Below, in pieces: positions 1-64,000 of a stretch of 64,000 nucleotides of DNA. This DNA is from Pseudomonadota bacterium (lineage in GTDB: Bacteria > Bdellovibrionota_G > JALEGL01 > DATDPG01), in the NCBI GenBank assembly GCA_043809315.1, contig JAZDDX010000024.1:1-64000 (forward strand), given 5' to 3'. Below the pieces are notes generated by a model. It had not been told where the DNA came from and ran no database searches. It saw nothing but the letters and a program-made list of their open reading frames with translations. How positions within the stretch are numbered: the stretch's first letter is position 1; the number at the start of each line of letters is the position of its first letter. A program made the position numbers and the translations under genes.

Positions 1-45
1 CTCATAACCCGAAGGTCATAGGTTCAAATCCTATCCCCGCTACCA
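1..45 (+). tRNA. 3' half of initiator tRNA-Met (CAT); 5' half lies outside the window
   Basis: Anticodon loop CTCATAA followed by CCC (initiator-type stem), T arm ATAGG-TTCAAAT-CCTAT, acceptor strand CCCCGCT-A-CCA. Confidence 0.88.
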
Positions 46-83
46 AAATTTCAAGGGGTTAGCTCGGCGAGAGCTAGCCCCTT
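1..83 (+). repeat. attL: left copy of an 83-bp direct repeat (tRNA 3' half plus terminator)
   Basis: Matches 12470-12552 with a single mismatch (A48 vs G12517). Confidence 0.95.
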
Positions 84-84
84 G
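52..84 (+). terminator. Hairpin terminator downstream of the tRNA, possibly bidirectional
   Basis: CAAGGGGTTAGCTC-GGCGA-GAGCTAGCCCCTTG, a 14-bp stem with one G:T pair. Confidence 0.75.
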
Positions 85-90
85 GTGCTT

Positions 91-110
91 TATCGCACAA
101 ATATCGCACA
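91..110 (+). promoter_or_regulatory. Putative integrase arm-type sites, left end (TATCGCACA x2, 11-bp period)
   Basis: The same tandem motif recurs just inside the right end at 12321-12339. Confidence 0.6.
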
Positions 111-138
111 GCGGAATCCTGACCATCGACGGGAATTC

Positions 139-2682
139 TCAGCCGTTCGGTGAAATTTTCGCTTGCCTCATGCGCCTCGTATCCCAACGTCGTTTTCCCG
201 CACATCGAGGACACCACTGCCCATGTTTGACGTTATCTGGCAGGGCCATCCATTCGTGTCCTTCTTTGCAGCGCCATTTCAGCCTGGTTCGAGCATTTAC
301 ATAGTCCGCTGAGAGACAGGCGCCTCCACGATCTGAGGCTACGGAGCGCATCTCCTCAATCGTTCCTTTTCTCCCCGAGCAAATTGGGCACCAAGTCTTA
401 CGCGCTAGTATGCTGGGAAGGGCTTCCCATTCGTGGTCCTTCTTGCATTTCCATCGGATATGCATGCCCGTCGTAACTTCGGTCGAGAGGCATTCCCCGG
501 CATGCGACGCCGCATAGTTTCGCAGCTGTTCAATGGAATACTTTCTGATTCGAAAGCCAAAGGCTTTCTGGCGACATGTTCTGCACCAGCTTCCGTTTCG
601 GATTGTCTGGGCCTTGCTGCTCCATTCGTGTCCTTGCTGACATCGCCAGCGCAGAATCGATTGCCCCGTCTCGACGTGTTCGGAGAGACATTCTCCCCCG
701 TGCCGTTGTGCAAGGGAGCGCATCTGGCCAATTGTGAGTCGCCCGCGTTTTTCCCAAATCTGCTGGATCCCACAGGTTGGGCACCAGGTTCCGTTCTTTA
801 CGTTCTGGGCCTTGGCCTTCCACACATGACCTAGCTGGCAACGCCACCTGAGCGGTGTTTCGAGAGTTTGCATCTTCTTGGAAAGGCAAAGGCCACCTCT
901 TTTCTTGGCGATCTCCTGCATGTCACGAATCCGATAGTGCGGACGGTTGTCCCATTGATGAATCCGCGCACAGGAGGGACACCACGAACCGGATTTGATC
1001 TTTTCGGGCGTTTGAGACCAGCGGTGACCATTTGCACATTCCCATTCAAGTTTAGTATCCGATCCGAGATACGCGTCAGACAAGCACCGACCGTCGTGCT
1101 GCCTGGCTATGTTCTCAAGTGTTTCGAAGTCGTTCGGAGAATATGCTCTCGATAGATCAACCTTTGGCAATCGGCGGGGCACTGCGAATCCGGCTTTTCT
1201 GGCTCGGGCCAAGATTGACAAGCCCAGGCGGCTCAGTGACAACCGTTGAAACAGGGTTGGTACGCGAAGAAGCACGATGTTTCTACGTGCGCAAAGTATT
1301 CGCTTAAACTGGTCGTCTTTCTTTCGTCGGCTCAGAGCGTCCGAAGTTCGTATGAAAGGAGTACGTGTGCTGTAGTGCTGTTCGCCCTGATATTCGAATG
1401 CAAGGCCGAGCGTTTCACTAAAACCATCAAGTTCCATCACGTTTCCGGCCGTATTCCTCAACCACTGAGGGCGCACCTTCGGAAAAGGTGTCTTGAAAAT
1501 CGTTTCAAAATGGGCGCGTACAATTCGCTCGCTGATTCCGGAGCTGCATTCCGGGCACCAGTTTCCTGCATGAGCTACCTGGCTGTACGTGGCTTGCCAA
1601 ACGTGGCCAAGACTGCATCTCCACGTGAGCGGCCTCTTTCTGTATGAATATTCCGTGGAAAGGCAGTCACCTCCCCGTGCGTTAGCGATTCTCCTGGCGT
1701 CTGCGATTGTCTTTCCCCGGCCGGCGCAGTACGGGCACCAACTCCCTTTTTTGACGTTGCTTAGTGAAGCGTTCCATCGATGGTTGGCCTCACACACCCA
1801 TTTCAGAGGATGAGCCACACTTCGCATGGATGTTGACAGGCACCTACCGTTTCGCTGGGCTGCAATCTTCCGAGCATCAGATATTGAATACCGCCTACGT
1901 TTGTCGGGTTGGGCTTCTAGTGCACACCGTTGGCACCAGTGTCCTTTGGCGACAGAATAACCAACAGCTCGCCACTGATGGCCCTTGGCGCAACGCCATC
2001 GAAGCTTGTGGCGTACCCCGTAGAAAGTTGGCGACAGACACTTCCCGCCTTTGTCCCGCGCGAGTTGTTGGAAGAATTCGATCGTCTTGTGTCGTCCGGC
2101 ACAGAAAGGACACCAACTACCGTTGCGGACACTTGAAGCAAGTGCGTCCCAGCGATGACCGAGCTTACATTGCCATTGATATTTCTCGGCTGATGGTAGC
2201 AGAGCGCGCGTCAAGCATCCTCCGCCCTTTTTCTTGGCGATCGAGTTGAGGTCGCCTAACGTGTATTTCCGGGCACGTGCAGCCGATACAGCGCGAGCAC
2301 AAGTGGGACACCAAGACCCGGCCTTAATGAGGGTTGGAGTGGTCTTCCATGTATGTCCTTTTGTGCATGCCCAGACGAGTTTCACATTCGTGCCGCGATA
2401 TGTTCTTGAAAGACATCGACCTCCTCGCTTCTTGGTCAATAATTGAATGTCCTCCAACGTCACCTTCCATCCGGAGCAGCGAGGGCACCAGGAGCCTCGC
2501 TTAACGTTAAATGCCACGCCTGCCCATTGGTGCCCCCTCGCACAGAGCCATCGGAGCTTGCTTCTTGCGCCGCGGTATTCAGACGAAAGGCATTTTCCGC
2601 CTCTTTTCCGAGCCAACCGCTTGAAATCTTCAATGCCGAGTTTTCGCGCCGAATTCTTTGGACGTTGACGCCTACGAATCAT
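139..2682 (-). CDS. Zinc-ribbon repeat protein (11 repeats) with a central PD-(D/E)XK/Vsr-like endonuclease domain
   Basis: Repeats of GxCLS...WxCxxGHxW...WCPxC, 6 before and 5 after the SERIVR...ELDGF...AFEYQGEQHY core. ATGA overlap with the integrase stop. Confidence 0.8.
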   Translation of the reverse strand: MIRRRQRPKNSARKLGIEDFKRLARKRGGKCLSSEYRGARSKLRWLCARGHQWAGVAFNVKRGSWCPRCSGWKVTLEDIQLLTKKRGGRCLSRTYRGTNVKLVWACTKGHTWKTTPTLIKAGSWCPTCARAVSAARARKYTLGDLNSIAKKKGGGCLTRALLPSAEKYQWQCKLGHRWDALASSVRNGSWCPFCAGRHKTIEFFQQLARDKGGKCLSPTFYGVRHKLRWRCAKGHQWRAVGYSVAKGHWCQRCALEAQPDKRRRYSISDARKIAAQRNGRCLSTSMRSVAHPLKWVCEANHRWNASLSNVKKGSWCPYCAGRGKTIADARRIANARGGDCLSTEYSYRKRPLTWRCSLGHVWQATYSQVAHAGNWCPECSSGISERIVRAHFETIFKTPFPKVRPQWLRNTAGNVMELDGFSETLGLAFEYQGEQHYSTRTPFIRTSDALSRRKKDDQFKRILCARRNIVLLRVPTLFQRLSLSRLGLSILARARKAGFAVPRRLPKVDLSRAYSPNDFETLENIARQHDGRCLSDAYLGSDTKLEWECANGHRWSQTPEKIKSGSWCPSCARIHQWDNRPHYRIRDMQEIAKKRGGLCLSKKMQTLETPLRWRCQLGHVWKAKAQNVKNGTWCPTCGIQQIWEKRGRLTIGQMRSLAQRHGGECLSEHVETGQSILRWRCQQGHEWSSKAQTIRNGSWCRTCRQKAFGFRIRKYSIEQLRNYAASHAGECLSTEVTTGMHIRWKCKKDHEWEALPSILARKTWCPICSGRKGTIEEMRSVASDRGGACLSADYVNARTRLKWRCKEGHEWMALPDNVKHGQWCPRCAGKRRWDTRRMRQAKISPNG

Positions 2683-3815
2683 CTTCCGTGCTCAATATCC
2701 TTGAAAGGCGGGGTCGCGTCGGACTGATACGGGACGGCAAGTCCTTGTCTGGCGAAAAATCTTAGTCTGTCGATTCCCCTCCTCAAGTGCTCGGGTGCTA
2801 GGTGAGCATAACGCTGGACCATTTGCAGATCCGAGTGCCCGAGAATCGCTTTGAGCGCGAGGAGGTCGCCCCCTTTCATGACGAAATGGGAGGCGAAGCT
2901 GTGTCTCAGATCGTGAAAGCGCATATGACGTTCGACGCCGGCGCGTCTAAGGGCGCCGTGAAACGCCTTTCGAACGTCATTCCGTTTCTGGACGCTCTTG
3001 TGCTTTGAAGGGAAGACATAGACGCCCGGTGATTGCATTGCCTCCGCAAGGTATGGATAGAGCGCGGTGCCGATCGGGATATGTCGAATCTTTCTCCCCT
3101 TGGTGGTTTGGCTCTCCTGACTCCCCACCTCCACCGTAATCGTGAGCCGTTCCAAGTCGACATGGGTCTTCTTGAGATTCAGCAGCTCCCCGAGGCGCAT
3201 CCCCGTGTAGACCGCGCAGGCGAAGAGAGAGCGATCGGCGGGCGTAGCGGCCTCCAAGAGGCCGACAATCTCCCCCTCGGATAGGAAATCGATACGCTTG
3301 GGTGGCTCGGGGAGCTTCCGGATCGCGGAACAGGGGTTGTTCTTCACGTGCCCCCAACGAATCCCGTCGTTCAGGATCTTTCGAAGAATCTCGATCTCTC
3401 GGTTGACGGTTGCCGGGATTGCCTTCCGCTTTGTCTTCTCGCATACGGCCTCCAGGCGTTTGACGATGAAGGTTTGAATCTCGGCCGTGGTGATCCGGTT
3501 GACGTCCGCGTCGCCGAAAATCGGAAGAAGATGGTGGCGAACGACCCCGATGTCCCTCTTGTGGCTCGAAGGGCTCTTGAAGAGCCGGGAGTGTTGTTCC
3601 AGCCACTTGGAGGAGAGGTCGGCGAAGGTCATCCTCCTTCGCCGGGGGAACATTTCCGGAAACTCGTCGCGGGACTTGCGGACCCGAAGCTCGGATTCGA
3701 ACTGTTCGGCGTCCCTGCGGCGGGGAAAGGTCTTCGAGTGCAGCTTACCGGCGACGTCCCGAAAACGGACGTCGTAAACCGTCCTGGAGGCGATTCTGCG
3801 GGCTGAAATCGACAT
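2679..3815 (-). CDS. int: Tyrosine recombinase/phage-type integrase
   Basis: TGMRLGEL, FHDLRHSFAS, LGHSDLQMVQRYAH motifs plus N-terminal arm-binding and SAM-like regions. Confidence 0.96.
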   Translation of the reverse strand: MSISARRIASRTVYDVRFRDVAGKLHSKTFPRRRDAEQFESELRVRKSRDEFPEMFPRRRRMTFADLSSKWLEQHSRLFKSPSSHKRDIGVVRHHLLPIFGDADVNRITTAEIQTFIVKRLEAVCEKTKRKAIPATVNREIEILRKILNDGIRWGHVKNNPCSAIRKLPEPPKRIDFLSEGEIVGLLEAATPADRSLFACAVYTGMRLGELLNLKKTHVDLERLTITVEVGSQESQTTKGRKIRHIPIGTALYPYLAEAMQSPGVYVFPSKHKSVQKRNDVRKAFHGALRRAGVERHMRFHDLRHSFASHFVMKGGDLLALKAILGHSDLQMVQRYAHLAPEHLRRGIDRLRFFARQGLAVPYQSDATPPFKDIEHGR

Positions 3816-4095
3816 CCTGACCTCCTTTCAAGGGGTCCGATTCGATCCCCTTTATCACGTTCGTCGGTTTTGTCTTGGCGCTCTCGCCGTTTTCCAACCA
3901 GGCCGAGATTGCGAGCGGGACGTACCGAACCAAGTGTCCGATTTTAATGAATGGAATCCGCTGCTGATGGCGCAGGTCCCGGATGAAGCTCTCTTTGACC
4001 TTCAGGATGCGGCAGACGTCCTCCGTGGTCAGTAGCTCCGGGACACATTCGCCCGGAATGCTGGGACTCGGAGCCTTCAGCTTTTGTAACGACAT
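3745..4095 (-). CDS. Excisionase-like HTH DNA-binding protein
   Basis: LLTTEDVCRILKV...IPFIKIGHLVRY pattern directly upstream of int. Start ATG 4095 preferred over 4182. Confidence 0.8.
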   Translation of the reverse strand: MSLQKLKAPSPSIPGECVPELLTTEDVCRILKVKESFIRDLRHQQRIPFIKIGHLVRYVPLAISAWLENGESAKTKPTNVIKGIESDPLKGGQDVDFSPQNRLQDGLRRPFSGRRR

Positions 4096-4165
4096 GAGAC
4101 GCCTGGTTGACAGACATAGAACGGTTTGACATGTATGACAAGCAAATAACAACGATGCGTAGAGC

Positions 4166-5188
4166 ATGATAGAAAAGCGCATACAGGTGACCGACCGGGA
4201 TCGGGAGATCGTTTCGCGGCTGTCCGAACTCCGGGTTTTGGAAAAACGTCAGATCGCCTGGCTGTTCTTTGATAACGAGGCCACCGCGGCCAACCGGCTG
4301 TGGGGTCTCGGACGGAACGAGTATCTCCGAAAGAGCCAGCCGTTCGGGGATGGGGGGCCGGCCTACTGGTCCGTGGGCCCCGCGGGAATCCGGGAGTTCG
4401 GTCTGTTCGGAGCCCGGTATGACTCGCCATACCTGGTCAGCCATCAGTTGGGTCTCAATTGGGTTTATTGCGGCCTGGCGGGGCGTAGAGAGCGCAATCG
4501 ACCTCAGTTTAGGTGGACCGACGGTCAGGCTGTGGAGCTTTCGGGCGGAGGGACGGTGATCCGCCCCGACGCCATCATCGACTCCAAGGACCGGTCGAAA
4601 ACCGTGCTTCTCGAATACGACAACGGGACGAAGGCGCTATTGCGGATTCGGGACAACCTCAAGCGGTACGCTCAGTGGAGCTGGTCCCTTCCGGGTGTTC
4701 CACATGTCCTGCTTTATTCGGTCAAGGAGCCGGGCAGGAGGGAGGCCATTGGAACCCTATGGCGGAGGATCTCGGCTCGGGGTTCGAAATTGTCCTTCTT
4801 GGCCGTCGGACCTGAGGCAGCTCCGTCCACGATCGCCCAGGTATTTGGGATCGATCTTACCGGTGATCTGTCCCAGCCAAGTCATCCCGCAACCGGGCCG
4901 GCGGTGCTCACGATCCTCAGAGATCTGTACGAGGCACTGGGTGTGATTGCCGAGACGCTTCGCTTGCCGGAGATCAAGGCCATGCGAAAAGCCGAAACGG
5001 TGCTTCGGAGGGCAGGACTTCTGGAGGTTCCGGAGGAGGCGAAAGGGCAGGAAGGAGACCAGGAGGGTGGGCAGGAAGAGACCCAGGTCGAGGGGGTTGG
5101 GGCAGATCAGCATTTCTTCCAACAATCTCCATCTGTTCCCCCCTCCACCGCCCGCCGACCACACCCACTCAACCAAGAGAGAGAATGA
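4166..5188 (+). CDS. Replication-relaxation (Replic_Relax) family protein
   Basis: TDRDREI N-terminal wHTH, HQLGLN, IRPDA, LEYDNGT...KRY motifs. Confidence 0.78.
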   Translation: MIEKRIQVTDRDREIVSRLSELRVLEKRQIAWLFFDNEATAANRLWGLGRNEYLRKSQPFGDGGPAYWSVGPAGIREFGLFGARYDSPYLVSHQLGLNWVYCGLAGRRERNRPQFRWTDGQAVELSGGGTVIRPDAIIDSKDRSKTVLLEYDNGTKALLRIRDNLKRYAQWSWSLPGVPHVLLYSVKEPGRREAIGTLWRRISARGSKLSFLAVGPEAAPSTIAQVFGIDLTGDLSQPSHPATGPAVLTILRDLYEALGVIAETLRLPEIKAMRKAETVLRRAGLLEVPEEAKGQEGDQEGGQEETQVEGVGADQHFFQQSPSVPPSTARRPHPLNQERE

Positions 5189-5350
5189 GAGAATAGTGGG
5201 TGTGGTCGGCTGGCGGTTCCGGGGTTCAAGGGAGGGGGAGGAGGGACAGGCCTTGGGGGACAGGGACTTTGCGGTCTTGGAGATCGGGTGATTTGATTTA
5301 TAATAGATAAATAATAACAAATAGTTAGATTGTGTTTTCTCATTTATATC

Positions 5351-5390
5351 AATTTTCCTATTGAGGAAAATATCAAAAAATAGGAAAATT
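5351..5390. promoter_or_regulatory. Inverted-repeat operator upstream of the AbiE-like pair
   Basis: AATTTTCCTATT (5351-5362) and AATAGGAAAATT (5379-5390) form a perfect 12-bp inverted repeat in an AT-rich intergenic region. Confidence 0.6.
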
Positions 5391-5395
5391 AGGTT

Positions 5396-6463
5396 GTGAA
5401 AGGAAAAAAACCATACCCGGGGAACATGGGGCGAGAGTTGCGTGACAAAGCGGATCTCTTTGAGCCACTCAAGATCACGATCCTGGAGGTGGAGCCTCGA
5501 GACAATCGTTCTCGGCGGCTCGATGCCAGGGTCCAGCTTACCTGGAACAACAAAACCCGGGACTTCGTTGCCGAGATGAAAGCAACGTCGGCGCCAAAGG
5601 TCGTTCAGGAGGGGATCCGTGCTCTCAAGCAAGCAACGTCGGCGGACGAGAACCGGCTTGTGGTGGTTCCTTACCTGTCGTGGGCCAACGCCGATGTCAT
5701 AAGATCCGAAGGAGTCAGCGCACTCGATCTCAACGGCAATTACTACATTCAGACTCCCGATCTCGTTGCAATCCGCCTCGACCAACCGAATCAGTACAAA
5801 CAGGCCCAGCCGATCAAGGCGGCGTATTCAGGAAATAGCTCCATGGTCGGGCGGCTATTCCTGATGGAAAACAAGACGTATGGTTCGGTCCAAGAGGTTT
5901 TCCGGGCCATCGAAACGCTGGGCGGTCGGGGCGGGGCCAAGCCGATCGTGATGTCCACGGTTTCGAAGGTCTTGAAGAGGCTCGAGGAGGATCTGATCAT
6001 CGAGAAGTCGAGGAAGAAGATCCGTCTGCTACAGGCAGGAAAGCTGCTCGATAACCTTCGGGATTCCTATAAGCCCCCAACGCTGACCGATAATGAATTG
6101 AATCTGAGGCTTCCGGAGGGAAAAAAGCCCTGGGGCCTCGGCTTCACGGGCATCTACGCCTTTACTGGGGAGAGCTCCGTTCAGATGTATGCCACAACTA
6201 CGGAGCCGCAAGTGTATTCGATGTATGTCGCGGACATCCCGTACCTTCTTCGTAGGTCTGACATCCGGAAATACGAGGATGCTCGGTTCCCGAATCTGAT
6301 CCTAAAAGAGACTCGCGATGCGTTTGTTTACTTCCGGGATGAGAGGTCAGATAGTGCGTGGGCTTCGGCCGTGCAGACCTATCTCGAGCTCTCCCAACTT
6401 GGTAAGAGAGAGAAAGAAATAGCGGAAGACGTGCGCAAGGGGATCCTAGAGCCATTCCTATGA
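5396..6463 (+). CDS. AbiEi-like type IV antitoxin/transcriptional regulator
   Basis: LDLNGNYYI segment, central wHTH (STVSKVLKRLEE), C-terminal SAVQTYLEL...REKE. ATGA overlap with the nucleotidyltransferase. Confidence 0.6.
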   Translation: MKGKKPYPGNMGRELRDKADLFEPLKITILEVEPRDNRSRRLDARVQLTWNNKTRDFVAEMKATSAPKVVQEGIRALKQATSADENRLVVVPYLSWANADVIRSEGVSALDLNGNYYIQTPDLVAIRLDQPNQYKQAQPIKAAYSGNSSMVGRLFLMENKTYGSVQEVFRAIETLGGRGGAKPIVMSTVSKVLKRLEEDLIIEKSRKKIRLLQAGKLLDNLRDSYKPPTLTDNELNLRLPEGKKPWGLGFTGIYAFTGESSVQMYATTTEPQVYSMYVADIPYLLRRSDIRKYEDARFPNLILKETRDAFVYFRDERSDSAWASAVQTYLELSQLGKREKEIAEDVRKGILEPFL

Positions 6464-7317
6464 ACGACGAACTGCTCGAAGAACTGCTGAAGGTCGAGGA
6501 AGACCTCGCGCGAAAGCGAATTCGGCTCGTCTTGGGCGGAGGGATGAGCCTTTATCTGCGACACCGCTATTTGCGCCGGGATCCAGAACGGCGCTATCCG
6601 ATCCAGATCGAAAGCCGATCGACGAACGATCTCGATTTCTATTTTACCGCGGACTTGATCGTGAACCGTCAGGCCGCGGAGGGAGTCAAGGAGTGTCTTT
6701 CGCGTCTGGGCTATTCCCTTCTTGCGAAGAACTTTCAGTTCGTCAAAGAGGTTCAGACGCAGGGCGGACCGCGTACGTTTAAAGTGGATCTTCTCGCCCA
6801 GCCACCGAAAGAGGGAGACTCCCCCCTGGTAGACGTGAAACCGCCGCGAATCAAACCGAAGGGAGCCAGGGGGATTCACGCCTATCTCACCGAAGAGGCC
6901 GAGGGGATCGACATCGGCATCGTCGAGGTGGACCTGAAACCGCTTTCCGATGGGAAAGTCTATCTTCCGTCCAGTTTCAACTACCTGATCATGAAACTTC
7001 ACGCCTTCAATGATCGGAAGGACCGGGAAGACGAAAAGAGCGATCGCGGACGGCACCACGCGCTCGACATCTTCGTCACCGTTTCCCGAATGAACGCCGA
7101 GGATTGGGAGATTGCGCGAAAGCATCTGGCGCGGGATCGCAGCCGGCCGTATCTCAAGGAGGCAGCGGAAATCCGGAAGGCTTGTTTTTCGCGTCCCACG
7201 GACGTCGGCTTGACCCGACTACGGGAGAACGAACTCTACCGGCGCGACCGGGAGACGCTCGACAATTACCTTCAGCCGTTTATCGAGGATCTTTCCGCAC
7301 TGTTTCCTGAAGAGTGA
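6460..7317 (+). CDS. AbiEii-like nucleotidyltransferase (type IV toxin)
   Basis: [11 protein letters not shown]...[24 protein letters not shown] motifs. Confidence 0.7.
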
Positions 7318-7340
7318 GGACCCGAATCTCTGGGACCACG

Positions 7341-7541
7341 ATGACTACTAAACCGGAAATCTGGGTCCGCACCGATGTTGAAGCGGATGACTCGATTCCC
7401 GGTGTGAACTCGATGTTGAGCTTTGGGTCGGCGGCGTATTTGGTCGATAAGGCACTGGTCGGTACCTTCTCCGCCAACCTGGATAAGCTTCCAGAGGTCG
7501 TTGCTGATCCGAAAACGATGAAATGGACCAGGAAGAACCCG
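7341..7541 (+). pseudogene. N-terminal remnant of a DEDD 3'-5' exoribonuclease (Rv2179c-like)
   Basis: [28 protein letters not shown]...TFSANL...KTMKW, after which similarity is lost. Confidence 0.6.
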
Positions 7542-7561
7542 AGACTTAAAGGCCGAGAGAG

Positions 7562-8320
7562 ATGCCAAGAGCAAAGAACTTGCCTATCCGCCACATTTCG
7601 ACAATCTGGCTTTGGATTTCAGACGGGATGCCGGGCGACGACCAAGACGGACGCGACAGGAAGCGCAAGGCGGTTGTTTCATGGCTATGCAAGCAGAATG
7701 CCGAGCACCTATCAGAACTCTATCGCGCAGCAGTTGTCCTCTTTGACAACGAATCATTTCCTGGACGCTTCAGGCTAATTGCTCACGCGGTTCGCGAAAT
7801 AAGAAATCGGCTCCCAGACATTCTCTCGCAAGTCGAAAACTCAGAGCGGTTTGAGGTAAGCAAAAGAGTCAGCCACTTGGTAAAGACCTGGGACAATCTA
7901 CGGGTTTCTGAGCTGCCCACGAGCGATCCGGTCGCCGGTGACAACAATGGAGAAAAACCCGGTACGGTGGCAATCCCCACGCCAGTCTTTCAGGTTGCCG
8001 CCGCCCTTGTCGATGACTTTAGAAAAGTAACCAACAAAAAGGAGGAATCCGCGCGGCGATTATTTATGGCCCTAATTCCGCATACGGAACGCAACCGAGA
8101 GCTGATGGCTCCTGTGATTCGTCAGTGGGTAGATGTAACCGAATGGTTCGCGATTCGGGCGCACGAGACCGTTCGCGCTCACACGCAACCCAGCGAGGGG
8201 GACCTCAGGAGCAACTTCTTGGTGTTTGAGGACACTTTGATGAGCTTACAAAGCAATTTCTTTGAGAATCTAGGTGAGGTTAATGACATCCTGGAACAAG
8301 CCAACAGAACACGAAGTTAG
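7562..8320 (+). CDS. Hypothetical helical protein, possible HEPN-like nuclease
   Basis: [16 protein letters not shown] and WFAIRAHE motifs. Start is uncertain (could be ATG 7628). Confidence 0.5.
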
Positions 8321-11207
8321 TAGTCTTCTGGCACGTATCACCCAGCCGACGACTCAAAGCTACGTATTTGAACGACTGAATAACCCACTATGGGCGGAAC
8401 CGCTCTTTGCTCATGGATGCTTTCGAAAGCCACCCGATCCTATTCGTGATGAAGCAAGGGGCACAATTCAATTTCCATCCTGGCCAGAGTTGGACTGGCT
8501 CGCACGAATGACAAAGCATACTGAAGTCCAGGATCTCGTGCACAACATTGCCTTGAAGGTTCCGGAAACAGATAATTATCGAGTTCGCATAAATCTCCTT
8601 GAGATCGCCCTCGCACTTCCGCCCCACCAGGCTAAGGACTTCATACGGTTCTGTAAATCGTGGATCAACGATCGGCACTACCACAACATCCCCGAGCTAT
8701 TTTCTCAGCTGGTAGTTCGTCTCGCGATTGGAGGAGAAACCACGGCAGCACTGAGCCTTTGCAAGGACCTGCTGAGTTTCAGACGGAAAGTTAAACAACA
8801 CGAGTTCAACGGAGTCTCTTCTGAGGACTCGGATGTCGAACCGTACTTCGACGGCTACCAATACACCGAAGTAGTAAGGGAGCTTACAGACAAGTTGTCA
8901 CCGACATGCGGCAAACCATTCTTTGATCTTCTTTGCTCCTTATTGAATGCCGCGCTTCACGCGACCTGTCGTGATTCGTCTGCCGATTATTCCTACATTT
9001 GGCGACCGGCCGTCGAGGACCACGAACAGAATCAGGACTTCGAGAAGCTAACCTGCACCCTTGTTCCCGCGATTCGGGACGTCGGAGAATACCTAATTCG
9101 TAATGGAGACGTTCGAATTGAGGATTTGGTAAGTGAGCTGGAAATTAAGGCGTGGCCAATTTTTCGCCGGATTGGCCTCCATTTTCTTCGAACATTCCAC
9201 GCTACGTCTCGCGACCAAGCCCTCAAGAGAGCACTGGATAAACAGAATTTTGACAATCTAGACGTCTGCCACGAGTACTTTCTCCTGCTGCAAACCACGT
9301 TCCCGACTTTTTCCCCAGAGGAGCAAGCGATCTATTATCAGTGGGTAAACGAGGGCCCCGACAAACAAAAATACACAGATGTTCGAACCCAATGGCACGG
9401 ACAAGCACCCAGCGAGGAACAGGTACAGCAGTACGTCACAGCGTGGAGGCGAGATCACCTCGCCCCAGTTCAATCTTGCCTGACGGGTCCTTGGAAACAG
9501 CAGTACAAAGAATTTGAGGCCAGCGCAGGGCAGCCTCATCACCCCGAGTTTCCTTCCTACCACGGTGACGTCTGGGTAGGGCCTGAGTCGCCTGAGCCGG
9601 AGAACACCCTGCAATCCTTGGCAGTGCCGGATCTCGTGGCCTACCTGAAGACGTGGATTCCACCGACCAGCCCCTCTATCATGAGGCCGTCTATTCGCGG
9701 TCTCGGAAGGGCGCTTCAGTCAATCGTGTCGCAGGAGCCTGTGAAATATGCTGCTGAGGCGACTGCTTTCATGGGGCTTAATCCCACTTACATACGCGGA
9801 GTAATCGAGGGATTCACCCAGGCCCTAAAGAGCAGCAAGACCTTTCCCTGGCCCCGGGTTCTGGAACTTTCAAAGTGGGCGGTTTTCCAATGGAACGTTC
9901 TACCAGGAGACCGCCGCGATGAAGATGTTGGAGATACTCACTGGGGAGGGGTACGAACGGAGGCTGCGCGTCTCCTTCAGGTGGGTTTAGACAAAGGACC
10001 GGGTGAAGTTCCAACAGAGCTCAGGTCCGATGTGTGGCACGTCTTGCTGGAATCACTAAAGGACCCGGACCCATCAAAGAGCTGGGAGGGAAGGCATTCT
10101 GACGTCGTTGCCGATGCGCCCTCGATCGCCATCAACTCAACGCGTGGGGAGACAGTCACTGCAATAATTAAGTATGCCCTATGGGTTCGACGTGCTCAAG
10201 AGGACGCCGGAGGGGCCAAGCCTGGAATTCAGGCAGGGTTCTCTGAAATGCCGGAGGTACGAGAAGCCATAAACCAGGAATTGACCCCGACACACGAGTC
10301 TTCAGTAGCAGTCCACTCCCTGTTTGGACGCTGGTTCCCTTGGCTCGCCTTGCTTGACGAAGTCTGGGCCAAAGAAAACATAGCAACTATCTTCCCTTCC
10401 GACGACTTAGCTGCACCCCACTTGCAGGCAGCCTGGGAGAGTTATTTGCTGTTCTGCCGACCCTACAAGAACATCGTCGCCCTTCTCGGCACACAGTACC
10501 TGCTAGCTGCCAAAAACCTGGATATGTTAGTTCACGAACGCTCGCGGCCGGGCAATTCTCAGCAAAGGTTCATGGAACATCTCACAATGCTGTATCTGAG
10601 CGACGATTTGGTAACAGCTGAGCTCAGACAAGCCTTTGAAACAGCCCTTTCAAATGGCTCCCCATCACTTCGAAGCCATTGCCTGCACTTTGTTGGTCGA
10701 AACCTTGGAGGCAAGCAAGAAGACACGCCCGTCCAGATGGTTGATCGCGCCAAGACGCTCTGGCAAGATCGACTGAGAGCAGCCACGTCATCCGGTATCC
10801 CTTCCCTATTCGTCGAGGAACTCTCGTCCTTCGAGTGGTGGGCCGAGTCCCCAAGCCTTGATTTCCCCTGGGTGCTCGACCAACTGCAACAGGCCTTATC
10901 TCTAGGGGTCACCATCGACATTGCCCACCACGTTATTGCCAGGATTCACAAAGATTTTCAGCTGGCGCCGATGAAGGCACTGGATTGTTTACACCTTCTA
11001 ATCAACCAAACGGAACGTCGTTGGGGGCTTATTGGTCGTGAACAGGACCTAAGTGGCGTGCTAGTCCTTGCGCTTGGAAACGCAGATCGTGCTATCCAGG
11101 GCAAGGCCCGAGACCTGATCAACACCCTTGGAAAACTCGGGCATCTTAGATTTGGAGAACTGCTGACAAAGGACTCTCGAAGACAATCAAATGACAAAGC
11201 GACCTGA
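8283..11207 (+). CDS. Large alpha-helical (ARM/HEAT-like) hypothetical protein
   Basis: ~975 aa ORF; ATG 8283 preceded by GAGG; Trp/Pro-rich motifs NPLWAEPL, WPELDWL, SYIWRPAVEDHEQN. Confidence 0.75.
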   Translation: MTSWNKPTEHEVSSLLARITQPTTQSYVFERLNNPLWAEPLFAHGCFRKPPDPIRDEARGTIQFPSWPELDWLARMTKHTEVQDLVHNIALKVPETDNYRVRINLLEIALALPPHQAKDFIRFCKSWINDRHYHNIPELFSQLVVRLAIGGETTAALSLCKDLLSFRRKVKQHEFNGVSSEDSDVEPYFDGYQYTEVVRELTDKLSPTCGKPFFDLLCSLLNAALHATCRDSSADYSYIWRPAVEDHEQNQDFEKLTCTLVPAIRDVGEYLIRNGDVRIEDLVSELEIKAWPIFRRIGLHFLRTFHATSRDQALKRALDKQNFDNLDVCHEYFLLLQTTFPTFSPEEQAIYYQWVNEGPDKQKYTDVRTQWHGQAPSEEQVQQYVTAWRRDHLAPVQSCLTGPWKQQYKEFEASAGQPHHPEFPSYHGDVWVGPESPEPENTLQSLAVPDLVAYLKTWIPPTSPSIMRPSIRGLGRALQSIVSQEPVKYAAEATAFMGLNPTYIRGVIEGFTQALKSSKTFPWPRVLELSKWAVFQWNVLPGDRRDEDVGDTHWGGVRTEAARLLQVGLDKGPGEVPTELRSDVWHVLLESLKDPDPSKSWEGRHSDVVADAPSIAINSTRGETVTAIIKYALWVRRAQEDAGGAKPGIQAGFSEMPEVREAINQELTPTHESSVAVHSLFGRWFPWLALLDEVWAKENIATIFPSDDLAAPHLQAAWESYLLFCRPYKNIVALLGTQYLLAAKNLDMLVHERSRPGNSQQRFMEHLTMLYLSDDLVTAELRQAFETALSNGSPSLRSHCLHFVGRNLGGKQEDTPVQMVDRAKTLWQDRLRAATSSGIPSLFVEELSSFEWWAESPSLDFPWVLDQLQQALSLGVTIDIAHHVIARIHKDFQLAPMKALDCLHLLINQTERRWGLIGREQDLSGVLVLALGNADRAIQGKARDLINTLGKLGHLRFGELLTKDSRRQSNDKAT

Positions 11208-11880
11208 TACACCATTCACGCACGTTCTGCGTAGGTCGGGCGCCGATCGATTTCCTATTCGGTCGCCAGAGACGATATGCAAGCTGCTCTCCTGCATTAT
11301 CCTTGTGGCGAACATCCTGAGCGCCTGCGATCGCAAGCCAGACACTCTCCTGGAATGTCTTCTGAGAGCCGCCGAGAAACAGACGGAAAAGGAAATAAAC
11401 CTGGCTACTCGTATCTGTAGAGAGGTCCTTCCGGAAGGCCAGACAGACAGGCACACTGGAGATCTTCCGACGGGCAGCTACTTCTTCAAGACCTCCGCAG
11501 CTTCCTGCGAAGAAATCCTATTTACGAGACAGGGCAGACTATCTGCCAAAAGTGGATTCTGTGGAAATGAATCGAGGATCGAGAGACCGAGCGGGAAAGA
11601 ACCACTGCTTATCTGTGCAGGATTCCAGATTCTGAGTGAAGAGGACGGCCTTTTTCGCATCGTACGTATGCCGAATGAAGAAGACCTAGAGTTGATCTAT
11701 CTGGATGACCAACGTACCAACAACATCATCGATCTACACCGAACCCTTGCACGTTGTGAGATGACTATCTCCGAGTCCGAACGAAGTACCCAAAGAGCAA
11801 ACGAACCAATATCAGGCCTTCGAAAACTGTTGAAGCTTCCGACATTTCGGTCGCCCAAGAAGGCCAAGAAGAGCCGCTGA
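11191..11880 (+). CDS. Hypothetical protein, possible lipoprotein
   Basis: Co-oriented ORF with a hydrophobic stretch ending in LSAC. Confidence 0.45.
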   Translation: MTKRPDTPFTHVLRRSGADRFPIRSPETICKLLSCIILVANILSACDRKPDTLLECLLRAAEKQTEKEINLATRICREVLPEGQTDRHTGDLPTGSYFFKTSAASCEEILFTRQGRLSAKSGFCGNESRIERPSGKEPLLICAGFQILSEEDGLFRIVRMPNEEDLELIYLDDQRTNNIIDLHRTLARCEMTISESERSTQRANEPISGLRKLLKLPTFRSPKKAKKSR

Positions 11881-12028
11881 ATGGGAGCCGGGTTCCGTGC
11901 ACACAAAGTCCCACGCTTTCAAAGAGGTAGCGTTTCTTTCTAAGGCTTATACGCAACTGAGTCTGGAAAGACTCGCAGGAGTGTGAGTTGTGACAGGGAA
12001 CGGATGGTTGGTAGGCGGTAGAGTGGTG

Positions 12029-12229
12029 CTAGAAGAGCTTCTTGCTCTTGAGCTTTTGGATGACGGCGTCTCGGATCCAATCGCTTTCGGATAGATAGAC
12101 TCCCTCCTTGTCCATCCGATCGAGGTCTTTTTGAACGGCTTCCCGAATATGCTTCGGGACCCGGGTTTGCATGACGGCAGGGAAGGAGACCCGCCGACCG
12201 ATATTGCGTTTCTGCTTCTCGGAAGGCAT
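12029..12229 (-). CDS. Ribbon-helix-helix DNA-binding protein
   Basis: MQTRVPKHIREAV...SESDWIRDAV pattern. Confidence 0.6.
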   Translation of the reverse strand: MPSEKQKRNIGRRVSFPAVMQTRVPKHIREAVQKDLDRMDKEGVYLSESDWIRDAVIQKLKSKKLF

Positions 12230-12320
12230 GACAATGCGATCTTATACGCTTGTATTACAAAAAAGGCGAAAGATTGCGCTGAGAGGGCCGTGCGGAAAGC
12301 ATCGCGCCGCGCGTTATTCC

Positions 12321-12339
12321 ATCGCACATTTATCGCACA
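12321..12339 (+). promoter_or_regulatory. Putative integrase arm-type sites, right end
   Basis: ATCGCACA-TT-TATCGCACA, same motif and 11-bp period as 91-110. Confidence 0.6.
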
Positions 12340-12469
12340 TCACATCTCAAAATCGACCGATTTGCGCCGCTCTGCGCCGACGTGGGCCGACAAGAAAAAC
12401 ATCAAAAATACGAGTGGTTGAGAACGTTTTGATGAAATTTCCGAATCTTGAAAAATCCCTTCGGCCGCG

Positions 12470-12552
12470 CTCATAACCCGAAGGTCATAGGTTCAAATCC
12501 TATCCCCGCTACCAAAGTTTCAAGGGGTTAGCTCGGCGAGAGCTAGCCCCTT
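12470..12552 (+). repeat. attR: duplicated tRNA-Met 3' half plus terminator hairpin
   Basis: 82/83 match to 1-83; the upstream sequence is not a tRNA 5' half. Confidence 0.95.
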
Positions 12553-13829
12553 TGAATTTTCCGCGCCAGCAAGTCGCCTGCTCGTTGAAGTGCCAAGGCC
12601 GGCTCATCGCCGAACTTGCGCGAAAGAAGCTCGATCACCTCTTCGGCGGCGAAGACCCGATTGCGCCCGAAGCCGGTACGTTCCCGGACGATCTTCGCAC
12701 TCACGAGCTGATCGACCGCGTGGTTTGCCGTGGGAACACTCACTTTAAGTCTCGAGACGAGATTTTTGACCGTAAAGATCGGGCAAGTGATTAGGAAGCG
12801 GAGGGAACGTTGAGCGGCGGACCGCCCTCGAAATGCTGCTCGTTCGGCCCATTGGTCAGGCAATTCAAGAATCACCTTTCGGGTTTGTATGGCCTCATCC
12901 CGGGAAGCAGCGATGGCCTCGCTGATGAATTCCACGATCGGCCCATACCGGAGCTTCTGTTGCGCCTCTCCGAGCGCTTTTAAATACTCCAACCGCTCGG
13001 CTTCGATGAATCCCGAGAGATAGAGCGGAAGATGACCGTGGCAGGCCATCTGCAACGTCATCAAGATCCGTCCGACCCTTCCGTTCCCGTCCGAGAACGG
13101 GTGAACAGCCTCGAAATGGCTATGGCCGATCGCCATTCGGACGGGAAGAGTCATTCCCAACCCCGCGTCGCCCAGTTCGATCAGCTCCGAGTTCCCCATC
13201 CAGGCCATCGTTTCACGCAGGCATCGGGCGACGTGGCGTGGAGGGGCGGGGTTATAGATCGATTCCTCCTTGCGTCGCAGTCCGCCGATGAATACGACCG
13301 ACCCAGGCTGACCCGGCCGGCGAAGTGTACCCGGCCTCCCCTTGAAGTGCGGGTCATGGACGGTGATTCTCCGATGCAGGCGAGAGGCAAGGCCGACCGA
13401 GAAGATGGCGGGACCCCTCTTAATCGCCGTCTTGAATTCGTGCTCCAGTGCGTGTGCATATCCCAATACAGCGGCGCGTTCCTGTCGCCCGCTCTTGCGA
13501 TCGAACAGCTCTCCGGGGGTCAAGACGTGGTCAATGGTCGACCAGGTTCCCTCCATTCGGGAAGATTGAACGGCTTCGCGGCGGACGAAGAGAAACGAGA
13601 TCAATTCGTCGACCTCGTCCACGTCTTTGTAATGCGGAAGCTGATCGATCGAACGATTGGCTTTTCCGAGCGCCTTGAGGGGAAGCTTCCCCTGAAGTTT
13701 CTCGGGCGGGGGAGGGGGAACAACAAACCAGATGTTGTTGAGTCCGGGTTCAGGAACCTTCTCAACACCGCACAGTAGCCCTGGCCGGTATTCCTGAGCA
13801 AGAGGTGGCGCCAGTCGATCTCGCTTCAT
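12543..13829 (-). CDS. Fic family protein with C-terminal HTH
   Basis: HPFSDGNGRVGR motif, N-terminal REAVQSSRMEG. Confidence 0.93.
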   Translation of the reverse strand: MKRDRLAPPLAQEYRPGLLCGVEKVPEPGLNNIWFVVPPPPPEKLQGKLPLKALGKANRSIDQLPHYKDVDEVDELISFLFVRREAVQSSRMEGTWSTIDHVLTPGELFDRKSGRQERAAVLGYAHALEHEFKTAIKRGPAIFSVGLASRLHRRITVHDPHFKGRPGTLRRPGQPGSVVFIGGLRRKEESIYNPAPPRHVARCLRETMAWMGNSELIELGDAGLGMTLPVRMAIGHSHFEAVHPFSDGNGRVGRILMTLQMACHGHLPLYLSGFIEAERLEYLKALGEAQQKLRYGPIVEFISEAIAASRDEAIQTRKVILELPDQWAERAAFRGRSAAQRSLRFLITCPIFTVKNLVSRLKVSVPTANHAVDQLVSAKIVRERTGFGRNRVFAAEEVIELLSRKFGDEPALALQRAGDLLARKIQRG

Positions 13830-14210
13830 GTTCCCCCAAGGAAGAGGATATCAAAGGAACCTTGACTATGAAAGAACATAATTAGGCTTATTATTATAAC
13901 CTTAATTATAAGAATTCTTAGGTAGGGTTCATGATTCGGGTTTCATCTAATAGGCAGCTGACACCAGGCTCAGATGTTGTTCTAACTCGAAAGTCCTAAC
14001 GTTCGGACCGCTAAAAAGCTGGGTTGACCTTCCCCCAAAAAACCGGACCATTTAATGGAAGGTCATGACAGTAAAGAGGCTTCGCATCAGATACCCCCAC
14101 TTTCTTAATGCAGTGTTTACCCCCGGGGTTAGGGGTGTCGAACTTCTGGTACCGTCATGGCTAGTTGTTCTTTTTCGAACCCCGTCGCTCACCCCACCAA
14201 AAATGAAGTT

Positions 14211-15713
14211 CTACGGCTGCCGGATCTTGAAACCGCCGGCGAAACAGCTGTCCCCCGTCACATCCGTTGCCTTTACATAGATGGCCCATTTTTCAGTGAC
14301 CGACGGGGCTTTATCAGTAAGCTGTGCCACGGAAAGGGAAAGAGATGAAGCATCCACACCTGCTTCAAAGTCGTAGTCCGGATGCGCCTCATCATAAACG
14401 CATCCACTATCCTGGCACCCTCTGACCGACACCCAATACGTGAGACCTGCCGGCATGACGCTGGTCGGAACCGTCCAACTCAGATCTGCAAGGTCTGTAA
14501 AGTCATAGGTTGCCGAACTATCGGTAGCTGACGCCCCATCCACTTCCACACCGTAGGGATAGTATTTGAAAACCATGTTCACTTTTTTCGTACACTGGTA
14601 CTCCGTCCCGTTAGCCATCTTGACGGCAAAGAAGAGAGTATCCCCCGAGTGCATGTTGTTTAATATGACTCCCGCCTTCGGATCTCCGACTCCACCGACT
14701 TTTTCACTCAGCATCGCACCAAACCGGTCACTCTTTTGGTGGAGCTTCTTGCCGTTACACGTCTGCCATGATCCGTTGTTGCAGAAGGTTCCTGAAACAA
14801 TCTCGTGTTGGGGGGTTGTTTCATAAACCTCATCCAGATAGCTCGGCCCCGTCACCGAAACCTCGCTGATATCGCTGAGACTGAAACCCTCGCGAGGGAC
14901 GAGTTCCAACGTAACCTGATAGTTCGTGGTGTTCGCTAAATCAGCGTCAATCTGATCCGGCGAATAGATTCCCGTCGTGGTCGGGTAGTTCGTCACACGA
15001 AGCCCCAGGGTCCCCGGAATGCAGTAGTCGCCGGCTCCATCGACCTCGTCAATCAAACTATTGTTGTTGTTATCGGTATCAAAAATATCCGGCACGCCGT
15101 CATGATCATAATCGGGACAGTCGGCCCCCCCTGCCGTGCAGGTCTTCCCTACAACGGAAGAATAATCGGTTGTCCCGTCCCCCGTCGTTCCGCCGGCCAG
15201 AACCTCATTTACGACAGAGGCCACCTGATCGCTGTCGGCATTCAGTGTCTGATCCGAGACGATCTTTCCTGTCTGGGTATCCGCGGTAATCGTCCCAAGA
15301 GTGGTCGTGTTTCCCGCGCTCTCCGTTTGGAAAGCGGTGGACACCTGACCTTCGCTCACATTTCCCGTCACAAGGGTTCCGATGTACCGGAAATCCCCGT
15401 CAAGAAAATTCACGATGTAGGAACTCTCGCTGTCCGCCTCCATGGAAAACGTTCCATCGGCGGCCGTCTCCGTGATTTTTTGATCTCCCGTCTTGGTGTT
15501 CAGAATTTGAACTTCATAGTTCGCGGCCTCCGTTGCCGCCCGATAGTTTTGCCGGCTCACTACCGCATTCCCTGTAGCTAAGGTGAGCTTTCCACGGATT
15601 GTCACAAGTCCGGAGCTCGCCCCCCCACACTGGCTTCCGACGATCACGACAAGAGAGACGCTCACAAGACAAAAAACATGGCGATGAAATGAATTCATGC
15701 TCCCTCTCCTCAC
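14211..15713 (-). CDS. Secreted/lipoprotein of unknown function with a Ca-binding TSP3-like motif
   Basis: Hydrophobic N-terminus with Cys; DYDHDGVPDIFDTDNNNN. Confidence 0.75.
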   Translation of the reverse strand: MRRGSMNSFHRHVFCLVSVSLVVIVGSQCGGASSGLVTIRGKLTLATGNAVVSRQNYRAATEAANYEVQILNTKTGDQKITETAADGTFSMEADSESSYIVNFLDGDFRYIGTLVTGNVSEGQVSTAFQTESAGNTTTLGTITADTQTGKIVSDQTLNADSDQVASVVNEVLAGGTTGDGTTDYSSVVGKTCTAGGADCPDYDHDGVPDIFDTDNNNNSLIDEVDGAGDYCIPGTLGLRVTNYPTTTGIYSPDQIDADLANTTNYQVTLELVPREGFSLSDISEVSVTGPSYLDEVYETTPQHEIVSGTFCNNGSWQTCNGKKLHQKSDRFGAMLSEKVGGVGDPKAGVILNNMHSGDTLFFAVKMANGTEYQCTKKVNMVFKYYPYGVEVDGASATDSSATYDFTDLADLSWTVPTSVMPAGLTYWVSVRGCQDSGCVYDEAHPDYDFEAGVDASSLSLSVAQLTDKAPSVTEKWAIYVKATDVTGDSCFAGGFKIRQP

Positions 15714-15983
15714 AAAGAAATAATCTCAGATGTCCGCGCTGAAGAAATCAAATACTGAGAGCGTTCCAAAAAACCCTGTAATTTCAACGCACGCGCCTGT
15801 AGCTCACCGGATCATTTTCGGAAGAAACCGGTACCGGATCCCCCACCCCAGTTCCGACGATCCTGCTGCTACGGAGATTGCTCCTACGATCCACGCGAGA
15901 AGCACGAGATCGAGTTCCACCGCCCCGACCGCACGAAAAAAGAGAAGCGAAAAAGCCGCAGGCGACGCCCAGACGATGGCGCT

Positions 15984-15998
15984 CTCATAACCCGAAGG
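15984..15998 (+). repeat. Third, short copy of the tRNA-Met att core
   Basis: CTCATAACCCGAAGG, identical to 1-15 and 12470-12484. Confidence 0.7.
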
Positions 15999-16359
15999 CC
16001 GGCAAGATCTAGGCAGCTATTTTTCCCAGGCAAGGTTCCAAAGCAATATAGAGGGGGTAGGGCGGCGGTTCGAGTCGCTCGGGTCTCCCATGCTGACGTT
16101 CTTGATGTTAGCAACCTTCTCTTTCAGATACGTCCCGATGTCGTTCAGTAAAGCCACCCACGGCCCCCGGATGAATGACCTTTTCGAACGGAGTCGGTCA
16201 CGTTCCCAGCACGATGCATTCCTATAACGTGACCAACGTCTCGGTCGTCTGCCAGTAGTTCTCGACCTGACCCCGCAATTTTTTCCGGACCTGGGCAGGT
16301 AGACAGCGCTTTTTCCTGTCATGGAGAAGCTAACCACCTGATATTATAACAAATTAGCT

Positions 16360-16375
16360 TGGTACACTCCTTGCC
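16360..16375 (+). promoter_or_regulatory. Putative sigma54 -24/-12 promoter
   Basis: TGGTAC-ACTCC-TTGCC (GG-N10-GC) just upstream of ATG 16390. Confidence 0.55.
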
Positions 16376-16389
16376 CTCCCATAGCCTGT

Positions 16390-18834
16390 ATGCGGGGAAC
16401 CAAGGACCTAACTCTGGCAGCTCTCCTCCTTCTCCTCGCTAGCTGCGGCGCCTGGAAATCGGCTCCCTCCGATCCGACCGGTGCGAAGCCTAGCGATCTG
16501 TTCGCCGTGAGCAATCCATGCGCCGTTTCCGTGCCGGTCGGGGTGAACACTCTCACAGCCTGTCTTCCCATTTTCCCCATCGTCACGCCGAACCCGACCC
16601 CCGTTCCGTCTCACCCGGTTCTCTACTTTCGAGCCTCCGATCTTCCCGTCATCCGCGCCAAGGCCGCGTACAGTTCGGCGAACGTGTTCGGGGTCAACTT
16701 GAAATCGGTCGCCGCCGACGTCGTCCGGATCGCCGATTCCTATCTCCTGGCGCGACCCCAACACAAAGTCACTCTTCCATATAGCCATACGGTTTGGCAG
16801 TACACGATGTCGGCGGTCCATCCTCCCGGCCACGCCGCCGATCCGCACTACCCCCCCACGACCGGGCTCGCCGGAACGATTCAGAGCTATATGGAGATCC
16901 TGACATTCGCCTATGTTCTGACCGGGGATGCGCGTTACCTCACGAACGTGAGCGGTACGGGGGCGAAGGATCTCGTTCTCCTTCTGGCGCAATGGAGCAG
17001 CTGGACCGATCCGGATTACGACTGGGGGAATTGCAAAGCGCCGGACGGCACGGGCGGGGGCGGGCTCGACACCTCTTACCTCACGCAGGCGGCGGCGTTT
17101 CTTTACGATGCCGCGTTTTCGATTCTCACATCGGCGGAACGCGACACGATCCGGACCGCGATCATCGAGAAGGGACTCAAGGAGCTGGATCGTTGCCCGG
17201 CCTCCTATCCGGCTTGTCCGAACGGCGCCGCATTCCTAGGAGCCGGGTTGGGGATCGGCGCGCTCGCGGTCCTTCCCGAATATCCGAACGCCAACATCTG
17301 GATCGGACACGCGGTCGAGCGTCTGAACATATTTGTCGCCTCCCAAGGGACCGACGGGGGGTACCCCGAGGGGTTCATGTACGGATCCGGATCGGTCTAT
17401 TCCTTCATGCGCTTCATGGAGGGGTACAAGCGGGCCGGGCTGGGAAATCTTTACGCCTCTTGGTTTGCCGGGATCCCCCAGTTCGAGGCCAGTTTCCTGA
17501 CCGAAGATTTTGCCCGGCATCCTGTTTTCGGGGACAGCAACTTCGCGTCATCGGGACCGAAGACCCTTCTTCCCTTGGCGGCCAACGGCAACGCCGACGC
17601 CGTCTGGCTCCTTCAGAAACAGTCAGCCTATCTACCCACTATCTTGCGTGGTCCAATGGAGTTCAATCTCTTCAACCCCTACTGGCGCCCCCAGCCCCCG
17701 GTTTGGAACGGTTCCAAGGATTACCGGGGGGCGGGGTACGCCTCGCTACGCAACGGCTGGTCGAGCGATCCGGTCGGTTTTTTCAAAGCTGGGCCGGTGA
17801 CCGCTTTCGGGCACAACCAGCTCGACCACAACAGCTTCGTGATCCACGGCTTCGGGCAATGGCTGGCGACCGATCCCGGCTACCGATCCTGGAACGCCGC
17901 GGGGTCCGACGGGTCCGAGACCGAATTTCACAACTCGATTCTCGTCGACGGTCGGGGGCAGTCGATCAAGACCGGAGGGGCGATCGTCGGGTACACATCG
18001 AACAGCCAAATGGATCGCGTGATCGGATCGGCGGGGGATGCCTATCCTTCGGATCTCGGCCTCTCGCTCTTCTACCGGGTGTTCGCCTACGACAAGGTCG
18101 CGAAGAAATTCTATACGTCCGACGATCTTGTCTCCTCGATCCCCCACCGATTTTCGTACCTTTTGCACGGCGACGTCGGCGATACTCTTACCCTCACCGG
18201 TCCGGTGGAAGCGGTCCTGGAGAAGAACGGCGCCAAGTTGACGATCCAGTTCCCGGGAATGCAGAAAGACCTCACGCTCTACTCCCGTTCCCACGCCAAT
18301 GGCCGGCCGTATCTCGAAGCCGTCTCCTCTTCGACTACCGAGTTAAACCTCAACGCCGTTTTGACCCCCGAGGTCACTCCGTCTCGATTCGTGAACCCCG
18401 GCTTCGAGCTCGGAATGTCCCCTTGGTATCCGCGCGGAGGTGGGAGTGGAGTCGGTTACGCCGAGAGCATCGACGATACGACGGCTCACTCGGGCTCGAA
18501 GAGCGGCAAGATCGTGGTCACGGATCTCACCGGCGGAGGAGGGTACTTCTACAGCGACCTTCTGAGCGTGAAGTCTTTGGAAAAGGTCACGGCGTCCGTG
18601 TACTACAAGACGAGCGGCACAGCAGGAACTTTGCTGCGCTTTTACTATTTCAGCCCGAACAAACAGTACCTGCGCTGGGGCCCCGAGCAGACGTTCGCCG
18701 GATCAGCGGGCTGGCAGCAACTGTCGCTGGAGATTCCGTCCGTTCCGACGGATGTCGGTTATGTAAAGCTTGGGCTCAACTCCCAGGGGGTTGGCACCCT
18801 CTGGTTCGACGACGCGGAGTTCAAGCACTACTAG
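16390..18834 (+). CDS. Heparinase II/III-like polysaccharide lyase lipoprotein with a C-terminal CBM4/9-like domain
   Basis: LASC lipobox; EGFMYG, FGDS, GHNQLDHNSF, DPGY, HNSILVDG; C-terminal NPGFE...WFDD. Confidence 0.8.
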   Translation: MRGTKDLTLAALLLLLASCGAWKSAPSDPTGAKPSDLFAVSNPCAVSVPVGVNTLTACLPIFPIVTPNPTPVPSHPVLYFRASDLPVIRAKAAYSSANVFGVNLKSVAADVVRIADSYLLARPQHKVTLPYSHTVWQYTMSAVHPPGHAADPHYPPTTGLAGTIQSYMEILTFAYVLTGDARYLTNVSGTGAKDLVLLLAQWSSWTDPDYDWGNCKAPDGTGGGGLDTSYLTQAAAFLYDAAFSILTSAERDTIRTAIIEKGLKELDRCPASYPACPNGAAFLGAGLGIGALAVLPEYPNANIWIGHAVERLNIFVASQGTDGGYPEGFMYGSGSVYSFMRFMEGYKRAGLGNLYASWFAGIPQFEASFLTEDFARHPVFGDSNFASSGPKTLLPLAANGNADAVWLLQKQSAYLPTILRGPMEFNLFNPYWRPQPPVWNGSKDYRGAGYASLRNGWSSDPVGFFKAGPVTAFGHNQLDHNSFVIHGFGQWLATDPGYRSWNAAGSDGSETEFHNSILVDGRGQSIKTGGAIVGYTSNSQMDRVIGSAGDAYPSDLGLSLFYRVFAYDKVAKKFYTSDDLVSSIPHRFSYLLHGDVGDTLTLTGPVEAVLEKNGAKLTIQFPGMQKDLTLYSRSHANGRPYLEAVSSSTTELNLNAVLTPEVTPSRFVNPGFELGMSPWYPRGGGSGVGYAESIDDTTAHSGSKSGKIVVTDLTGGGGYFYSDLLSVKSLEKVTASVYYKTSGTAGTLLRFYYFSPNKQYLRWGPEQTFAGSAGWQQLSLEIPSVPTDVGYVKLGLNSQGVGTLWFDDAEFKHY

Positions 18835-19124
18835 ATTCAGACCTCAGGAAAGGGATACCTTGGAAAACAGAGCCATCGCTCAAGACTTTGCGGAGCGGGT
18901 GGTCCAACGTCTCGGAAAGGCGATCCAGTCGGGTACTATAGGAACTTTCATCCTGAAGCGATTCGAGCCGAAGGCGGTGGGCGGGGGTGGGAGGTTGGAA
19001 GACGGGGGATCGCGAAAGGGGAAGGAAGAAAAGCACCGTTATCACCCGATGCGCTGATCGAACTCTTCGTTGGATTCGATCCTGGCCTGGCTGGAATTGG
19101 CTTCCGATTCGTAACCCAATTTTT

Positions 19125-19162
19125 CGGGCACCTGAGTGAGTTTCTCAGGTGCCCGTTTTTTT
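19125..19162 (+). terminator. Rho-independent terminator
   Basis: CGGGCACCTGAG-loop-CTCAGGTGCCCG followed by T7. Confidence 0.85.
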
Positions 19163-19409
19163 GTGCGTCACCGGGCACCAAATACAAGGGAGCAGTCGCC
19201 GACACGCGAGTTCGCGTCGTTGTAAATTAGGGAAAAAAAGTTTCGATTTAATGCATTCAAATTTTATTTTATTACAAAATAAATATAAAAACCTTGTATC
19301 AAAGAATAAAATGATGACCTATTGCGTCTTGAAAAGGGGGAACCGGAATGCGATAATCATCTGTTTTTCAAATCAGCCTTGATTTCATATCTTAGGAGGA
19401 ACCCTTATC

Positions 19410-20909
19410 ATGAAACGCGCTCTCGTCGGTTTTGCAACGGCTTGCCTGATGTTCGGTGCGCTGGTTGGTTGTTCCAGCTCGAGTTCCAGCGGGAGTTCCA
19501 ACGAGCTTTCCACAACCTATCCCGGCGACCTAGCCGTCACGTCTCCATTTGCCGCGTCCTCGTCCGCGAATCAAGCGCGGCTTGCGGTGCACGCCATGGA
19601 TGCTCCGCCGACGGGTCAAATGGAGGTCAAGACGTTCGAAGAACGAAAGGAAGAGATTGCCCAACGGATGGAAGCGACCGACATCAACAGCTGCGGGTTT
19701 ACGTTGGACCTGTTCCGGGCGGCCCCGCCGGTCACCTGCTACGGTCCGGCCATCGATTACAGCGGGCATCCAGACGGAGGGGGGGCCAGCGGCCAACTCC
19801 CGCCGTTAGACCTGGGCATTTGGGAGGAGAACGAAAGTTCGACCGGCGAGGCTTGCATCACCGCCAAAGTGAACTCCCTGGTCGCCTCCACGCAGGCGCA
19901 GGTGGATACCGCCACCAACCTCATCACCGCCATGCTGTGCATCGCCAACGTCAACGGGTCGGATGCGCTGCCCGGCGCGGGGGAAACCAAAGATTATCTG
20001 GCCGACATTGCCGGCGCGGATCTTCCGTTTGAGATTACGACCGCGAAGGTTGAACGGCTGGAGGACTCCAGCGACGGCAAGCCCGTCTACCAGACCACCA
20101 TTATAGGGAGCTCCTCGTTCGACACCCGGGAGATCGCTGCGGCTATTTACCTCAAGCACATTCCCACCGAGGCGGACAACAGCGCGTACCGGGGGAGGTT
20201 GTGGTACACGATCACGGGGGACGTGGGGATGGGCGGCAACTGCGGCCCAAGCGGTCCCCGGCTCTTTGCGGTCTCGATCCTTTATTCCAAAACGACCGCG
20301 GGGATCCTGAGCTACCGTATGCAGCGGGCGCAATATTGCAGCGAGACCGCCGCTCAACCGTTCGCGGAGGATTTCAGTTTGGATGCCTCCAACAAGGTTC
20401 CTCAGCAGCCCAACGAAAATAGCGCCGGATGGTCGAACGATTTCAACGACGCCACATTCGAGATCAATGTGGCGGACGGAACCGGCAAGTTCGCGTACGC
20501 CTGGCAGGCGGGTTCCAACGACGGGAATACGCGCGCGTTCATCGCGGAGTTGACGGCGGGGGACGACGGCACGATTTCGGGTTGCGGATATTACGGCTAC
20601 GGTCCTGATGCAGAAAGTTCTGATGCAGGCGAAATCAGCGGGATGATCTGCAACTGGGCCGGCCCCGGAAACCACCACGATCCGATGACGGCCAAGGTGC
20701 AACGTCAGTGCGTCACACGCAATGCCGAGGGGAAGTTCGTATCGGACGCGGATTTGTTGGCCATCACGTACGCGCCGACCAACTCGTGTGATTCAGCGGG
20801 TGCCCCGTTTGTGTACGGCACCGTCACGGGCGCGGTCACCAACAACTTGGTGGACATCGGCGTCATGCAGGCGGACGTCAGCATTCCGGACCGGCCTCCG
20901 AGTCTCTGA
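19410..20909 (+). CDS. Cys-rich lipoprotein of unknown function
   Basis: AGGAGG RBS, LVGC lipobox, Ser linker. Confidence 0.8.
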   Translation: MKRALVGFATACLMFGALVGCSSSSSSGSSNELSTTYPGDLAVTSPFAASSSANQARLAVHAMDAPPTGQMEVKTFEERKEEIAQRMEATDINSCGFTLDLFRAAPPVTCYGPAIDYSGHPDGGGASGQLPPLDLGIWEENESSTGEACITAKVNSLVASTQAQVDTATNLITAMLCIANVNGSDALPGAGETKDYLADIAGADLPFEITTAKVERLEDSSDGKPVYQTTIIGSSSFDTREIAAAIYLKHIPTEADNSAYRGRLWYTITGDVGMGGNCGPSGPRLFAVSILYSKTTAGILSYRMQRAQYCSETAAQPFAEDFSLDASNKVPQQPNENSAGWSNDFNDATFEINVADGTGKFAYAWQAGSNDGNTRAFIAELTAGDDGTISGCGYYGYGPDAESSDAGEISGMICNWAGPGNHHDPMTAKVQRQCVTRNAEGKFVSDADLLAITYAPTNSCDSAGAPFVYGTVTGAVTNNLVDIGVMQADVSIPDRPPSL

Positions 20910-20965
20910 CCGGCTGACAATCGCATCATAGGCTGAATCGTTCCGTTACCCCGAACGTCCGGGCT

Positions 20966-22684
20966 TCAATTTCTCTGCGCCCAATACGTCTCGCCGTCGG
21001 AGAACTCCACGCGATCGATCCCGTTGGCGTCGAATTTAACGTCCCGGAGGAACGAATTCTTCGTGGCGCCGAAAATCCCGTTCGGGCGCGCCTGGGGGAA
21101 GATCCGGCGCATCATGTTCACCAGGTTCTTCCCCTCTTTTCCGTCGGCGCCGGAGGCGCAGCCGTCGATCACGATCTGCCCCCCCTCCTTGAGCGCGTCC
21201 CGGATCCCGCTTTCTTTGAGGAACCCCTCATCCTCGAGCGTCATGTAATCCGAATGTTCCTTCTGCGAGTGAACCACGAAATCGATCGCGTCCGCCCCCC
21301 CCAGAAACGTCCCGGTATCCACCCCCGAGTTCACCAGCCCCTTCCTTCCCACCGCCTCATAATAGATGATGTCGTACCGCCCTCCGAACAGACGGAACCC
21401 CTGCGCCACTTCCTGGTCCACGAAACCGTTCCAGTCCGACCCGTCCGCGATCATCAGCAACAACGGCTTCTCTCCGTCCCGCTTCGCCCCGTTCCGCTTG
21501 CCGATCATCTCCCGTAAGCCCTCCGGCGTGAACCGGTTGAACCACGTGATCCCGAGCGCGTTCGCCTCCAGATACAGCCGCCCTCTCTCCGTCCCGATCT
21601 CGCGCAGCACCCGGGCCGTTTCATACGGTCGCCGTCTAAGAAGCTCCCCCACCTCGAACGGGAACTCCCGCTTCACCATCCAGGGGAGCGTCCTGCGGAG
21701 GATCTCCTTCTTCTCCGTCAGCAGACCGAAGAGGTCGTTGGTCACCGTCTTCAAAGAGAGGATCTGCCGGCTCGGCCTTTCGAAGTCGCTGCCCCAGTAC
21801 CAGACCCGGTTTTCGAACGTCCGCCAGTTCGGCGGGAAGCTCCAGGCCGCGTCGACGAAGACGACCGGATCTTGGTTCCCGAAGAGGTCCGAGGATCCCC
21901 GCGGCAGGAACCGCTCGAAGAGGATCGCCTTCCGGAGCGCGACCTCGTCCCCCCTGCGGGCTCCGTCCGCGATCGCGGGGAAATCGAAATCCTTGAGAAT
22001 CGTTTCGAAGCAGCGGACCGGCTGATCCCGGTGATCCGCGATCTTGTTCCAGAATCGCACCGCTTCTCCGTCGTCCGACGCCGCCCGCTCGAAGATCTCC
22101 CGGCAGGCAAAGGCCGCCGCCTCCGAGGTTCCCCACGACACCTCCCACCTCGCATCGTCGTTTCCGTCGAGCGCCCGGTCGATCAGCTCGTTTTTCTTCG
22201 GGGGGAACGGCTCCTTCCATCGCACGTAGTCGTCCAGTTTCTGCTTCGCGAGGCAGGAGGCCTCCTCGAAGAGATCGGTGATGTCGTACGTGTCCTTCTT
22301 CGGGTCGTACCGCTCCTGGATCGTGAGGTAGAGCGAACCGATCCAACTCGTACGGTCGATCATCCGGCCGATCCCCGGCGCGATCTTCGCGAGGGCCGCG
22401 TAGGCGAGGTCCATGATCTCGGTCGAGAGAACCGACGGGATCGTCATCCGCGGGAGCGACCTCGGAAACGGGTCGGGGGAGGGGGAAACGTCGTTCCAAA
22501 GGTGGCGGGCGTTCGCAACGGATTGCTCGCTGACGACGATCTTCCCGCCGTCGGTCGTGACGGCCTCCGAGTCGGCCGGATAGCCCTTCCGAAATGCATC
22601 CGCCAGGCGGCTTGCGCTCAGAGGGTCGTCCTGGGCATAAGCTGCCGGAATAATGAGACAAAGCAGAAGGGCAGGGAGGCGCAT
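20966..22684 (-). CDS. Secreted hypothetical protein, possible C-terminal caspase/CHAT-like domain
   Basis: Signal peptide ending AYA; C-terminal FVVHS...IVIDGCASG. Confidence 0.65.
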   Translation of the reverse strand: MRLPALLLCLIIPAAYAQDDPLSASRLADAFRKGYPADSEAVTTDGGKIVVSEQSVANARHLWNDVSPSPDPFPRSLPRMTIPSVLSTEIMDLAYAALAKIAPGIGRMIDRTSWIGSLYLTIQERYDPKKDTYDITDLFEEASCLAKQKLDDYVRWKEPFPPKKNELIDRALDGNDDARWEVSWGTSEAAAFACREIFERAASDDGEAVRFWNKIADHRDQPVRCFETILKDFDFPAIADGARRGDEVALRKAILFERFLPRGSSDLFGNQDPVVFVDAAWSFPPNWRTFENRVWYWGSDFERPSRQILSLKTVTNDLFGLLTEKKEILRRTLPWMVKREFPFEVGELLRRRPYETARVLREIGTERGRLYLEANALGITWFNRFTPEGLREMIGKRNGAKRDGEKPLLLMIADGSDWNGFVDQEVAQGFRLFGGRYDIIYYEAVGRKGLVNSGVDTGTFLGGADAIDFVVHSQKEHSDYMTLEDEGFLKESGIRDALKEGGQIVIDGCASGADGKEGKNLVNMMRRIFPQARPNGIFGATKNSFLRDVKFDANGIDRVEFSDGETYWAQRN

Positions 22685-22788
22685 TCCGTACGCGGCTTAT
22701 CTTATTTAACGCGATAAGTCAAACAACTTGAAAAGAATTGCTCACCGCGTCAGGTTCAAGTATACGAAACGCCGAAAGAGAGGCTTCC

Positions 22789-23328
22789 ATGACGTTCCTC
22801 GTTTCCCTTCTTCTCGCGCTCACCACTTCCACCGCATTCGCGCAATACGATGTCGGCAAGGTGGTTTCGGACTTCACGATGCCGAGCGTGGTTACGAAAG
22901 ACGCGGTGATTGACCTGAAGGAAGTTCGCGAGAAGCGCGGAGTCAAGGTCGTGTGGCTGACGTTTCTCCGCGCCTCTTGCTCGAAGTGTAACACCCAGAT
23001 CGACGACCTCTTGGCCGTCGGTTCGCCGCCGAACGATCGGATCGCGTTCGTCACTGTCTTTTTGAGCCCAAAAGCGTCCGAGGAGTACACGCAGGGATAC
23101 GCCCGGGGCGCCAAGATCGACTGGCCGGCCGGATACGACCGGGATGGAAAGATCGCCAGTCTCTTCGGCGTCACTGATTTCCCAGCGCATGTCGTCATCG
23201 ACACGAAGGGAGAGGTGATCGATACGCAGGTCGGACCGCTTTCGAAACAGCAAGTGAAAGACAAAATCGACGCCGCTTTGAAAAAGGTCGGGACGTACAT
23301 CCGCGGCGAGCAGAGGGAAGAAGAGTAG
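22789..23328 (+). CDS. Exported TlpA/redoxin family thiol-disulfide oxidoreductase
   Basis: Signal peptide, CSKC motif, FPAHVVID. Confidence 0.85.
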   Translation: MTFLVSLLLALTTSTAFAQYDVGKVVSDFTMPSVVTKDAVIDLKEVREKRGVKVVWLTFLRASCSKCNTQIDDLLAVGSPPNDRIAFVTVFLSPKASEEYTQGYARGAKIDWPAGYDRDGKIASLFGVTDFPAHVVIDTKGEVIDTQVGPLSKQQVKDKIDAALKKVGTYIRGEQREEE

Positions 23329-23339
23329 GAAGAGCCGGG

Positions 23340-24008
23340 TTGATCCGAAATGGAAATCTCCTGAGACGTCTTTTTCTCCTTCTTCTGTCGTTCGCGTTCT
23401 TCTCCACAACGGCCCATGCGCAGCAGAAGTTCGGCATGGACGACGTTAGCTTCCGCTGCCCGGCCGGGCCGAAAGGGTCGGATGTCTACCTCTGGCTGTT
23501 CGACGATCCCCGCAGCAAAGACAAGCGCGACTTCGCCGTGGTCTATTCTCCGCCCCTTCTCTTCGCCGCCGATTCGGGAATCCCCGGTCCGCTGATAAAG
23601 GTCGCGGAGCGGGAGGACGGGAAGGTCGAGGTCACGACGTACTTACTCGGACCCTCACTTGCGGCCGGCAAGTTCCGGGACTGCATCGTGAAGAACGTCG
23701 CCAAGATCCGGGGGATCTCCCGCGAGAAGGTCCCGATGAACAAGGTCCGGGAAATGGACGGATCGGTCCTGCTGAAGCCGGTGAATTCCAAAACGTTCCC
23801 ATTCCCGGTCAACATCCTGTTTTCCGAAGATGGGAGACCGCGTTCCTCTCTCTACTTCGGCCGCCCCGGGCGGGTGCTGACGTTCATTGTCGAGGAGCGA
23901 TACCAGAGGGAGCTCCAAGGGATGTTACGAAACGGGTTGCGCCTCGGTTTTAAGATTCAAGACGTCGAGGTGAAGAGGAACACGAAGCTCCACACGATCA
24001 CGGAGTGA
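23340..24008 (+). CDS. Secreted hypothetical protein
   Basis: Signal peptide ending AHA; co-oriented with the redoxin gene. Confidence 0.65.
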   Translation: MIRNGNLLRRLFLLLLSFAFFSTTAHAQQKFGMDDVSFRCPAGPKGSDVYLWLFDDPRSKDKRDFAVVYSPPLLFAADSGIPGPLIKVAEREDGKVEVTTYLLGPSLAAGKFRDCIVKNVAKIRGISREKVPMNKVREMDGSVLLKPVNSKTFPFPVNILFSEDGRPRSSLYFGRPGRVLTFIVEERYQRELQGMLRNGLRLGFKIQDVEVKRNTKLHTITE

Positions 24009-24031
24009 CCGGGGTCTCGCCTCGCCGACCC

Positions 24032-24280
24032 CTAGAGGGCGTCCGCGCGTTTGTAACAGTCGGCCAGGATTGCGCTGCAGCTGTCGACGCAGATCGAGAT
24101 GGCGTTGAGCGGCTGTGCCGCACAGGTCTTCGTGCAGGCCACATGCGAAACTTGGCACTCCTTGGCCGCCACCCGTCCCGGAGGGAGGGGGGGGGGAGCC
24201 GTTTTAGGAGGGGGCGGCGGCGCGAAACTGCAGGCGACAAAACCCGAGAAAAGGAGAACTCCCACGATCTTTCGCAACAT
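24032..24280 (-). CDS. Small Pro/Cys-rich lipoprotein
   Basis: GGAGGAG RBS, FVAC lipobox, poly-Pro linker, six C-terminal Cys. Confidence 0.65.
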   Translation of the reverse strand: MLRKIVGVLLFSGFVACSFAPPPPPKTAPPPLPPGRVAAKECQVSHVACTKTCAAQPLNAISICVDSCSAILADCYKRADAL

Positions 24281-24353
24281 CAACTCCTCCGTTCCGTACC
24301 GTCCAACGATAATACAGACTGAAGAATAACGCTCCAGGATCCGGAAGACCCAC

Positions 24354-24611
24354 TCAAGCGGGCTCGGTCCGAAGGAACCGCTCGATCGCAAGCCGAACCA
24401 AGCGCTGGTAATTCGTTCCGTGTTTCGTTGCCGCGCCTTTCAGCGCCCGAAGAAGACCCTCCGAGAGACGGAGGGTGATGCTCTTCGTCTTGGGCTGAAA
24501 CTCGAAGGTGACGGAGACGAAGTTCTCCCGGGTCATGTAGGCGGAAAGGTCGCGCTTGAGAAGACGCCTGGCAGCGCGGTCACTGGTCATTCGTGGCAAG
24601 GACTTCTTCAT
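24354..24611 (-). CDS. brnA: BrnA/CopG-like antitoxin
   Basis: KSITLRLSEGLL...NYQRLVR RHH motif; overlaps the toxin gene. Confidence 0.8.
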   Translation of the reverse strand: MKKSLPRMTSDRAARRLLKRDLSAYMTRENFVSVTFEFQPKTKSITLRLSEGLLRALKGAATKHGTNYQRLVRLAIERFLRTEPA

Positions 24612-24888
24612 ATCGCTCAATCTCCCTCCCGTTCATTCTTCTCGCGCTGATGGGGCGAATCAGCCGCATGCCGCCGGTCTCTCGGATCGTAAACGCAGCG
24701 ATTACGTGTCTTCCGTCCGGTAACACGCCCTGCGCGATAAGCCGCTCCTCCCGCGACGAGTGCTTCGGATCGGGCCCGACCCACAGAGGTTGCCGGAAAA
24801 ACGTTTCGATCGTCTCCCGGGAGAGGCCATGCTTAGCCTCGTTTTTGAACAAGTTGCCCCGATCCCAGTCAAAACCGTTCGCTTTCAT
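24580..24888 (-). CDS. brnT: BrnT family ribonuclease toxin
   Basis: FDWD..N..KHG...EER...IRPISAR. Confidence 0.9.
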   Translation of the reverse strand: MKANGFDWDRGNLFKNEAKHGLSRETIETFFRQPLWVGPDPKHSSREERLIAQGVLPDGRHVIAAFTIRETGGMRLIRPISARRMNGREIERYEEVLATNDQ

Positions 24889-25126
24889 CGCCAGTATACG
24901 TGAGTGTGCGTGCATTTGTACATACATCAGCTCTCCTAGATACGGACTTCAGAGGGCAAGGGCAGTGCCAAAAGAATAGGGGCGTGAAATCGAGCGGTTA
25001 CATGCGGCCGCCCTCCAGAAGAGGCCGGTTTTAGGTCTCTCCAGGTCGAAATTCGAATTCAACGTGGTGTGTTTTCACTCCCTGCTTCTGCTGGACGGGT
25101 CGTGATCTCCGGCGGTAAATAGAACC

Positions 25127-26542
25127 ATGCGGACGCTCGGAATTCTCCTTGCGGTTCTTCTCCCTTCGATCGGCCTGGCGGCTCCGCGCGTGGTCTCCGT
25201 GCACGATGCGCGCGCCACGAACTGGGATTATGCCACCGGCTCCTACTACGAGTCTCGGTTCGTGGACCAGGCGATCGTGGATGCGATGTTCCTGAAAGGG
25301 ATGCAGCTTCTGACGGGGAAGAGCACGACCAAAGAGGCGTGGCAGGCGCTACTCCCGCATTGGGCCGCCGGGCAGAAGATCGCGATCAAAGTGAACTTCA
25401 ACAACGGCGGGAACGCCAACACGCTCGACTCCACGCCGCAACCGATCCATTCGTTGGTCGCCTCTCTCCTCGATTTCGGATTTCAGTTGAGCCAGATCCG
25501 GGTTTTCGACGCGAGTCGGCCGATCGCCAACTGGTTCCGCACCCAGGTCGGCTATCCGGCCCTCCCCATTTTCGACTGCAACCCGATCTCCTGCACGTGG
25601 AACTACAGTTCGAACGACCGCGCTCTCTTCAGCTCCTCGGATCCCGGCGCTTCGGTCACCTTTGCGACGTACACCGGAAGCCACAAGATCACCGATGTCT
25701 TGATCGGGAGCGACTACCTCGTGAACGCCTGCATCTTCCAGAGGCACGGCGGCGCCGTGGTCAGCCTCGCCTTGAAAAACCATTTCGGAACCATCGATGG
25801 TCTTTATACCGGCGGCCACACGATCCACGACTGGATGGTACCTTGGGGGGCACATTACGGGGGGACGACGAACAACCCGATCGTCGACATCAACCTGAAC
25901 TCCAACATCCGGAACAAGACGGTTCTCGTCCTGGGGGACGGTCTGTACGGAGACTGGCCCGACAACAACGGCGTCCCCCATCGGTGGGTGTCGTTCGGGA
26001 ACGATTCGCCCAATTCACTGTTCTTTGGAGTCGATCCCGTCGCCACCGATTCGGTCATGATCGACCGACTCGAGTGGGAAGGGTCGTTCGGTTACTGGGG
26101 GCCGCAGGCGACCGACCTGTATGTCGATGCCGAAAACCGCGGTTTGGGGGTTCATGAAGTCTGTGGTTTCAGCAAGAGCTGTTCGAGGATCGACTTCGCT
26201 TCGTACGATTTCGACTCCGGGACCCAGACCGGCACTCCCGTGCCGGAACCGACGGCCACCCCCGGACCGACCTCGACGGCCAATCCCGGGTCGACCTCGA
26301 CCCCCACGCCGGCCGCCAAGAAAGGGAGTGGGTGTTCCGCGAGTGGTTTCGGAGAGCTCTCGTGGCTCGTGTGCCTCGGGCTTGGGTGGGGTTGGTTGCG
26401 TCGAAATAAATTTTTCAGCGTTTTGCGGCCATGTCCAAGTTGTGCTGCCGGTATTCCTCCCAGAGCGGGCTGTCCTGCGGATGTCGGATGTCGGCGGCCG
26501 CGTTCCAGAGAGCGATCCACCAAGGAGCGTCGGCGTCGATGA
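25127..26542 (+). CDS. Secreted DUF362-domain protein with a Pro/Thr linker and MYXO-CTERM-like sorting segment
   Basis: IAIKVN, HGGAVVSLALKNHFG, DPVATD; KKGSGCS...LGLGWGWLRR. Confidence 0.8.
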   Translation: MRTLGILLAVLLPSIGLAAPRVVSVHDARATNWDYATGSYYESRFVDQAIVDAMFLKGMQLLTGKSTTKEAWQALLPHWAAGQKIAIKVNFNNGGNANTLDSTPQPIHSLVASLLDFGFQLSQIRVFDASRPIANWFRTQVGYPALPIFDCNPISCTWNYSSNDRALFSSSDPGASVTFATYTGSHKITDVLIGSDYLVNACIFQRHGGAVVSLALKNHFGTIDGLYTGGHTIHDWMVPWGAHYGGTTNNPIVDINLNSNIRNKTVLVLGDGLYGDWPDNNGVPHRWVSFGNDSPNSLFFGVDPVATDSVMIDRLEWEGSFGYWGPQATDLYVDAENRGLGVHEVCGFSKSCSRIDFASYDFDSGTQTGTPVPEPTATPGPTSTANPGSTSTPTPAAKKGSGCSASGFGELSWLVCLGLGWGWLRRNKFFSVLRPCPSCAAGIPPRAGCPADVGCRRPRSRERSTKERRRR

Positions 26543-27749
26543 ACTGCCAGACATGGTCCCCTCCGATGTTCGGAACTTCCTCCACCGTCTGCCACCACTT
26601 CTGATACGCGGCTAGCTTCGCGGCGTCGTTCGCCTGGTATGCCCCGGTGGAACTGAATCCGTACTCGCCGATGTAGAGCGGCTTTCCGGCCCCCGCCGCG
26701 ATCTTCGCCGCATCGCGAATGAATAGATCTCCCGCTTTGGCGGCATCGGCGATCCCGGGGCAGCTGCTGGTGCTCCAGTAACAGAACTGCAGCAGCGGAT
26801 AGACATGGATGCTGGCGAAGTCGATCTCCGGGATCTGCGTATTGAGCGTGTAGCTGATGCCCGCGCCGCCGTTGACTTCCCACGCCTGCGCACTCGCATA
26901 GTACGGATCGTGAGCCGGGAGGTTGGCATCGAGCCCCGTCTCCCCCGTCCCGACGAGGTGCTTGGAATCGATTCCCTTGATGAACTGCGCCATCTCCCGC
27001 ATCCAGTCCCGGACATAGAGATTCCGGTTTACGTCCCCCTCGCCTCGGCCCCCTTCCGGCTCATTCATCAGCTCCCACGCCATGATCGTCGGTTCATCCT
27101 TGTAAGCCACTCCGGTCTCCGTGTTGACGCGGTTCAAGATCATCTCGACGTAGTTCTTGTACATCTTCTTGGTCGCGTCGCTCGTGTAGTAGAGGCGATA
27201 GATGTTGTTGTCCATGATGTCGGCTCCGTCCGGGCTGGAGATCAATCCGGCCCAGAGGAGATACTGACAGGCGCCCCCGGAAGCGTGATTGTGAATGGAG
27301 TTTGTCAGCGTGACGATCAGTTTGACCCCTTTATCTTTCGCTTTTTTTACGACCCGATCGAGCCCCACAAGGGCGCCCTCTTGGTAGACCCCCGCCGCGG
27401 TCTGGATGGTCGTCGTCTTCACTTCGGTCTCCCCGCAATTCGAGCCACCGCCGTCGGCGAACGCGAAGATTCGGATCACGTCGGTGTTCGAAAGGACGAG
27501 CGCGGCGATCCGGGAGTCGACCTGTCCCGACGAGAAGGTTTCAAGCCCCGGGAGATCGAATTCGTTACTCCCTCCGAAGAAGAAGGGGGTTCCATCCAGG
27601 TAGAACTTAGAGTCTTGGACGTAGACGAACCCGGCTTCGATCATCGAACGTCCTTCTCCGCTGTCTTTATTCTTTTCCTGGTTGTTGCCTCCGCCGTCGC
27701 AGGCCGCAAGGACCGCCACCAGACCCAAACCGATCGGCCATTTCGTCAT
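26415..27749 (-). CDS. GH5 endo-beta-mannanase-like lipoprotein
   Basis: LAAC lipobox, AWELMNEP, SIHVYP, YIGEYG catalytic motifs. Confidence 0.88.
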   Translation of the reverse strand: MTKWPIGLGLVAVLAACDGGGNNQEKNKDSGEGRSMIEAGFVYVQDSKFYLDGTPFFFGGSNEFDLPGLETFSSGQVDSRIAALVLSNTDVIRIFAFADGGGSNCGETEVKTTTIQTAAGVYQEGALVGLDRVVKKAKDKGVKLIVTLTNSIHNHASGGACQYLLWAGLISSPDGADIMDNNIYRLYYTSDATKKMYKNYVEMILNRVNTETGVAYKDEPTIMAWELMNEPEGGRGEGDVNRNLYVRDWMREMAQFIKGIDSKHLVGTGETGLDANLPAHDPYYASAQAWEVNGGAGISYTLNTQIPEIDFASIHVYPLLQFCYWSTSSCPGIADAAKAGDLFIRDAAKIAAGAGKPLYIGEYGFSSTGAYQANDAAKLAAYQKWWQTVEEVPNIGGDHVWQFIDADAPWWIALWNAAADIRHPQDSPLWEEYRQHNLDMAAKR

Positions 27750-27763
27750 AGGTAATGGGTTGT

Positions 27764-27779
27764 CGCAAGAACTGTTCCA
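27764..27779 (-). promoter_or_regulatory. Putative sigma54 promoter of the GH5 gene
   Basis: Minus strand TGGAAC-AGTTC-TTGCG. Confidence 0.55.
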
Positions 27780-27925
27780 GAGGAGATCAGGTTTTCCTCA
27801 TCTATTTCAGGAGTTTGTATTGCGCCCAAGCACGGGGGCCATGAAAAAAGTTCAACTCACCGTTCGGAGATGGCTACTTCTTGCGTAGGCCCTGCCCGAG
27901 AAAAATCCTAGAACCCACGTGGGGC

Positions 27926-28219
27926 TCAATGAACGATCTGCGGCGTCGGAGGGGCCGCGGTCTCGGGGATCGTGCCGTACATCTCTTCGTACTTCTTGAG
28001 GGAGTCGGACATCACCCGCACGATCCGTTTCATGTGACTGGGGCTCACGATCACCCGAGCGACGAGTTTCCCCGCCGGAGGGAAGACGCTGAAAAAGTCC
28101 AAGAGGAACTCCTCTCTCGTGTGCGCGATCGTGGCATTGTTGGAGTAGGTTCCCCCAAGCGTGTCGTCCGTCACACGGACCTGCATTTGTGGCACTGGGT
28201 TTTGCGGATCATTCGCCAT
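27926..28219 (-). CDS. DUF3467 domain protein
   Basis: GTYSNNATIAHTREEFLLDF...ARVIVSPSHMK...YEEMYGTI. Confidence 0.88.
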   Translation of the reverse strand: MANDPQNPVPQMQVRVTDDTLGGTYSNNATIAHTREEFLLDFFSVFPPAGKLVARVIVSPSHMKRIVRVMSDSLKKYEEMYGTIPETAAPPTPQIVH

Positions 28220-28462
28220 GGCATCTTCCTCTTTCGGTCCCCAGAATCGTCAAAACGGGCGATTTCGGCAAGATCCGCATCGGCTGCAACGTCCCAGGTT
28301 CAACCGGAGAATACGGTGGCTCGATCACGAAGTTTGGGAAGAGAGGAGTGGGCGCGCAAAAAGTAGCGTTTACCCGAGAAACCCGAAACTTTATGCATAG
28401 TGTCAGCACGAAGGGACGCTCGTAACCACTTGAATTGATTTGAGTCTTTAAAGAACCGACGT

Positions 28463-28478
28463 TGGATTGTTTCTTGCT
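28463..28478 (+). promoter_or_regulatory. Putative sigma54 promoter of the GLUG gene
   Basis: TGGATT-GTTTC-TTGCT. Confidence 0.5.
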
Positions 28479-28516
28479 TTCCCAAAGGGGGGGCGGATCC
28501 CAGGGAGGACGGAAAG

Positions 28517-30223
28517 ATGAAACGTCGGATCGATTTATTCTTGGTTCTGTTTTTAGTCGCTTTTGCTCTTTGGGGATGCGGTTCTCGGGTCTCTGTGAGC
28601 GGAGACGACCCGAACGCCGCTTACAGCCCCGCGACATCCGGCGAAGAGGCCGAGGGCGCCAACGCGCAGTGCGCGCCTTTTCCCGTCTCGTCCCTGTGCG
28701 AAGTGCGTATACCGGCCCCCCCCCCGATTCCTTCTCCCAAGGCGGTTCTGACGGTCTCGGACGGGCCGATCTGCGACCTGGGCCAGGTTCCGATCGGTTG
28801 GAGCACCGACAAGATGTTGACGGTCACCAACACCGGGATTGGCACGGCCAAGAACCTCCAAAACTGGAGCTATTTTCCGACGTACGAGTTTCGGTTCAAA
28901 GGGGGGATCTTCCCCGGCCAGGGGGGAACCTGCGCGGTGGGACAGAGCCTGGTGGTCGGCCAGAGCTGCACCTTGATGATCACCTTCACCCCGGATTTCG
29001 TCTACAGGGCCGAGTCGCGGATTCATCTGACCTACCTGGATGAGGGATACCCGCGGAGCGGCGGCCGCTCGGTGCGGGGAAGCGGGACATTCTGCATCCG
29101 GTCCGATCCGGACTTCGGGGGAGGGATTGGAACACCGGAGGATCCGTATCTCATTTACAACGTGTCCCAGCTTCAAAACGTCCATGATCACGTGGGGTGC
29201 CATTTCAAGCTGATGAGCGATCTCAATCTCGCAGGGATTCCGTTCGCCCCCTTGGGGGATCCCGGACCGTCCGGCTATGTCGACCTGGAGTTCAGCGGGA
29301 GTTTCGACGGCAACAACCACGCGATTAATAACTTCACGTTCGCCAACGCTCAAAAGAACTACGTCGGGTTCTTCGCGTACGTCGCCGCGTCCGGCACCAT
29401 CAAAAATCTCCGGCTGGGCGCCCTGGAGGTTACCGGGAATTCGATGGTCGGTGGATTGGCGGGCTGGATCGACGCCCAACTTTCCCCCGACAGGAAGCTG
29501 TGGCACGGGACGATCGAGAACTGCAGCGTCACCGGGAAAGTCACCGGCGGCACGACGCTCGGCGGCCTTGCGGGATACAGCACGGGAAACATTCTTAACT
29601 CTTCCTCGTCGGCCACGGTGACCGGGGTCGGGTACGCGTGGTACGTCGGAGGGCTCGCGGGGGTCTCCATCGGGGGGAAGATCAGCCGCTCCCACGCGAC
29701 CGGGGATCTGTTCCTGAACGGCTCGGCCAACCAGGTCGCCGGGGGGTTGGTCGGGGAGATCGGCACCAACGAAGTCGGCCCCTCCGTCAAAGACCCGGCC
29801 GTGATCGAGACCTCGTACGCGACCGGGGCGATCCACGACGGAAGAAGCTGGGTGGGAGGTTTCGCCGGGGCGATCTCGGACGCCTCCGTGAAGAACTGCT
29901 ATTCCGCCGGGACCGTCTCCGCCGGGGGGTACCGGATCGGAGGGTTCGCGGGCGAGATGCTGAACGCCACGCTCGCCAACAGCTACTCGGCCAGCGTCGT
30001 TTCGATCATTGGGGGAGCCTTGGACGTGGGGGGCCTCATCGGCGGCCGCTCCAACAGCGCCGTGACGAACTCCTTCTGGGACATTACGCTCAACTCTTCG
30101 TTGCCGGACGACGGGAACGGCCGCTCCACCGCGTTCCTGAAGACCCAGAGCGGTTACCCCGCGAGCTGGGACTTTACGAACGTCTGGGTGATGCCGGCCG
30201 TGAGTTATCCCCTCCTGAGATAA
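28517..30223 (+). CDS. GLUG-repeat surface lipoprotein with an Ig-like domain
   Basis: LWGC lipobox; GGGIGTPEDPYLI, FSGSFDGNNH, repeated VGGLAG, WDFTNVW. Confidence 0.85.
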   Translation: MKRRIDLFLVLFLVAFALWGCGSRVSVSGDDPNAAYSPATSGEEAEGANAQCAPFPVSSLCEVRIPAPPPIPSPKAVLTVSDGPICDLGQVPIGWSTDKMLTVTNTGIGTAKNLQNWSYFPTYEFRFKGGIFPGQGGTCAVGQSLVVGQSCTLMITFTPDFVYRAESRIHLTYLDEGYPRSGGRSVRGSGTFCIRSDPDFGGGIGTPEDPYLIYNVSQLQNVHDHVGCHFKLMSDLNLAGIPFAPLGDPGPSGYVDLEFSGSFDGNNHAINNFTFANAQKNYVGFFAYVAASGTIKNLRLGALEVTGNSMVGGLAGWIDAQLSPDRKLWHGTIENCSVTGKVTGGTTLGGLAGYSTGNILNSSSSATVTGVGYAWYVGGLAGVSIGGKISRSHATGDLFLNGSANQVAGGLVGEIGTNEVGPSVKDPAVIETSYATGAIHDGRSWVGGFAGAISDASVKNCYSAGTVSAGGYRIGGFAGEMLNATLANSYSASVVSIIGGALDVGGLIGGRSNSAVTNSFWDITLNSSLPDDGNGRSTAFLKTQSGYPASWDFTNVWVMPAVSYPLLR

Positions 30224-30432
30224 ACCGGGTCGTCAATCCTTCCCGCCGCGCAACAGTTGCAGGCGTGCGCGGGCATTTTCGGGGACCGTCCAGTATCGGG
30301 CGTGGTTCCGCAACGAGCTGCGCTCCTTTGTCACCTCAGAAAAATCCGCTCATATCAATCGATGGGAAGCTGGAGATTGATTAAACAACTTCCACGAGGA
30401 ATCCACCCGCCCGAATCGCTCACAAACGTTTC

Positions 30433-32151
30433 TCAGCATACCGATCCTTTGTATAACTCTTCCACCTCCCGGTGGTAGCGCCGGGCGATCTCCCGGCGGC
30501 GGACTTTGAGTGTCGGGGTCAACTCCCCCTCGTCGATCGTCCAGGGGGAGGAGAGCAGACGGAACCGCTTGACCGTCTCGTACGACGTGCGCGTGGCATT
30601 GACGCGGGAGAAGATCACTTCGAACCAGGCCCGGACCTCCTCCCGTTCCACCAACTCTCGGGAAGAGGAAAACCGGAGACCGTGTTCGCGCGCTCTCGAT
30701 TCCAGAGTGGCGAAATGGGGAACGACGAGCGCAACGATGTAGTTCTTCCCGTCCCCGACGAGACAGACCTGATCGATCAACGGGTCGGTCGTGATCTCGT
30801 TCTCGATCGGTTGTGGCGCAACTTTTTTTCCGCCGGAGGTGATGATCAGATCTTTCTTCCGGTCGGTGATCCGGAGGTGCCCGTCCCGGTCGGTTTCCCC
30901 GATGTCCCCGGTCCGGAACCAGCCGTCGGGATCGATCACCTCAGCGGTCCCTTGCGGATCTTTGTAGTACCCCTTCATCACGTTGGGGCCGCGCACCCAA
31001 ATCTCGCCGTCGGAGGCGATCTTCACCTCCACCCCCGGGATCGGCGGGCCGACCGTTCCGATTCTGTTTTGTCCGGGCCGATTCACGGTGACGAGCGGCG
31101 AGGTCTCCGTCAGGCCGTATCCTTCCAAGATCGGCTGGCCGATCGTGTCGAAGAAACGGGCGACCTCCGTCAAGAGGGGGGCCCCTCCCGAGACGACGAT
31201 CCGAGTTGATCCGCCGAAACCGCCGCGGGCTTTGCGATAGATGAGGAGTTCATAGAGCGGGAAAAGGGGGTTCCACCGCCCGGATCGGAGAGCCCGCTCG
31301 AAGAGGATCCGAAGGAACTTCGACCGGGTGGCTGCAACCTCCCGCACGCGCGCATGATACTTCTCGAGCATTCGAGGCACGGCGATTACGATCGTCGGCC
31401 GCACGTCGAGAAAATCTTGGGCGATCGTTGTCATCTCTTGAGCGAAGGAGATCGTGACCCCTTTCGAAAGCATCGTGAGAATCCCCGCCGTGTGTTCCAG
31501 GGCGTGGCTCAACGGGAGGAACGAAAGCGTCCGATCCCCGGGCCCGATTTCGACGACGGCGGTCATCGCTTCGATGTTCGAGACGAGGTTCGCGTGCGTG
31601 AGCATCACCCCTTTCGGGTCCCCGGTGGTTCCCGACGTATAGATGAGGGTGGCGACATCCTCCGGTTGGATTTTCCGGCGCCGGAGTTCCAGTTTCTCCG
31701 TTGAGATCCTCTCTCCGTCCCGGCGGAGCTGATCGTGTCGGAGATCCCCCTTGTCAGCACGGACCAGGATCTGGGAGGGGAGCTTGGCTTCCCGTGCCAA
31801 CGGCAGGTATCTCTCCGAGACCAGAATCATCTTGGCTTCGCAGTGCCGGAAGATGAACCGCGCCGTGGTCAGGCTGCTGTTAGAGTAGATCGGAACCGTG
31901 ACCGCGCCGATCCAGAGGATGGCGAGATCGGCGACGACCCACTCGGGGCGACTCCCGCTCAAGATGCAGACCGGATCCCCAGGGCCAACTCCGCGGGCGA
32001 TCAGCCCTTTGGCCACCGCTTCCACGTCGGAGGCGAGATCGACATAGGAAAGTTCGTTCCAGGTCTCCCCCTCTTTCCAGCGCACCGCCACCTGATCCGC
32101 GTGACGCGTAAACGCCGAGGCGAGGAGATCCACGAGAGTCACGGAACCCAT
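30433..32151 (-). CDS. fadD: Long-chain fatty acid-CoA ligase
   Basis: IYTSGTTGDPKGV, EGYGLTE, GWFRTGDIG, DRKKDLI. Confidence 0.92.
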   Translation of the reverse strand: MGSVTLVDLLASAFTRHADQVAVRWKEGETWNELSYVDLASDVEAVAKGLIARGVGPGDPVCILSGSRPEWVVADLAILWIGAVTVPIYSNSSLTTARFIFRHCEAKMILVSERYLPLAREAKLPSQILVRADKGDLRHDQLRRDGERISTEKLELRRRKIQPEDVATLIYTSGTTGDPKGVMLTHANLVSNIEAMTAVVEIGPGDRTLSFLPLSHALEHTAGILTMLSKGVTISFAQEMTTIAQDFLDVRPTIVIAVPRMLEKYHARVREVAATRSKFLRILFERALRSGRWNPLFPLYELLIYRKARGGFGGSTRIVVSGGAPLLTEVARFFDTIGQPILEGYGLTETSPLVTVNRPGQNRIGTVGPPIPGVEVKIASDGEIWVRGPNVMKGYYKDPQGTAEVIDPDGWFRTGDIGETDRDGHLRITDRKKDLIITSGGKKVAPQPIENEITTDPLIDQVCLVGDGKNYIVALVVPHFATLESRAREHGLRFSSSRELVEREEVRAWFEVIFSRVNATRTSYETVKRFRLLSSPWTIDEGELTPTLKVRRREIARRYHREVEELYKGSVC

Positions 32152-32219
32152 CTTACGGATCCCGGTCGACAGCGGAAGACAATTGAATTTTGGGTCATCC
32201 CCCGCTATCGATACCCATC

Positions 32220-34397
32220 ATGCGTGGTTTTCTGGGTACGGCGGTCGGAGTGTTCCTCCTCTTCTCGGTCGCCTACGGCGCCCCGGTCGCCCGAGAACCG
32301 CGACAACCGGAGCGGTTCGTCGACGTGAACGGTCAGCGGGTGGGGGTGTTCTCTCATCCCCGACTCTGGCTGGATCCCGCGAGGATCGCAAGACTCAAGA
32401 CGAAGGCGGTTTTTTCCAACCCGATCTGGGTGGCGCTCGAGAACACGAATGCAAGTCAAATCCAGAATGGAGCCTACCAAAAGGCCGCCTACTCCACGCT
32501 TCTCTTGAACTTCGCGGTCGGGTACCTGGCCTCCGGCCGCGGCGCATACCTTCGCGCGGCCAAAGCGCTGCTGGCCAACTTCCCCGTTCGGTTCGATCTC
32601 ACGTGTGACGGGTCGGAGTACTGCGGAAACGCCAACCTCGACTACGGATCGGAAACGTTGATGCACATCGCCGTGGCCTACGACTGGTTGTCATCCGACC
32701 TGACCGACGCGGAGAAGGGATCGATCCGCGGCTGGGTTTTCACCCGCCTGATCCCGTTTCTCCGGAAGCATCCATATTATGGTGACCCGACGCACAACCT
32801 GGGGCACACGAAGTGGATCGGGGAGTTCCTGTGGTCGCTGGCCACGTTGGGGGAGGACGGCCGCGCCGAAGCGATCTTTAAGGAGCAATACGCCTTCTGG
32901 AACGATCGCGTCGCCCCGCTCTTCGATCAGTATTATCCCGGCGGCCACACGTTCGGCGGGAGCGGGTACGGGTACAACCGGAGTTTCAAGTTCGCGCTGT
33001 ACGGAATGGAAGCTATGACGACGGCGACCACGATCGACGGGTACCGCGGGCATCCCTGGGCGTTGCAGGAACTGCTCTACCGGATTCACTCCGTTCTCCC
33101 GAGCCGGGACTCCTTTCACGCCGATTGGGAATCGGCGGAGGCGCTCTTCAACCTGGGTCGGCAGACCGAGAACGAGGCTCTCCTGGTGCGCCGGTTTCAA
33201 GGGACACGGGAAGCCAAGATCGGCCAGTATTTCCTGAACCAGGTCTTCCGTCCGCAGGCTTACGCGAACCGGGGTGGAAACCGGGTCCATCCGTACTACA
33301 GTGGGCTCTGGTTCCTCTGGTACGACCCTGCGGACCCGGAGCTTCCGTACCTGGACGACCCGACGGCCTACGTGGCTCCGGGCCTCGGAGTCGGTTTCAC
33401 GCGGACGAGTTGGAGTGACAGGAAATCGGCATGGGCGAGCCTTTCCTCTTCGTCGTACGTCGGGGACCACCAACTTCATAACGAGGGGAGCTTCAAGATC
33501 TGGAAGAACGGGCAATACCTCGTGATCGAAAACGGCCGCTGCTATGCCGCCAACTCCGGCGATGGAACACCGACCGACGCGAACATCCTGTTTCTCGGTG
33601 ACGGCGATGTGGGACGATGGCGTTCGGCCGTCACCGGCGGGCTCCCTCGTCGCGGGGACACGAGTCAGGCCGAGATCTCCCATTTCTCCCAGCAGAGTTC
33701 GTACGCGTACTTCGAGGGGGACCTTTCGAAAGCGTATGTTCCGTCAAAATTCCCGCTCCGTTTTTTTCACCGGATCTTCACGCACTTCCGTGCCCCCTCC
33801 GGGAGCCCGAACGATTATTTTGTTGTCGCGGATCGGATCGACTCAGCCAAAACGATGACGAAACGATCGTTCATTCATCTTCCGAAGCGGCCCCAACTGT
33901 CGGGACGGGACGCGACGCTGATCCTTGGGGAGGCCCGGCTGAACCTGCGGAGTCTTCTCCCGGAGAACGCCACGGTCTCACGCGACCCTGTCGTCAAGAA
34001 GAGCGGAGGTTGTCTGCCGCAGGAGGAGGGGGACCAGCCGTCGCGAGTGACCGTCTCCGCGCCCGCCGGGAAGGAGGATTTCCATCTGACGGTTTTCCAG
34101 GCTGGATCGGCCGCTTCCGCGATGCCGGAGACGGAGACGATCTCCTCCGGAAAACTGATAGGGGTTCTCATCAAAGATCCGGTGCTCAATCGGGTCCTGG
34201 TGGTGAGTGTCGACGCAGCGGAACTTTCCGGCGCGCTCACGTTTACGTGTCACCCGACCGGGAAGACCGAATTTGTCGTGGCGGATCTCCCCCCAGGTAC
34301 GAAATATGACGTGACGATCGCCGGCTCGTCGGTGACGCTCACCCCTTCCTCCCCCGGGCAGGTCCGCGCGGACGATAAAGGGGTTCTCCATTTCTAG
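32220..34397 (+). CDS. Secreted heparinase II/III-like (alpha/alpha toroid plus beta-sandwich) protein
   Basis: HPRLWL, AVAYDW, THNLGH, RTSWSD, GDHQLHNEGSFKI. Confidence 0.72.
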   Translation: MRGFLGTAVGVFLLFSVAYGAPVAREPRQPERFVDVNGQRVGVFSHPRLWLDPARIARLKTKAVFSNPIWVALENTNASQIQNGAYQKAAYSTLLLNFAVGYLASGRGAYLRAAKALLANFPVRFDLTCDGSEYCGNANLDYGSETLMHIAVAYDWLSSDLTDAEKGSIRGWVFTRLIPFLRKHPYYGDPTHNLGHTKWIGEFLWSLATLGEDGRAEAIFKEQYAFWNDRVAPLFDQYYPGGHTFGGSGYGYNRSFKFALYGMEAMTTATTIDGYRGHPWALQELLYRIHSVLPSRDSFHADWESAEALFNLGRQTENEALLVRRFQGTREAKIGQYFLNQVFRPQAYANRGGNRVHPYYSGLWFLWYDPADPELPYLDDPTAYVAPGLGVGFTRTSWSDRKSAWASLSSSSYVGDHQLHNEGSFKIWKNGQYLVIENGRCYAANSGDGTPTDANILFLGDGDVGRWRSAVTGGLPRRGDTSQAEISHFSQQSSYAYFEGDLSKAYVPSKFPLRFFHRIFTHFRAPSGSPNDYFVVADRIDSAKTMTKRSFIHLPKRPQLSGRDATLILGEARLNLRSLLPENATVSRDPVVKKSGGCLPQEEGDQPSRVTVSAPAGKEDFHLTVFQAGSAASAMPETETISSGKLIGVLIKDPVLNRVLVVSVDAAELSGALTFTCHPTGKTEFVVADLPPGTKYDVTIAGSSVTLTPSSPGQVRADDKGVLHF

Positions 34398-34413
34398 TCG
34401 TCCCAATGGTAGG

Positions 34414-35022
34414 ATGAGAAAACCTATGTGGAATGTCCGATCATTGAGCCTCACCGCCGTTGTCCTGTTCCTGGCCGCGGGGTGCGCGGCGCGGTCCTCC
34501 CCGGTGGCAAAGCCCGAAGCCGAAAAAGAAGCGCCGCCGGAAACGACCGCCATCGGCCCCGACGACGTGCTCCAGGTGGATGTCTGGAGACATCCCGAAT
34601 TGTCGAAGGAGGTCACGGTGCGTCCGGACGGATTCATTTCCCTTCCGCTCGTGAAGGACGTCGCCACCAACGGGCTTTCGGCCACTTCTCTGGCGCAGGT
34701 TCTGCGCGAGAAGTTCACGGAGTTCGTGGATGATCCGGAAGTGACGGTGATCGCCAAGGCCGTGAACAGCTACAAAGTTTACGTGTTGGGAAAGGTCACG
34801 ACTTCAGGAATGTTCACCGCGAAGTCGCCGGTGTCGGTGGTTCAAGTGATCGCGATGGCGGGGGGATTCACCCCGTTCGCTAAAACCAGTCGTGTCGTCG
34901 TTCTCCGAAGGTCGCAGGGAAAAGATATCCGGATCGTGGTCGATTACGACGACATCGTCCGGGGTCGGCATCCCGAGCGGAACGTCATGTTAAAACCGGG
35001 CGATACGGTCATCGTTCCCTAG
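34414..35022 (+). CDS. wza: Polysaccharide export lipoprotein (short OPX/Wza)
   Basis: IGPDDVLQVDVW...VRPDGFISLPL, SLBB domain, LKPGDTVIVP. Confidence 0.92.
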   Translation: MRKPMWNVRSLSLTAVVLFLAAGCAARSSPVAKPEAEKEAPPETTAIGPDDVLQVDVWRHPELSKEVTVRPDGFISLPLVKDVATNGLSATSLAQVLREKFTEFVDDPEVTVIAKAVNSYKVYVLGKVTTSGMFTAKSPVSVVQVIAMAGGFTPFAKTSRVVVLRRSQGKDIRIVVDYDDIVRGRHPERNVMLKPGDTVIVP

Positions 35023-35028
35023 ATCCTC

Positions 35029-36216
35029 ATGAACGCGCGGACCATCGTCCTCGCCGGCTCGGTGCTCTCGGCTTCGGCTTTCGCCCAACAGGGGGCTCCC
35101 AACGTCCCTCCGCAGGGGTTTCAGTTCATCCCCTCGCTGGCCATCACCGAAACCTATGATGACAATGCCCTGGGGACGCAGAGCGGAGAATCGGTCGATT
35201 CAGCGATGATCCTCGAGCCTTCGGTCCAGTTTCTCAACACGTCGGACAGGTCCAATCAGGAGCTCGATTACACGTTGTCGTACGAAAAATTCTGGGGGGG
35301 TACGTTGCGGCGCTCGTTTTCCCACCAGGGGCGCTATCGGGGATTGTTTGACGTTTCTCCACGCGTCACCCTGACGGTCGAGCAGCGGATTTCATACAGT
35401 CCTCTGATCTCCCTCCTGTATTCCCCGGACTTGAATACGACACCTCAGTTCGTCCGATTGAAGACATTCCGGAACGCCACGGAGTTCTCGCCGATGGTCC
35501 GATTGAGTGAGCGCTCGAATCTCGAACTCAAGGGGGCGTTTTATCTGACGCTGAGCCGAGAGGCCCAGATGTTTGCGACGACGCCCGTGAACACGAGACC
35601 CATTTACCAGGCGAAGGGGGGGATGACTCTCGTCCATCGCCTCAACGAGAGGGATTCGATCCGACCGAGCCTCACGACCGACTATTTCTGGTTCCCCGGA
35701 TCGAACGACGTGGTCAATCTGAGCGCGAACGTCGGTTGGTCCCGAAGGTGGAACCCTTCCTTGGAGACCGTGCTCGGGGGAGGGATCCTGGAAACGGTGC
35801 CGAGAGGGGGGGGGGATTCTTTGACGAACCTTGCCGGCAAGGTTTCCGCTTCCTACCGGGAGGATCCCTGGGAGTTTCACATGACCTATGCCCGAAGCTC
35901 ATCGACCTTGGCGGGGTTCAGCGCGACGTTCATTCAGGATACGGTCACGGCGGGGACCTCCGTCTTGTTCGCTCAAACCTGGGTCTTTCGCCTCGACCCG
36001 GCCTACTCCCGATCTGTCAGTGCGGAAACCGGAGCGGTCCTGGCGGGTCTCTTCGTGGACACGGGAATTCAGGGGATGATCCGCCCCGGGCTCCAGCTCT
36101 CGATCCATTATCGGTACCGGGTCCAGGGTTCCGACAATCCAGCTTGGGAGGGGTACACACGGAACCTCGCCGCGGCGACGCTAAACATCGTAAACTTCCG
36201 GGATTTAAAGATTTAA
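35029..36216 (+). CDS. Outer-membrane beta-barrel protein of the EPS export system
   Basis: Signal peptide, PSLAITETYDDN, amphipathic strands, location between wza and wzc. Confidence 0.75.
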   Translation: MNARTIVLAGSVLSASAFAQQGAPNVPPQGFQFIPSLAITETYDDNALGTQSGESVDSAMILEPSVQFLNTSDRSNQELDYTLSYEKFWGGTLRRSFSHQGRYRGLFDVSPRVTLTVEQRISYSPLISLLYSPDLNTTPQFVRLKTFRNATEFSPMVRLSERSNLELKGAFYLTLSREAQMFATTPVNTRPIYQAKGGMTLVHRLNERDSIRPSLTTDYFWFPGSNDVVNLSANVGWSRRWNPSLETVLGGGILETVPRGGGDSLTNLAGKVSASYREDPWEFHMTYARSSSTLAGFSATFIQDTVTAGTSVLFAQTWVFRLDPAYSRSVSAETGAVLAGLFVDTGIQGMIRPGLQLSIHYRYRVQGSDNPAWEGYTRNLAAATLNIVNFRDLKI

Positions 36217-36323
36217 TCATGTCCGAAACCGATCCACGTGGCCAACTTCGTGGAGAGAAGCAATTAGTGCATTGCATTAATATTCGGACTCTGATAGGAA
36301 GGCCCATTGAATAATTTCGCGCA

Positions 36324-37790
36324 GTGTGGCAAGAGAGGAACGATTTGTCCCCCGAATCGGAAAATCTGAGACAGAATCTGGCTTCCTACCTTGAGTTTGC
36401 GATCGCGCTCAAGAAACGAACGAAATTGATCCTCTGGGTGGCGTTGGCCGGGAGCGTTCTGACCGTTCTGGGTGCGACGCTGATGTCCCCGGTCTACACC
36501 TCCAGCACCCTCATTCTGATCCAGCCTCAGCGGCTCCCCTCGAGCTACGTACAATCGGCGATCTCGGTCGACCTGAACGACCGTCTGCGAACCCTGACGC
36601 CTCAAATCATGAGCCGGTCGCGCCTCGAACAGATCATCAACAAGTTCGATCTCTACGGCCCGACCCAGGATCCGAAGCAGATGGAGAGCAAGGTCGATCG
36701 GATGCGGAAGTCGATCAAAGTCCAGGTGAAGGGGGAGGACACCTTCCGGATCTATTTCTCGCACCGGTCGCCCCGGGTCGCCAGGGAGACTACGCAGGAG
36801 TTGGCGCACCTCTTCATCGAGGACAATCTTCGCGACCGAGCCAATCAGGCCGAGAGCACGTCGGAGTTTCTCGACAGCGAATTGAACAACCTGAAAGGAC
36901 AGCTCGAGTCGCAGGAGGAGGCGCTGCGGCGGTTCAAAGAGGGCCACCTCGGGGTCCTGCCGGAACAACAGTCCGCCAATCTCCGTGCTTTGGACCGATT
37001 CCAAAACGCATATCAGACCAACACGGAGGCCCTGCAAGCCGCGCGGGACCGGAAAACCGCGATCGAGGAGCAGATCTCCAAAGCAAACGAGGAGGGGACC
37101 GCGATGGTCCTTTCCGACTCGCAGCTCGACTCGCTGAAGGCGCAGCTCGGGGAGAAACGCGCCCAACTGACTGACAAACATCCGGATGTGCGGTTTCTGG
37201 AACGGAAAGTCCACGAGATGGAAGAGAAGCTTGCTGCGCTGAAACAACGGGGTGATCCCCGGGCCGTCGCGAACACCGATCCGTACACGCGGAGTGTGCT
37301 CGGAAAGCTGGAACGTGCGAATCACGATGTCGCCCAACTGGAGGTGACGCAGGAGAGGCTGGAGAAAGATATCGCGGATTATCAGCGGCGGATCGAGAGA
37401 CTTCCGTCGGTGGAGACCCAGCTGATTCTTTTGACGCGCGATTACGACACCACGCGGACCAACTATCAGGCTCTTCTCAACAAAAAGTTCGAGGCCCGCC
37501 TCTCCATCAATCTGGAAAAAAAGCAGAAGGACGCCGCGTTCAAAGTGCTCGATCCGGCGTATCTGCCGGCGTCGCCGGACAGCCCCAGCAGGGGCCTCGT
37601 GGTTCTGATGGGGATTCTGATCTCCGGCGTTCTGGGGTTGGCGGTTGCGTTTGCGGCGGAGGCGCTCGATACGACCATCCGTTCCGAGAGGGACCTCAGG
37701 GATTTCGGGCCGGCGCCGGTCATCGCGATGATCCCCCGTCTGCGGAAGTCCCGGGATGAAACAGCGGAACCCAAGCAGGCGGCGGGCTGA
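36324..37790 (+). CDS. Polysaccharide co-polymerase (Wzc/GumC membrane part)
   Basis: Two TM segments, long coiled coil, HPDV, FKVLDPAYLP. Confidence 0.9.
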   Translation: MWQERNDLSPESENLRQNLASYLEFAIALKKRTKLILWVALAGSVLTVLGATLMSPVYTSSTLILIQPQRLPSSYVQSAISVDLNDRLRTLTPQIMSRSRLEQIINKFDLYGPTQDPKQMESKVDRMRKSIKVQVKGEDTFRIYFSHRSPRVARETTQELAHLFIEDNLRDRANQAESTSEFLDSELNNLKGQLESQEEALRRFKEGHLGVLPEQQSANLRALDRFQNAYQTNTEALQAARDRKTAIEEQISKANEEGTAMVLSDSQLDSLKAQLGEKRAQLTDKHPDVRFLERKVHEMEEKLAALKQRGDPRAVANTDPYTRSVLGKLERANHDVAQLEVTQERLEKDIADYQRRIERLPSVETQLILLTRDYDTTRTNYQALLNKKFEARLSINLEKKQKDAAFKVLDPAYLPASPDSPSRGLVVLMGILISGVLGLAVAFAAEALDTTIRSERDLRDFGPAPVIAMIPRLRKSRDETAEPKQAAG

Positions 37791-37802
37791 GGACGGTAAC
37801 CG

Positions 37803-38564
37803 ATGACATTCCCCTCGAAAGACAGAACGAACCTGGAAGTGGTCACTCCGTCCTTGGAAGAGCCGATCCGCCAGGCGCCCATCCTTCTTCTCTCGGCGGC
37901 GCAGGTTCCGCCGGAGCTGGTGATGGTGAGCGAGTCCGGATCCGATGCGGCCGAGCAATATCGCTTGCTGGCCCATGCGTTGGAGAAAGATCACGGGGGA
38001 CAGACCGGGCGCACGATCGCGGTTTCGAGCGCGGTCGCGGGAGAGGGAAAGACGCTCACCGCATTGAACTTGGCATACGCCTTGTCGGAGACGAAAACCC
38101 GGCAGATCCTCCTCTGTGATGTCGACTTCTGCGGGGGCTCGATCACCCGAACCCTCGGCCTGGGAGACCCCCCGGGAATCACGGATCTGTTCCAGGAATC
38201 GAAGCCTCTGAACGAAATCCTCCGGAGGCTGGACAACAATCTCATGTTGCTTCCTGCCGGGACACCGCTTACCCATCCCCTCGGCCTGCTGAGGTCCGCC
38301 ATCTGGCATCAGCTCATGGATTCGCTCCGAGCCCACTTTCATTTCATCATCATGGATTGCCCTCCGATTCTAGGAAACGAGCAGATGTCGGTGATCGACG
38401 ACGTGATCGATCGGGTTCTGTTGGTGGTCCGGGCCGGTTATAGCCGTCAGGAGACGCTGAAAGACGCCCTGGCCTGCGTGACGCCCGAGAAGCTGGCTGG
38501 CTTTGCGTTGAACGACGTGACGGACCGGGGTCGAGTGTACCGTTCGTACAAAAGAGAGACCTGA
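37803..38564 (+). CDS. CpsD/CapB family BY-kinase
   Basis: AEQYR, SSAVAGEGKT Walker A, DVD, IMDCPP. Confidence 0.9.
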   Translation: MTFPSKDRTNLEVVTPSLEEPIRQAPILLLSAAQVPPELVMVSESGSDAAEQYRLLAHALEKDHGGQTGRTIAVSSAVAGEGKTLTALNLAYALSETKTRQILLCDVDFCGGSITRTLGLGDPPGITDLFQESKPLNEILRRLDNNLMLLPAGTPLTHPLGLLRSAIWHQLMDSLRAHFHFIIMDCPPILGNEQMSVIDDVIDRVLLVVRAGYSRQETLKDALACVTPEKLAGFALNDVTDRGRVYRSYKRET

Positions 38565-39949
38565 TGGCTTGGACCTGGGCTCATTCGAAATACAAGAACC
38601 TGTTTCTTCTCGAAATGCTGTTCTTCGTGCTGGCGGCGACGGCGGCGTTTCTGCTTCGGTTCTACCTGTCCACCTGGGATGTCCGCGCGTACCCCTACTT
38701 GGTTCCGAAGATGATTCTGGCCGTCTTCATGACCCAGCTCTCGCTCTATTACAACGGGCTCTACGAGTTCGGGGTTGTTCGCCGGGCGCATAACCTCGTC
38801 CTCACTTTACTGCAGGCCTTCGCAGGGGCGACGCTTTCGCTGCTGGCTCTATACTACGCATTTCCGTTCCTGTTGATCGGACGCGGTGTTTTCTTTCTCA
38901 TGATGTCCCTGTTCTTCGTGGTCGCGATCCTGTTCCGTTCCGTCCTTCATCTGCTGTTTCTCCGGGGGTATCTGGCGCAGCGGGTCTTGGTATTGGGATC
39001 CGGGAAAGGCGCGGTGTCGATCATCAAGTACTTGAACGACCCGAACCCCCACTCGTACAAGTTGGTCGGTTTCTTGAAAGAGGATCTGGTCCATCTGGGT
39101 CCGTTCCAGGCCCTCGGAGCGGCGGTCGGTTCCTACGGAGAGTTGTTTGCGACTGCGCTCCGTGAGCAGGTTCAGATGATCGTCGTGGCGCTGGATGACC
39201 GGCGCGGGCGCCTTCCGCTCGGTGACCTGGTCGAATGCAAGCTGCGCGGCATCGAGGTCATGGACAGCGCCCGGTTCTGGGAGGTCGAGCGCGGGATCAT
39301 CTCCGTTCCGGATCTCCCGCCGAGTTGGCTCATTTTTTCCGACGGGTTCCGGCAGTCGACCGTTACCTTGGTCCTGAAAGGGATCAGCGAGTTCTTGATC
39401 GCGTTAACCGCACTGATCGTGCTCGCGCCGTTCGCCCTGTTGGCCGCCGCCGCGATCCGGATCGACAGCCCGGGGCCGATCCTGTACCGCCAGCTCCGGG
39501 TGGGGGCGCGGGGGGGGGCCTTCACGCTTCTCAAATTCCGTTCGATGCGGGCCGATGCGGAGGGGGACGGAGCCGCCCAGTGGGCCGCAGAAGAGGATCC
39601 GAGAGTGACGCGCGCGGGGCGTTTTCTCCGGAAGTACCGTCTGGACGAGATTCCCCAGCTGATCAATGTGATCCGGGGCGAGATGAGCTTGGTGGGGCCG
39701 CGGCCGGAGCGTCCCGAATTCGTCAACGAATTGATCAAGAAAGTACCGTGTTATGCACAGCGTCTGGCGGTCAAGCCGGGCGTGACGGGGCTGGCTCAGG
39801 TTCGTATGAAGTATGCCGCCTCGGTCGAGGACGCGGCGGAAAAGCTGAAGTACGACCTTTTCTACGTGAAGAACGTCTCCTTCATTCTCGACCTGGCGAT
39901 TCTGGTCGATACCTTCAAAGTAGTTCTGCTGGGCAAAGGCGCGAGATAG
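38564..39949 (+). CDS. Priming polyprenyl glycosylphosphotransferase (PEP-CTERM-associated type)
   Basis: KFRSM, DPRVT, RLDEIPQL, MSLVGPRPERP, KLKYDLFY. Confidence 0.93.
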   Translation: MAWTWAHSKYKNLFLLEMLFFVLAATAAFLLRFYLSTWDVRAYPYLVPKMILAVFMTQLSLYYNGLYEFGVVRRAHNLVLTLLQAFAGATLSLLALYYAFPFLLIGRGVFFLMMSLFFVVAILFRSVLHLLFLRGYLAQRVLVLGSGKGAVSIIKYLNDPNPHSYKLVGFLKEDLVHLGPFQALGAAVGSYGELFATALREQVQMIVVALDDRRGRLPLGDLVECKLRGIEVMDSARFWEVERGIISVPDLPPSWLIFSDGFRQSTVTLVLKGISEFLIALTALIVLAPFALLAAAAIRIDSPGPILYRQLRVGARGGAFTLLKFRSMRADAEGDGAAQWAAEEDPRVTRAGRFLRKYRLDEIPQLINVIRGEMSLVGPRPERPEFVNELIKKVPCYAQRLAVKPGVTGLAQVRMKYAASVEDAAEKLKYDLFYVKNVSFILDLAILVDTFKVVLLGKGAR

Positions 39950-39959
39950 GATCGCGGTC

Positions 39960-41228
39960 ATGGCGTATCTTTTCTTGTGCGCAATCCTGCTCACGGTCTA
40001 CCTCCGTCCGGCGGATGTATGGTCGTCCCTTGAGAAGGTCCCGTTTCTCTACGTCTTGAGCGGTCTCCTGGCCGTGGCGACGGTTCTCTCCTGGATGGTG
40101 CGCGCGACCCGTCCCCGATGGGTTCCGCACCTGACCTGGATTCTGGGCGTCTGGTTCGCCTTCGTTTTTTCTCACATCGCGCACGGCTTTCTGGCGATGA
40201 CCCTTTCGACGTTCACGGGGTTCCTCACGAACGTGTTTCTGGTCTTTGCAGCGACGTTTGTCCTGGTTTCCCCGGGCCGGCTCCGGGGTTTCGCCACGCT
40301 TTGGATCCTCCTCTCCCTTTTTCTGGCGATCGACGGGATCGTTCAGAATGCCACCGGCGCGGGGTTCTGGGGGCAACCGATGGTGAAGGGGAGAATCCAA
40401 GGGGTCGGCTCCTTCGCCGACCCGAACGACCTCTGTCTGACGTTTCTCATCACGGTTCCGCTTGCGCATGCACGCTTCTATGCGAAAGGGCACGGGGGAA
40501 GGTTTCTTTTTGCTCTGATCGCCGGAGTGTTTACGTACGCCACGTTTCTCACGAACTCCCGCGGAGGGATCGTGAGCCTCTTCTTGGTGTTCTTCGCTCT
40601 TGCCGCCCACCGGTTCGGACGCAAGCTGGGCTTGGTTCTGGGTGGGATTCTGGTGCTGGTGTTTCTGGCGTTCGGTCCTTCCCGTGTGGACGAGATCGGG
40701 TCGACCGACGCTTCCTCTCAGGGGCGGATCGGCGCTTGGTCCGAGGGTCTGCAGATGTTCAAGCGGAACCCGGTGGCCGGGGTGGGAGTCGGTCTTTTCA
40801 CCGACCATTTCGAATTGACGGCGCATAACTCGTTCGTTCTCTGCTTCGCGGAAACCGGGTTTCTAGGCGCTTTCTTCTGGCTCGGTCTTCTGTACGTGTC
40901 GATCTTAAGCCTTCGGAGGGTGGCCACCGTGGCGCGGTCCGATCCGGACGGCCGGGAGACCTTGGCGTGGTTGAAGGGGACTCAAATCGCTTTCTTGGGA
41001 TTCCTGGCGGGGGCCTTCTTCCTCTCGCGCACGTACAACATCCTTCTGTACTTGCTGATCGGGTTTTCGGCGGCGCTGTATGTCGAAGCCATGCAACGCT
41101 ATCCGAGCGTGCGCTTTGAAATGAGGGGGAAAGATCGCTGGAAGGTAGCCGGTCTCGTTGTCGGCGGGATCGTTCTGATCTACATCTTGGTGAAAACGTT
41201 GGCGATATGGCAAGGGAACTTCTATTGA
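39960..41228 (+). CDS. O-antigen ligase/Wzy-like polymerase
   Basis: Multi-TM protein; DPND, TNSRGG, TAHNSF. Confidence 0.85.
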   Translation: MAYLFLCAILLTVYLRPADVWSSLEKVPFLYVLSGLLAVATVLSWMVRATRPRWVPHLTWILGVWFAFVFSHIAHGFLAMTLSTFTGFLTNVFLVFAATFVLVSPGRLRGFATLWILLSLFLAIDGIVQNATGAGFWGQPMVKGRIQGVGSFADPNDLCLTFLITVPLAHARFYAKGHGGRFLFALIAGVFTYATFLTNSRGGIVSLFLVFFALAAHRFGRKLGLVLGGILVLVFLAFGPSRVDEIGSTDASSQGRIGAWSEGLQMFKRNPVAGVGVGLFTDHFELTAHNSFVLCFAETGFLGAFFWLGLLYVSILSLRRVATVARSDPDGRETLAWLKGTQIAFLGFLAGAFFLSRTYNILLYLLIGFSAALYVEAMQRYPSVRFEMRGKDRWKVAGLVVGGIVLIYILVKTLAIWQGNFY

Positions 41229-41238
41229 GAGGCAGCGG

Positions 41239-42336
41239 GTGAAGCGACCCGGAGTCCTCCATCTGGTCTGGACCCTCCATCTGGCCGGCGCGGAGCGTGT
41301 GGCTCAGGCCGTCCTTTCCTCCTGTCGCGCAGCAGGCTTCGAGCCCCATGTCTGCGCGCTCTCTCCCTCCGATCCCTCCCATCGGAACGACTGGGAGAGG
41401 AAGGGGATCCGGGTTTCCGAGATCTGGAAACGACCGGGGATCGATCTTCTTCTCCCGTTCCGGTTGCGGAAGCTCCTCCGCGACGCCCGGATTTCGATTT
41501 TGCACACCCACAACGCCGTCGGAGCTTTCTACGGGGGGATTTCCGCCGGCGCGGACGTTCTCAAGGTCCACACCGAACACAGCAACATCGCGCGGGAGAA
41601 ACGTATGCTTCGCCGGTTCACGGCGTGGCAACTCCGTTCCGCATCGGTCGTGGCCGATTCACAGAAAGTCGCCGTGATGTTGAAGCGGAGAGACGGTTTT
41701 CCCAAAGAGAAGATTCGCCTGATCTACAACGGCGTAGCGACCGAGTTCGGCGGAATCATGGACCGAAATGCGGCCAAGAGTTCGTTGGGAATTCCGGCTT
41801 CAGCACGCGTGGTGGGGACGGTCGGGAATCTCCGCCCCGTGAAAGACCAGATGGCTCTTCTGTCGGCGTTTGGTTCGCTGGCGAAGGAGGACTCGGATCT
41901 CTTCCTGGTGATCGTGGGCGAGGGGGAAATGAGGTCGGCTCTGGAAGCGGAGGCCCGGCGAGTCGGGTTGGAAGGGAGAGTGAAGCTTCCGGGGTATCGA
42001 AGCGACGCCCCTCGGCTGTTTTCCGCGTTCGATCTCTTCGTTCTCTCCTCCAAGAGCGAGGGGCTTCCGCTCGCGCTCCTGGAAGCGATGGCGGCGGGTC
42101 GTCCCTGCGTCGCGACCGCCGTGGGGGGGATTCCCGAGGTGATTACCGACGGGGAGAACGGCCGCCTGGTCCCTCCGGAGAGTCCGGTCGGTTTCGCGCG
42201 GGTGATGCGGCAGCTCTTGGCCGATCCGGAGAATGCCGGGCGGATGGGAGAACGAGGCCGGTGGACGGTTGCCGAGCGTTTTAGTGAAAAACAGATGGTC
42301 GAAAAATACCTGGAATTGTACCGGGAGTTATCGTGA
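41239..42336 (+). CDS. GT4 glycosyltransferase
   Basis: SEGLPLALLEAMAAG. Confidence 0.92.
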   Translation: MKRPGVLHLVWTLHLAGAERVAQAVLSSCRAAGFEPHVCALSPSDPSHRNDWERKGIRVSEIWKRPGIDLLLPFRLRKLLRDARISILHTHNAVGAFYGGISAGADVLKVHTEHSNIAREKRMLRRFTAWQLRSASVVADSQKVAVMLKRRDGFPKEKIRLIYNGVATEFGGIMDRNAAKSSLGIPASARVVGTVGNLRPVKDQMALLSAFGSLAKEDSDLFLVIVGEGEMRSALEAEARRVGLEGRVKLPGYRSDAPRLFSAFDLFVLSSKSEGLPLALLEAMAAGRPCVATAVGGIPEVITDGENGRLVPPESPVGFARVMRQLLADPENAGRMGERGRWTVAERFSEKQMVEKYLELYRELS

Positions 42337-43463
42337 ACGTGCTCGCGATCACCTCCCTGTTCCCCACCCCGATCGATCCGCAGGCGGGGCGTTTCAATCT
42401 CGCTCAACTGAGCGAAGTCGCCGCGTCGGACGGTGTGTCGGTGCTGGTTGCGATCCGGTGGCCCCTGTTCCTCAAACGCGGGGGGAAGAACCGCGAAACG
42501 GTGTCCGGAGGAACGTTGAAGATCGTTCCGACTCCCTATCTTTACCCTCCAGGGCTCGCGTACGGCTGGCACGGGCATTTCTTTTGGGCGTCGATCCGCG
42601 GCCAGGTCCGAAAGCTGGCGCGGGAAACGCGCTTCGACGTGGTCTACGGAATGTTCGCCTACCCCGACGGGTGGGCGGCGGCGCAGGCCGCGCAGGAACT
42701 GGGTGTGCCGCTGGTTCTCAAGGTCCACGGGAGTGACATCCATCGTCTGCGCCACGACCGAAGTCGCCGGTACCGTCTTTCGGAGGCGCTCGGGAGGGCG
42801 AAGAGGATCGTCGCGGTCTCGGAACAGCTCGCAGGCGAGGTTCGGGAGATCGCGCCCGGGATCACGGTCCGCGTCGTGCGGAACGGAGTGGATCACTCCG
42901 CCTTCCCGGTCGGGTCGAAGGAAGAGGCGCGGGAAAAGCTCGGGTTCCCCCGGGATCAGCCGGTGGTTCTTTTTGTCGGCCGGATGGAACCGGTGAAGGG
43001 GGCCGACCTCCTTCCCGAGATCGCCGGGAGCGTGAAGCATCCGGTCCGCTGGGTGTTGATCGGCCTCGGATCGGAAGCTTCCAGAATCGTGTCGAGGATG
43101 CCGGATGGGTTCACGCGGTGGATCCCGGGCGTTCCGCACGATAGGATCGGCGATTACTACCGGGCGGCGGATCTCGTTCTGATCCCGAGTCGGCGGGAGG
43201 GGATTCCGAACTCCCTTCTGGAAGCGTTGGCGTCCGACCGGCCGGTGGTGGCGAGTGCGGTGGGGGGAATCCCCGAGATCCTGACCGATGCTGGGGGGGG
43301 ACGGCTCGTGGCGTCCATGGAACCCGATTCGTTCGCGCATGCGATCGACGACCTCCTCACTCATCCCCCCGAAAAGGGGAGGGCCGCCGGGATGGTTTCG
43401 ATGGTACGTTGGGAGACGAGCGGCCGCGAACTGCGGTCCGTGTTAGCGGAGGCGATCCAATGA
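42333..43463 (+). CDS. GT4 glycosyltransferase
   Basis: REGIPNSLLEALA, HGSDI. Confidence 0.9.
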   Translation: MNVLAITSLFPTPIDPQAGRFNLAQLSEVAASDGVSVLVAIRWPLFLKRGGKNRETVSGGTLKIVPTPYLYPPGLAYGWHGHFFWASIRGQVRKLARETRFDVVYGMFAYPDGWAAAQAAQELGVPLVLKVHGSDIHRLRHDRSRRYRLSEALGRAKRIVAVSEQLAGEVREIAPGITVRVVRNGVDHSAFPVGSKEEAREKLGFPRDQPVVLFVGRMEPVKGADLLPEIAGSVKHPVRWVLIGLGSEASRIVSRMPDGFTRWIPGVPHDRIGDYYRAADLVLIPSRREGIPNSLLEALASDRPVVASAVGGIPEILTDAGGGRLVASMEPDSFAHAIDDLLTHPPEKGRAAGMVSMVRWETSGRELRSVLAEAIQ

Positions 43464-43981
43464 TCCGATTCTTACCGGAAGATTTTCGACAGAAAGCTCG
43501 ATGGAACTACGGAAACACGAGCTTCCGATCCGTTTTGAAGGCGCTGGTGACCGACGGTTCGTTCACAATGGTGGCGTACCGAGTGGCTCAGACCTGCTAC
43601 CGCCTGCACATCGGCTGGCTGGGAGCGGTTCTACTGAAGTTCTCGAGCGTGCTCACGCAGGCGCTGATCGGACGGGGTGCGGAGTTCGGCCCCGGGTTCG
43701 TCGTCCTGCATTCGACGGGGCTGGTGATCAACGGGAGAACGCGCGGAGGACGGAACGTCTTTCTCGAGCACGGGGTGACGATCGGCGAAGAGAAGGGGGG
43801 AGTTCCCGTTCTCGGCAGCGACATCTTCGTCGGCGCGGGGGCCAAGATCTTCGGCCGAGTGAGGATCGGGGACGGGGCCCGGATCGGTGCCAACGCGGTG
43901 GTCGTTCACGACGTGCCGGACCACTCGACGGCGGTCGGAGTTCCGGCGCGGATTCTCCCACCCAAGCGGTCGAAACCATGA
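43460..43981 (+). CDS. Serine-acetyltransferase-like hexapeptide O-acetyltransferase
   Basis: IGRGAEFGPG...VGAGAKI...IGANAVV...VGVPAR. Confidence 0.88.
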   Translation: MIRFLPEDFRQKARWNYGNTSFRSVLKALVTDGSFTMVAYRVAQTCYRLHIGWLGAVLLKFSSVLTQALIGRGAEFGPGFVVLHSTGLVINGRTRGGRNVFLEHGVTIGEEKGGVPVLGSDIFVGAGAKIFGRVRIGDGARIGANAVVVHDVPDHSTAVGVPARILPPKRSKP

Positions 43982-45204
43982 GCCACGTTTGGTCCTGGCT
44001 TTTCTGGGGCTCTGTCGGGACCGTTGCGTACACGTACCTCGTCTATCCGGCGCTCTTGTTCCTCTTCCATCTCGTGGCGGGAGGCTGGGACGATCTCGAA
44101 TACCTGATCCGTCGCAAGAAACGGAGGGTTTCGGACCAAGAGGGGTTTTCCCCGGACCGTCTCCCGCACGTTTCGTTCGTGACCGCCGCGCACAACGAGG
44201 AAGGGGTTCTTACGAAAAAGATCGAGAACACCCTCGGACTCGATTACCCGTCCGACCGGATGGAACTCCTGATCGGGTCGGATGCCTCGGGGGATCGGAC
44301 CGTGGAGATCGTCCGCCAGTCAAGCGATTCACGCGTGCGGGTCTTCGATTACACGGAACGAAGCGGAAAGATCGGCGTCTTGAAGAAATTGGTCCCCGAG
44401 GCGAAAGGGGAGATTCTGGTCTTCAGCGACGCGAACACCTTCTTCGAGAACGATTCGCTCAAGAAGCTGATCCGGCATTTCTGCGATCCGGAGGTGGGGG
44501 TGGTCTGCGGGGAGTTGCGCCTCACGGCGTCCGACGGAACCCTTCAGAACGAAGGGGCCTACTGGAGATTTGAAACGATCTTGAAGATGCTGGAGAGTCG
44601 TTTCGGAGCGGTTCTGGGTGCGAACGGTGGGATCTACGCTGTCCGCAGGAAGCTGTTCCCGGAAATCCCGGGCGACACGATCATCGAAGATTTCGTGATC
44701 CCTCTTCTCATCCGGGGAAAAGGGTATAGGACCTCGTTCGATCCGGAGGCCGTCGCGTTGGAGCGGAATCCGGTCGATCCCCGGGGCGAGTTCCGGAGAA
44801 GGGTCCGGATCGGCACCGGGTGCGCGCAGGCCATGCCCCTGATCCGGCATCTCCTTTCCCCCCGTTTCGGGATGCTCGCGTTCTCCCTCTGGTCTCACAA
44901 GGTGGTTCGGTGGGCGGTCCCGTTCACCCTGCTTCTGGCCATGGGCGCGAACTTGGCGCTCCTGTCCGAGGCCGGCCGATGCCCGTGCCATCCGTATGTC
45001 GTGACGTTGTCCCTGCAGATTTTATTCTATGCGCTGGCGGTCATGGGGTGGCTGCGCAACCGGTGGAACAAACCACTTTGGATCTTCGGTCTGCCGTTTC
45101 TGTTCGTGGCGATGAACGCGGCGCTTCTCACCGGCTTCCTCCGGTTCTGGCTCGGCCTGCATCAGGTGGCCTGGAAGCCGACCGCACGAACGGTGGATGG
45201 ATGA
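43978..45204 (+). CDS. GT2 glycosyltransferase
   Basis: AAHNEE, SDAN, IEDF, RRVRI. True start is ATG 43978 (ATGA overlap). Confidence 0.9.
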   Translation: MSHVWSWLFWGSVGTVAYTYLVYPALLFLFHLVAGGWDDLEYLIRRKKRRVSDQEGFSPDRLPHVSFVTAAHNEEGVLTKKIENTLGLDYPSDRMELLIGSDASGDRTVEIVRQSSDSRVRVFDYTERSGKIGVLKKLVPEAKGEILVFSDANTFFENDSLKKLIRHFCDPEVGVVCGELRLTASDGTLQNEGAYWRFETILKMLESRFGAVLGANGGIYAVRRKLFPEIPGDTIIEDFVIPLLIRGKGYRTSFDPEAVALERNPVDPRGEFRRRVRIGTGCAQAMPLIRHLLSPRFGMLAFSLWSHKVVRWAVPFTLLLAMGANLALLSEAGRCPCHPYVVTLSLQILFYALAVMGWLRNRWNKPLWIFGLPFLFVAMNAALLTGFLRFWLGLHQVAWKPTARTVDG

Positions 45205-46304
45205 TTCGGCACGTTCACCTCTGGCTGGGGAGTTACGTTCGGGATGAATTCCGGTTCCGCGGCGTGCTCCCGAAGGGGAAGATCATCGACCTGCTCTTCT
45301 GCGTGGCCGATCACTACGAACCGCTGTGGCAAACCGATTCGGAGACGGTGGGGGATCGGCGCGTCGATATCTGGTCGGACCGATTCCCCAAGTTGGCGGC
45401 CCGGCACCGGGATGCCGACGGGAGAGGACCGGTTCACTCGTTCTTCTTCGCGGCGGAACAGTTCCGTCCGAAGTGGATCGAAGCACTGGCCGGTTTCGCG
45501 GACAATGGGTTGGGAGAGGTCGAGATCCACCTTCACCACGGCCACGACACGCGCGAAGGGTTGAAAGCGAAGCTCCTCGCGTTTCAGGAGTCCCTGAGCG
45601 GTTGGAGGCTCTTGAGCTCGGAGCGTGGGTCGCGACAGGCGCGGTACGGGTTCATTCACGGCGATTGGGCGCTCGCGAATTCAGGCCCCGGGGACGACAC
45701 GTGCGGAGTGGACGACGAACTCGAGGTGCTGATCGAGACCGGCTGTTACGGCGATTTCACGTTCCCCTCGGCCCCTTCGGAGACACAGATCCCGACGATC
45801 AACCGGATCTTCTTCGCGGACCCGAAGAAGAAAGGTCCGAAACCGCACGCGCGTGGGATCGAGGCATCGGTCGGAAGGTTCCGGCCGGACGATTTCATGC
45901 TGTTTGCAGGGCCGCTCGGTCTGGATTGGGAGCGCCGGAAGTTCGGACTCCTGCCGCGGATCGAGAACGGCGACCTCTCGGCGGGGAACCCGCCCCATCC
46001 GAGGCGGATCCCGTTGTGGCTGAAGCACTCAGCCCGTGTGGCCGGCAGGCCGGAGTGGCGGTTCATCAAGCTCTACACGCACGGCTGTGCCGAGCGGAAC
46101 CACGAGGCTCTGTTGGGCGGAGCGATGGACTCGCTTCTGGATGAATTGGAGGGACGGTACAACGACGGGAAACGGTTCCGCCTTCATTATGTGAGTGCCC
46201 GCGAGATGCACAACATTGCGCGCGCCGCGATGGACGGCAAGGGGGGGGACGCCGGGGAGTACCGCGACTACCAGCTCGTCCCCCGATGGAGGAAGCCGGC
46301 ATGA
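45201..46304 (+). CDS. Hypothetical EPS-cluster protein, probable metal-dependent hydrolase
   Basis: ADHYEP, EIHLHHGHD, FIHGDWAL, KLYTHG; coupled by overlaps on both sides. Confidence 0.7.
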   Translation: MIRHVHLWLGSYVRDEFRFRGVLPKGKIIDLLFCVADHYEPLWQTDSETVGDRRVDIWSDRFPKLAARHRDADGRGPVHSFFFAAEQFRPKWIEALAGFADNGLGEVEIHLHHGHDTREGLKAKLLAFQESLSGWRLLSSERGSRQARYGFIHGDWALANSGPGDDTCGVDDELEVLIETGCYGDFTFPSAPSETQIPTINRIFFADPKKKGPKPHARGIEASVGRFRPDDFMLFAGPLGLDWERRKFGLLPRIENGDLSAGNPPHPRRIPLWLKHSARVAGRPEWRFIKLYTHGCAERNHEALLGGAMDSLLDELEGRYNDGKRFRLHYVSAREMHNIARAAMDGKGGDAGEYRDYQLVPRWRKPA

Positions 46305-47248
46305 GTCTCCGCGGCAGGATCGCTCCGGCCTTTGATCTTCTCGGGGCGCTGGATCCGTTGGCTAAGATCATTCACAAACGGAGTCTCGCGATTCTGACGT
46401 ACCACCGCGTGGCCGTGCCGGGAACGCACAAGCACTTGAATGACCGCGTGATCAGCACGACCCCGGAAGAGTTCGACGAACAGATGCGGTGGATCTCGCG
46501 TATCGCATCTCCCATCGGTTTTGACGATCTGGCGCGGATCGAGAACGAAAAGGGGGAGATCCCCCCGCGCGCCGTCCTCGTCACGTTCGACGACGGGTAT
46601 TTGGACAACTACCTTCACGCCTTTCCGACGCTCCGCCGCTACCGGATTCCCGCCACGATTTTCCTGGTGACCGGTCTGGTCGGCTCCCAGGAACCGTTCT
46701 GGTGGGATCTCGTGACGTTCGTTCTCGAAAGATCAGGGGTTCAGGAAGTGGAGGCGCAGGGGGAGCTGGAACGTCTGAAGCACATGCGCGATGAAGAGCG
46801 GAAAGAGGCGGTTCGAAAATTATGTTCCGTGGCCGGCCTGGATGTCCGATCGCTTTCCCGTTCGATCCTGAACTGGGAGGAGATCTCGGAGATGGCTTCC
46901 GAGGGGGTGAGCTTCGGAGGTCACAGCGTGAATCACCCGATTCTCTCGAAACTGAATCAGGGAGAAGTGCGGAGCGAAGTCACGGAGTGCAAGCGGACGT
47001 TGGAAGAGAGGTTGGGACGACCGGTCCTAGCGTTCGCCTACCCAGTGGGGCGTGCGTTCTCGTTGAACGACGAGGTGGTGAAAGAGGTTCGAGAAGCGGG
47101 GTACCGCTACGCCGTGACAACCGAGGTGGGGGTGAACCGGAAGGGGGGATGGGATCCGTATCGGCTCCGGCGGATCGGAATCACGCTTCACGATTCGATC
47201 CCTCGTTTCAAAGCCAAGTTCGCCGCCCCCTGGTTTTTCGCGCGATAA
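46301..47248 (+). CDS. Polysaccharide deacetylase (CE4)
   Basis: LTYHRV, VTFDDGY, GGHSVNH, FAYPVG. Confidence 0.92.
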   Translation: MSLRGRIAPAFDLLGALDPLAKIIHKRSLAILTYHRVAVPGTHKHLNDRVISTTPEEFDEQMRWISRIASPIGFDDLARIENEKGEIPPRAVLVTFDDGYLDNYLHAFPTLRRYRIPATIFLVTGLVGSQEPFWWDLVTFVLERSGVQEVEAQGELERLKHMRDEERKEAVRKLCSVAGLDVRSLSRSILNWEEISEMASEGVSFGGHSVNHPILSKLNQGEVRSEVTECKRTLEERLGRPVLAFAYPVGRAFSLNDEVVKEVREAGYRYAVTTEVGVNRKGGWDPYRLRRIGITLHDSIPRFKAKFAAPWFFAR

Positions 47249-47288
47249 ACCCGGTCCAGAGGCGCCTTTCCGGGGGTCTTTTTTTTTG
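47249..47288 (+). terminator. Probable terminator of the EPS operon
   Basis: CCCGG...CCGGG imperfect hairpin followed by T9. Confidence 0.55.
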
Positions 47289-47387
47289 GCCGGAGGCATG
47301 CCTAAAGAGGCCACGGACGGGTCAAAAAAGATGCATTTATTAGCGCACTGTGCTATAAAAAGTCCGGCGAGTGGTAGGGGTTGAAGA

Positions 47388-48626
47388 ATGAATCATAAGG
47401 CATTAATAACATTGGCATTTGTTCTCTTACTAGCTTCGAATTGCTCCATCAGTTCAAGAACGAAATCGAGCGCTTCCAGTCAAGGGGGAACCTCCTCAAC
47501 CGAGGATTCGACGACCCCAACGCCGTTGCCGCCCGAGACACCGACGCCGTCCGAGACACCGACGCCGCCCGAGACACCGACGCCGCCCGAGACACCGACG
47601 CCGCTCCCGGCCGAAGTGGGAACCCCCGTGGCGGACGGTCCGTACACGCAGACAGAGCAGCCGACCGAGGGAAAGGTGGATGCTCTGTTCGTGTTGGATA
47701 GCTCGAGTTCGATGGTGCCGGCTCGGGAAAAGCTCTCCCAGGCTTTTTCCACGTTTGTCGGGGAGTTCTTGAATATCGGCAGCGTGAATGTGGCTTTCAT
47801 TCTGGCGTGGGGATCTTCAGCTCCGAACGGCGGGTACGAAGGGTCGGGACACCTCTACCGAATCGGAACGAATCCGTACGTCCTGAGTGCTCAGCTATCC
47901 AATTTGACAGAAATGGCGGACCTTCAGACCCAACTCGCCGCGACGCTGGCCTTGCCCCCTCCCGATCAGCCTGCGCCCAATCCGCAGGATAGCGGGGAGC
48001 TGGGGATGTACTCGGTGAAGCGTTTTTTCACGGATCCCTTGGTCACCGAAGCAAAGGGTCGCGGCTTCCTGAACGCAGGGGCGGCGTTGGTGGTGATCTT
48101 CTTGACCGATGAAAACGACATCTGCGCGATCTATCCCTCGGAGAGTTCCAAACCGCCCTGGATTCCCTCGGCCGAGAGGATTCTCCACGATACGTACTGC
48201 CCGGACGGGATTGCCGGCTCGGATCTGTTCGCCGCGGCGAAGGGGGTCAAAGGGGACGACCCGGTCCAGTTCGATGGTCTGGTCTATACCTCTCCCGTCT
48301 CGACCAATCTGTACGATTCGTGGGAGTGGGAAATGGGGTACGGATACCTGGACGTGATTGCAGCATCCAACGGGGTTTCCATGGATTTCGGTGCCGCAGA
48401 CTACCGGCCGGGTCTTCGGAACTTCGGGAATGCCATCAACTCGGCGGTCGCGAAGCTCCAGCGGAAATTCTTTTTGACCCGGAGCTTCGTCAACCCGCTC
48501 AGCATCAAAGTGAAGGTGGACGGCGTCGCCGTGACGTTCCAGTATCTGTCCGGGGAAAATGCGGTCCTGCTGGACTACGCGGGGCAAAACGGTTCGATCA
48601 TCGATATCGACTACCGGGTGTTGTAG
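47388..48626 (+). CDS. VWA-domain lipoprotein
   Basis: Lipobox-like ASNC, MIDAS motif LFVLDSSSSM, FLTDEND. Confidence 0.8.
   Translation: MNHKALITLAFVLLLASNCSISSRTKSSASSQGGTSSTEDSTTPTPLPPETPTPSETPTPPETPTPPETPTPLPAEVGTPVADGPYTQTEQPTEGKVDALFVLDSSSSMVPAREKLSQAFSTFVGEFLNIGSVNVAFILAWGSSAPNGGYEGSGHLYRIGTNPYVLSAQLSNLTEMADLQTQLAATLALPPPDQPAPNPQDSGELGMYSVKRFFTDPLVTEAKGRGFLNAGAALVVIFLTDENDICAIYPSESSKPPWIPSAERILHDTYCPDGIAGSDLFAAAKGVKGDDPVQFDGLVYTSPVSTNLYDSWEWEMGYGYLDVIAASNGVSMDFGAADYRPGLRNFGNAINSAVAKLQRKFFLTRSFVNPLSIKVKVDGVAVTFQYLSGENAVLLDYAGQNGSIIDIDYRVL
47533..47604 (+). repeat. 18-bp tandem repeat x4 encoding a PETPTP linker
   Basis: CCGAGACACCGACGCCGY x4. Confidence 0.9.
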
Positions 48627-49205
48627 ATTCGAAAAAACTCTCCATCGTGGTTCGTCTACATGATCGAGACCGATCGCCGGTTCCTGTACACCGGAATCAC
48701 CTCCGATCTCGAACGAAGACTCGCCCAGCACCGGAACGGGGAGGGGGCGAAGTTCTTTCGGACGCAGGCCCCCATGAAGATCGTCTACGTGGAGCGGTGT
48801 CCCTCCAAGGGGAACGCGTTACGGCGCGAGGCGGAAATCAAGCGGCTCTCACGGCAGGAAAAACAGAAGCTCACGAATGTTCGTGCTCCAAGATCCGTGT
48901 CGGACCTCGTTTACGCCTGGGTGAAACGGATTCCGCGAGGGCGCGTGATGACGTACGGTCAGATCTCAAACCTTTTGCACAAGAGGCTGTCGGCGCGGGC
49001 CGTCGGGTGGGCCATGCGCAACTCCCCGAAAGGGGTCCATTGGCATCGGGTCGTGAATGCATCGGGAGGCTGTTCCACCGACCGTCTTCCGGATGCGCCC
49101 GCAGGGCTTCAACGACACCTCCTGGAATCGGAGAGAATTGTGTTTCGGAGCGACGGGACGATCGACCTCGGAAAGTATCGTTGGGTTCCCAGAAAATTGG
49201 TATAG
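48627..49205 (+). CDS. GIY-YIG endonuclease fused to an alkyltransferase-like (ATL) domain
   Basis: WFVY...LYTGITSDLERRLAQH...GAKF, then IPRGRVMTYGQI...ARAVG...HWHRVV. Start uncertain (ATT 48627 or ATG 48660). Confidence 0.8.
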   Translation: MRKNSPSWFVYMIETDRRFLYTGITSDLERRLAQHRNGEGAKFFRTQAPMKIVYVERCPSKGNALRREAEIKRLSRQEKQKLTNVRAPRSVSDLVYAWVKRIPRGRVMTYGQISNLLHKRLSARAVGWAMRNSPKGVHWHRVVNASGGCSTDRLPDAPAGLQRHLLESERIVFRSDGTIDLGKYRWVPRKLV

Positions 49206-49233
49206 AAGCACCCGATTTTCACGGGAGGTTCGG

Positions 49234-49456
49234 ATGAAACGGTTCCGTCGGTTTCTTGCACTCGGTCTCGCGCTTCTGTCCGTCGCGCCGAACCTTCTCG
49301 GTGCCGAGCTGGGTTGGCTCAAGCCGGATGCTATCTCGATCAAAACTTACCTCCATTGAAGCCGGGAAGAAGCTGGGGGACGAGATCGCACGTCGGCTCC
49401 TGGCCGACGAGAAGTTCCAGAAGGAGCTCGCGAACTTTCGACCGGGTTCCAGGTAG
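49234..49456 (+). pseudogene. Internally deleted class A acid phosphatase (PhoN/PAP2-like) remnant
   Basis: RBS, signal peptide and WLKPDAISIKTYL joined out of frame to IEAGKKLGDEIARRLLADEKFQKELA. Confidence 0.5.
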
Positions 49457-49471
49457 GCCCCTCCTGTTCTT

Positions 49472-50512
49472 CTACCAAATCTCGTCTTTGAGGCGGAGAT
49501 ATTCGGCCCAGGCGGTGGACTCAAAATCAAAGAGGTTCTTTTGTTTTGAAAATGCGGTTTCGGCCTCCCGAAGCAAGACCTCCAGCCCGATCCGGTTGGG
49601 GGTACGCGGGGCGAGATATCGCCCAAAAAGAGTCGGATTCGAATGTCGGAGGTCGACGACGTATCTCGCCGTGTGGCGAAGAAAAAGTGGAAGGAGAATC
49701 ATCGGTCGATCTTTGGGGAACACCAGCTTCTCCCCGTACCGAGAAACGAGAGCACGCATCGTTTTGAGGTCGTTCGTATAGGCGTTCAGTTCATCCAAGA
49801 GGGAGAGAAGATTGATTTTCGGGTTGGAGAAATACATCTCCTGGGTCTCTTGGAGCTTTCTCGCGTGGATCGGATCGTTTGCGGCAAGGGGGGGGAGGGT
49901 TGGGATCGAAGCGGAAGGGAGGTCGGCTCCAAGATCGAAGCAAAGCGTGTTGCGATGGGGTGCGAAGAAGAGGCAGGAGTTTCGGCGAAGGGCGTGTGTC
50001 AGTTCGTGAACGGCGTAGGGAAGGAATTCCAGGTCGAGATCTCCCTTGGGTTTTCGGCAGCGGATCCAGCGGAGGGGGCCGATGTCGAGATCGTTCCAGG
50101 CCCAGGGGCGGGTTTTTCGAAATTCTTCGAAGACCGTCTTTGCTGTGGGTTCGGCCAGGGTGTGGATTGTTTTCGTAGCTTCCAGGAGGCAGGGGCCATC
50201 GTCTGCCGACGGCTGTACCCGGTCGCCGATCATGAACGCGGACGGTGCGCTCGCATGGAGGGGGTCGCGATAGATGACCACCTCCATTGTCTGGTTCAGG
50301 AGAAAGACGGCTTTCCAGCAGTGGTTTTCTTGAAGCAAGGCCGGAGCCTCTTTCATTCCTTCCGAAAAGTGGGTGAGAAAGTCGCGGACGGCCGCAAGCT
50401 CGTGGTCGATTTCTTGTTGGGAGAGACAGTGTTGTGCGGACGGTGGTGGCGCGGGACGAGACGGAACGCAGGCGGAGAGCAAGCAGGCGACCAGAATGGA
50501 TTCGCGCTTCAT
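49472..50512 (-). CDS. Lipoprotein with a gluzincin-like HExxH motif
   Basis: LSAC lipobox; AVHELTH...DELNAY; 16 bp downstream of the last Rhs cassette. Confidence 0.7.
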   Translation of the reverse strand: MKRESILVACLLSACVPSRPAPPPSAQHCLSQQEIDHELAAVRDFLTHFSEGMKEAPALLQENHCWKAVFLLNQTMEVVIYRDPLHASAPSAFMIGDRVQPSADDGPCLLEATKTIHTLAEPTAKTVFEEFRKTRPWAWNDLDIGPLRWIRCRKPKGDLDLEFLPYAVHELTHALRRNSCLFFAPHRNTLCFDLGADLPSASIPTLPPLAANDPIHARKLQETQEMYFSNPKINLLSLLDELNAYTNDLKTMRALVSRYGEKLVFPKDRPMILLPLFLRHTARYVVDLRHSNPTLFGRYLAPRTPNRIGLEVLLREAETAFSKQKNLFDFESTAWAEYLRLKDEIW

Positions 50513-50528
50513 TCTCGATTGTCCACGA

Positions 50529-51773
50529 CTACGGGTAATATTTCTTGATGAATTCCTGGGGTGACAGGGGCTTGCCGACTTGCATCCACATGTGTTCGCC
50601 TCCGCCGAAAAACGTGTTCAAGGAGGCTTTGACGGCGTCGAGATTTCCAGCCGTGAGCGGTGCGGAATAAAATGGCTTCCCCCTGTAGATCTGCACTCCC
50701 ACGGGGGCGATGATCGGTGTGTTGTTAAGCGCCTTATCAAAGAACTCCGTCTCGTGGGTCATCATCATAGGGAGTACTTTAACCTCCCTCTTCCACGTTC
50801 CCATTCTTTCGACCGCGCCCTTCATCTCGGCGACTTTCTCCAGCACATCCTGTTTTGCTCCGACCCAATTGATCGGCGTCTTCTCGACGATCGACGCTTC
50901 CCTCACTCCAGCCCTTTCGAAATGACTCAGGATCCTGCTAGCCGCTTGCCCGGTGGCACCATAAAGAGGATTCGTAGCGCCCATGGCCAGGTTCATGTTC
51001 GCGCGGAACTTCGGATCCACGGCCATGCGTGTGGCAAAATCGACCGACATCTCTTCTACGATGGTCGGTGCCTTTGCTTCAACCGTCACGCCCGGGAGTT
51101 CGATCGGGTTACAATCCGTGCCTTTCGGACATGGTTGAGCGACATACGTCGACGCGGCGGCGGTTGAGAACGACCACGTCGGGTCGCTCTGCATCCCGCT
51201 CACATCCGTGTTGTTGATTGGATCGTTGTCGGCGTAGGCGTAGTGATTGAGCTTTACAATCTCCTTTCCTGGCGTGATCGGATCGGGGGAGATGAAGCGC
51301 GAAAGCGCAGGATCGTAATACCTTGCGTGGAGATAAAAAAGACCGGTCGACGAATCTTGCCTCTGTCCCGTGTAGCTCAGCGATTCGGCATAGCTTCCCG
51401 TTTTGGAAAGTGGTTCGCCATACGGCTTGTAAGTCGTCGTTAGCGCTGGCGATCCATCGGGTTTAGAGACGAGATGGATTGAGTCTTGGTAATCGGGATG
51501 GAGCCAAACCTTGTCGTACGTCGCGACGGTTTGTTGAGTACAAGTGGTCTGTGTGCCGCCGGGAGCCGCGGCTTTGGTTGTCCACTTCCTGCTGATCGTG
51601 CCGGGGGTCGTTGTGGATGTGGAGCAGACGGTCTGGGTGGTGGTGTTGGCGACGACCTCTTGAAGAGGTCCGGTCGGCCCCATCACGTAGATCGTGGCGG
51701 CGGCGTAAGCAGCCGAAGCGGAAAACGTCAGTCCCATCAGAAACGAAAAAAGGATTCTTGATTTCATGGCCAT
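50529..51773 (-). CDS. Signal peptide + Rhs core + unknown C-terminal cargo (cassette 3)
   Basis: HPDYQDS...YKPYG...YTGQRQD..TGLFYLHARYYDP...RFISPDP...DPINNTDVSGM. Confidence 0.9.
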   Translation of the reverse strand: MAMKSRILFSFLMGLTFSASAAYAAATIYVMGPTGPLQEVVANTTTQTVCSTSTTTPGTISRKWTTKAAAPGGTQTTCTQQTVATYDKVWLHPDYQDSIHLVSKPDGSPALTTTYKPYGEPLSKTGSYAESLSYTGQRQDSSTGLFYLHARYYDPALSRFISPDPITPGKEIVKLNHYAYADNDPINNTDVSGMQSDPTWSFSTAAASTYVAQPCPKGTDCNPIELPGVTVEAKAPTIVEEMSVDFATRMAVDPKFRANMNLAMGATNPLYGATGQAASRILSHFERAGVREASIVEKTPINWVGAKQDVLEKVAEMKGAVERMGTWKREVKVLPMMMTHETEFFDKALNNTPIIAPVGVQIYRGKPFYSAPLTAGNLDAVKASLNTFFGGGEHMWMQVGKPLSPQEFIKKYYP

Positions 51774-51809
51774 TCTTTTTGAATTCGTATTATGTCCCCG
51801 GCAGCAGCA

Positions 51810-53057
51810 TCACCATTTGCCAAGCTTGGAACGCTCCCCTACTTTCAAGACGTCCGACCAAAAGGGTGCCACCGGGTATTCCGCCTGGACACCTCCCGGA
51901 ACCTTCAGACTGAATATGGCCTCTTTCACCTCCTGCCCTCCAATACGTACGTTGGTCCAATCCATCCAGTATGTGTTCCCCGTTTTGGAGGACCAGAGCT
52001 CAAGAATGGCGTGCCCTATCTCTTTCTCAGTATTTGCTGCTGCGTGGACGGTAGGGAGATATCCTTTCGTAGCAGCTCTGGCGCCGGCCTTTATGCAAAA
52101 ATGGCGACATACGCCGCCCGCCTCCTTCACCTCCCTTGTAGCTCGGGCGGCAATCTTGCTCAGTTCGTTCACTTCCGGCAATGCTTTACTCAGATAAACG
52201 GCCCCTTCTCCCTCCGGCAGAACGGCCAACGAAGCAATCGTTCCGATTACCTCGAATTTGGTCCACTGCCTGGCGTTCATCTCTCTTTCGTAGAGATTCT
52301 TTGCATCGAAAGGACCGGGAGCTTGCGGCGCCGCACCCTGTTTCAGTTCAGGCGTTATCGAGCTCCTTGCAAGATAACCCATCCCTCCTGCGGCCTTTAT
52401 CTCCAACAACTGCTGTGGAGTTAACCCGCCAACACCGGTAGACGAGGCAACAGCCGTCGATTGCATCCCGTTTACGTCTGTGTTGTTGACCGGATCGTTG
52501 TCGGCGTAGGCGTAGTGGTTCAGTTTGACGATCTCTTTTCCCGGCGTGATCGGGTCGGGAGAGATGAATCTCGAAAGCGCGGGATCGTAATACCTTGCGT
52601 GAAGATAAAAGAGGCCGGTCGAGGAATCTTGCCTCTGTCCGGTGTAGCTCAGCGACTCTATATGGCTTCCTGTTTTCGAAAGTGGTTCGCCATACGGCTT
52701 GTAAATCGTCGTTAGCGCTGGCGATCCATCGGGTTTGGTAACGAGATGGATGGAGCCTTGATAGTCGGGATGGAGCCAAACCTTGTCGTACGTCGTGACG
52801 GTTTGCTGGGTGCAGGTTTGGGTGCCCGTGGTGCCGCCCGCAGATGCAGCCGCTTTGGTCTTTATCTTATTGAGCGCGATCGTTCCGGACGCGGTCCCGG
52901 AACTCGTGCAGACGGTTTGAGTCGTGGCGTTGGCGACGACCTCTTGAAGAGGTCCCGTCGGTCCCATCACGTAGATCGTTGCAGCAGCATGGGAAAGGGT
53001 GTGGAAGAAGAGAATTGCGGCCCAAACAGGAAACTTGTTTCGATAATTCGTTTTCAT
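51810..53057 (-). CDS. Signal peptide + Rhs core + transglutaminase/papain-like cargo (cassette 2)
   Basis: Same core; cargo GGVCRHF...GHA...WMD. Confidence 0.9.
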   Translation of the reverse strand: MKTNYRNKFPVWAAILFFHTLSHAAATIYVMGPTGPLQEVVANATTQTVCTSSGTASGTIALNKIKTKAAASAGGTTGTQTCTQQTVTTYDKVWLHPDYQGSIHLVTKPDGSPALTTIYKPYGEPLSKTGSHIESLSYTGQRQDSSTGLFYLHARYYDPALSRFISPDPITPGKEIVKLNHYAYADNDPVNNTDVNGMQSTAVASSTGVGGLTPQQLLEIKAAGGMGYLARSSITPELKQGAAPQAPGPFDAKNLYEREMNARQWTKFEVIGTIASLAVLPEGEGAVYLSKALPEVNELSKIAARATREVKEAGGVCRHFCIKAGARAATKGYLPTVHAAANTEKEIGHAILELWSSKTGNTYWMDWTNVRIGGQEVKEAIFSLKVPGGVQAEYPVAPFWSDVLKVGERSKLGKW

Positions 53058-53082
53058 AAATTACGGATGGTGTCCCCCGAAA

Positions 53083-54375
53083 TCATTTTCTCGCCATCGC
53101 ACAGTAAAAGAGGCAGCCGATTCCAAAATTCAAAGCGGTTCCGGCGGTCGTGAGAATGTTCTTGTCGATTCCAGTGTTTTGGGAGATGCGAGCAATGTCG
53201 CTCGTCGAACCCTGTGAATTGATCACGTAGTTCAGGAGGGATGCCCCCACGGACAGACCGGCCAACGCTCCCATCGCGTTACCAAATGTCGTATTCTTGG
53301 AGCCAAAATCCAACGATCCGCTTCGAGCGAGGGCAGTCAGCCCCAGGAGTTTTCCGGTGTCGACTGCATAGGGAGCGGCGAGCATGGCTGTGTGTTTCCA
53401 CCCCTCGAGGGCTTTCTCGCCGGTGAACATTCCGGCGGCGCCGGACTCGGGATTGAACTCGATCTTCTCGTACCCGCCCCCCAAAACGAGGCTGGCCAGA
53501 GCGTGGGACCCCTCGTGAACCGCCGTGTCCAGATACTCGAGCCCGGGGGTTTCATTCATTATTACGTACGGCACCGCCGGAGCCGTGGCTAAAGGTGTCA
53601 TGAGATTCCCTAGAGCAGCGACAGTGGGTCCGGGGAACAGCGGGCTCGTAAAAAGAGCTTTCGGGCTGTCGAAGGTGAGCTGAATTCCCAGGACTACCCC
53701 TCGTTCTCGGTTCGTGCCGACAGAAAAGTCCAACGTCGTCCGGCCTAGGTCTGAGGAGGGATCCTTCTTCTCTTCCCCTTGCATTCCGCTCACGTCCGTC
53801 TTGTTGACCGGATCGTTGTCGGCGTAGGCGTAGTGGTTGAGTTTGACGATCTCTTTTCCCGGCGTGATCGGATCGGGAGAGATGAATCTCGAAAGCGCAG
53901 GATCGTAGTATCTCGCGTGGAGATAAAAGAGCCCAGTGGACGAATCTTGCCTCTGTCCCGTGTAGCTCAGAGATTCGGCATAGCCTCCCGTTTTGGAGAG
54001 CGGTTCGCCATACGGCTTGTAAGTCGTCGTTAGCGCAGGCGATCCATCGGGTTTGGTAACGAGATGGACCGAGCCTTGGTAGTCGGGATGGAGCCAGACC
54101 TTGTCGTACGTCGTGGTGGTTTGTTGGGTGCAGGTCTGGGTGCTCGTGGTGCCGCCCGCCGATGCAACCGCTTTGGCTTTCATCTTATTGAGAGCGAGCG
54201 TTCCGGACGCGGTCCCGGAACTCGTGCAGACGGTTTGAGTCGTGGCGTTGGCGAAGACCTCTTGCAGAGGTCCCGTGGGCCCCATGACGTAGATCGTTGG
54301 CGAGGCGTAAGCAGCCGAAGCTGAAAACGTCAGCCCGACCAGGAACGGAAGAAAGGTTCTCGGTTTCTTGGCCAT
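53083..54375 (-). CDS. Signal peptide + Rhs core + M50-like metallopeptidase cargo (cassette 1)
   Basis: GAGGGAG RBS before ATG 54375; same core; cargo VHEGSH...AAPY...SD. Confidence 0.9.
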   Translation of the reverse strand: MAKKPRTFLPFLVGLTFSASAAYASPTIYVMGPTGPLQEVFANATTQTVCTSSGTASGTLALNKMKAKAVASAGGTTSTQTCTQQTTTTYDKVWLHPDYQGSVHLVTKPDGSPALTTTYKPYGEPLSKTGGYAESLSYTGQRQDSSTGLFYLHARYYDPALSRFISPDPITPGKEIVKLNHYAYADNDPVNKTDVSGMQGEEKKDPSSDLGRTTLDFSVGTNRERGVVLGIQLTFDSPKALFTSPLFPGPTVAALGNLMTPLATAPAVPYVIMNETPGLEYLDTAVHEGSHALASLVLGGGYEKIEFNPESGAAGMFTGEKALEGWKHTAMLAAPYAVDTGKLLGLTALARSGSLDFGSKNTTFGNAMGALAGLSVGASLLNYVINSQGSTSDIARISQNTGIDKNILTTAGTALNFGIGCLFYCAMARK

Positions 54376-54383
54376 TCTCCCTC

Positions 54384-57300
54384 TCACTGTGGAATCTCGA
54401 CGAGACCTCCTTCTAGATACAACGTTGTTTTGGTCGGGGTGGAGAGCTTGAGCCGCTGACTGTTCCCGTCATACGTGAACGTCGTGCCCAAGCCTGCGGG
54501 GCAGGCCTCGCCGGTCCCCAAGAGCGCCTTGCAGTGCTCCACCGGGTAGTTCTCGACGTCGTATCGGATCGTGGCGGGACTGTTCTTGGCGACGTCCCAG
54601 TGGGTTGTCATGTTTCCGTTCAAGTCGTAGCCGTAAGTCCCGCTCACTCCTGAAACCGTTTTCACCGCGTGAGGGATCGCCGAACCGGACGACGGATACG
54701 TCATCGTTCGGGTCAGGCTACCCACTTTCTTCTCGGTCAGGTTTCCGATCGAATCGTACTTGTAATACTCCGTGTTCGGATCGCCGGTGTTGCCGTTGTA
54801 AACCGCATCGGTCAGGCGGTGGAGCGAGTCGTACGTGAAGCGCCAGGGACCCCGGACGGTCAACATCCCCTCCTTGTTGCGGTTGGGACGGCCGTAGTCG
54901 AGGTTCTGCACCGAGCAGGTGTTCTTGGCCTCCGTCTTTTTCTGTGTGCAGATCTTGGTCAGCCATCCACGCGCGTTGTCGTACTCATACGTGGTCTTGT
55001 TGGGGTTCGGGCTCGCGTACACCTGTTCCTTGATCTGCCCGTCGGCATAGTAATCCGCCGACTCCATCGCCCCTGAGACGTAGTTCATGCGACCCAGAGG
55101 ATCGTAGCCGTAGCTGTAGTTGAACGGGATGTTTCCCAGATAGTAGTCCTTCAGCACCACCCGCCCGCTTTTATCGTACGCCTGGGAGAAGGCGTACCAG
55201 GTCAACCCCACTTTCCGATTCGTGGTCCGGAGTCTTCCCAGGGCGTCGTAGTTGTAAAGCTCCTCCCCATGCGGATCGACCATTTGAGTCAAGCGCCCGA
55301 GATTGAAATACCCCGATCGCTGCTGGTCGTAGGCCCATCGGCTTCCCGTGTACGAAGAGCTGTTCTTGTCAGGGAAAAGTTTCTTTTCAACCTTCCTTCC
55401 GATCGGGTCGTAGCCATATTCGACTTTCTGATTTTGATTGTCTTCCGCACGCGTTAGCTGTCCTCGGTTGTCGTATGTAAAGTTGGTTTCTCCCCGGTCG
55501 GGATCGAGCTCTCTCGTCAACAAGCCGCGCGAGTCGAACCAGGTCTCGGTGACGTTCTTTTCCGTCGGGTCGGTGATCTTCTTCAGATTTCCCAGCGAAT
55601 CGAACTCGTACTTCACGGGGAGAGCGGTCGTTCCCAGATTTTCCGTGTGCGTGACGATCTTTCCCCGCGCGTCGTAGATGTCGCTGGTTTCATGACTTTC
55701 CTCATCCCAGTACGTTGTCTTCAAAAACGCCAGGCTTGAAGAACTCTGGGGTTGGTACTCATAATCGGCCCGAACATTGGCGTTGTCGGGATAGAGGAGT
55801 TTGATCGGACGGTTCAGGGTGTCGTACAGAACGAAGCTGTAGACCGGAGACTCTCCGGACTCGTAAGGTCTCGACTTCGCTCGTGCGAGTCCCCGCGAGT
55901 CGTAGGCGGTCTGTGAAACGATAATCTTGCTGCCGGAAGCACTGCTCCCACTTTCGGTCCAATAATTTCTTCCAAAACCGTCCATGTATGCTTTGGTCCA
56001 AGTTCTGCCGTTGGTTTTTCCCGGGGCGGCTTGAGGAATCGGTCCGGTGGTTTTTGTGTGTTGAATCGCCGGGTTTCCGAAGTTTAGGTAAGAGGTCTGT
56101 TGGTACTCGCCGAACGGATCGGTCACCTTCGTTTCTCGGCAGAAACCGTCATAGTCGGTTTTGGTTTCTTGGCCGTTCGGATCTTTGACCGACGAGGGTG
56201 CTCCACAAAGATCCTTGTAGATCGTTGTCGCAACGATGTTTCCACGGTTCGTAGCCCCTTCCTTAGTGAAATTGGAAAGAGGGTTCGGTCGATATAGATC
56301 GCAATCTCCCGGATCCATCGCCGGCGTCAGCGACGACAGCAAGTTGTAGGCATTCTGAACGGAGCAGGTCAGGAAGAGATGGTACGTCTTGTCGTACGCA
56401 TGGAACGTCGGGAAGCCGAGTTCGTTCACCTCCTTGGTCAGGTTGCCGTAGACATCGTAGTCGAAGGATCTTGTCGTATCTTTGACAACAGACCAGGCGT
56501 CCCCGTTCCGTTCGTAGACATAAGTCTTCTGGCTTTTTATATTTCCGACTTTTCCGTCCCCTTCACCCTCCTGAAAATAGGCGTTTTCCGCCTTCGAAAT
56601 CGGTCCCACGAGAGTTGTCGTCCCCTTCATGACCTCTGTTTTGATGGCGCGATCCACGCGATAGGTAGTCGCGTTGTTCTTCGTCTCGTACGTATAGACT
56701 GTGGTTTGATCGTCCGCGGGATTGTCTAAGCTTTGGGACCAAAGACCGTAGTCCTTCTGGCGGAGGACGTTGCCGAAGTTTCCGGCGTTACTGCATACGT
56801 CGTAGATCGTCTCCGTCCGGGTCATGGTTAGTGGGTTGGAAGAGGCGCTTGCCTCCTTTCCGAAATACCATTGCCGGACATCGGACGGCACGAAAAGAGA
56901 CCAGTAAGGATCGCTGTAACGGACCGTGGTCCCGCCTCCACCGCCGCTCCCCCCTCCGCTGCCGGGAGCCGTAGCGCTCTGAATGAATCCACCCCCTCCG
57001 CCGGTGGTCCAGGTGTAGATCCCCCACAGCTCGCAATATCCGTACACGGTCTCTTGGAGGGGAGTCCCTCTCGGATATCCTTGCCAGTACGTGGTTGCGA
57101 TCGGCCGGCCGGCACTGTGGAAGCCCTGGTGGTATTCGGTCTCGACATATGTCGGGAGTTCTTCAGTACTTGCCAGTTCCTGTTGGGTCTGGGGAAGGCG
57201 AACGATCACTTTTTGGAAACCCAACGACTTCTTCCGAACAAAATCGTACTTTCCCCCTTCGTAGCTGTACTCGGTTACCGACGGATAATTACAGGCGCCT

Positions 57301-59897
57301 CCATACACACAGTTTCTCCCGTCAAAGACCGATACTGTCTGGACCGTCTGGACCACCGGTAACCCGACCTGATTCCCGGGCCACGCGGTGGACGGCGTGT
57401 ACGAAATCTCCGTTTTTCCCCCGAGCGGTGTTGTGATGAGATGAATTACGTCCTTGGAGGCGTTGGATTGGAGAAGATACGTCTTGGACTGGGTAGAGCT
57501 ATGCACAGCTCGCCCGACCAGATCGGTCGTGCCTCTCCCTAGGAAGTCTCCCGCGCTGATCCGTTTGTAGTTGCTCGAAAAACTGTCGCCAGAGAGGGTT
57601 TGAATCTCGTTGCTGCCGATCACGCGGACGATATGGATCCAGGGATCGCCCACATCGGTGTTGGGAGCTTGGAGAATCGCCTCCGCTTTTCCGTCGCCGT
57701 TGACATCTCCCACCTGAATCGCCCGCTCGTGCCAGTAGATGTCGTTTGAAGAAAGAAGATCGACACTCGGAAGATTATTATTGCTCCCTTCGAAGACACC
57801 CCCCCCTTGGTTGGTCAGGAGATAGTTCCCGGATGAGAGAGTACTGGGAGTTTTCTGAACCAAGAGATCCAGAAGACCGTCTCCATTGAAGTCGCCCGGA
57901 ATTAAGTTGTGGTATTTCGGATTGGAACTCCCGAGCGGGTTCTCCAACACCTTCGAGCCGATCCCGCGAACGCCGATCAAAATTAGGTAACTGTCCGAGG
58001 CGCTTAAATTGTCCCAATCGCTTTCCTCTTTCAAGAGGATGTCGGTAACCCCGTCCGCGTTAAAGTCACCGGGGATCCATGCATGGGTCCTCCACGCTCC
58101 GTTCAACGAGGATCCCAGCAGGCCCGATCCGCTACCCACCTGAAAAAGTTTGTCACGGAACGTGTTCGACGGTCCGTTCAGAGCGAGAAAAACCGTGCCC
58201 GACCCACTCAGTCGCCCGAAAGACCTGTTTCGCACCAGGAGGTCGGTCCGGCGGTCGCCGTTGAAATCCCCCGTCACAATCTCCCAATTGAAAGCGTCCC
58301 AGTTCTCCACGTTGTTCGTGCACCAGAACGACGTGTTTAGCGGCTGCTGATTACAAATCCAGGCATCCCCATAACTGAATTGATCTCCCAGGTTCCAAAT
58401 GCTTCGGCTCGCGTCCTCCGCAGGCAGGAAAATGGTGTTGTCGCCCGAGGAGAGGAGAAGCCAGGGGCGAAAATCGGGCCCTCCGTCACAGTTCGGAATT
58501 ACATTTGCACCATCTATTGTCGATCGTGCCGGTTGGAGAAGGATGTCGGTCCGGCGGTCGCCGTTGAAATCTCCCGTAAGAATCTGCCCCGTCACTCCCG
58601 CCATCCATTTGCACCTGTTCATTCTTCCATCTTTGCAGGTGGGACAGGGATGCTCCGTGATGTCTCTCAATGTGAATCCGCCGTCGGGGGTCCCAAGGGC
58701 CAGGTAGGTCTTATCGAAGATCGAACTCTTGAGCAGAAGATCACTCCGGCCGTCGCCGTTGAAATCCCCCGTCGCCACTTGGCGGTACTCTCCTGCCCAG
58801 GTTCCTGGGGAACCGCCCGTGACATCCGTTAGAGACATCGCGCCGGTCTGATCGTTCTCGTACCACTCGAACGTCGTTGGCGGGAGCGTCGATCCGTCCG
58901 ACCCAACCTGGGTCACGGTTTTTAAAAGGGAGCGGCCGCTGACTTTGCTCGGGTCGTAGGTAAGATTGTACGTGGAAGCCGTGATTCCGTTGATCTTCAC
59001 GGTAACAGTGGAGAGTCTCCCCGCAGTGGTTAAAACCTGTGTTGCGTCGGTGAAATAGACAGGATCGGGACGGCTTGGATAATCACTTGGATAATCAAAA
59101 GAGACTTTGATCTTTGCGGATGGGAGCGCAAGGGTGGGCTGGGATACCCACTCCAACGGGATTCCATCGTATCCGACCTTCTGCAGTCCTTCCGTACAGT
59201 CGGCCTGATATACAACAATCGCGCCGTTCGGATGCTCGACCCGCTCCAGTCCCCACCGGAACGTCTGGCCGTTCTTTGCTCTACAAATGCTGTCGTAAAC
59301 AGCTTTGGTCCCATCCTTCCGCCAGACGATCCAGGTTCCGTAATCCTCATTCTTTTCCACGCGCTGAAACGATTCGTTCAGCGGGGAGTAATGCTTTTCG
59401 GAATTTCCTCCGAACGCATCTACGTTCTTGCAGGTCGGGCTTTTTGCCAGCTGGTCTTTGCAGCGGGAGAGGACTTCACCATCCAGATAGTAGACATCCG
59501 TAGCGTCGTACTGTGGCAGCGTATGCCACGGCCCTTTCCGTTCGATCGTGCTGTAGCCCGACAAAGACCAGCCGACGCCGACCGGACCGTTTCCGCCGGC
59601 GGAGTTATACGAAAGCGCCAGGCTCGGTTGAATGCCGTAATACGAAGGGACGGAGATCGGAACCGAGTACGAAAACGTTCCGCTGGAACCCGAGACGTTC
59701 TGAGCCACTTCGGGGAGTTTGTTCGGCATGTCCTTTGGGAACGTGTCTGGATCAACCCCCGTGGTTCCTGTCGTTCCCGTCGTCCCTGCTGTCTGTGGTG
59801 GGGGAGGAGAAGTTTCGGTGTTCGCTGGCACGGTTGCGGCATTCGAAACCGCAAAAGAGAAAAGAACGGCGACGGCGCAGATCGCAAGGGAATTCAT
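54384..59897 (-). CDS. Secreted SpvB/FG-GAP/TcB-mid/YD-repeat shell protein lacking the Rhs core
   Basis: AGAAGGAG RBS and signal peptide; LALSYNSAGGNGPVGVGWSL; seven GDFNGD-type repeats; LGFQKV; many YD repeats; ends TTLYLEGGLVEIPQ*. Confidence 0.92.
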   Translation of the reverse strand: MNSLAICAVAVLFSFAVSNAATVPANTETSPPPPQTAGTTGTTGTTGVDPDTFPKDMPNKLPEVAQNVSGSSGTFSYSVPISVPSYYGIQPSLALSYNSAGGNGPVGVGWSLSGYSTIERKGPWHTLPQYDATDVYYLDGEVLSRCKDQLAKSPTCKNVDAFGGNSEKHYSPLNESFQRVEKNEDYGTWIVWRKDGTKAVYDSICRAKNGQTFRWGLERVEHPNGAIVVYQADCTEGLQKVGYDGIPLEWVSQPTLALPSAKIKVSFDYPSDYPSRPDPVYFTDATQVLTTAGRLSTVTVKINGITASTYNLTYDPSKVSGRSLLKTVTQVGSDGSTLPPTTFEWYENDQTGAMSLTDVTGGSPGTWAGEYRQVATGDFNGDGRSDLLLKSSIFDKTYLALGTPDGGFTLRDITEHPCPTCKDGRMNRCKWMAGVTGQILTGDFNGDRRTDILLQPARSTIDGANVIPNCDGGPDFRPWLLLSSGDNTIFLPAEDASRSIWNLGDQFSYGDAWICNQQPLNTSFWCTNNVENWDAFNWEIVTGDFNGDRRTDLLVRNRSFGRLSGSGTVFLALNGPSNTFRDKLFQVGSGSGLLGSSLNGAWRTHAWIPGDFNADGVTDILLKEESDWDNLSASDSYLILIGVRGIGSKVLENPLGSSNPKYHNLIPGDFNGDGLLDLLVQKTPSTLSSGNYLLTNQGGGVFEGSNNNLPSVDLLSSNDIYWHERAIQVGDVNGDGKAEAILQAPNTDVGDPWIHIVRVIGSNEIQTLSGDSFSSNYKRISAGDFLGRGTTDLVGRAVHSSTQSKTYLLQSNASKDVIHLITTPLGGKTEISYTPSTAWPGNQVGLPVVQTVQTVSVFDGRNCVYGGACNYPSVTEYSYEGGKYDFVRKKSLGFQKVIVRLPQTQQELASTEELPTYVETEYHQGFHSAGRPIATTYWQGYPRGTPLQETVYGYCELWGIYTWTTGGGGGFIQSATAPGSGGGSGGGGGTTVRYSDPYWSLFVPSDVRQWYFGKEASASSNPLTMTRTETIYDVCSNAGNFGNVLRQKDYGLWSQSLDNPADDQTTVYTYETKNNATTYRVDRAIKTEVMKGTTTLVGPISKAENAYFQEGEGDGKVGNIKSQKTYVYERNGDAWSVVKDTTRSFDYDVYGNLTKEVNELGFPTFHAYDKTYHLFLTCSVQNAYNLLSSLTPAMDPGDCDLYRPNPLSNFTKEGATNRGNIVATTIYKDLCGAPSSVKDPNGQETKTDYDGFCRETKVTDPFGEYQQTSYLNFGNPAIQHTKTTGPIPQAAPGKTNGRTWTKAYMDGFGRNYWTESGSSASGSKIIVSQTAYDSRGLARAKSRPYESGESPVYSFVLYDTLNRPIKLLYPDNANVRADYEYQPQSSSSLAFLKTTYWDEESHETSDIYDARGKIVTHTENLGTTALPVKYEFDSLGNLKKITDPTEKNVTETWFDSRGLLTRELDPDRGETNFTYDNRGQLTRAEDNQNQKVEYGYDPIGRKVEKKLFPDKNSSSYTGSRWAYDQQRSGYFNLGRLTQMVDPHGEELYNYDALGRLRTTNRKVGLTWYAFSQAYDKSGRVVLKDYYLGNIPFNYSYGYDPLGRMNYVSGAMESADYYADGQIKEQVYASPNPNKTTYEYDNARGWLTKICTQKKTEAKNTCSVQNLDYGRPNRNKEGMLTVRGPWRFTYDSLHRLTDAVYNGNTGDPNTEYYKYDSIGNLTEKKVGSLTRTMTYPSSGSAIPHAVKTVSGVSGTYGYDLNGNMTTHWDVAKNSPATIRYDVENYPVEHCKALLGTGEACPAGLGTTFTYDGNSQRLKLSTPTKTTLYLEGGLVEIPQ

Positions 59898-60033
59898 ACA
59901 GACTCCTTCTGTAGCTGGGAAAAATCTGAGACGTTCGAAACTTTCTTTCACGCAAGAGCTCGTTTCAGTTCGAACGGAGAAAGCGAACTGGATTATAGGA
60001 TGGTTCTGCTTCGACGCAAGGCGGAACTTGAGC

Positions 60034-60333
60034 CTAGATTTGGCTGCCGGTCGTCAGGCAGTTGACGGTGCAGCGATTCATGCAGGGGTCAAAGCGATTG
60101 TAATCATTGGCGCCCGCTGCACCCCCACAGGTATTGAAGCAAAGGGTGTCGCATCCCACCGCCGCCACGGGATCGGTAAGGAGGTTCTGGGGGAGAACTG
60201 CGGCCGGGGCGGATCCGCCCTCGAGAGAGTTGGGGGAAGGTGTGTTTATTTGGCTGCCACAGGCAAAGAGGCCAAGGGTCAAAGTTAGGGTCAACATCAG
60301 GAGCAGGATTTTTATGTTGGTTGCCTGTTTCAT
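60034..60333 (-). CDS. Small Cys-rich lipoprotein upstream of the Rhs shell gene
   Basis: LFAC lipobox; CxxxCxxxC...CxxxCxxxC. Confidence 0.7.
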   Translation of the reverse strand: MKQATNIKILLLMLTLTLTLGLFACGSQINTPSPNSLEGGSAPAAVLPQNLLTDPVAAVGCDTLCFNTCGGAAGANDYNRFDPCMNRCTVNCLTTGSQI

Positions 60334-60353
60334 CTGTTCTTCCTGATGATAAA

Positions 60354-60398
60354 AGCAGGAACCATGCCAAGTTAAAATTCATTAAAATCAAGCGGTTA
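60354..60398 (-). promoter_or_regulatory. Putative sigma54 promoter with an adjacent IHF site
   Basis: Minus strand TGGCAT-GGTTC-CTGCT (60354-60369); AATCAA-GCGG-TTA (60386-60398) fits WATCAANNNNTTR. Confidence 0.55.
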
Positions 60399-60610
60399 TG
60401 CGAGTTTCGAGCGAAAGCGACTGAACAAAAGTTTGCTCTTTATGAACTTCTTGCGCATCTCGGAATCTGTCCAGAATAAGCTGGTAGGCCAGCTCAGACG
60501 GTTCAAGAGCGACGGGAGTGTCCCATCTATTTGTCCGGAGAGTTAACGGTTGTCATATAAATGACCGATATCAAACGAAAAACTAAGTATCCATCCCGCT
60601 TGGGCGGGGT

Positions 60611-61396
60611 ATGGATCTTGCGACGCTACCTTTCGTGGTTCTTCGCGCGATCCGAGCACTTTTTGCCGTTTTCATCCTGGTGTTTTCATCTTCTGTCGGC
60701 GCCCAAGAAGTGCAGTACATGTTCGATTGTCACGTCTCTTTCCTGTCGCAATTCGCGGATCCGTTCACGACCGGTCGGCCGGTCTCCAACTACGTGCTCT
60801 ATCCCTCTCACTCGATTTGCATGACGTCGGGGAGGAGTTGGTGTCGCACGTTCGGGCGGTCCCAAATCACGGAGACCATTGCCGAGCATGAGGGTGTAAC
60901 GGTTCAAGTTTTGAAACAGGAGATGACTTGGGATGAGTATGCCCCGTTCATCTTCGTCGACTGCTATCCGGCCGCCGACCCGTCGAAGAAGTTAGTCGTT
61001 CCACCTCTCGGTGAGAAACCGTGGGAAGAGGTTCTTGAAAAACGGAGCAACGATCGTCAGACGCTCAAGCCACCGATCTTCGTTCCGCTTCCGTTTGGAC
61101 CGAACTACACGCCGGTTCTCGTTCCGGTCGATCGGAACAGCCCGACCGGTCGATTTCTTGTCGAATTGGAAGATGTGATGAACCGTGCTCCCAAGCCGGC
61201 TCTCGCACTGATCGCGTCGGCACTGATCGTCGGAGGGGTTGTTGCCGCCGTCGGGGTGGCCGGTGCGCCCGAAAGCGGGGGGACGTCGGTCGCCATCTCC
61301 GCCGCCTCCCTTGCAGCGACGGGCGCAGCAATTCTCGCGATCTGCGATATCTGGAAGATCCAGGTTCGCCATCGGGCTGCGTTCCAGCCTCTCTAG
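60611..61396 (+). CDS. Secreted hypothetical protein with a C-terminal Gly/Ala-rich hydrophobic hairpin
   Basis: Signal peptide; VGGVVAAVGVAGAPESGGTSVAISAASLAA. Confidence 0.65.
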   Translation: MDLATLPFVVLRAIRALFAVFILVFSSSVGAQEVQYMFDCHVSFLSQFADPFTTGRPVSNYVLYPSHSICMTSGRSWCRTFGRSQITETIAEHEGVTVQVLKQEMTWDEYAPFIFVDCYPAADPSKKLVVPPLGEKPWEEVLEKRSNDRQTLKPPIFVPLPFGPNYTPVLVPVDRNSPTGRFLVELEDVMNRAPKPALALIASALIVGGVVAAVGVAGAPESGGTSVAISAASLAATGAAILAICDIWKIQVRHRAAFQPL

Positions 61397-61433
61397 AATC
61401 GACGTTCGGATCACCCCGTGCTAGATCGAGGTC

Positions 61434-62009
61434 ATGCCGACCATTAAAGGAACCAAGACCGAGAAGAACCTACTCAAAGCGTTCGCCGGGGAATCGCAGG
61501 CGAGGAACCGCTACACCTATTTCGCAAGTGCCGCGCGGAAGGAGGGGTACGTCCAGATCGCCGACATCTTCGAGGAGACCGCCAACCAAGAGAAGGAGCA
61601 TGCCAAACGGTTCTTCAACTATCTCGAAGGGGGGATGACGGAGATCATGGCAACGTTCCCGGCGGGGAAGATCGGAAGCACCGCTGAAAATTTAAAGGCA
61701 GCTGCCGGCGGGGAGCACGAGGAATGGACGGAGCTTTACCCCGAGTTCGCGCGGATCGCGAAAGAAGAGGGGTTCCCGGGGGTGGCCAAGATGTTCGAGT
61801 TCATCTCGGTCGCTGAGAAGCAACACGAGAAACGGTACCTGGGGTTGCTCAAGAACGTCGAGAACGGGACGGTCTTCAAGCGCTCGACGAAGACCACGTG
61901 GCGTTGCCGGAATTGCGGCTACATCCACGAGGGTCCGGAGGCTCCGGGGGCCTGCCCGGCCTGCGCCCATCCGCAGGCGCATTTCGAGACGCTGGCCGAG
62001 AATTGGTGA
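61434..62009 (+). CDS. rbr: Rubrerythrin
   Basis: AFAGESQARNRY, EKEHA, EKQHE, WRCRNCG...CPACAHP. Confidence 0.96.
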   Translation: MPTIKGTKTEKNLLKAFAGESQARNRYTYFASAARKEGYVQIADIFEETANQEKEHAKRFFNYLEGGMTEIMATFPAGKIGSTAENLKAAAGGEHEEWTELYPEFARIAKEEGFPGVAKMFEFISVAEKQHEKRYLGLLKNVENGTVFKRSTKTTWRCRNCGYIHEGPEAPGACPACAHPQAHFETLAENW

Positions 62010-62410
62010 AGAAGCTCTCCAACGTCCGGCTCCCCCTCTGTTCCTCGAGTGTTGCGGCCGGTTTTCCCTCCCCGGCGGAGGATTACATCGAAGGGAAGCT
62101 CGATTTAAACGAGCACCTGATCAAACACCCGGCCGCCACCTTCTTCGTCAAGGTCGCAGGCGATTCGATGACCGGAGCGGGGATCTTCGACGGCGATCTT
62201 CTGGTGGTGGACCGTTCCCTGGAAGCCGAGAACGGAAGCGTCGTGCTCGCGGTCGTGGGGGGGGAGTTCACGGTCAAGCGGTTGAAGAAAGGGAAGGGAG
62301 GGATCCTCCTGCTGCCGGAAAACCCCAAGCACCGCCCGATCGAGGTGAGGGAAGGGATGGAGTTTTCCATCTGGGGGGTCGTGGTTCATGTCATCCACCG
62401 CCTCGCATAG
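62006..62410 (+). CDS. umuD: DNA polymerase V autoproteolytic subunit
   Basis: VAAGFPSPAEDY, GDSM, FTVKRL. GTG start overlaps the rbr TGA. Confidence 0.92.
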   Translation: MKKLSNVRLPLCSSSVAAGFPSPAEDYIEGKLDLNEHLIKHPAATFFVKVAGDSMTGAGIFDGDLLVVDRSLEAENGSVVLAVVGGEFTVKRLKKGKGGILLLPENPKHRPIEVREGMEFSIWGVVVHVIHRLA

Positions 62411-63665
62411 AACGGTTCTCGCCCTCGTCGATTGTAATTCGTTCTATTGCTCCTGCGAGAGACTCTTCGCGCCGCACCTGGAGAAAAAGCCCATCGTCGT
62501 TCTCTCGAACAACGACGGATGCGTCGTCTCACGCACCGAGGAGGCCAAAGAGCTCGGGATCCCGATGGGGGTTCCGTTCTTCGAGATCCGGGCGCTCGTG
62601 AAACGGCACGGCGTTCATGTCTTTTCCTCCAACTACTCCCTGTACGGTGAGATCTCTTCCCGGGTCATGAGAACGCTCTCGCAATTCACCCCGGAGATCG
62701 AGGTCTACTCGATCGACGAGGCGTTCCTCGACCTGACCGGGTTCCGGAACGTCGGTTCGTACGGCCACGAGATTCGCGAAACGGTTCGGAGACACGTGGG
62801 GATCCCGGTCTCGGTCGGGCTCGGTCCGACGAAGGTACTGGCGAAGGTCGCCAACAAGATTGCGAAGAAAAGGAAGGAACACGGCGGGGTTTTCGATTTG
62901 TGCGACGCCGCGAGCCGAGACGTGCTTCTCGGAACGGTTGCGGTCGGGGAGATCTGGGGGGTCGGTGCCCGAAGCCGGGAAAAGCTTACGAGGAACGGAA
63001 TCCGGACGGCGCGGGATCTGCGCGACGCCGATCCGCATATCGTCGGGAAACTCCTGACGGTCGTCGGCCGCCGGATCGCGAGCGAGCTTCGCGGGGAGAC
63101 CTGTCTCCCCCTGGAGACCGTCCGTAAGAACCGGAAAGAGATCTGCTGCGCCCGCGGGTTCGGACGACCGGTCCGTGAACTCGGGGAGTTGAAAGAGGCG
63201 ATGGCCAACTACGTCACGTCGGCAGCGGAACGGTTGCGGAAACAAGGATCCTCCTGCGAGCTGGTCACCGTCTTCCTCCAAACCGACCCGCACAAGGAGA
63301 CCGGCCGGTATTTCAATCAACGATCGACCGCCCTGTTGGCCGGCACTTCGGCCACCCACACCCTGATCACCGTGGCGGGGGACGCGTTGAAAAATATTTT
63401 CAAACCGGGGTTCGCGTACAAACGGACCGGCGTGATCCTCTCCGGCCTCGTTCCCGAGAAGAACGCCCAGTTGAGCCTTCTCAAGGAAGGGGAGGGGAAG
63501 AACCGTCCGGAGGTCATGAGGGTAGTCGATCGGCTGAACGAGCGGATGGGATCGCACACCGTCCGGTTCGGGACCTGCGGCGTCCGGCAGGAGTGGAAGA
63601 TGCTCTCCCGGATGAGATCCCCCTCCTACACGACCCGCTGGTCGGATCTGCCGGTCGCCGGTTAG
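62388..63665 (+). CDS. umuC: Y-family DNA polymerase V catalytic subunit
   Basis: LVDCNSFYCSCE, LSNNDGCV, YSIDEAF, SPSYTTRWSDL. Confidence 0.95.
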   Translation: MSSTASHRTVLALVDCNSFYCSCERLFAPHLEKKPIVVLSNNDGCVVSRTEEAKELGIPMGVPFFEIRALVKRHGVHVFSSNYSLYGEISSRVMRTLSQFTPEIEVYSIDEAFLDLTGFRNVGSYGHEIRETVRRHVGIPVSVGLGPTKVLAKVANKIAKKRKEHGGVFDLCDAASRDVLLGTVAVGEIWGVGARSREKLTRNGIRTARDLRDADPHIVGKLLTVVGRRIASELRGETCLPLETVRKNRKEICCARGFGRPVRELGELKEAMANYVTSAAERLRKQGSSCELVTVFLQTDPHKETGRYFNQRSTALLAGTSATHTLITVAGDALKNIFKPGFAYKRTGVILSGLVPEKNAQLSLLKEGEGKNRPEVMRVVDRLNERMGSHTVRFGTCGVRQEWKMLSRMRSPSYTTRWSDLPVAG

Positions 63666-63681
63666 GGGGAAAACGGACCGA

Positions 63682-64000
63682 TCACTCGCTTCGTTCTTCG
63701 AACGCCCCCGCGACGCGGATGAAGATCAGGATCGCCACGATGGCGAGGAGCATGTGGACCCCCAGGACATACCAGACATATTCCGGGTGGCCTCCGTTCC
63801 GAAAATATCCGGATAGCGTCGTGTAGATGACGCCGCTCGTGAGGCCGCCGATCGCGGTTCCCAGGAAGTTCGATCCCATATAAAGTCCCGCCTTCTCCTT
63901 CGGGGCGATCCAGGTGATGTACTCCTGGATCCGCGGGGAGGCGGTCATCTCGCCGAAAGCAAAGAGGGCGATCCCGAGAATCGCGAGACCCACGCCCGCA
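63682..64000 (-). CDS. MFS transporter, C-terminal part (runs off the window)
   Basis: FAFGEM...SP...IAPKEKAGLYMG with TM helices. Confidence 0.8.
   Translation of the reverse strand, partial: AGVGLAILGIALFAFGEMTASPRIQEYITWIAPKEKAGLYMGSNFLGTAIGGLTSGVIYTTLSGYFRNGGHPEYVWYVLGVHMLLAIVAILIFIRVAGAFEERSE

Follow-up and report, generated by a model that had tools for sequence, protein, structure and literature searches.

How is an Rhs-type cage put together when the gene for its shell stops short of the core, and core and cargo follow in separate genes with apparent export signals of their own? The question is posed by positions 49472-60398 of a 64,000-nt window (the whole stretch of DNA analysed, from contig JAZDDX010000024.1). 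Every feature described in the earlier note was located in this interval, on the minus strand. The interval reads lipoprotein gene, shell, three cassettes and lipoprotein-like gene (Table 1), with gene-to-gene gaps of -4, 25, 36 and 16 nt from the shell onward. No ORF lies between the cassettes, and the gaps, including the 16 nt after cassette 3, therefore leave no room for immunity genes. The 99-aa and 346-aa genes of lipoprotein type had not been part of the earlier description.

Table 1. Features of the split Rhs locus, in order of transcription; coordinates are positions in the window
Feature	Coordinates	Strand	Description
Lipoprotein gene, 99 aa	60034..60333	-	Lipobox LFAC; six invariant C-terminal Cys; upstream of shell
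Shell, 1837 aa	54384..59897	-	Signal-peptide-like N-terminus, SpvB, 7 FG-GAP motifs, TcdB_toxin_midN, RHS/YD repeats
GTGA overlap, shell stop codon / cassette 1 start codon	54384..54387	-	Frames differ by one base
Cassette 1, 434 aa	53083..54387	-	Signal-peptide-like N-terminus, strand TIYVMGPTGPLQEV, Thr/Cys-rich insert, Rhs_assc_core 123-202, cargo
Spacer cassette 1/cassette 2, 25 nt	53058..53082	-	One copy of genome-wide repeat CGGGGGACACCATCCGTAATT
Cassette 2, 415 aa	51810..53057	-	Signal-peptide-like segment ~1-24; complementing strand and insert 25-93; core 94-198; cargo 199-415
Spacer cassette 2/cassette 3, 36 nt	51774..51809	-	
Cassette 3, 414 aa	50529..51773	-	Plan as in cassettes 1 and 2
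Lipoprotein-like gene, 346 aa	49472..50512	-	LSAC, HELTH motif; 16 nt past cassette 3

Domain searches bore out the earlier description of a shell of about 1840 aa with SpvB, FG-GAP, TcB-mid and YD-repeat parts. Its ORF (54384..59951) would give 1855 aa if started at a GTG; the ATG at 59897, which is preceded by the Shine-Dalgarno sequence GAAGGAG and is also the start of the database copy P0046, gives the 1837 aa listed here. Pfam analysis placed SpvB (PF03534) at residues 88-249 and TcdB_toxin_midN (PF12256) at 798-925, together with FG-GAP/FG-GAP_3 (PF01839/PF13517) and RHS_repeat (PF05593, E 2.7e-29); TIGR01643 also matched (E 1.9e-16), and the FG-GAP count rests on seven GDFNGDG-like motifs in the translation. 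Among PDB sequences, the N-terminus matched the YenB and TcdB1 chains and the RHS region several solved Rhs chains. Pfam and NCBIfam returned no Rhs core in the shell, whose last strand, TTLYLEGGLVEIPQ, is followed by the stop codon.

The three downstream genes had each been described as joining a signal peptide to a complete Rhs core and an unrelated C-terminus, and all three have this plan, the signal being signal-peptide-like. Every cassette starts at an ATG or GTG of its own and has an n/h/AXA-like N-terminal segment followed by TIYVMGPTGPLQEV, and each matches Rhs_assc_core (TIGR03696) with 86-87 bits (cut-off 32.5). The Thr/Cys-rich insert that follows the first strand is ~45-50 aa long and holds two to four Cys. 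The core aspartates D168 and D194 are invariant across 30 aligned cassette relatives. The cassettes are homologous to each other and not to the shell, and BLASTP gave no match between their three C-termini.

Two other loci of the genome, C5 and C28, share this layout, which brings the total to three shells and seven cassettes, all ten ORFs being intact. The shells are 36-38% identical to each other and the conserved cassette parts 53-62%; the C5 and C28 junctions are 4-nt stop/start overlaps, ATGA at one locus and GTGA at the other. Because it is repeated at two further loci with diverged shells, the layout is beyond chance. The earlier note had taken the split to be natural, and since the three diverged loci share it and the other two shells stop at the same strand, it is both natural and old, and the shell stop is not an error.

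The variable C-termini also have relatives at these loci. The C-terminus of cassette 1 contains an HExxH motif and, searched as the C-terminal part alone, is Peptidase_M50B-like (PF13398, E 5e-7). In cassette 2, the core of which ends DVNGM, the C-terminus and that of the first C5 cassette share 35% identity, and C113, H145 and D162 of the cargo (numbered in a 211-aa C-terminal piece) are invariant in the paralog. The C-terminus of cassette 3 shares 37% identity with the second C5 cassette and 29% with the first C28 cassette. Only two representatives among 1.84 billion proteins matched its cargo, both from this genome, and this cargo family is thus seen only in its own genome.

Alignment to single-chain relatives located the break. 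The sister genus (G001) has six single-chain genes of 2080-2595 aa; in one of them, G001a, the shell alignment extends to residue 1804 and residues 94-198 of the cassette correspond to 1833-1935, while KKYISFNGIPVAEK occupies the place that TIYVMGPTGPLQEV has in the cassette. This alignment puts the break between two neighbouring strands of one fold. The proposal that the cassette supplies the missing strand and the core agrees with these data, in that the cassette starts at the strand after the shell's last and cores are found in cassettes only. An in-frame ATG lies 12 nt downstream of the GTG start of cassette 1.

Complex modelling docked the cassette on the shell, as had been anticipated, with an ipSAE of 0.89 in three runs against 0.00 for the best of three controls; of 80 solved complexes, 58 attain the mark applied, as do 2 of 110 mismatched pairs. 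The pLDDT of the partners did not fall below 79, and the runs shared no fewer than 94% of contacts. In the model, shell residues 1831-1836 pair with cassette residues 26-34 (contacts include 1833:28 and 1832:29), and the core lies against shell residues 1585-1790. Resemblance to solved Rhs and BC cages may account for the score; the halves of split proteins tend to pass by such resemblance, and we therefore read the model as complementarity and not as assembly in the cell.

A crude signal-peptide rule was passed by all 10 shell and cassette N-termini of the three loci; it was also passed by 542 of 1695 background ORFs, and the 10 proteins are paralogs, hence not independent, with N-termini that have diverged in sequence. 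Single-chain relatives likewise begin with signal-peptide-like N-termini. The Cys of the insert and the six invariant Cys of the upstream lipoprotein fit an oxidising compartment. From their sequences, both parts appear to be Sec substrates. In the 96%-complete genome we found no T6SS sheath gene (VipB/TssC; the control search was positive in E. coli) and no match to the TcA families PF18276 and PF03538, neither of which matched in any control genome. No outer-membrane route for the cage was identified.

In tblastn searches, the only homologs of the 99-aa lipoprotein lay immediately ahead of the two remaining split shells (C5 21931-22215 and C28 9969-10259). C25 and six further Cys are invariant in the alignment; there were three matches in this genome and one weak match (E 0.0017) among 40 relatives, and no Pfam family was found. 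It is a conserved accessory gene preceding the shell. Neither Pfam nor NCBIfam assigns the 346-aa gene to a family, and we found no paralog elsewhere in the genome and no counterpart at the C5 or C28 loci or after the related C5 cassette; its membership in the system is uncertain.

Comparison with known systems revealed both likenesses and differences. As in the B subunit of TcB/TcC toxins such as YenB with YenC1-3 or TcdB-TccC, the shell runs from SpvB through a beta-propeller and TcdB-mid into RHS repeats, which gives it a TcB-type N-terminal half. As in those toxins, a separate subunit bears the Rhs core and variable cargo and immunity genes are absent; the domain split, together with the docking (a model only), points to a cocoon of two polypeptides. 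To our knowledge, Tc subunits lack Sec signals. Here, by contrast, both parts have signal-peptide-like N-termini by the crude rule, which departs from assembly in the cytoplasm without Sec, and a conserved small lipoprotein gene is present. In Tc toxins the C subunit forms a large part of the RHS shell, which the short cassettes do not. Sizes differ as well: Song et al. (2021) reported that 97.2% of 2,528 TcC proteins are 851-1,050 aa long (PMC7861908), which fits the earlier statement that Tc toxins split much earlier, whereas the cassettes have 414-434 aa with ~70-95 residues between signal and core. The Tc of Y. entomophaga is reported to be released by lysis (PMC10847048). One shell serving several cargo subunits had been put forward as new, a claim tempered by the report that YenB of Yersinia entomophaga packages three different YenC subunits (PMC11067744).

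The signal-peptide SpvB-propeller-RHS 'TcdB/TcaC' class in Table 1 of Zhang et al. (2012; PMC3482391) consists of single chains with the shell architecture and N-terminal signal seen here; at our locus, however, the chain breaks off ahead of its final strands and the downstream piece has its own start and signal. In Pseudomonas protegens RhsA, a C-terminal aspartyl-protease core closes the YD-repeat cocoon and releases the enclosed toxin (PMC8765631), and a YD-repeat cocoon closed by a C-terminal core is the likeness to our locus. The shell has the RHS/YD repeats of Rhs/YD-repeat toxins, and the cassettes have their core with aspartates followed by a variable C-terminus; shell, core and toxin do not form one polypeptide here, and no immunity gene follows each toxin. 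T6SS Rhs effectors are single chains with PAAR/VgrG-linked N-termini, whereas this system is split, has an SpvB/propeller N-terminus and occurs in a genome where TssC was not found.

The layout had been thought singular, which no longer holds: comparable splits occur in relatives and in cultured Rhodanobacteraceae, at other points. The same split point recurs at the two further loci of this genome; related genomes are cut at different places. The complete genome G004 has a core-less 1963-aa shell and all three of its cores in frames of 488-565 aa, and in G003 the shell measures 1674 aa and the cassettes 734 and 740 aa. Rhodanobacter, Dyella, Frateuria, Fulvimonas and Luteibacter combine a core-less RHS shell with a short cassette made of signal, core and C-terminal domain, an arrangement for which we found no description in the literature. 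As at our locus, a signal-bearing shell ORF (1455-2055 aa) has no core and ends at most 400 nt from the cassette, the core is in the cassette only, and four junctions show a 4-nt overlap. Their cassettes are ~300-350 aa long against 414-434 aa here, and their shells lack SpvB and FG-GAP by Pfam (one example tested) and end in an 'ACNxxGCSxWS' ChitinaseA_N-like domain. In these genera the chain is cut even later, ~20 residues ahead of the core.

We interpret the locus, with a probability of roughly 0.6, as encoding a two-part Rhs cage that resembles TcB/TcC, is cut much later, and has two parts that are apparent Sec substrates. The shell would supply nearly the whole YD-repeat cocoon and the SpvB/beta-propeller end. 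A cassette (~415 aa) would shed its signal peptide, add the next beta-strand or strands to the shell's open end, and seat its aspartyl-protease core as an inner plug, folding and assembly presumably taking place in the periplasm. The core would cut after ...DV(S/N)GM, and the ~215-aa cargo would stay inside; a putative outer-membrane route and a putative target would complete the scheme. The 4-nt overlap would couple translation of cassette 1 to that of the shell, cassettes 2 and 3 would be alternative C-subunits with other cargoes, and the 6-Cys lipoprotein would be a third component that may serve as a membrane tether or help in assembly.

According to a second, unlikely reading, only the coupled first cassette is used, and cassettes 2 and 3 are spares that are recombined into first place via a shared 5' region of ~520-600 nt; the classical C-terminal displacement model of rhs orphans is thereby extended to a split gene. 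The DNA of the three cassettes is 83-90% identical over about 520-600 nt, and the identity stops after ...DV(S/N)GMQ, at the core/cargo border, much as in classical rhs arrays, where a conserved 5' core-coding part is followed by divergence after the core motif. Also consistent with spares, overlap with the shell stop is confined to cassette 1, a canonical Shine-Dalgarno at normal spacing is missing from cassettes 2 and 3, and a repeat element occurs in every inter-cassette spacer, with a looser copy of CGGGGGACACCATCCGTAATT ahead of cassette 3 and similar copies in spacers at C5 29102-29122 and C28 3036-3056. However, silent spares are hard to reconcile with the intact starts and full signal-like N-termini of cassettes 2 and 3, the signal of cassette 2 showing no sequence relationship to the other two, and with the intactness of all seven cassettes of the genome. 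Classical rhs orphans, by general knowledge and as described in PMC3150448, lack starts and are paired with immunity genes, whereas the cassettes have starts and signal-like N-termini without immunity genes, and the upstream shell has no core to displace. Spares and a two-part cage do not exclude each other.

It is more doubtful still that the cassettes are stand-alone secreted pro-toxins, the core acting as a self-cleaving pro-domain, and that the shell, its core lost, serves independently as a surface or adhesin-like protein. Short proteins of signal, core and C-terminal domain are indeed common with no shell nearby: of 56 Rhodanobacteraceae cassettes for which 6.5 kb or more of upstream sequence is available, 35 lack a core-less shell within 6 kb and may act in trans or alone, and in G002 five similar signal-bearing cassettes stand behind an Rhs gene with its own core. 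Against this, the shell ends on one strand and the cassette starts on its neighbour in a single fold, all three loci retain the overlap at the junction, docking gives a confident model where controls score 0.00, and the three shells are still open and core-less at 36-38% identity. In G004, moreover, the sole cores of the genome sit in cassettes beside its sole TcdB_midN shell. That the split reflects an assembly error or a pseudogene, or that programmed frameshifting yields one chain, is very improbable: the frames of shell and cassette 1 do overlap by 4 nt one base apart, and the only listed sequencing run maps to 50995-51608 plus 30 nt at 53801, outside the junction, but the same break occurs at three diverged loci, in a fusion a hydrophobic stretch of ~25 aa would end up buried between two strands, and stops and spacers separate cassettes 2 and 3.

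The two-part cage, as set out above, gives no account of how a 215-aa cargo enters a separately folding shell. A more far-reaching version, which we offer tentatively as a minority possibility, is a cage closed and loaded after membrane translocation, combining lipoprotein, competing cargoes and repeated origin. Shell and plug-plus-cargo would cross the inner membrane separately and unfolded; in the periplasm, the open shell would take up the cargo and then be sealed by strand complementation and the protease plug. Several cargo subunits would compete for one shell, and the dedicated 6-Cys lipoprotein would be a third, previously unseen component. If this is true, unrelated bacteria, cultured Rhodanobacteraceae included, would have arrived at this principle with cuts at several different points.

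Six genes lie in tandem on the minus strand between positions 49472 and 60398 of the window (see table). Profile searches revealed SpvB, FG-GAP, TcdB_toxin_midN, and RHS repeat domains in the giant shell protein but no match to an Rhs core, and the shell N-terminus matched the TcB-type chains YenB and TcdB1 among PDB sequences. Each of the three downstream cassettes contains a complete Rhs_assc_core (86–87 bits, cut-off 32.5). Cassette DNA is 83–90% identical across approximately 520–600 nt, this similarity stops directly past ...DV(S/N)GMQ, and the three C-termini (the cargoes) gave no BLASTP match among one another. The earlier note's description of a shell without a core, followed by three cassettes with full cores and unrelated C-termini, was therefore correct. 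The shell ATG is preceded by a GAAGGAG ribosome site, and the database copy P0046 starts at this codon too.

Coordinates of the genes at the split locus, of the secretin region on contig C5, and of the island-like region of the window
Feature	Position	Strand	Description
Small 6-Cys lipoprotein gene	60034..60333	-	99 aa; upstream of shell
Shell gene	54384..59951	-	1855 aa counted from GTG, 1837 aa counted from ATG at 59897
Cassette 1	53083..54387	-	434 aa
Cassette 2	51810..53057	-	415 aa
Cassette 3	50529..51773	-	414 aa
Lipoprotein-like gene	49472..50512	-	346 aa; LSAC, HELTH (HExxH motif); after cassette 3
First secretin gene flanking the C5 locus	C5 14838-17237
Second secretin gene flanking the C5 locus	C5 31584-34067
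GspE/PilB-like ATPase-type ORF	C5 34064-36001		After second secretin; type judged by eye from translation
DUF4379 protein, seven treble-clef fingers	139-2682		847 aa; island
Tyrosine integrase	2679-3815		Island
Replic_Relax protein	4166-5188		Island
AbiEii-type nucleotidyltransferase	6460-7317		Island
Fic/DOC protein	12543-13829		Island
ORF, no family	within 139-13829		977 aa; island

That this arrangement is a natural split, as the earlier note had proposed, was borne out by two further loci built alike in the same genome (2.42 Mb, 44 contigs, 96% complete), one on contig C5 and one on contig C28, with shells of 1799 and 1857 aa, respectively, and two cassettes each. The three shells share only 36–38% identity over their full length, and the conserved cassette parts share 53–62% between loci. 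All three shells end on the equivalent strand (TTLYLEGGLVEIPQ*, RTIYLDGGAFELRP*, and STLYLDGGAEEISPAP*), the shell/cassette junction is a 4-nt overlap at all three loci (GTGA, ATGA, and GTGA), and the open reading frames of all ten genes (three shells and seven cassettes) are intact. Because the stop strand and the overlap are common to three loci this diverged and the frames remain open, an assembly error or a recent pseudogene cannot account for the split, and the split state has been retained through long divergence. In the only DNA run listed for the genome, contigs cover just positions 50995-51608 and 53801-53830 within the locus, both of them outside the junction at 54384.

The position of the cut was located by comparison with a sister genus (G001), whose layout consists of single chains: six genes of 2080–2595 aa whose products share the domain content and start with a signal. 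Against a 2182-aa chain from this genus, the shell aligned through residue 1804, and cassette residues 94–198 aligned to residues 1833–1935. The single chain reads ...TVYFGDGTEITD CQT KKYISFNGIPVAEK TNTNTR FLHADRLGT...; the shell terminates at the first strand, TVYFGDGTEITD, and the mature cassette begins with TIYVMGPTGPLQEV, the equivalent of KKYISFNGIPVAEK. The cut is thus placed by alignment between two adjacent strands, with a signal-like segment exactly at the new N-terminus. The cassette then carries a Thr-rich insert of approximately 45–50 aa with 2–4 Cys, followed by KVWLHPDYQGS, the counterpart of FLHADRLGT.

Complex modeling was performed with shell residues 1018–1837 (25-row alignment) and cassette 2 residues 26–205 (30-row alignment). 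The model gave an ipSAE of 0.89 in three runs, versus 0.00 for the best of three controls, with a partner pLDDT of at least 79 and contact agreement between runs of at least 94%. Of 80 solved complexes, 58 reached the mark used in this test, as did 2 of 110 mismatched pairs, although halves of a split protein may pass it because the predictor has already learned the solved Rhs cages; what the model supports is complementarity of the two pieces, not their meeting in a cell. In the model, shell residues 1831–1836 contact cassette residues 26–34 (1833:28 and 1832:29), the core (cassette residues 144–191) packs on shell residues 1585–1790, and the insert makes no confident contact. Sequence and the model for cassette 2 give good support to the earlier note's reading, in which the cassettes supply the missing strands and the plug of the shell.

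All ten N-termini of shells and cassettes have 0–4 Lys/Arg and almost no acidic residue, followed by an uncharged hydrophobic stretch and small residues of the AXA type. A crude signal-peptide rule was passed by 10/10 of them, but also by 542/1695 background ORFs, and the paralogs among the ten are not independent. More telling than this tally, the segments have kept these properties despite sequence divergence; the signal segment of cassette 2 is unrelated in sequence to those of cassettes 1 and 3. It may reasonably be proposed that shell and cassettes would be exported separately and assembled outside the cytoplasm, and that all three cargoes would be used.

The small lipoprotein encoded upstream of the shell has the lipobox LFAC and six C-terminal Cys. 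Its homologs were found by tblastn at just two other sites in the genome, immediately upstream of the other two split shells, and in an alignment of the three copies neither the lipobox Cys nor any of the other six Cys varies. A search of 40 relatives gave nothing except one match (E 0.0017), and an index of 5.8 billion proteins gave none outside this genome. A fourth Rhs gene in the genome (contig C38, 22083-28160) encodes a core-bearing 2025-aa single chain whose N-terminus is of the lipoprotein type; the small lipoprotein gene is absent beside it. We regard the lipoprotein as part of the system. Its six invariant Cys and the Cys of the cassette insert would fit an oxidising compartment.

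Downstream of the shell gene, the intergenic distances are, in order, -4, 25, 36, and 16 nt, and no immunity genes lie between the cassettes at this locus. The 346-aa protein encoded last matches no Pfam or NCBIfam family, lacks a genomic paralog, and has no counterpart behind the related C5 cassette. It might serve the last cassette as an immunity or processing factor in the periplasm, or be unrelated. A scan of positions 49000–60700 returned 5 promoter and 16 terminator sites, versus 3.8 and 14.5 expected, a difference too small to be informative. A repeat of approximately 21 nt (CGGGGGACAC[A/C]ATAC/CCG.ATTT) occurs at window positions 53059-53079, C5 29102-29122, C28 3036-3056, and approximately 25 other genome sites, often in close inverted pairs (e.g., C16 94917-94963, C5 18142-18197, and C22 14816-14874). 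One copy lies in each inter-cassette spacer at all three split loci, a looser copy preceding cassette 3, and the repeat may be a REP-like element. The genes neighbouring the locus include polysaccharide genes, rubrerythrin, and a Y-family polymerase. Elsewhere in the window, positions 139-13829 look like a mobile island.

Regarding secretion, a T6SS sheath gene was not found in the 96%-complete genome, with a positive search control. TcA families gave no match in the genome, and the control genomes for these searches likewise gave none. Of the four secretins in the genome, two flank the C5 locus, and neither a secretin nor a GspE/PilB-like ATPase gene was found near the window locus; a type II route is accordingly not claimed.

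Cargo 1 resembles Peptidase_M50B and contains an HExxH motif. Cargo 2 shares 35% identity with the first C5 cargo, while cargo 3 shares 37% with the second C5 cargo and 29% with the first C28 cargo. A full HMMER scan of 1.84 billion representatives with cargo 3 returned only two copies, both from this genome. PDB sequence searches gave no match for cargo 2 and one chance-level match for cargo 3, and the ESM Atlas gave one match at 0.79 for cargo 2 and no usable match for cargo 3. AlphaFold2 models had a mean pLDDT of 50.1 for cargo 2 (2 sequences) and 32.8 for cargo 3 (3 sequences). Foldseek of the cargo 2 model against the PDB returned nothing at E <= 0.001; papain-like Cys enzymes made up most of the weak leading rows, and C113/H145/D162 are invariant in the two cargo 2 paralogs, which together offer only a lead towards a papain-like Cys enzyme.

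Within this sequence family, a search for the exact cut pointed to this genome alone: among 45 matches, only its own cassettes covered more than 65% of cassette residues 1–210. Comparable splits occur at other points. Rhs cores were present in 8/17 species genomes of the phylum in our collection. Within the family, G003 encodes a core-less 1674-aa shell and two cassettes, of 734 and 740 aa, that bear signals and may be lipoproteins. The complete genome G004 encodes a single core-less shell (1963 aa, SpvB/FG-GAP/TcdB-mid), and all three of its cores lie in frames of 488–565 aa adjoining it; past a signal-like segment, these cassettes begin at 'PHA...YDxNG', approximately 100 residues earlier than the window cut. 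G002 has single chains and also one contig (L031, G002:C13:1-8961) with five tandem cassettes of approximately 510–550 aa behind the end of a core-bearing Rhs gene, each starting with a signal-like segment ahead of 'QY.YG..P.H.P..DS.Y.Y.YDRNG.L'; the contig stops on either side of the array.

In wider databases, 12 of the best 120 relatives of the shell C-terminal third were core-less as scored by HMM (a stricter core-motif regex flagged 67/120); three of the 12 are the shells of this genome, and several are cut by contig ends. The database protein P0082 (1738 aa) terminates at ...FEYDPEGRISTVSY, and the metagenome proteins P0008 and P0011 have a signal followed by the next strand type. Three core-less RHS proteins of approximately 1900–1960 aa (P0110, P0137, and P0138) end in a dockerin-like 'DVNGDG.VD..D' segment, which may offer a different means of joining such a shell to a partner. 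In Rhodanobacter sp. OK091, a 310-aa protein consists of a signal, HHYYYTDPQGT, a core, and a C-terminus, and at least 567 related stretches were found in Rhodanobacteraceae. Upstream sequence of at least 6.5 kb was available for 56 of these cassettes: 11 directly follow an RHS ORF of 1455–2055 aa that bears a signal and lacks a core, with a 4-nt overlap at four junctions; another 10 have such an ORF within 6 kb, and 35 have none. The one shell tested combines RHS repeats with a ChitinaseA_N-like end and lacks SpvB. Core-less RHS giants of Rhodanobacter and Dyella (L043, L050, L042, and others) end in an 'ACN..GCS.WS' domain (weak ChitinaseA_N, E 6e-9) and not, unlike the window shells, at a strand boundary. 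Because core-less shells and signal-bearing cassettes occur in both family relatives and Rhodanobacteraceae, a near-C-terminal cage split whose plug piece has its own signal recurs, with several cut points and two kinds of shell. Caution is due mainly to the many cassettes that have no shell nearby; these may act in trans, as proposed for orphan tccC genes, or alone.

The nearest system is the TcB/TcC cocoon, which likewise has a B-type half, a second chain with core and cargo, no immunity genes, and one B serving more than one C subunit, as reported for YenB, which packages three YenC subunits (PMC11067744). The Tc cut falls much earlier, as had been stated: 97.2% of 2,528 TcC proteins are given as 851–1,050 aa (PMC7861908), whereas the cassettes here are 414–434 aa. 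The present system further differs in having signal-like N-termini on both parts, a lipoprotein gene, and no detected TcA (in searches whose controls gave no match). Classical orphan cassettes are not known to have starts or signals of their own and are described as paired with immunity genes (PMC3150448); the cassettes here have their own starts and signal-like N-termini and no immunity genes between them. A class of single chains combining signal peptide, SpvB, propeller, and RHS has already been published (PMC3482391). No description of a late-split, signal-bearing Rhs system was found in full-text searches of openly accessible papers. What appears new within two-part Rhs/BC cages is the unexpected cut point, the predicted export signals on both parts, and the small partner gene.

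In the Rhs and BC cages solved so far, the toxin is generally enclosed during folding, either of a single chain or of two chains co-expressed in the cytoplasm. If nearly the whole cage and the plug with its cargo are separate Sec substrates, this raises the question of whether a YD shell can fold open and be loaded later, a question open to bench work because comparable splits occur in cultured soil bacteria that are non-pathogenic (Rhodanobacter and Dyella). In annotation, 'RHS repeat' giants that lack a core, and short 'RHS repeat-associated core' proteins, should probably often be read as the two parts of a single machine and not as fragments. If this reading is true, several cargoes would be offered to one cage by simple genetics, without DNA rearrangement.
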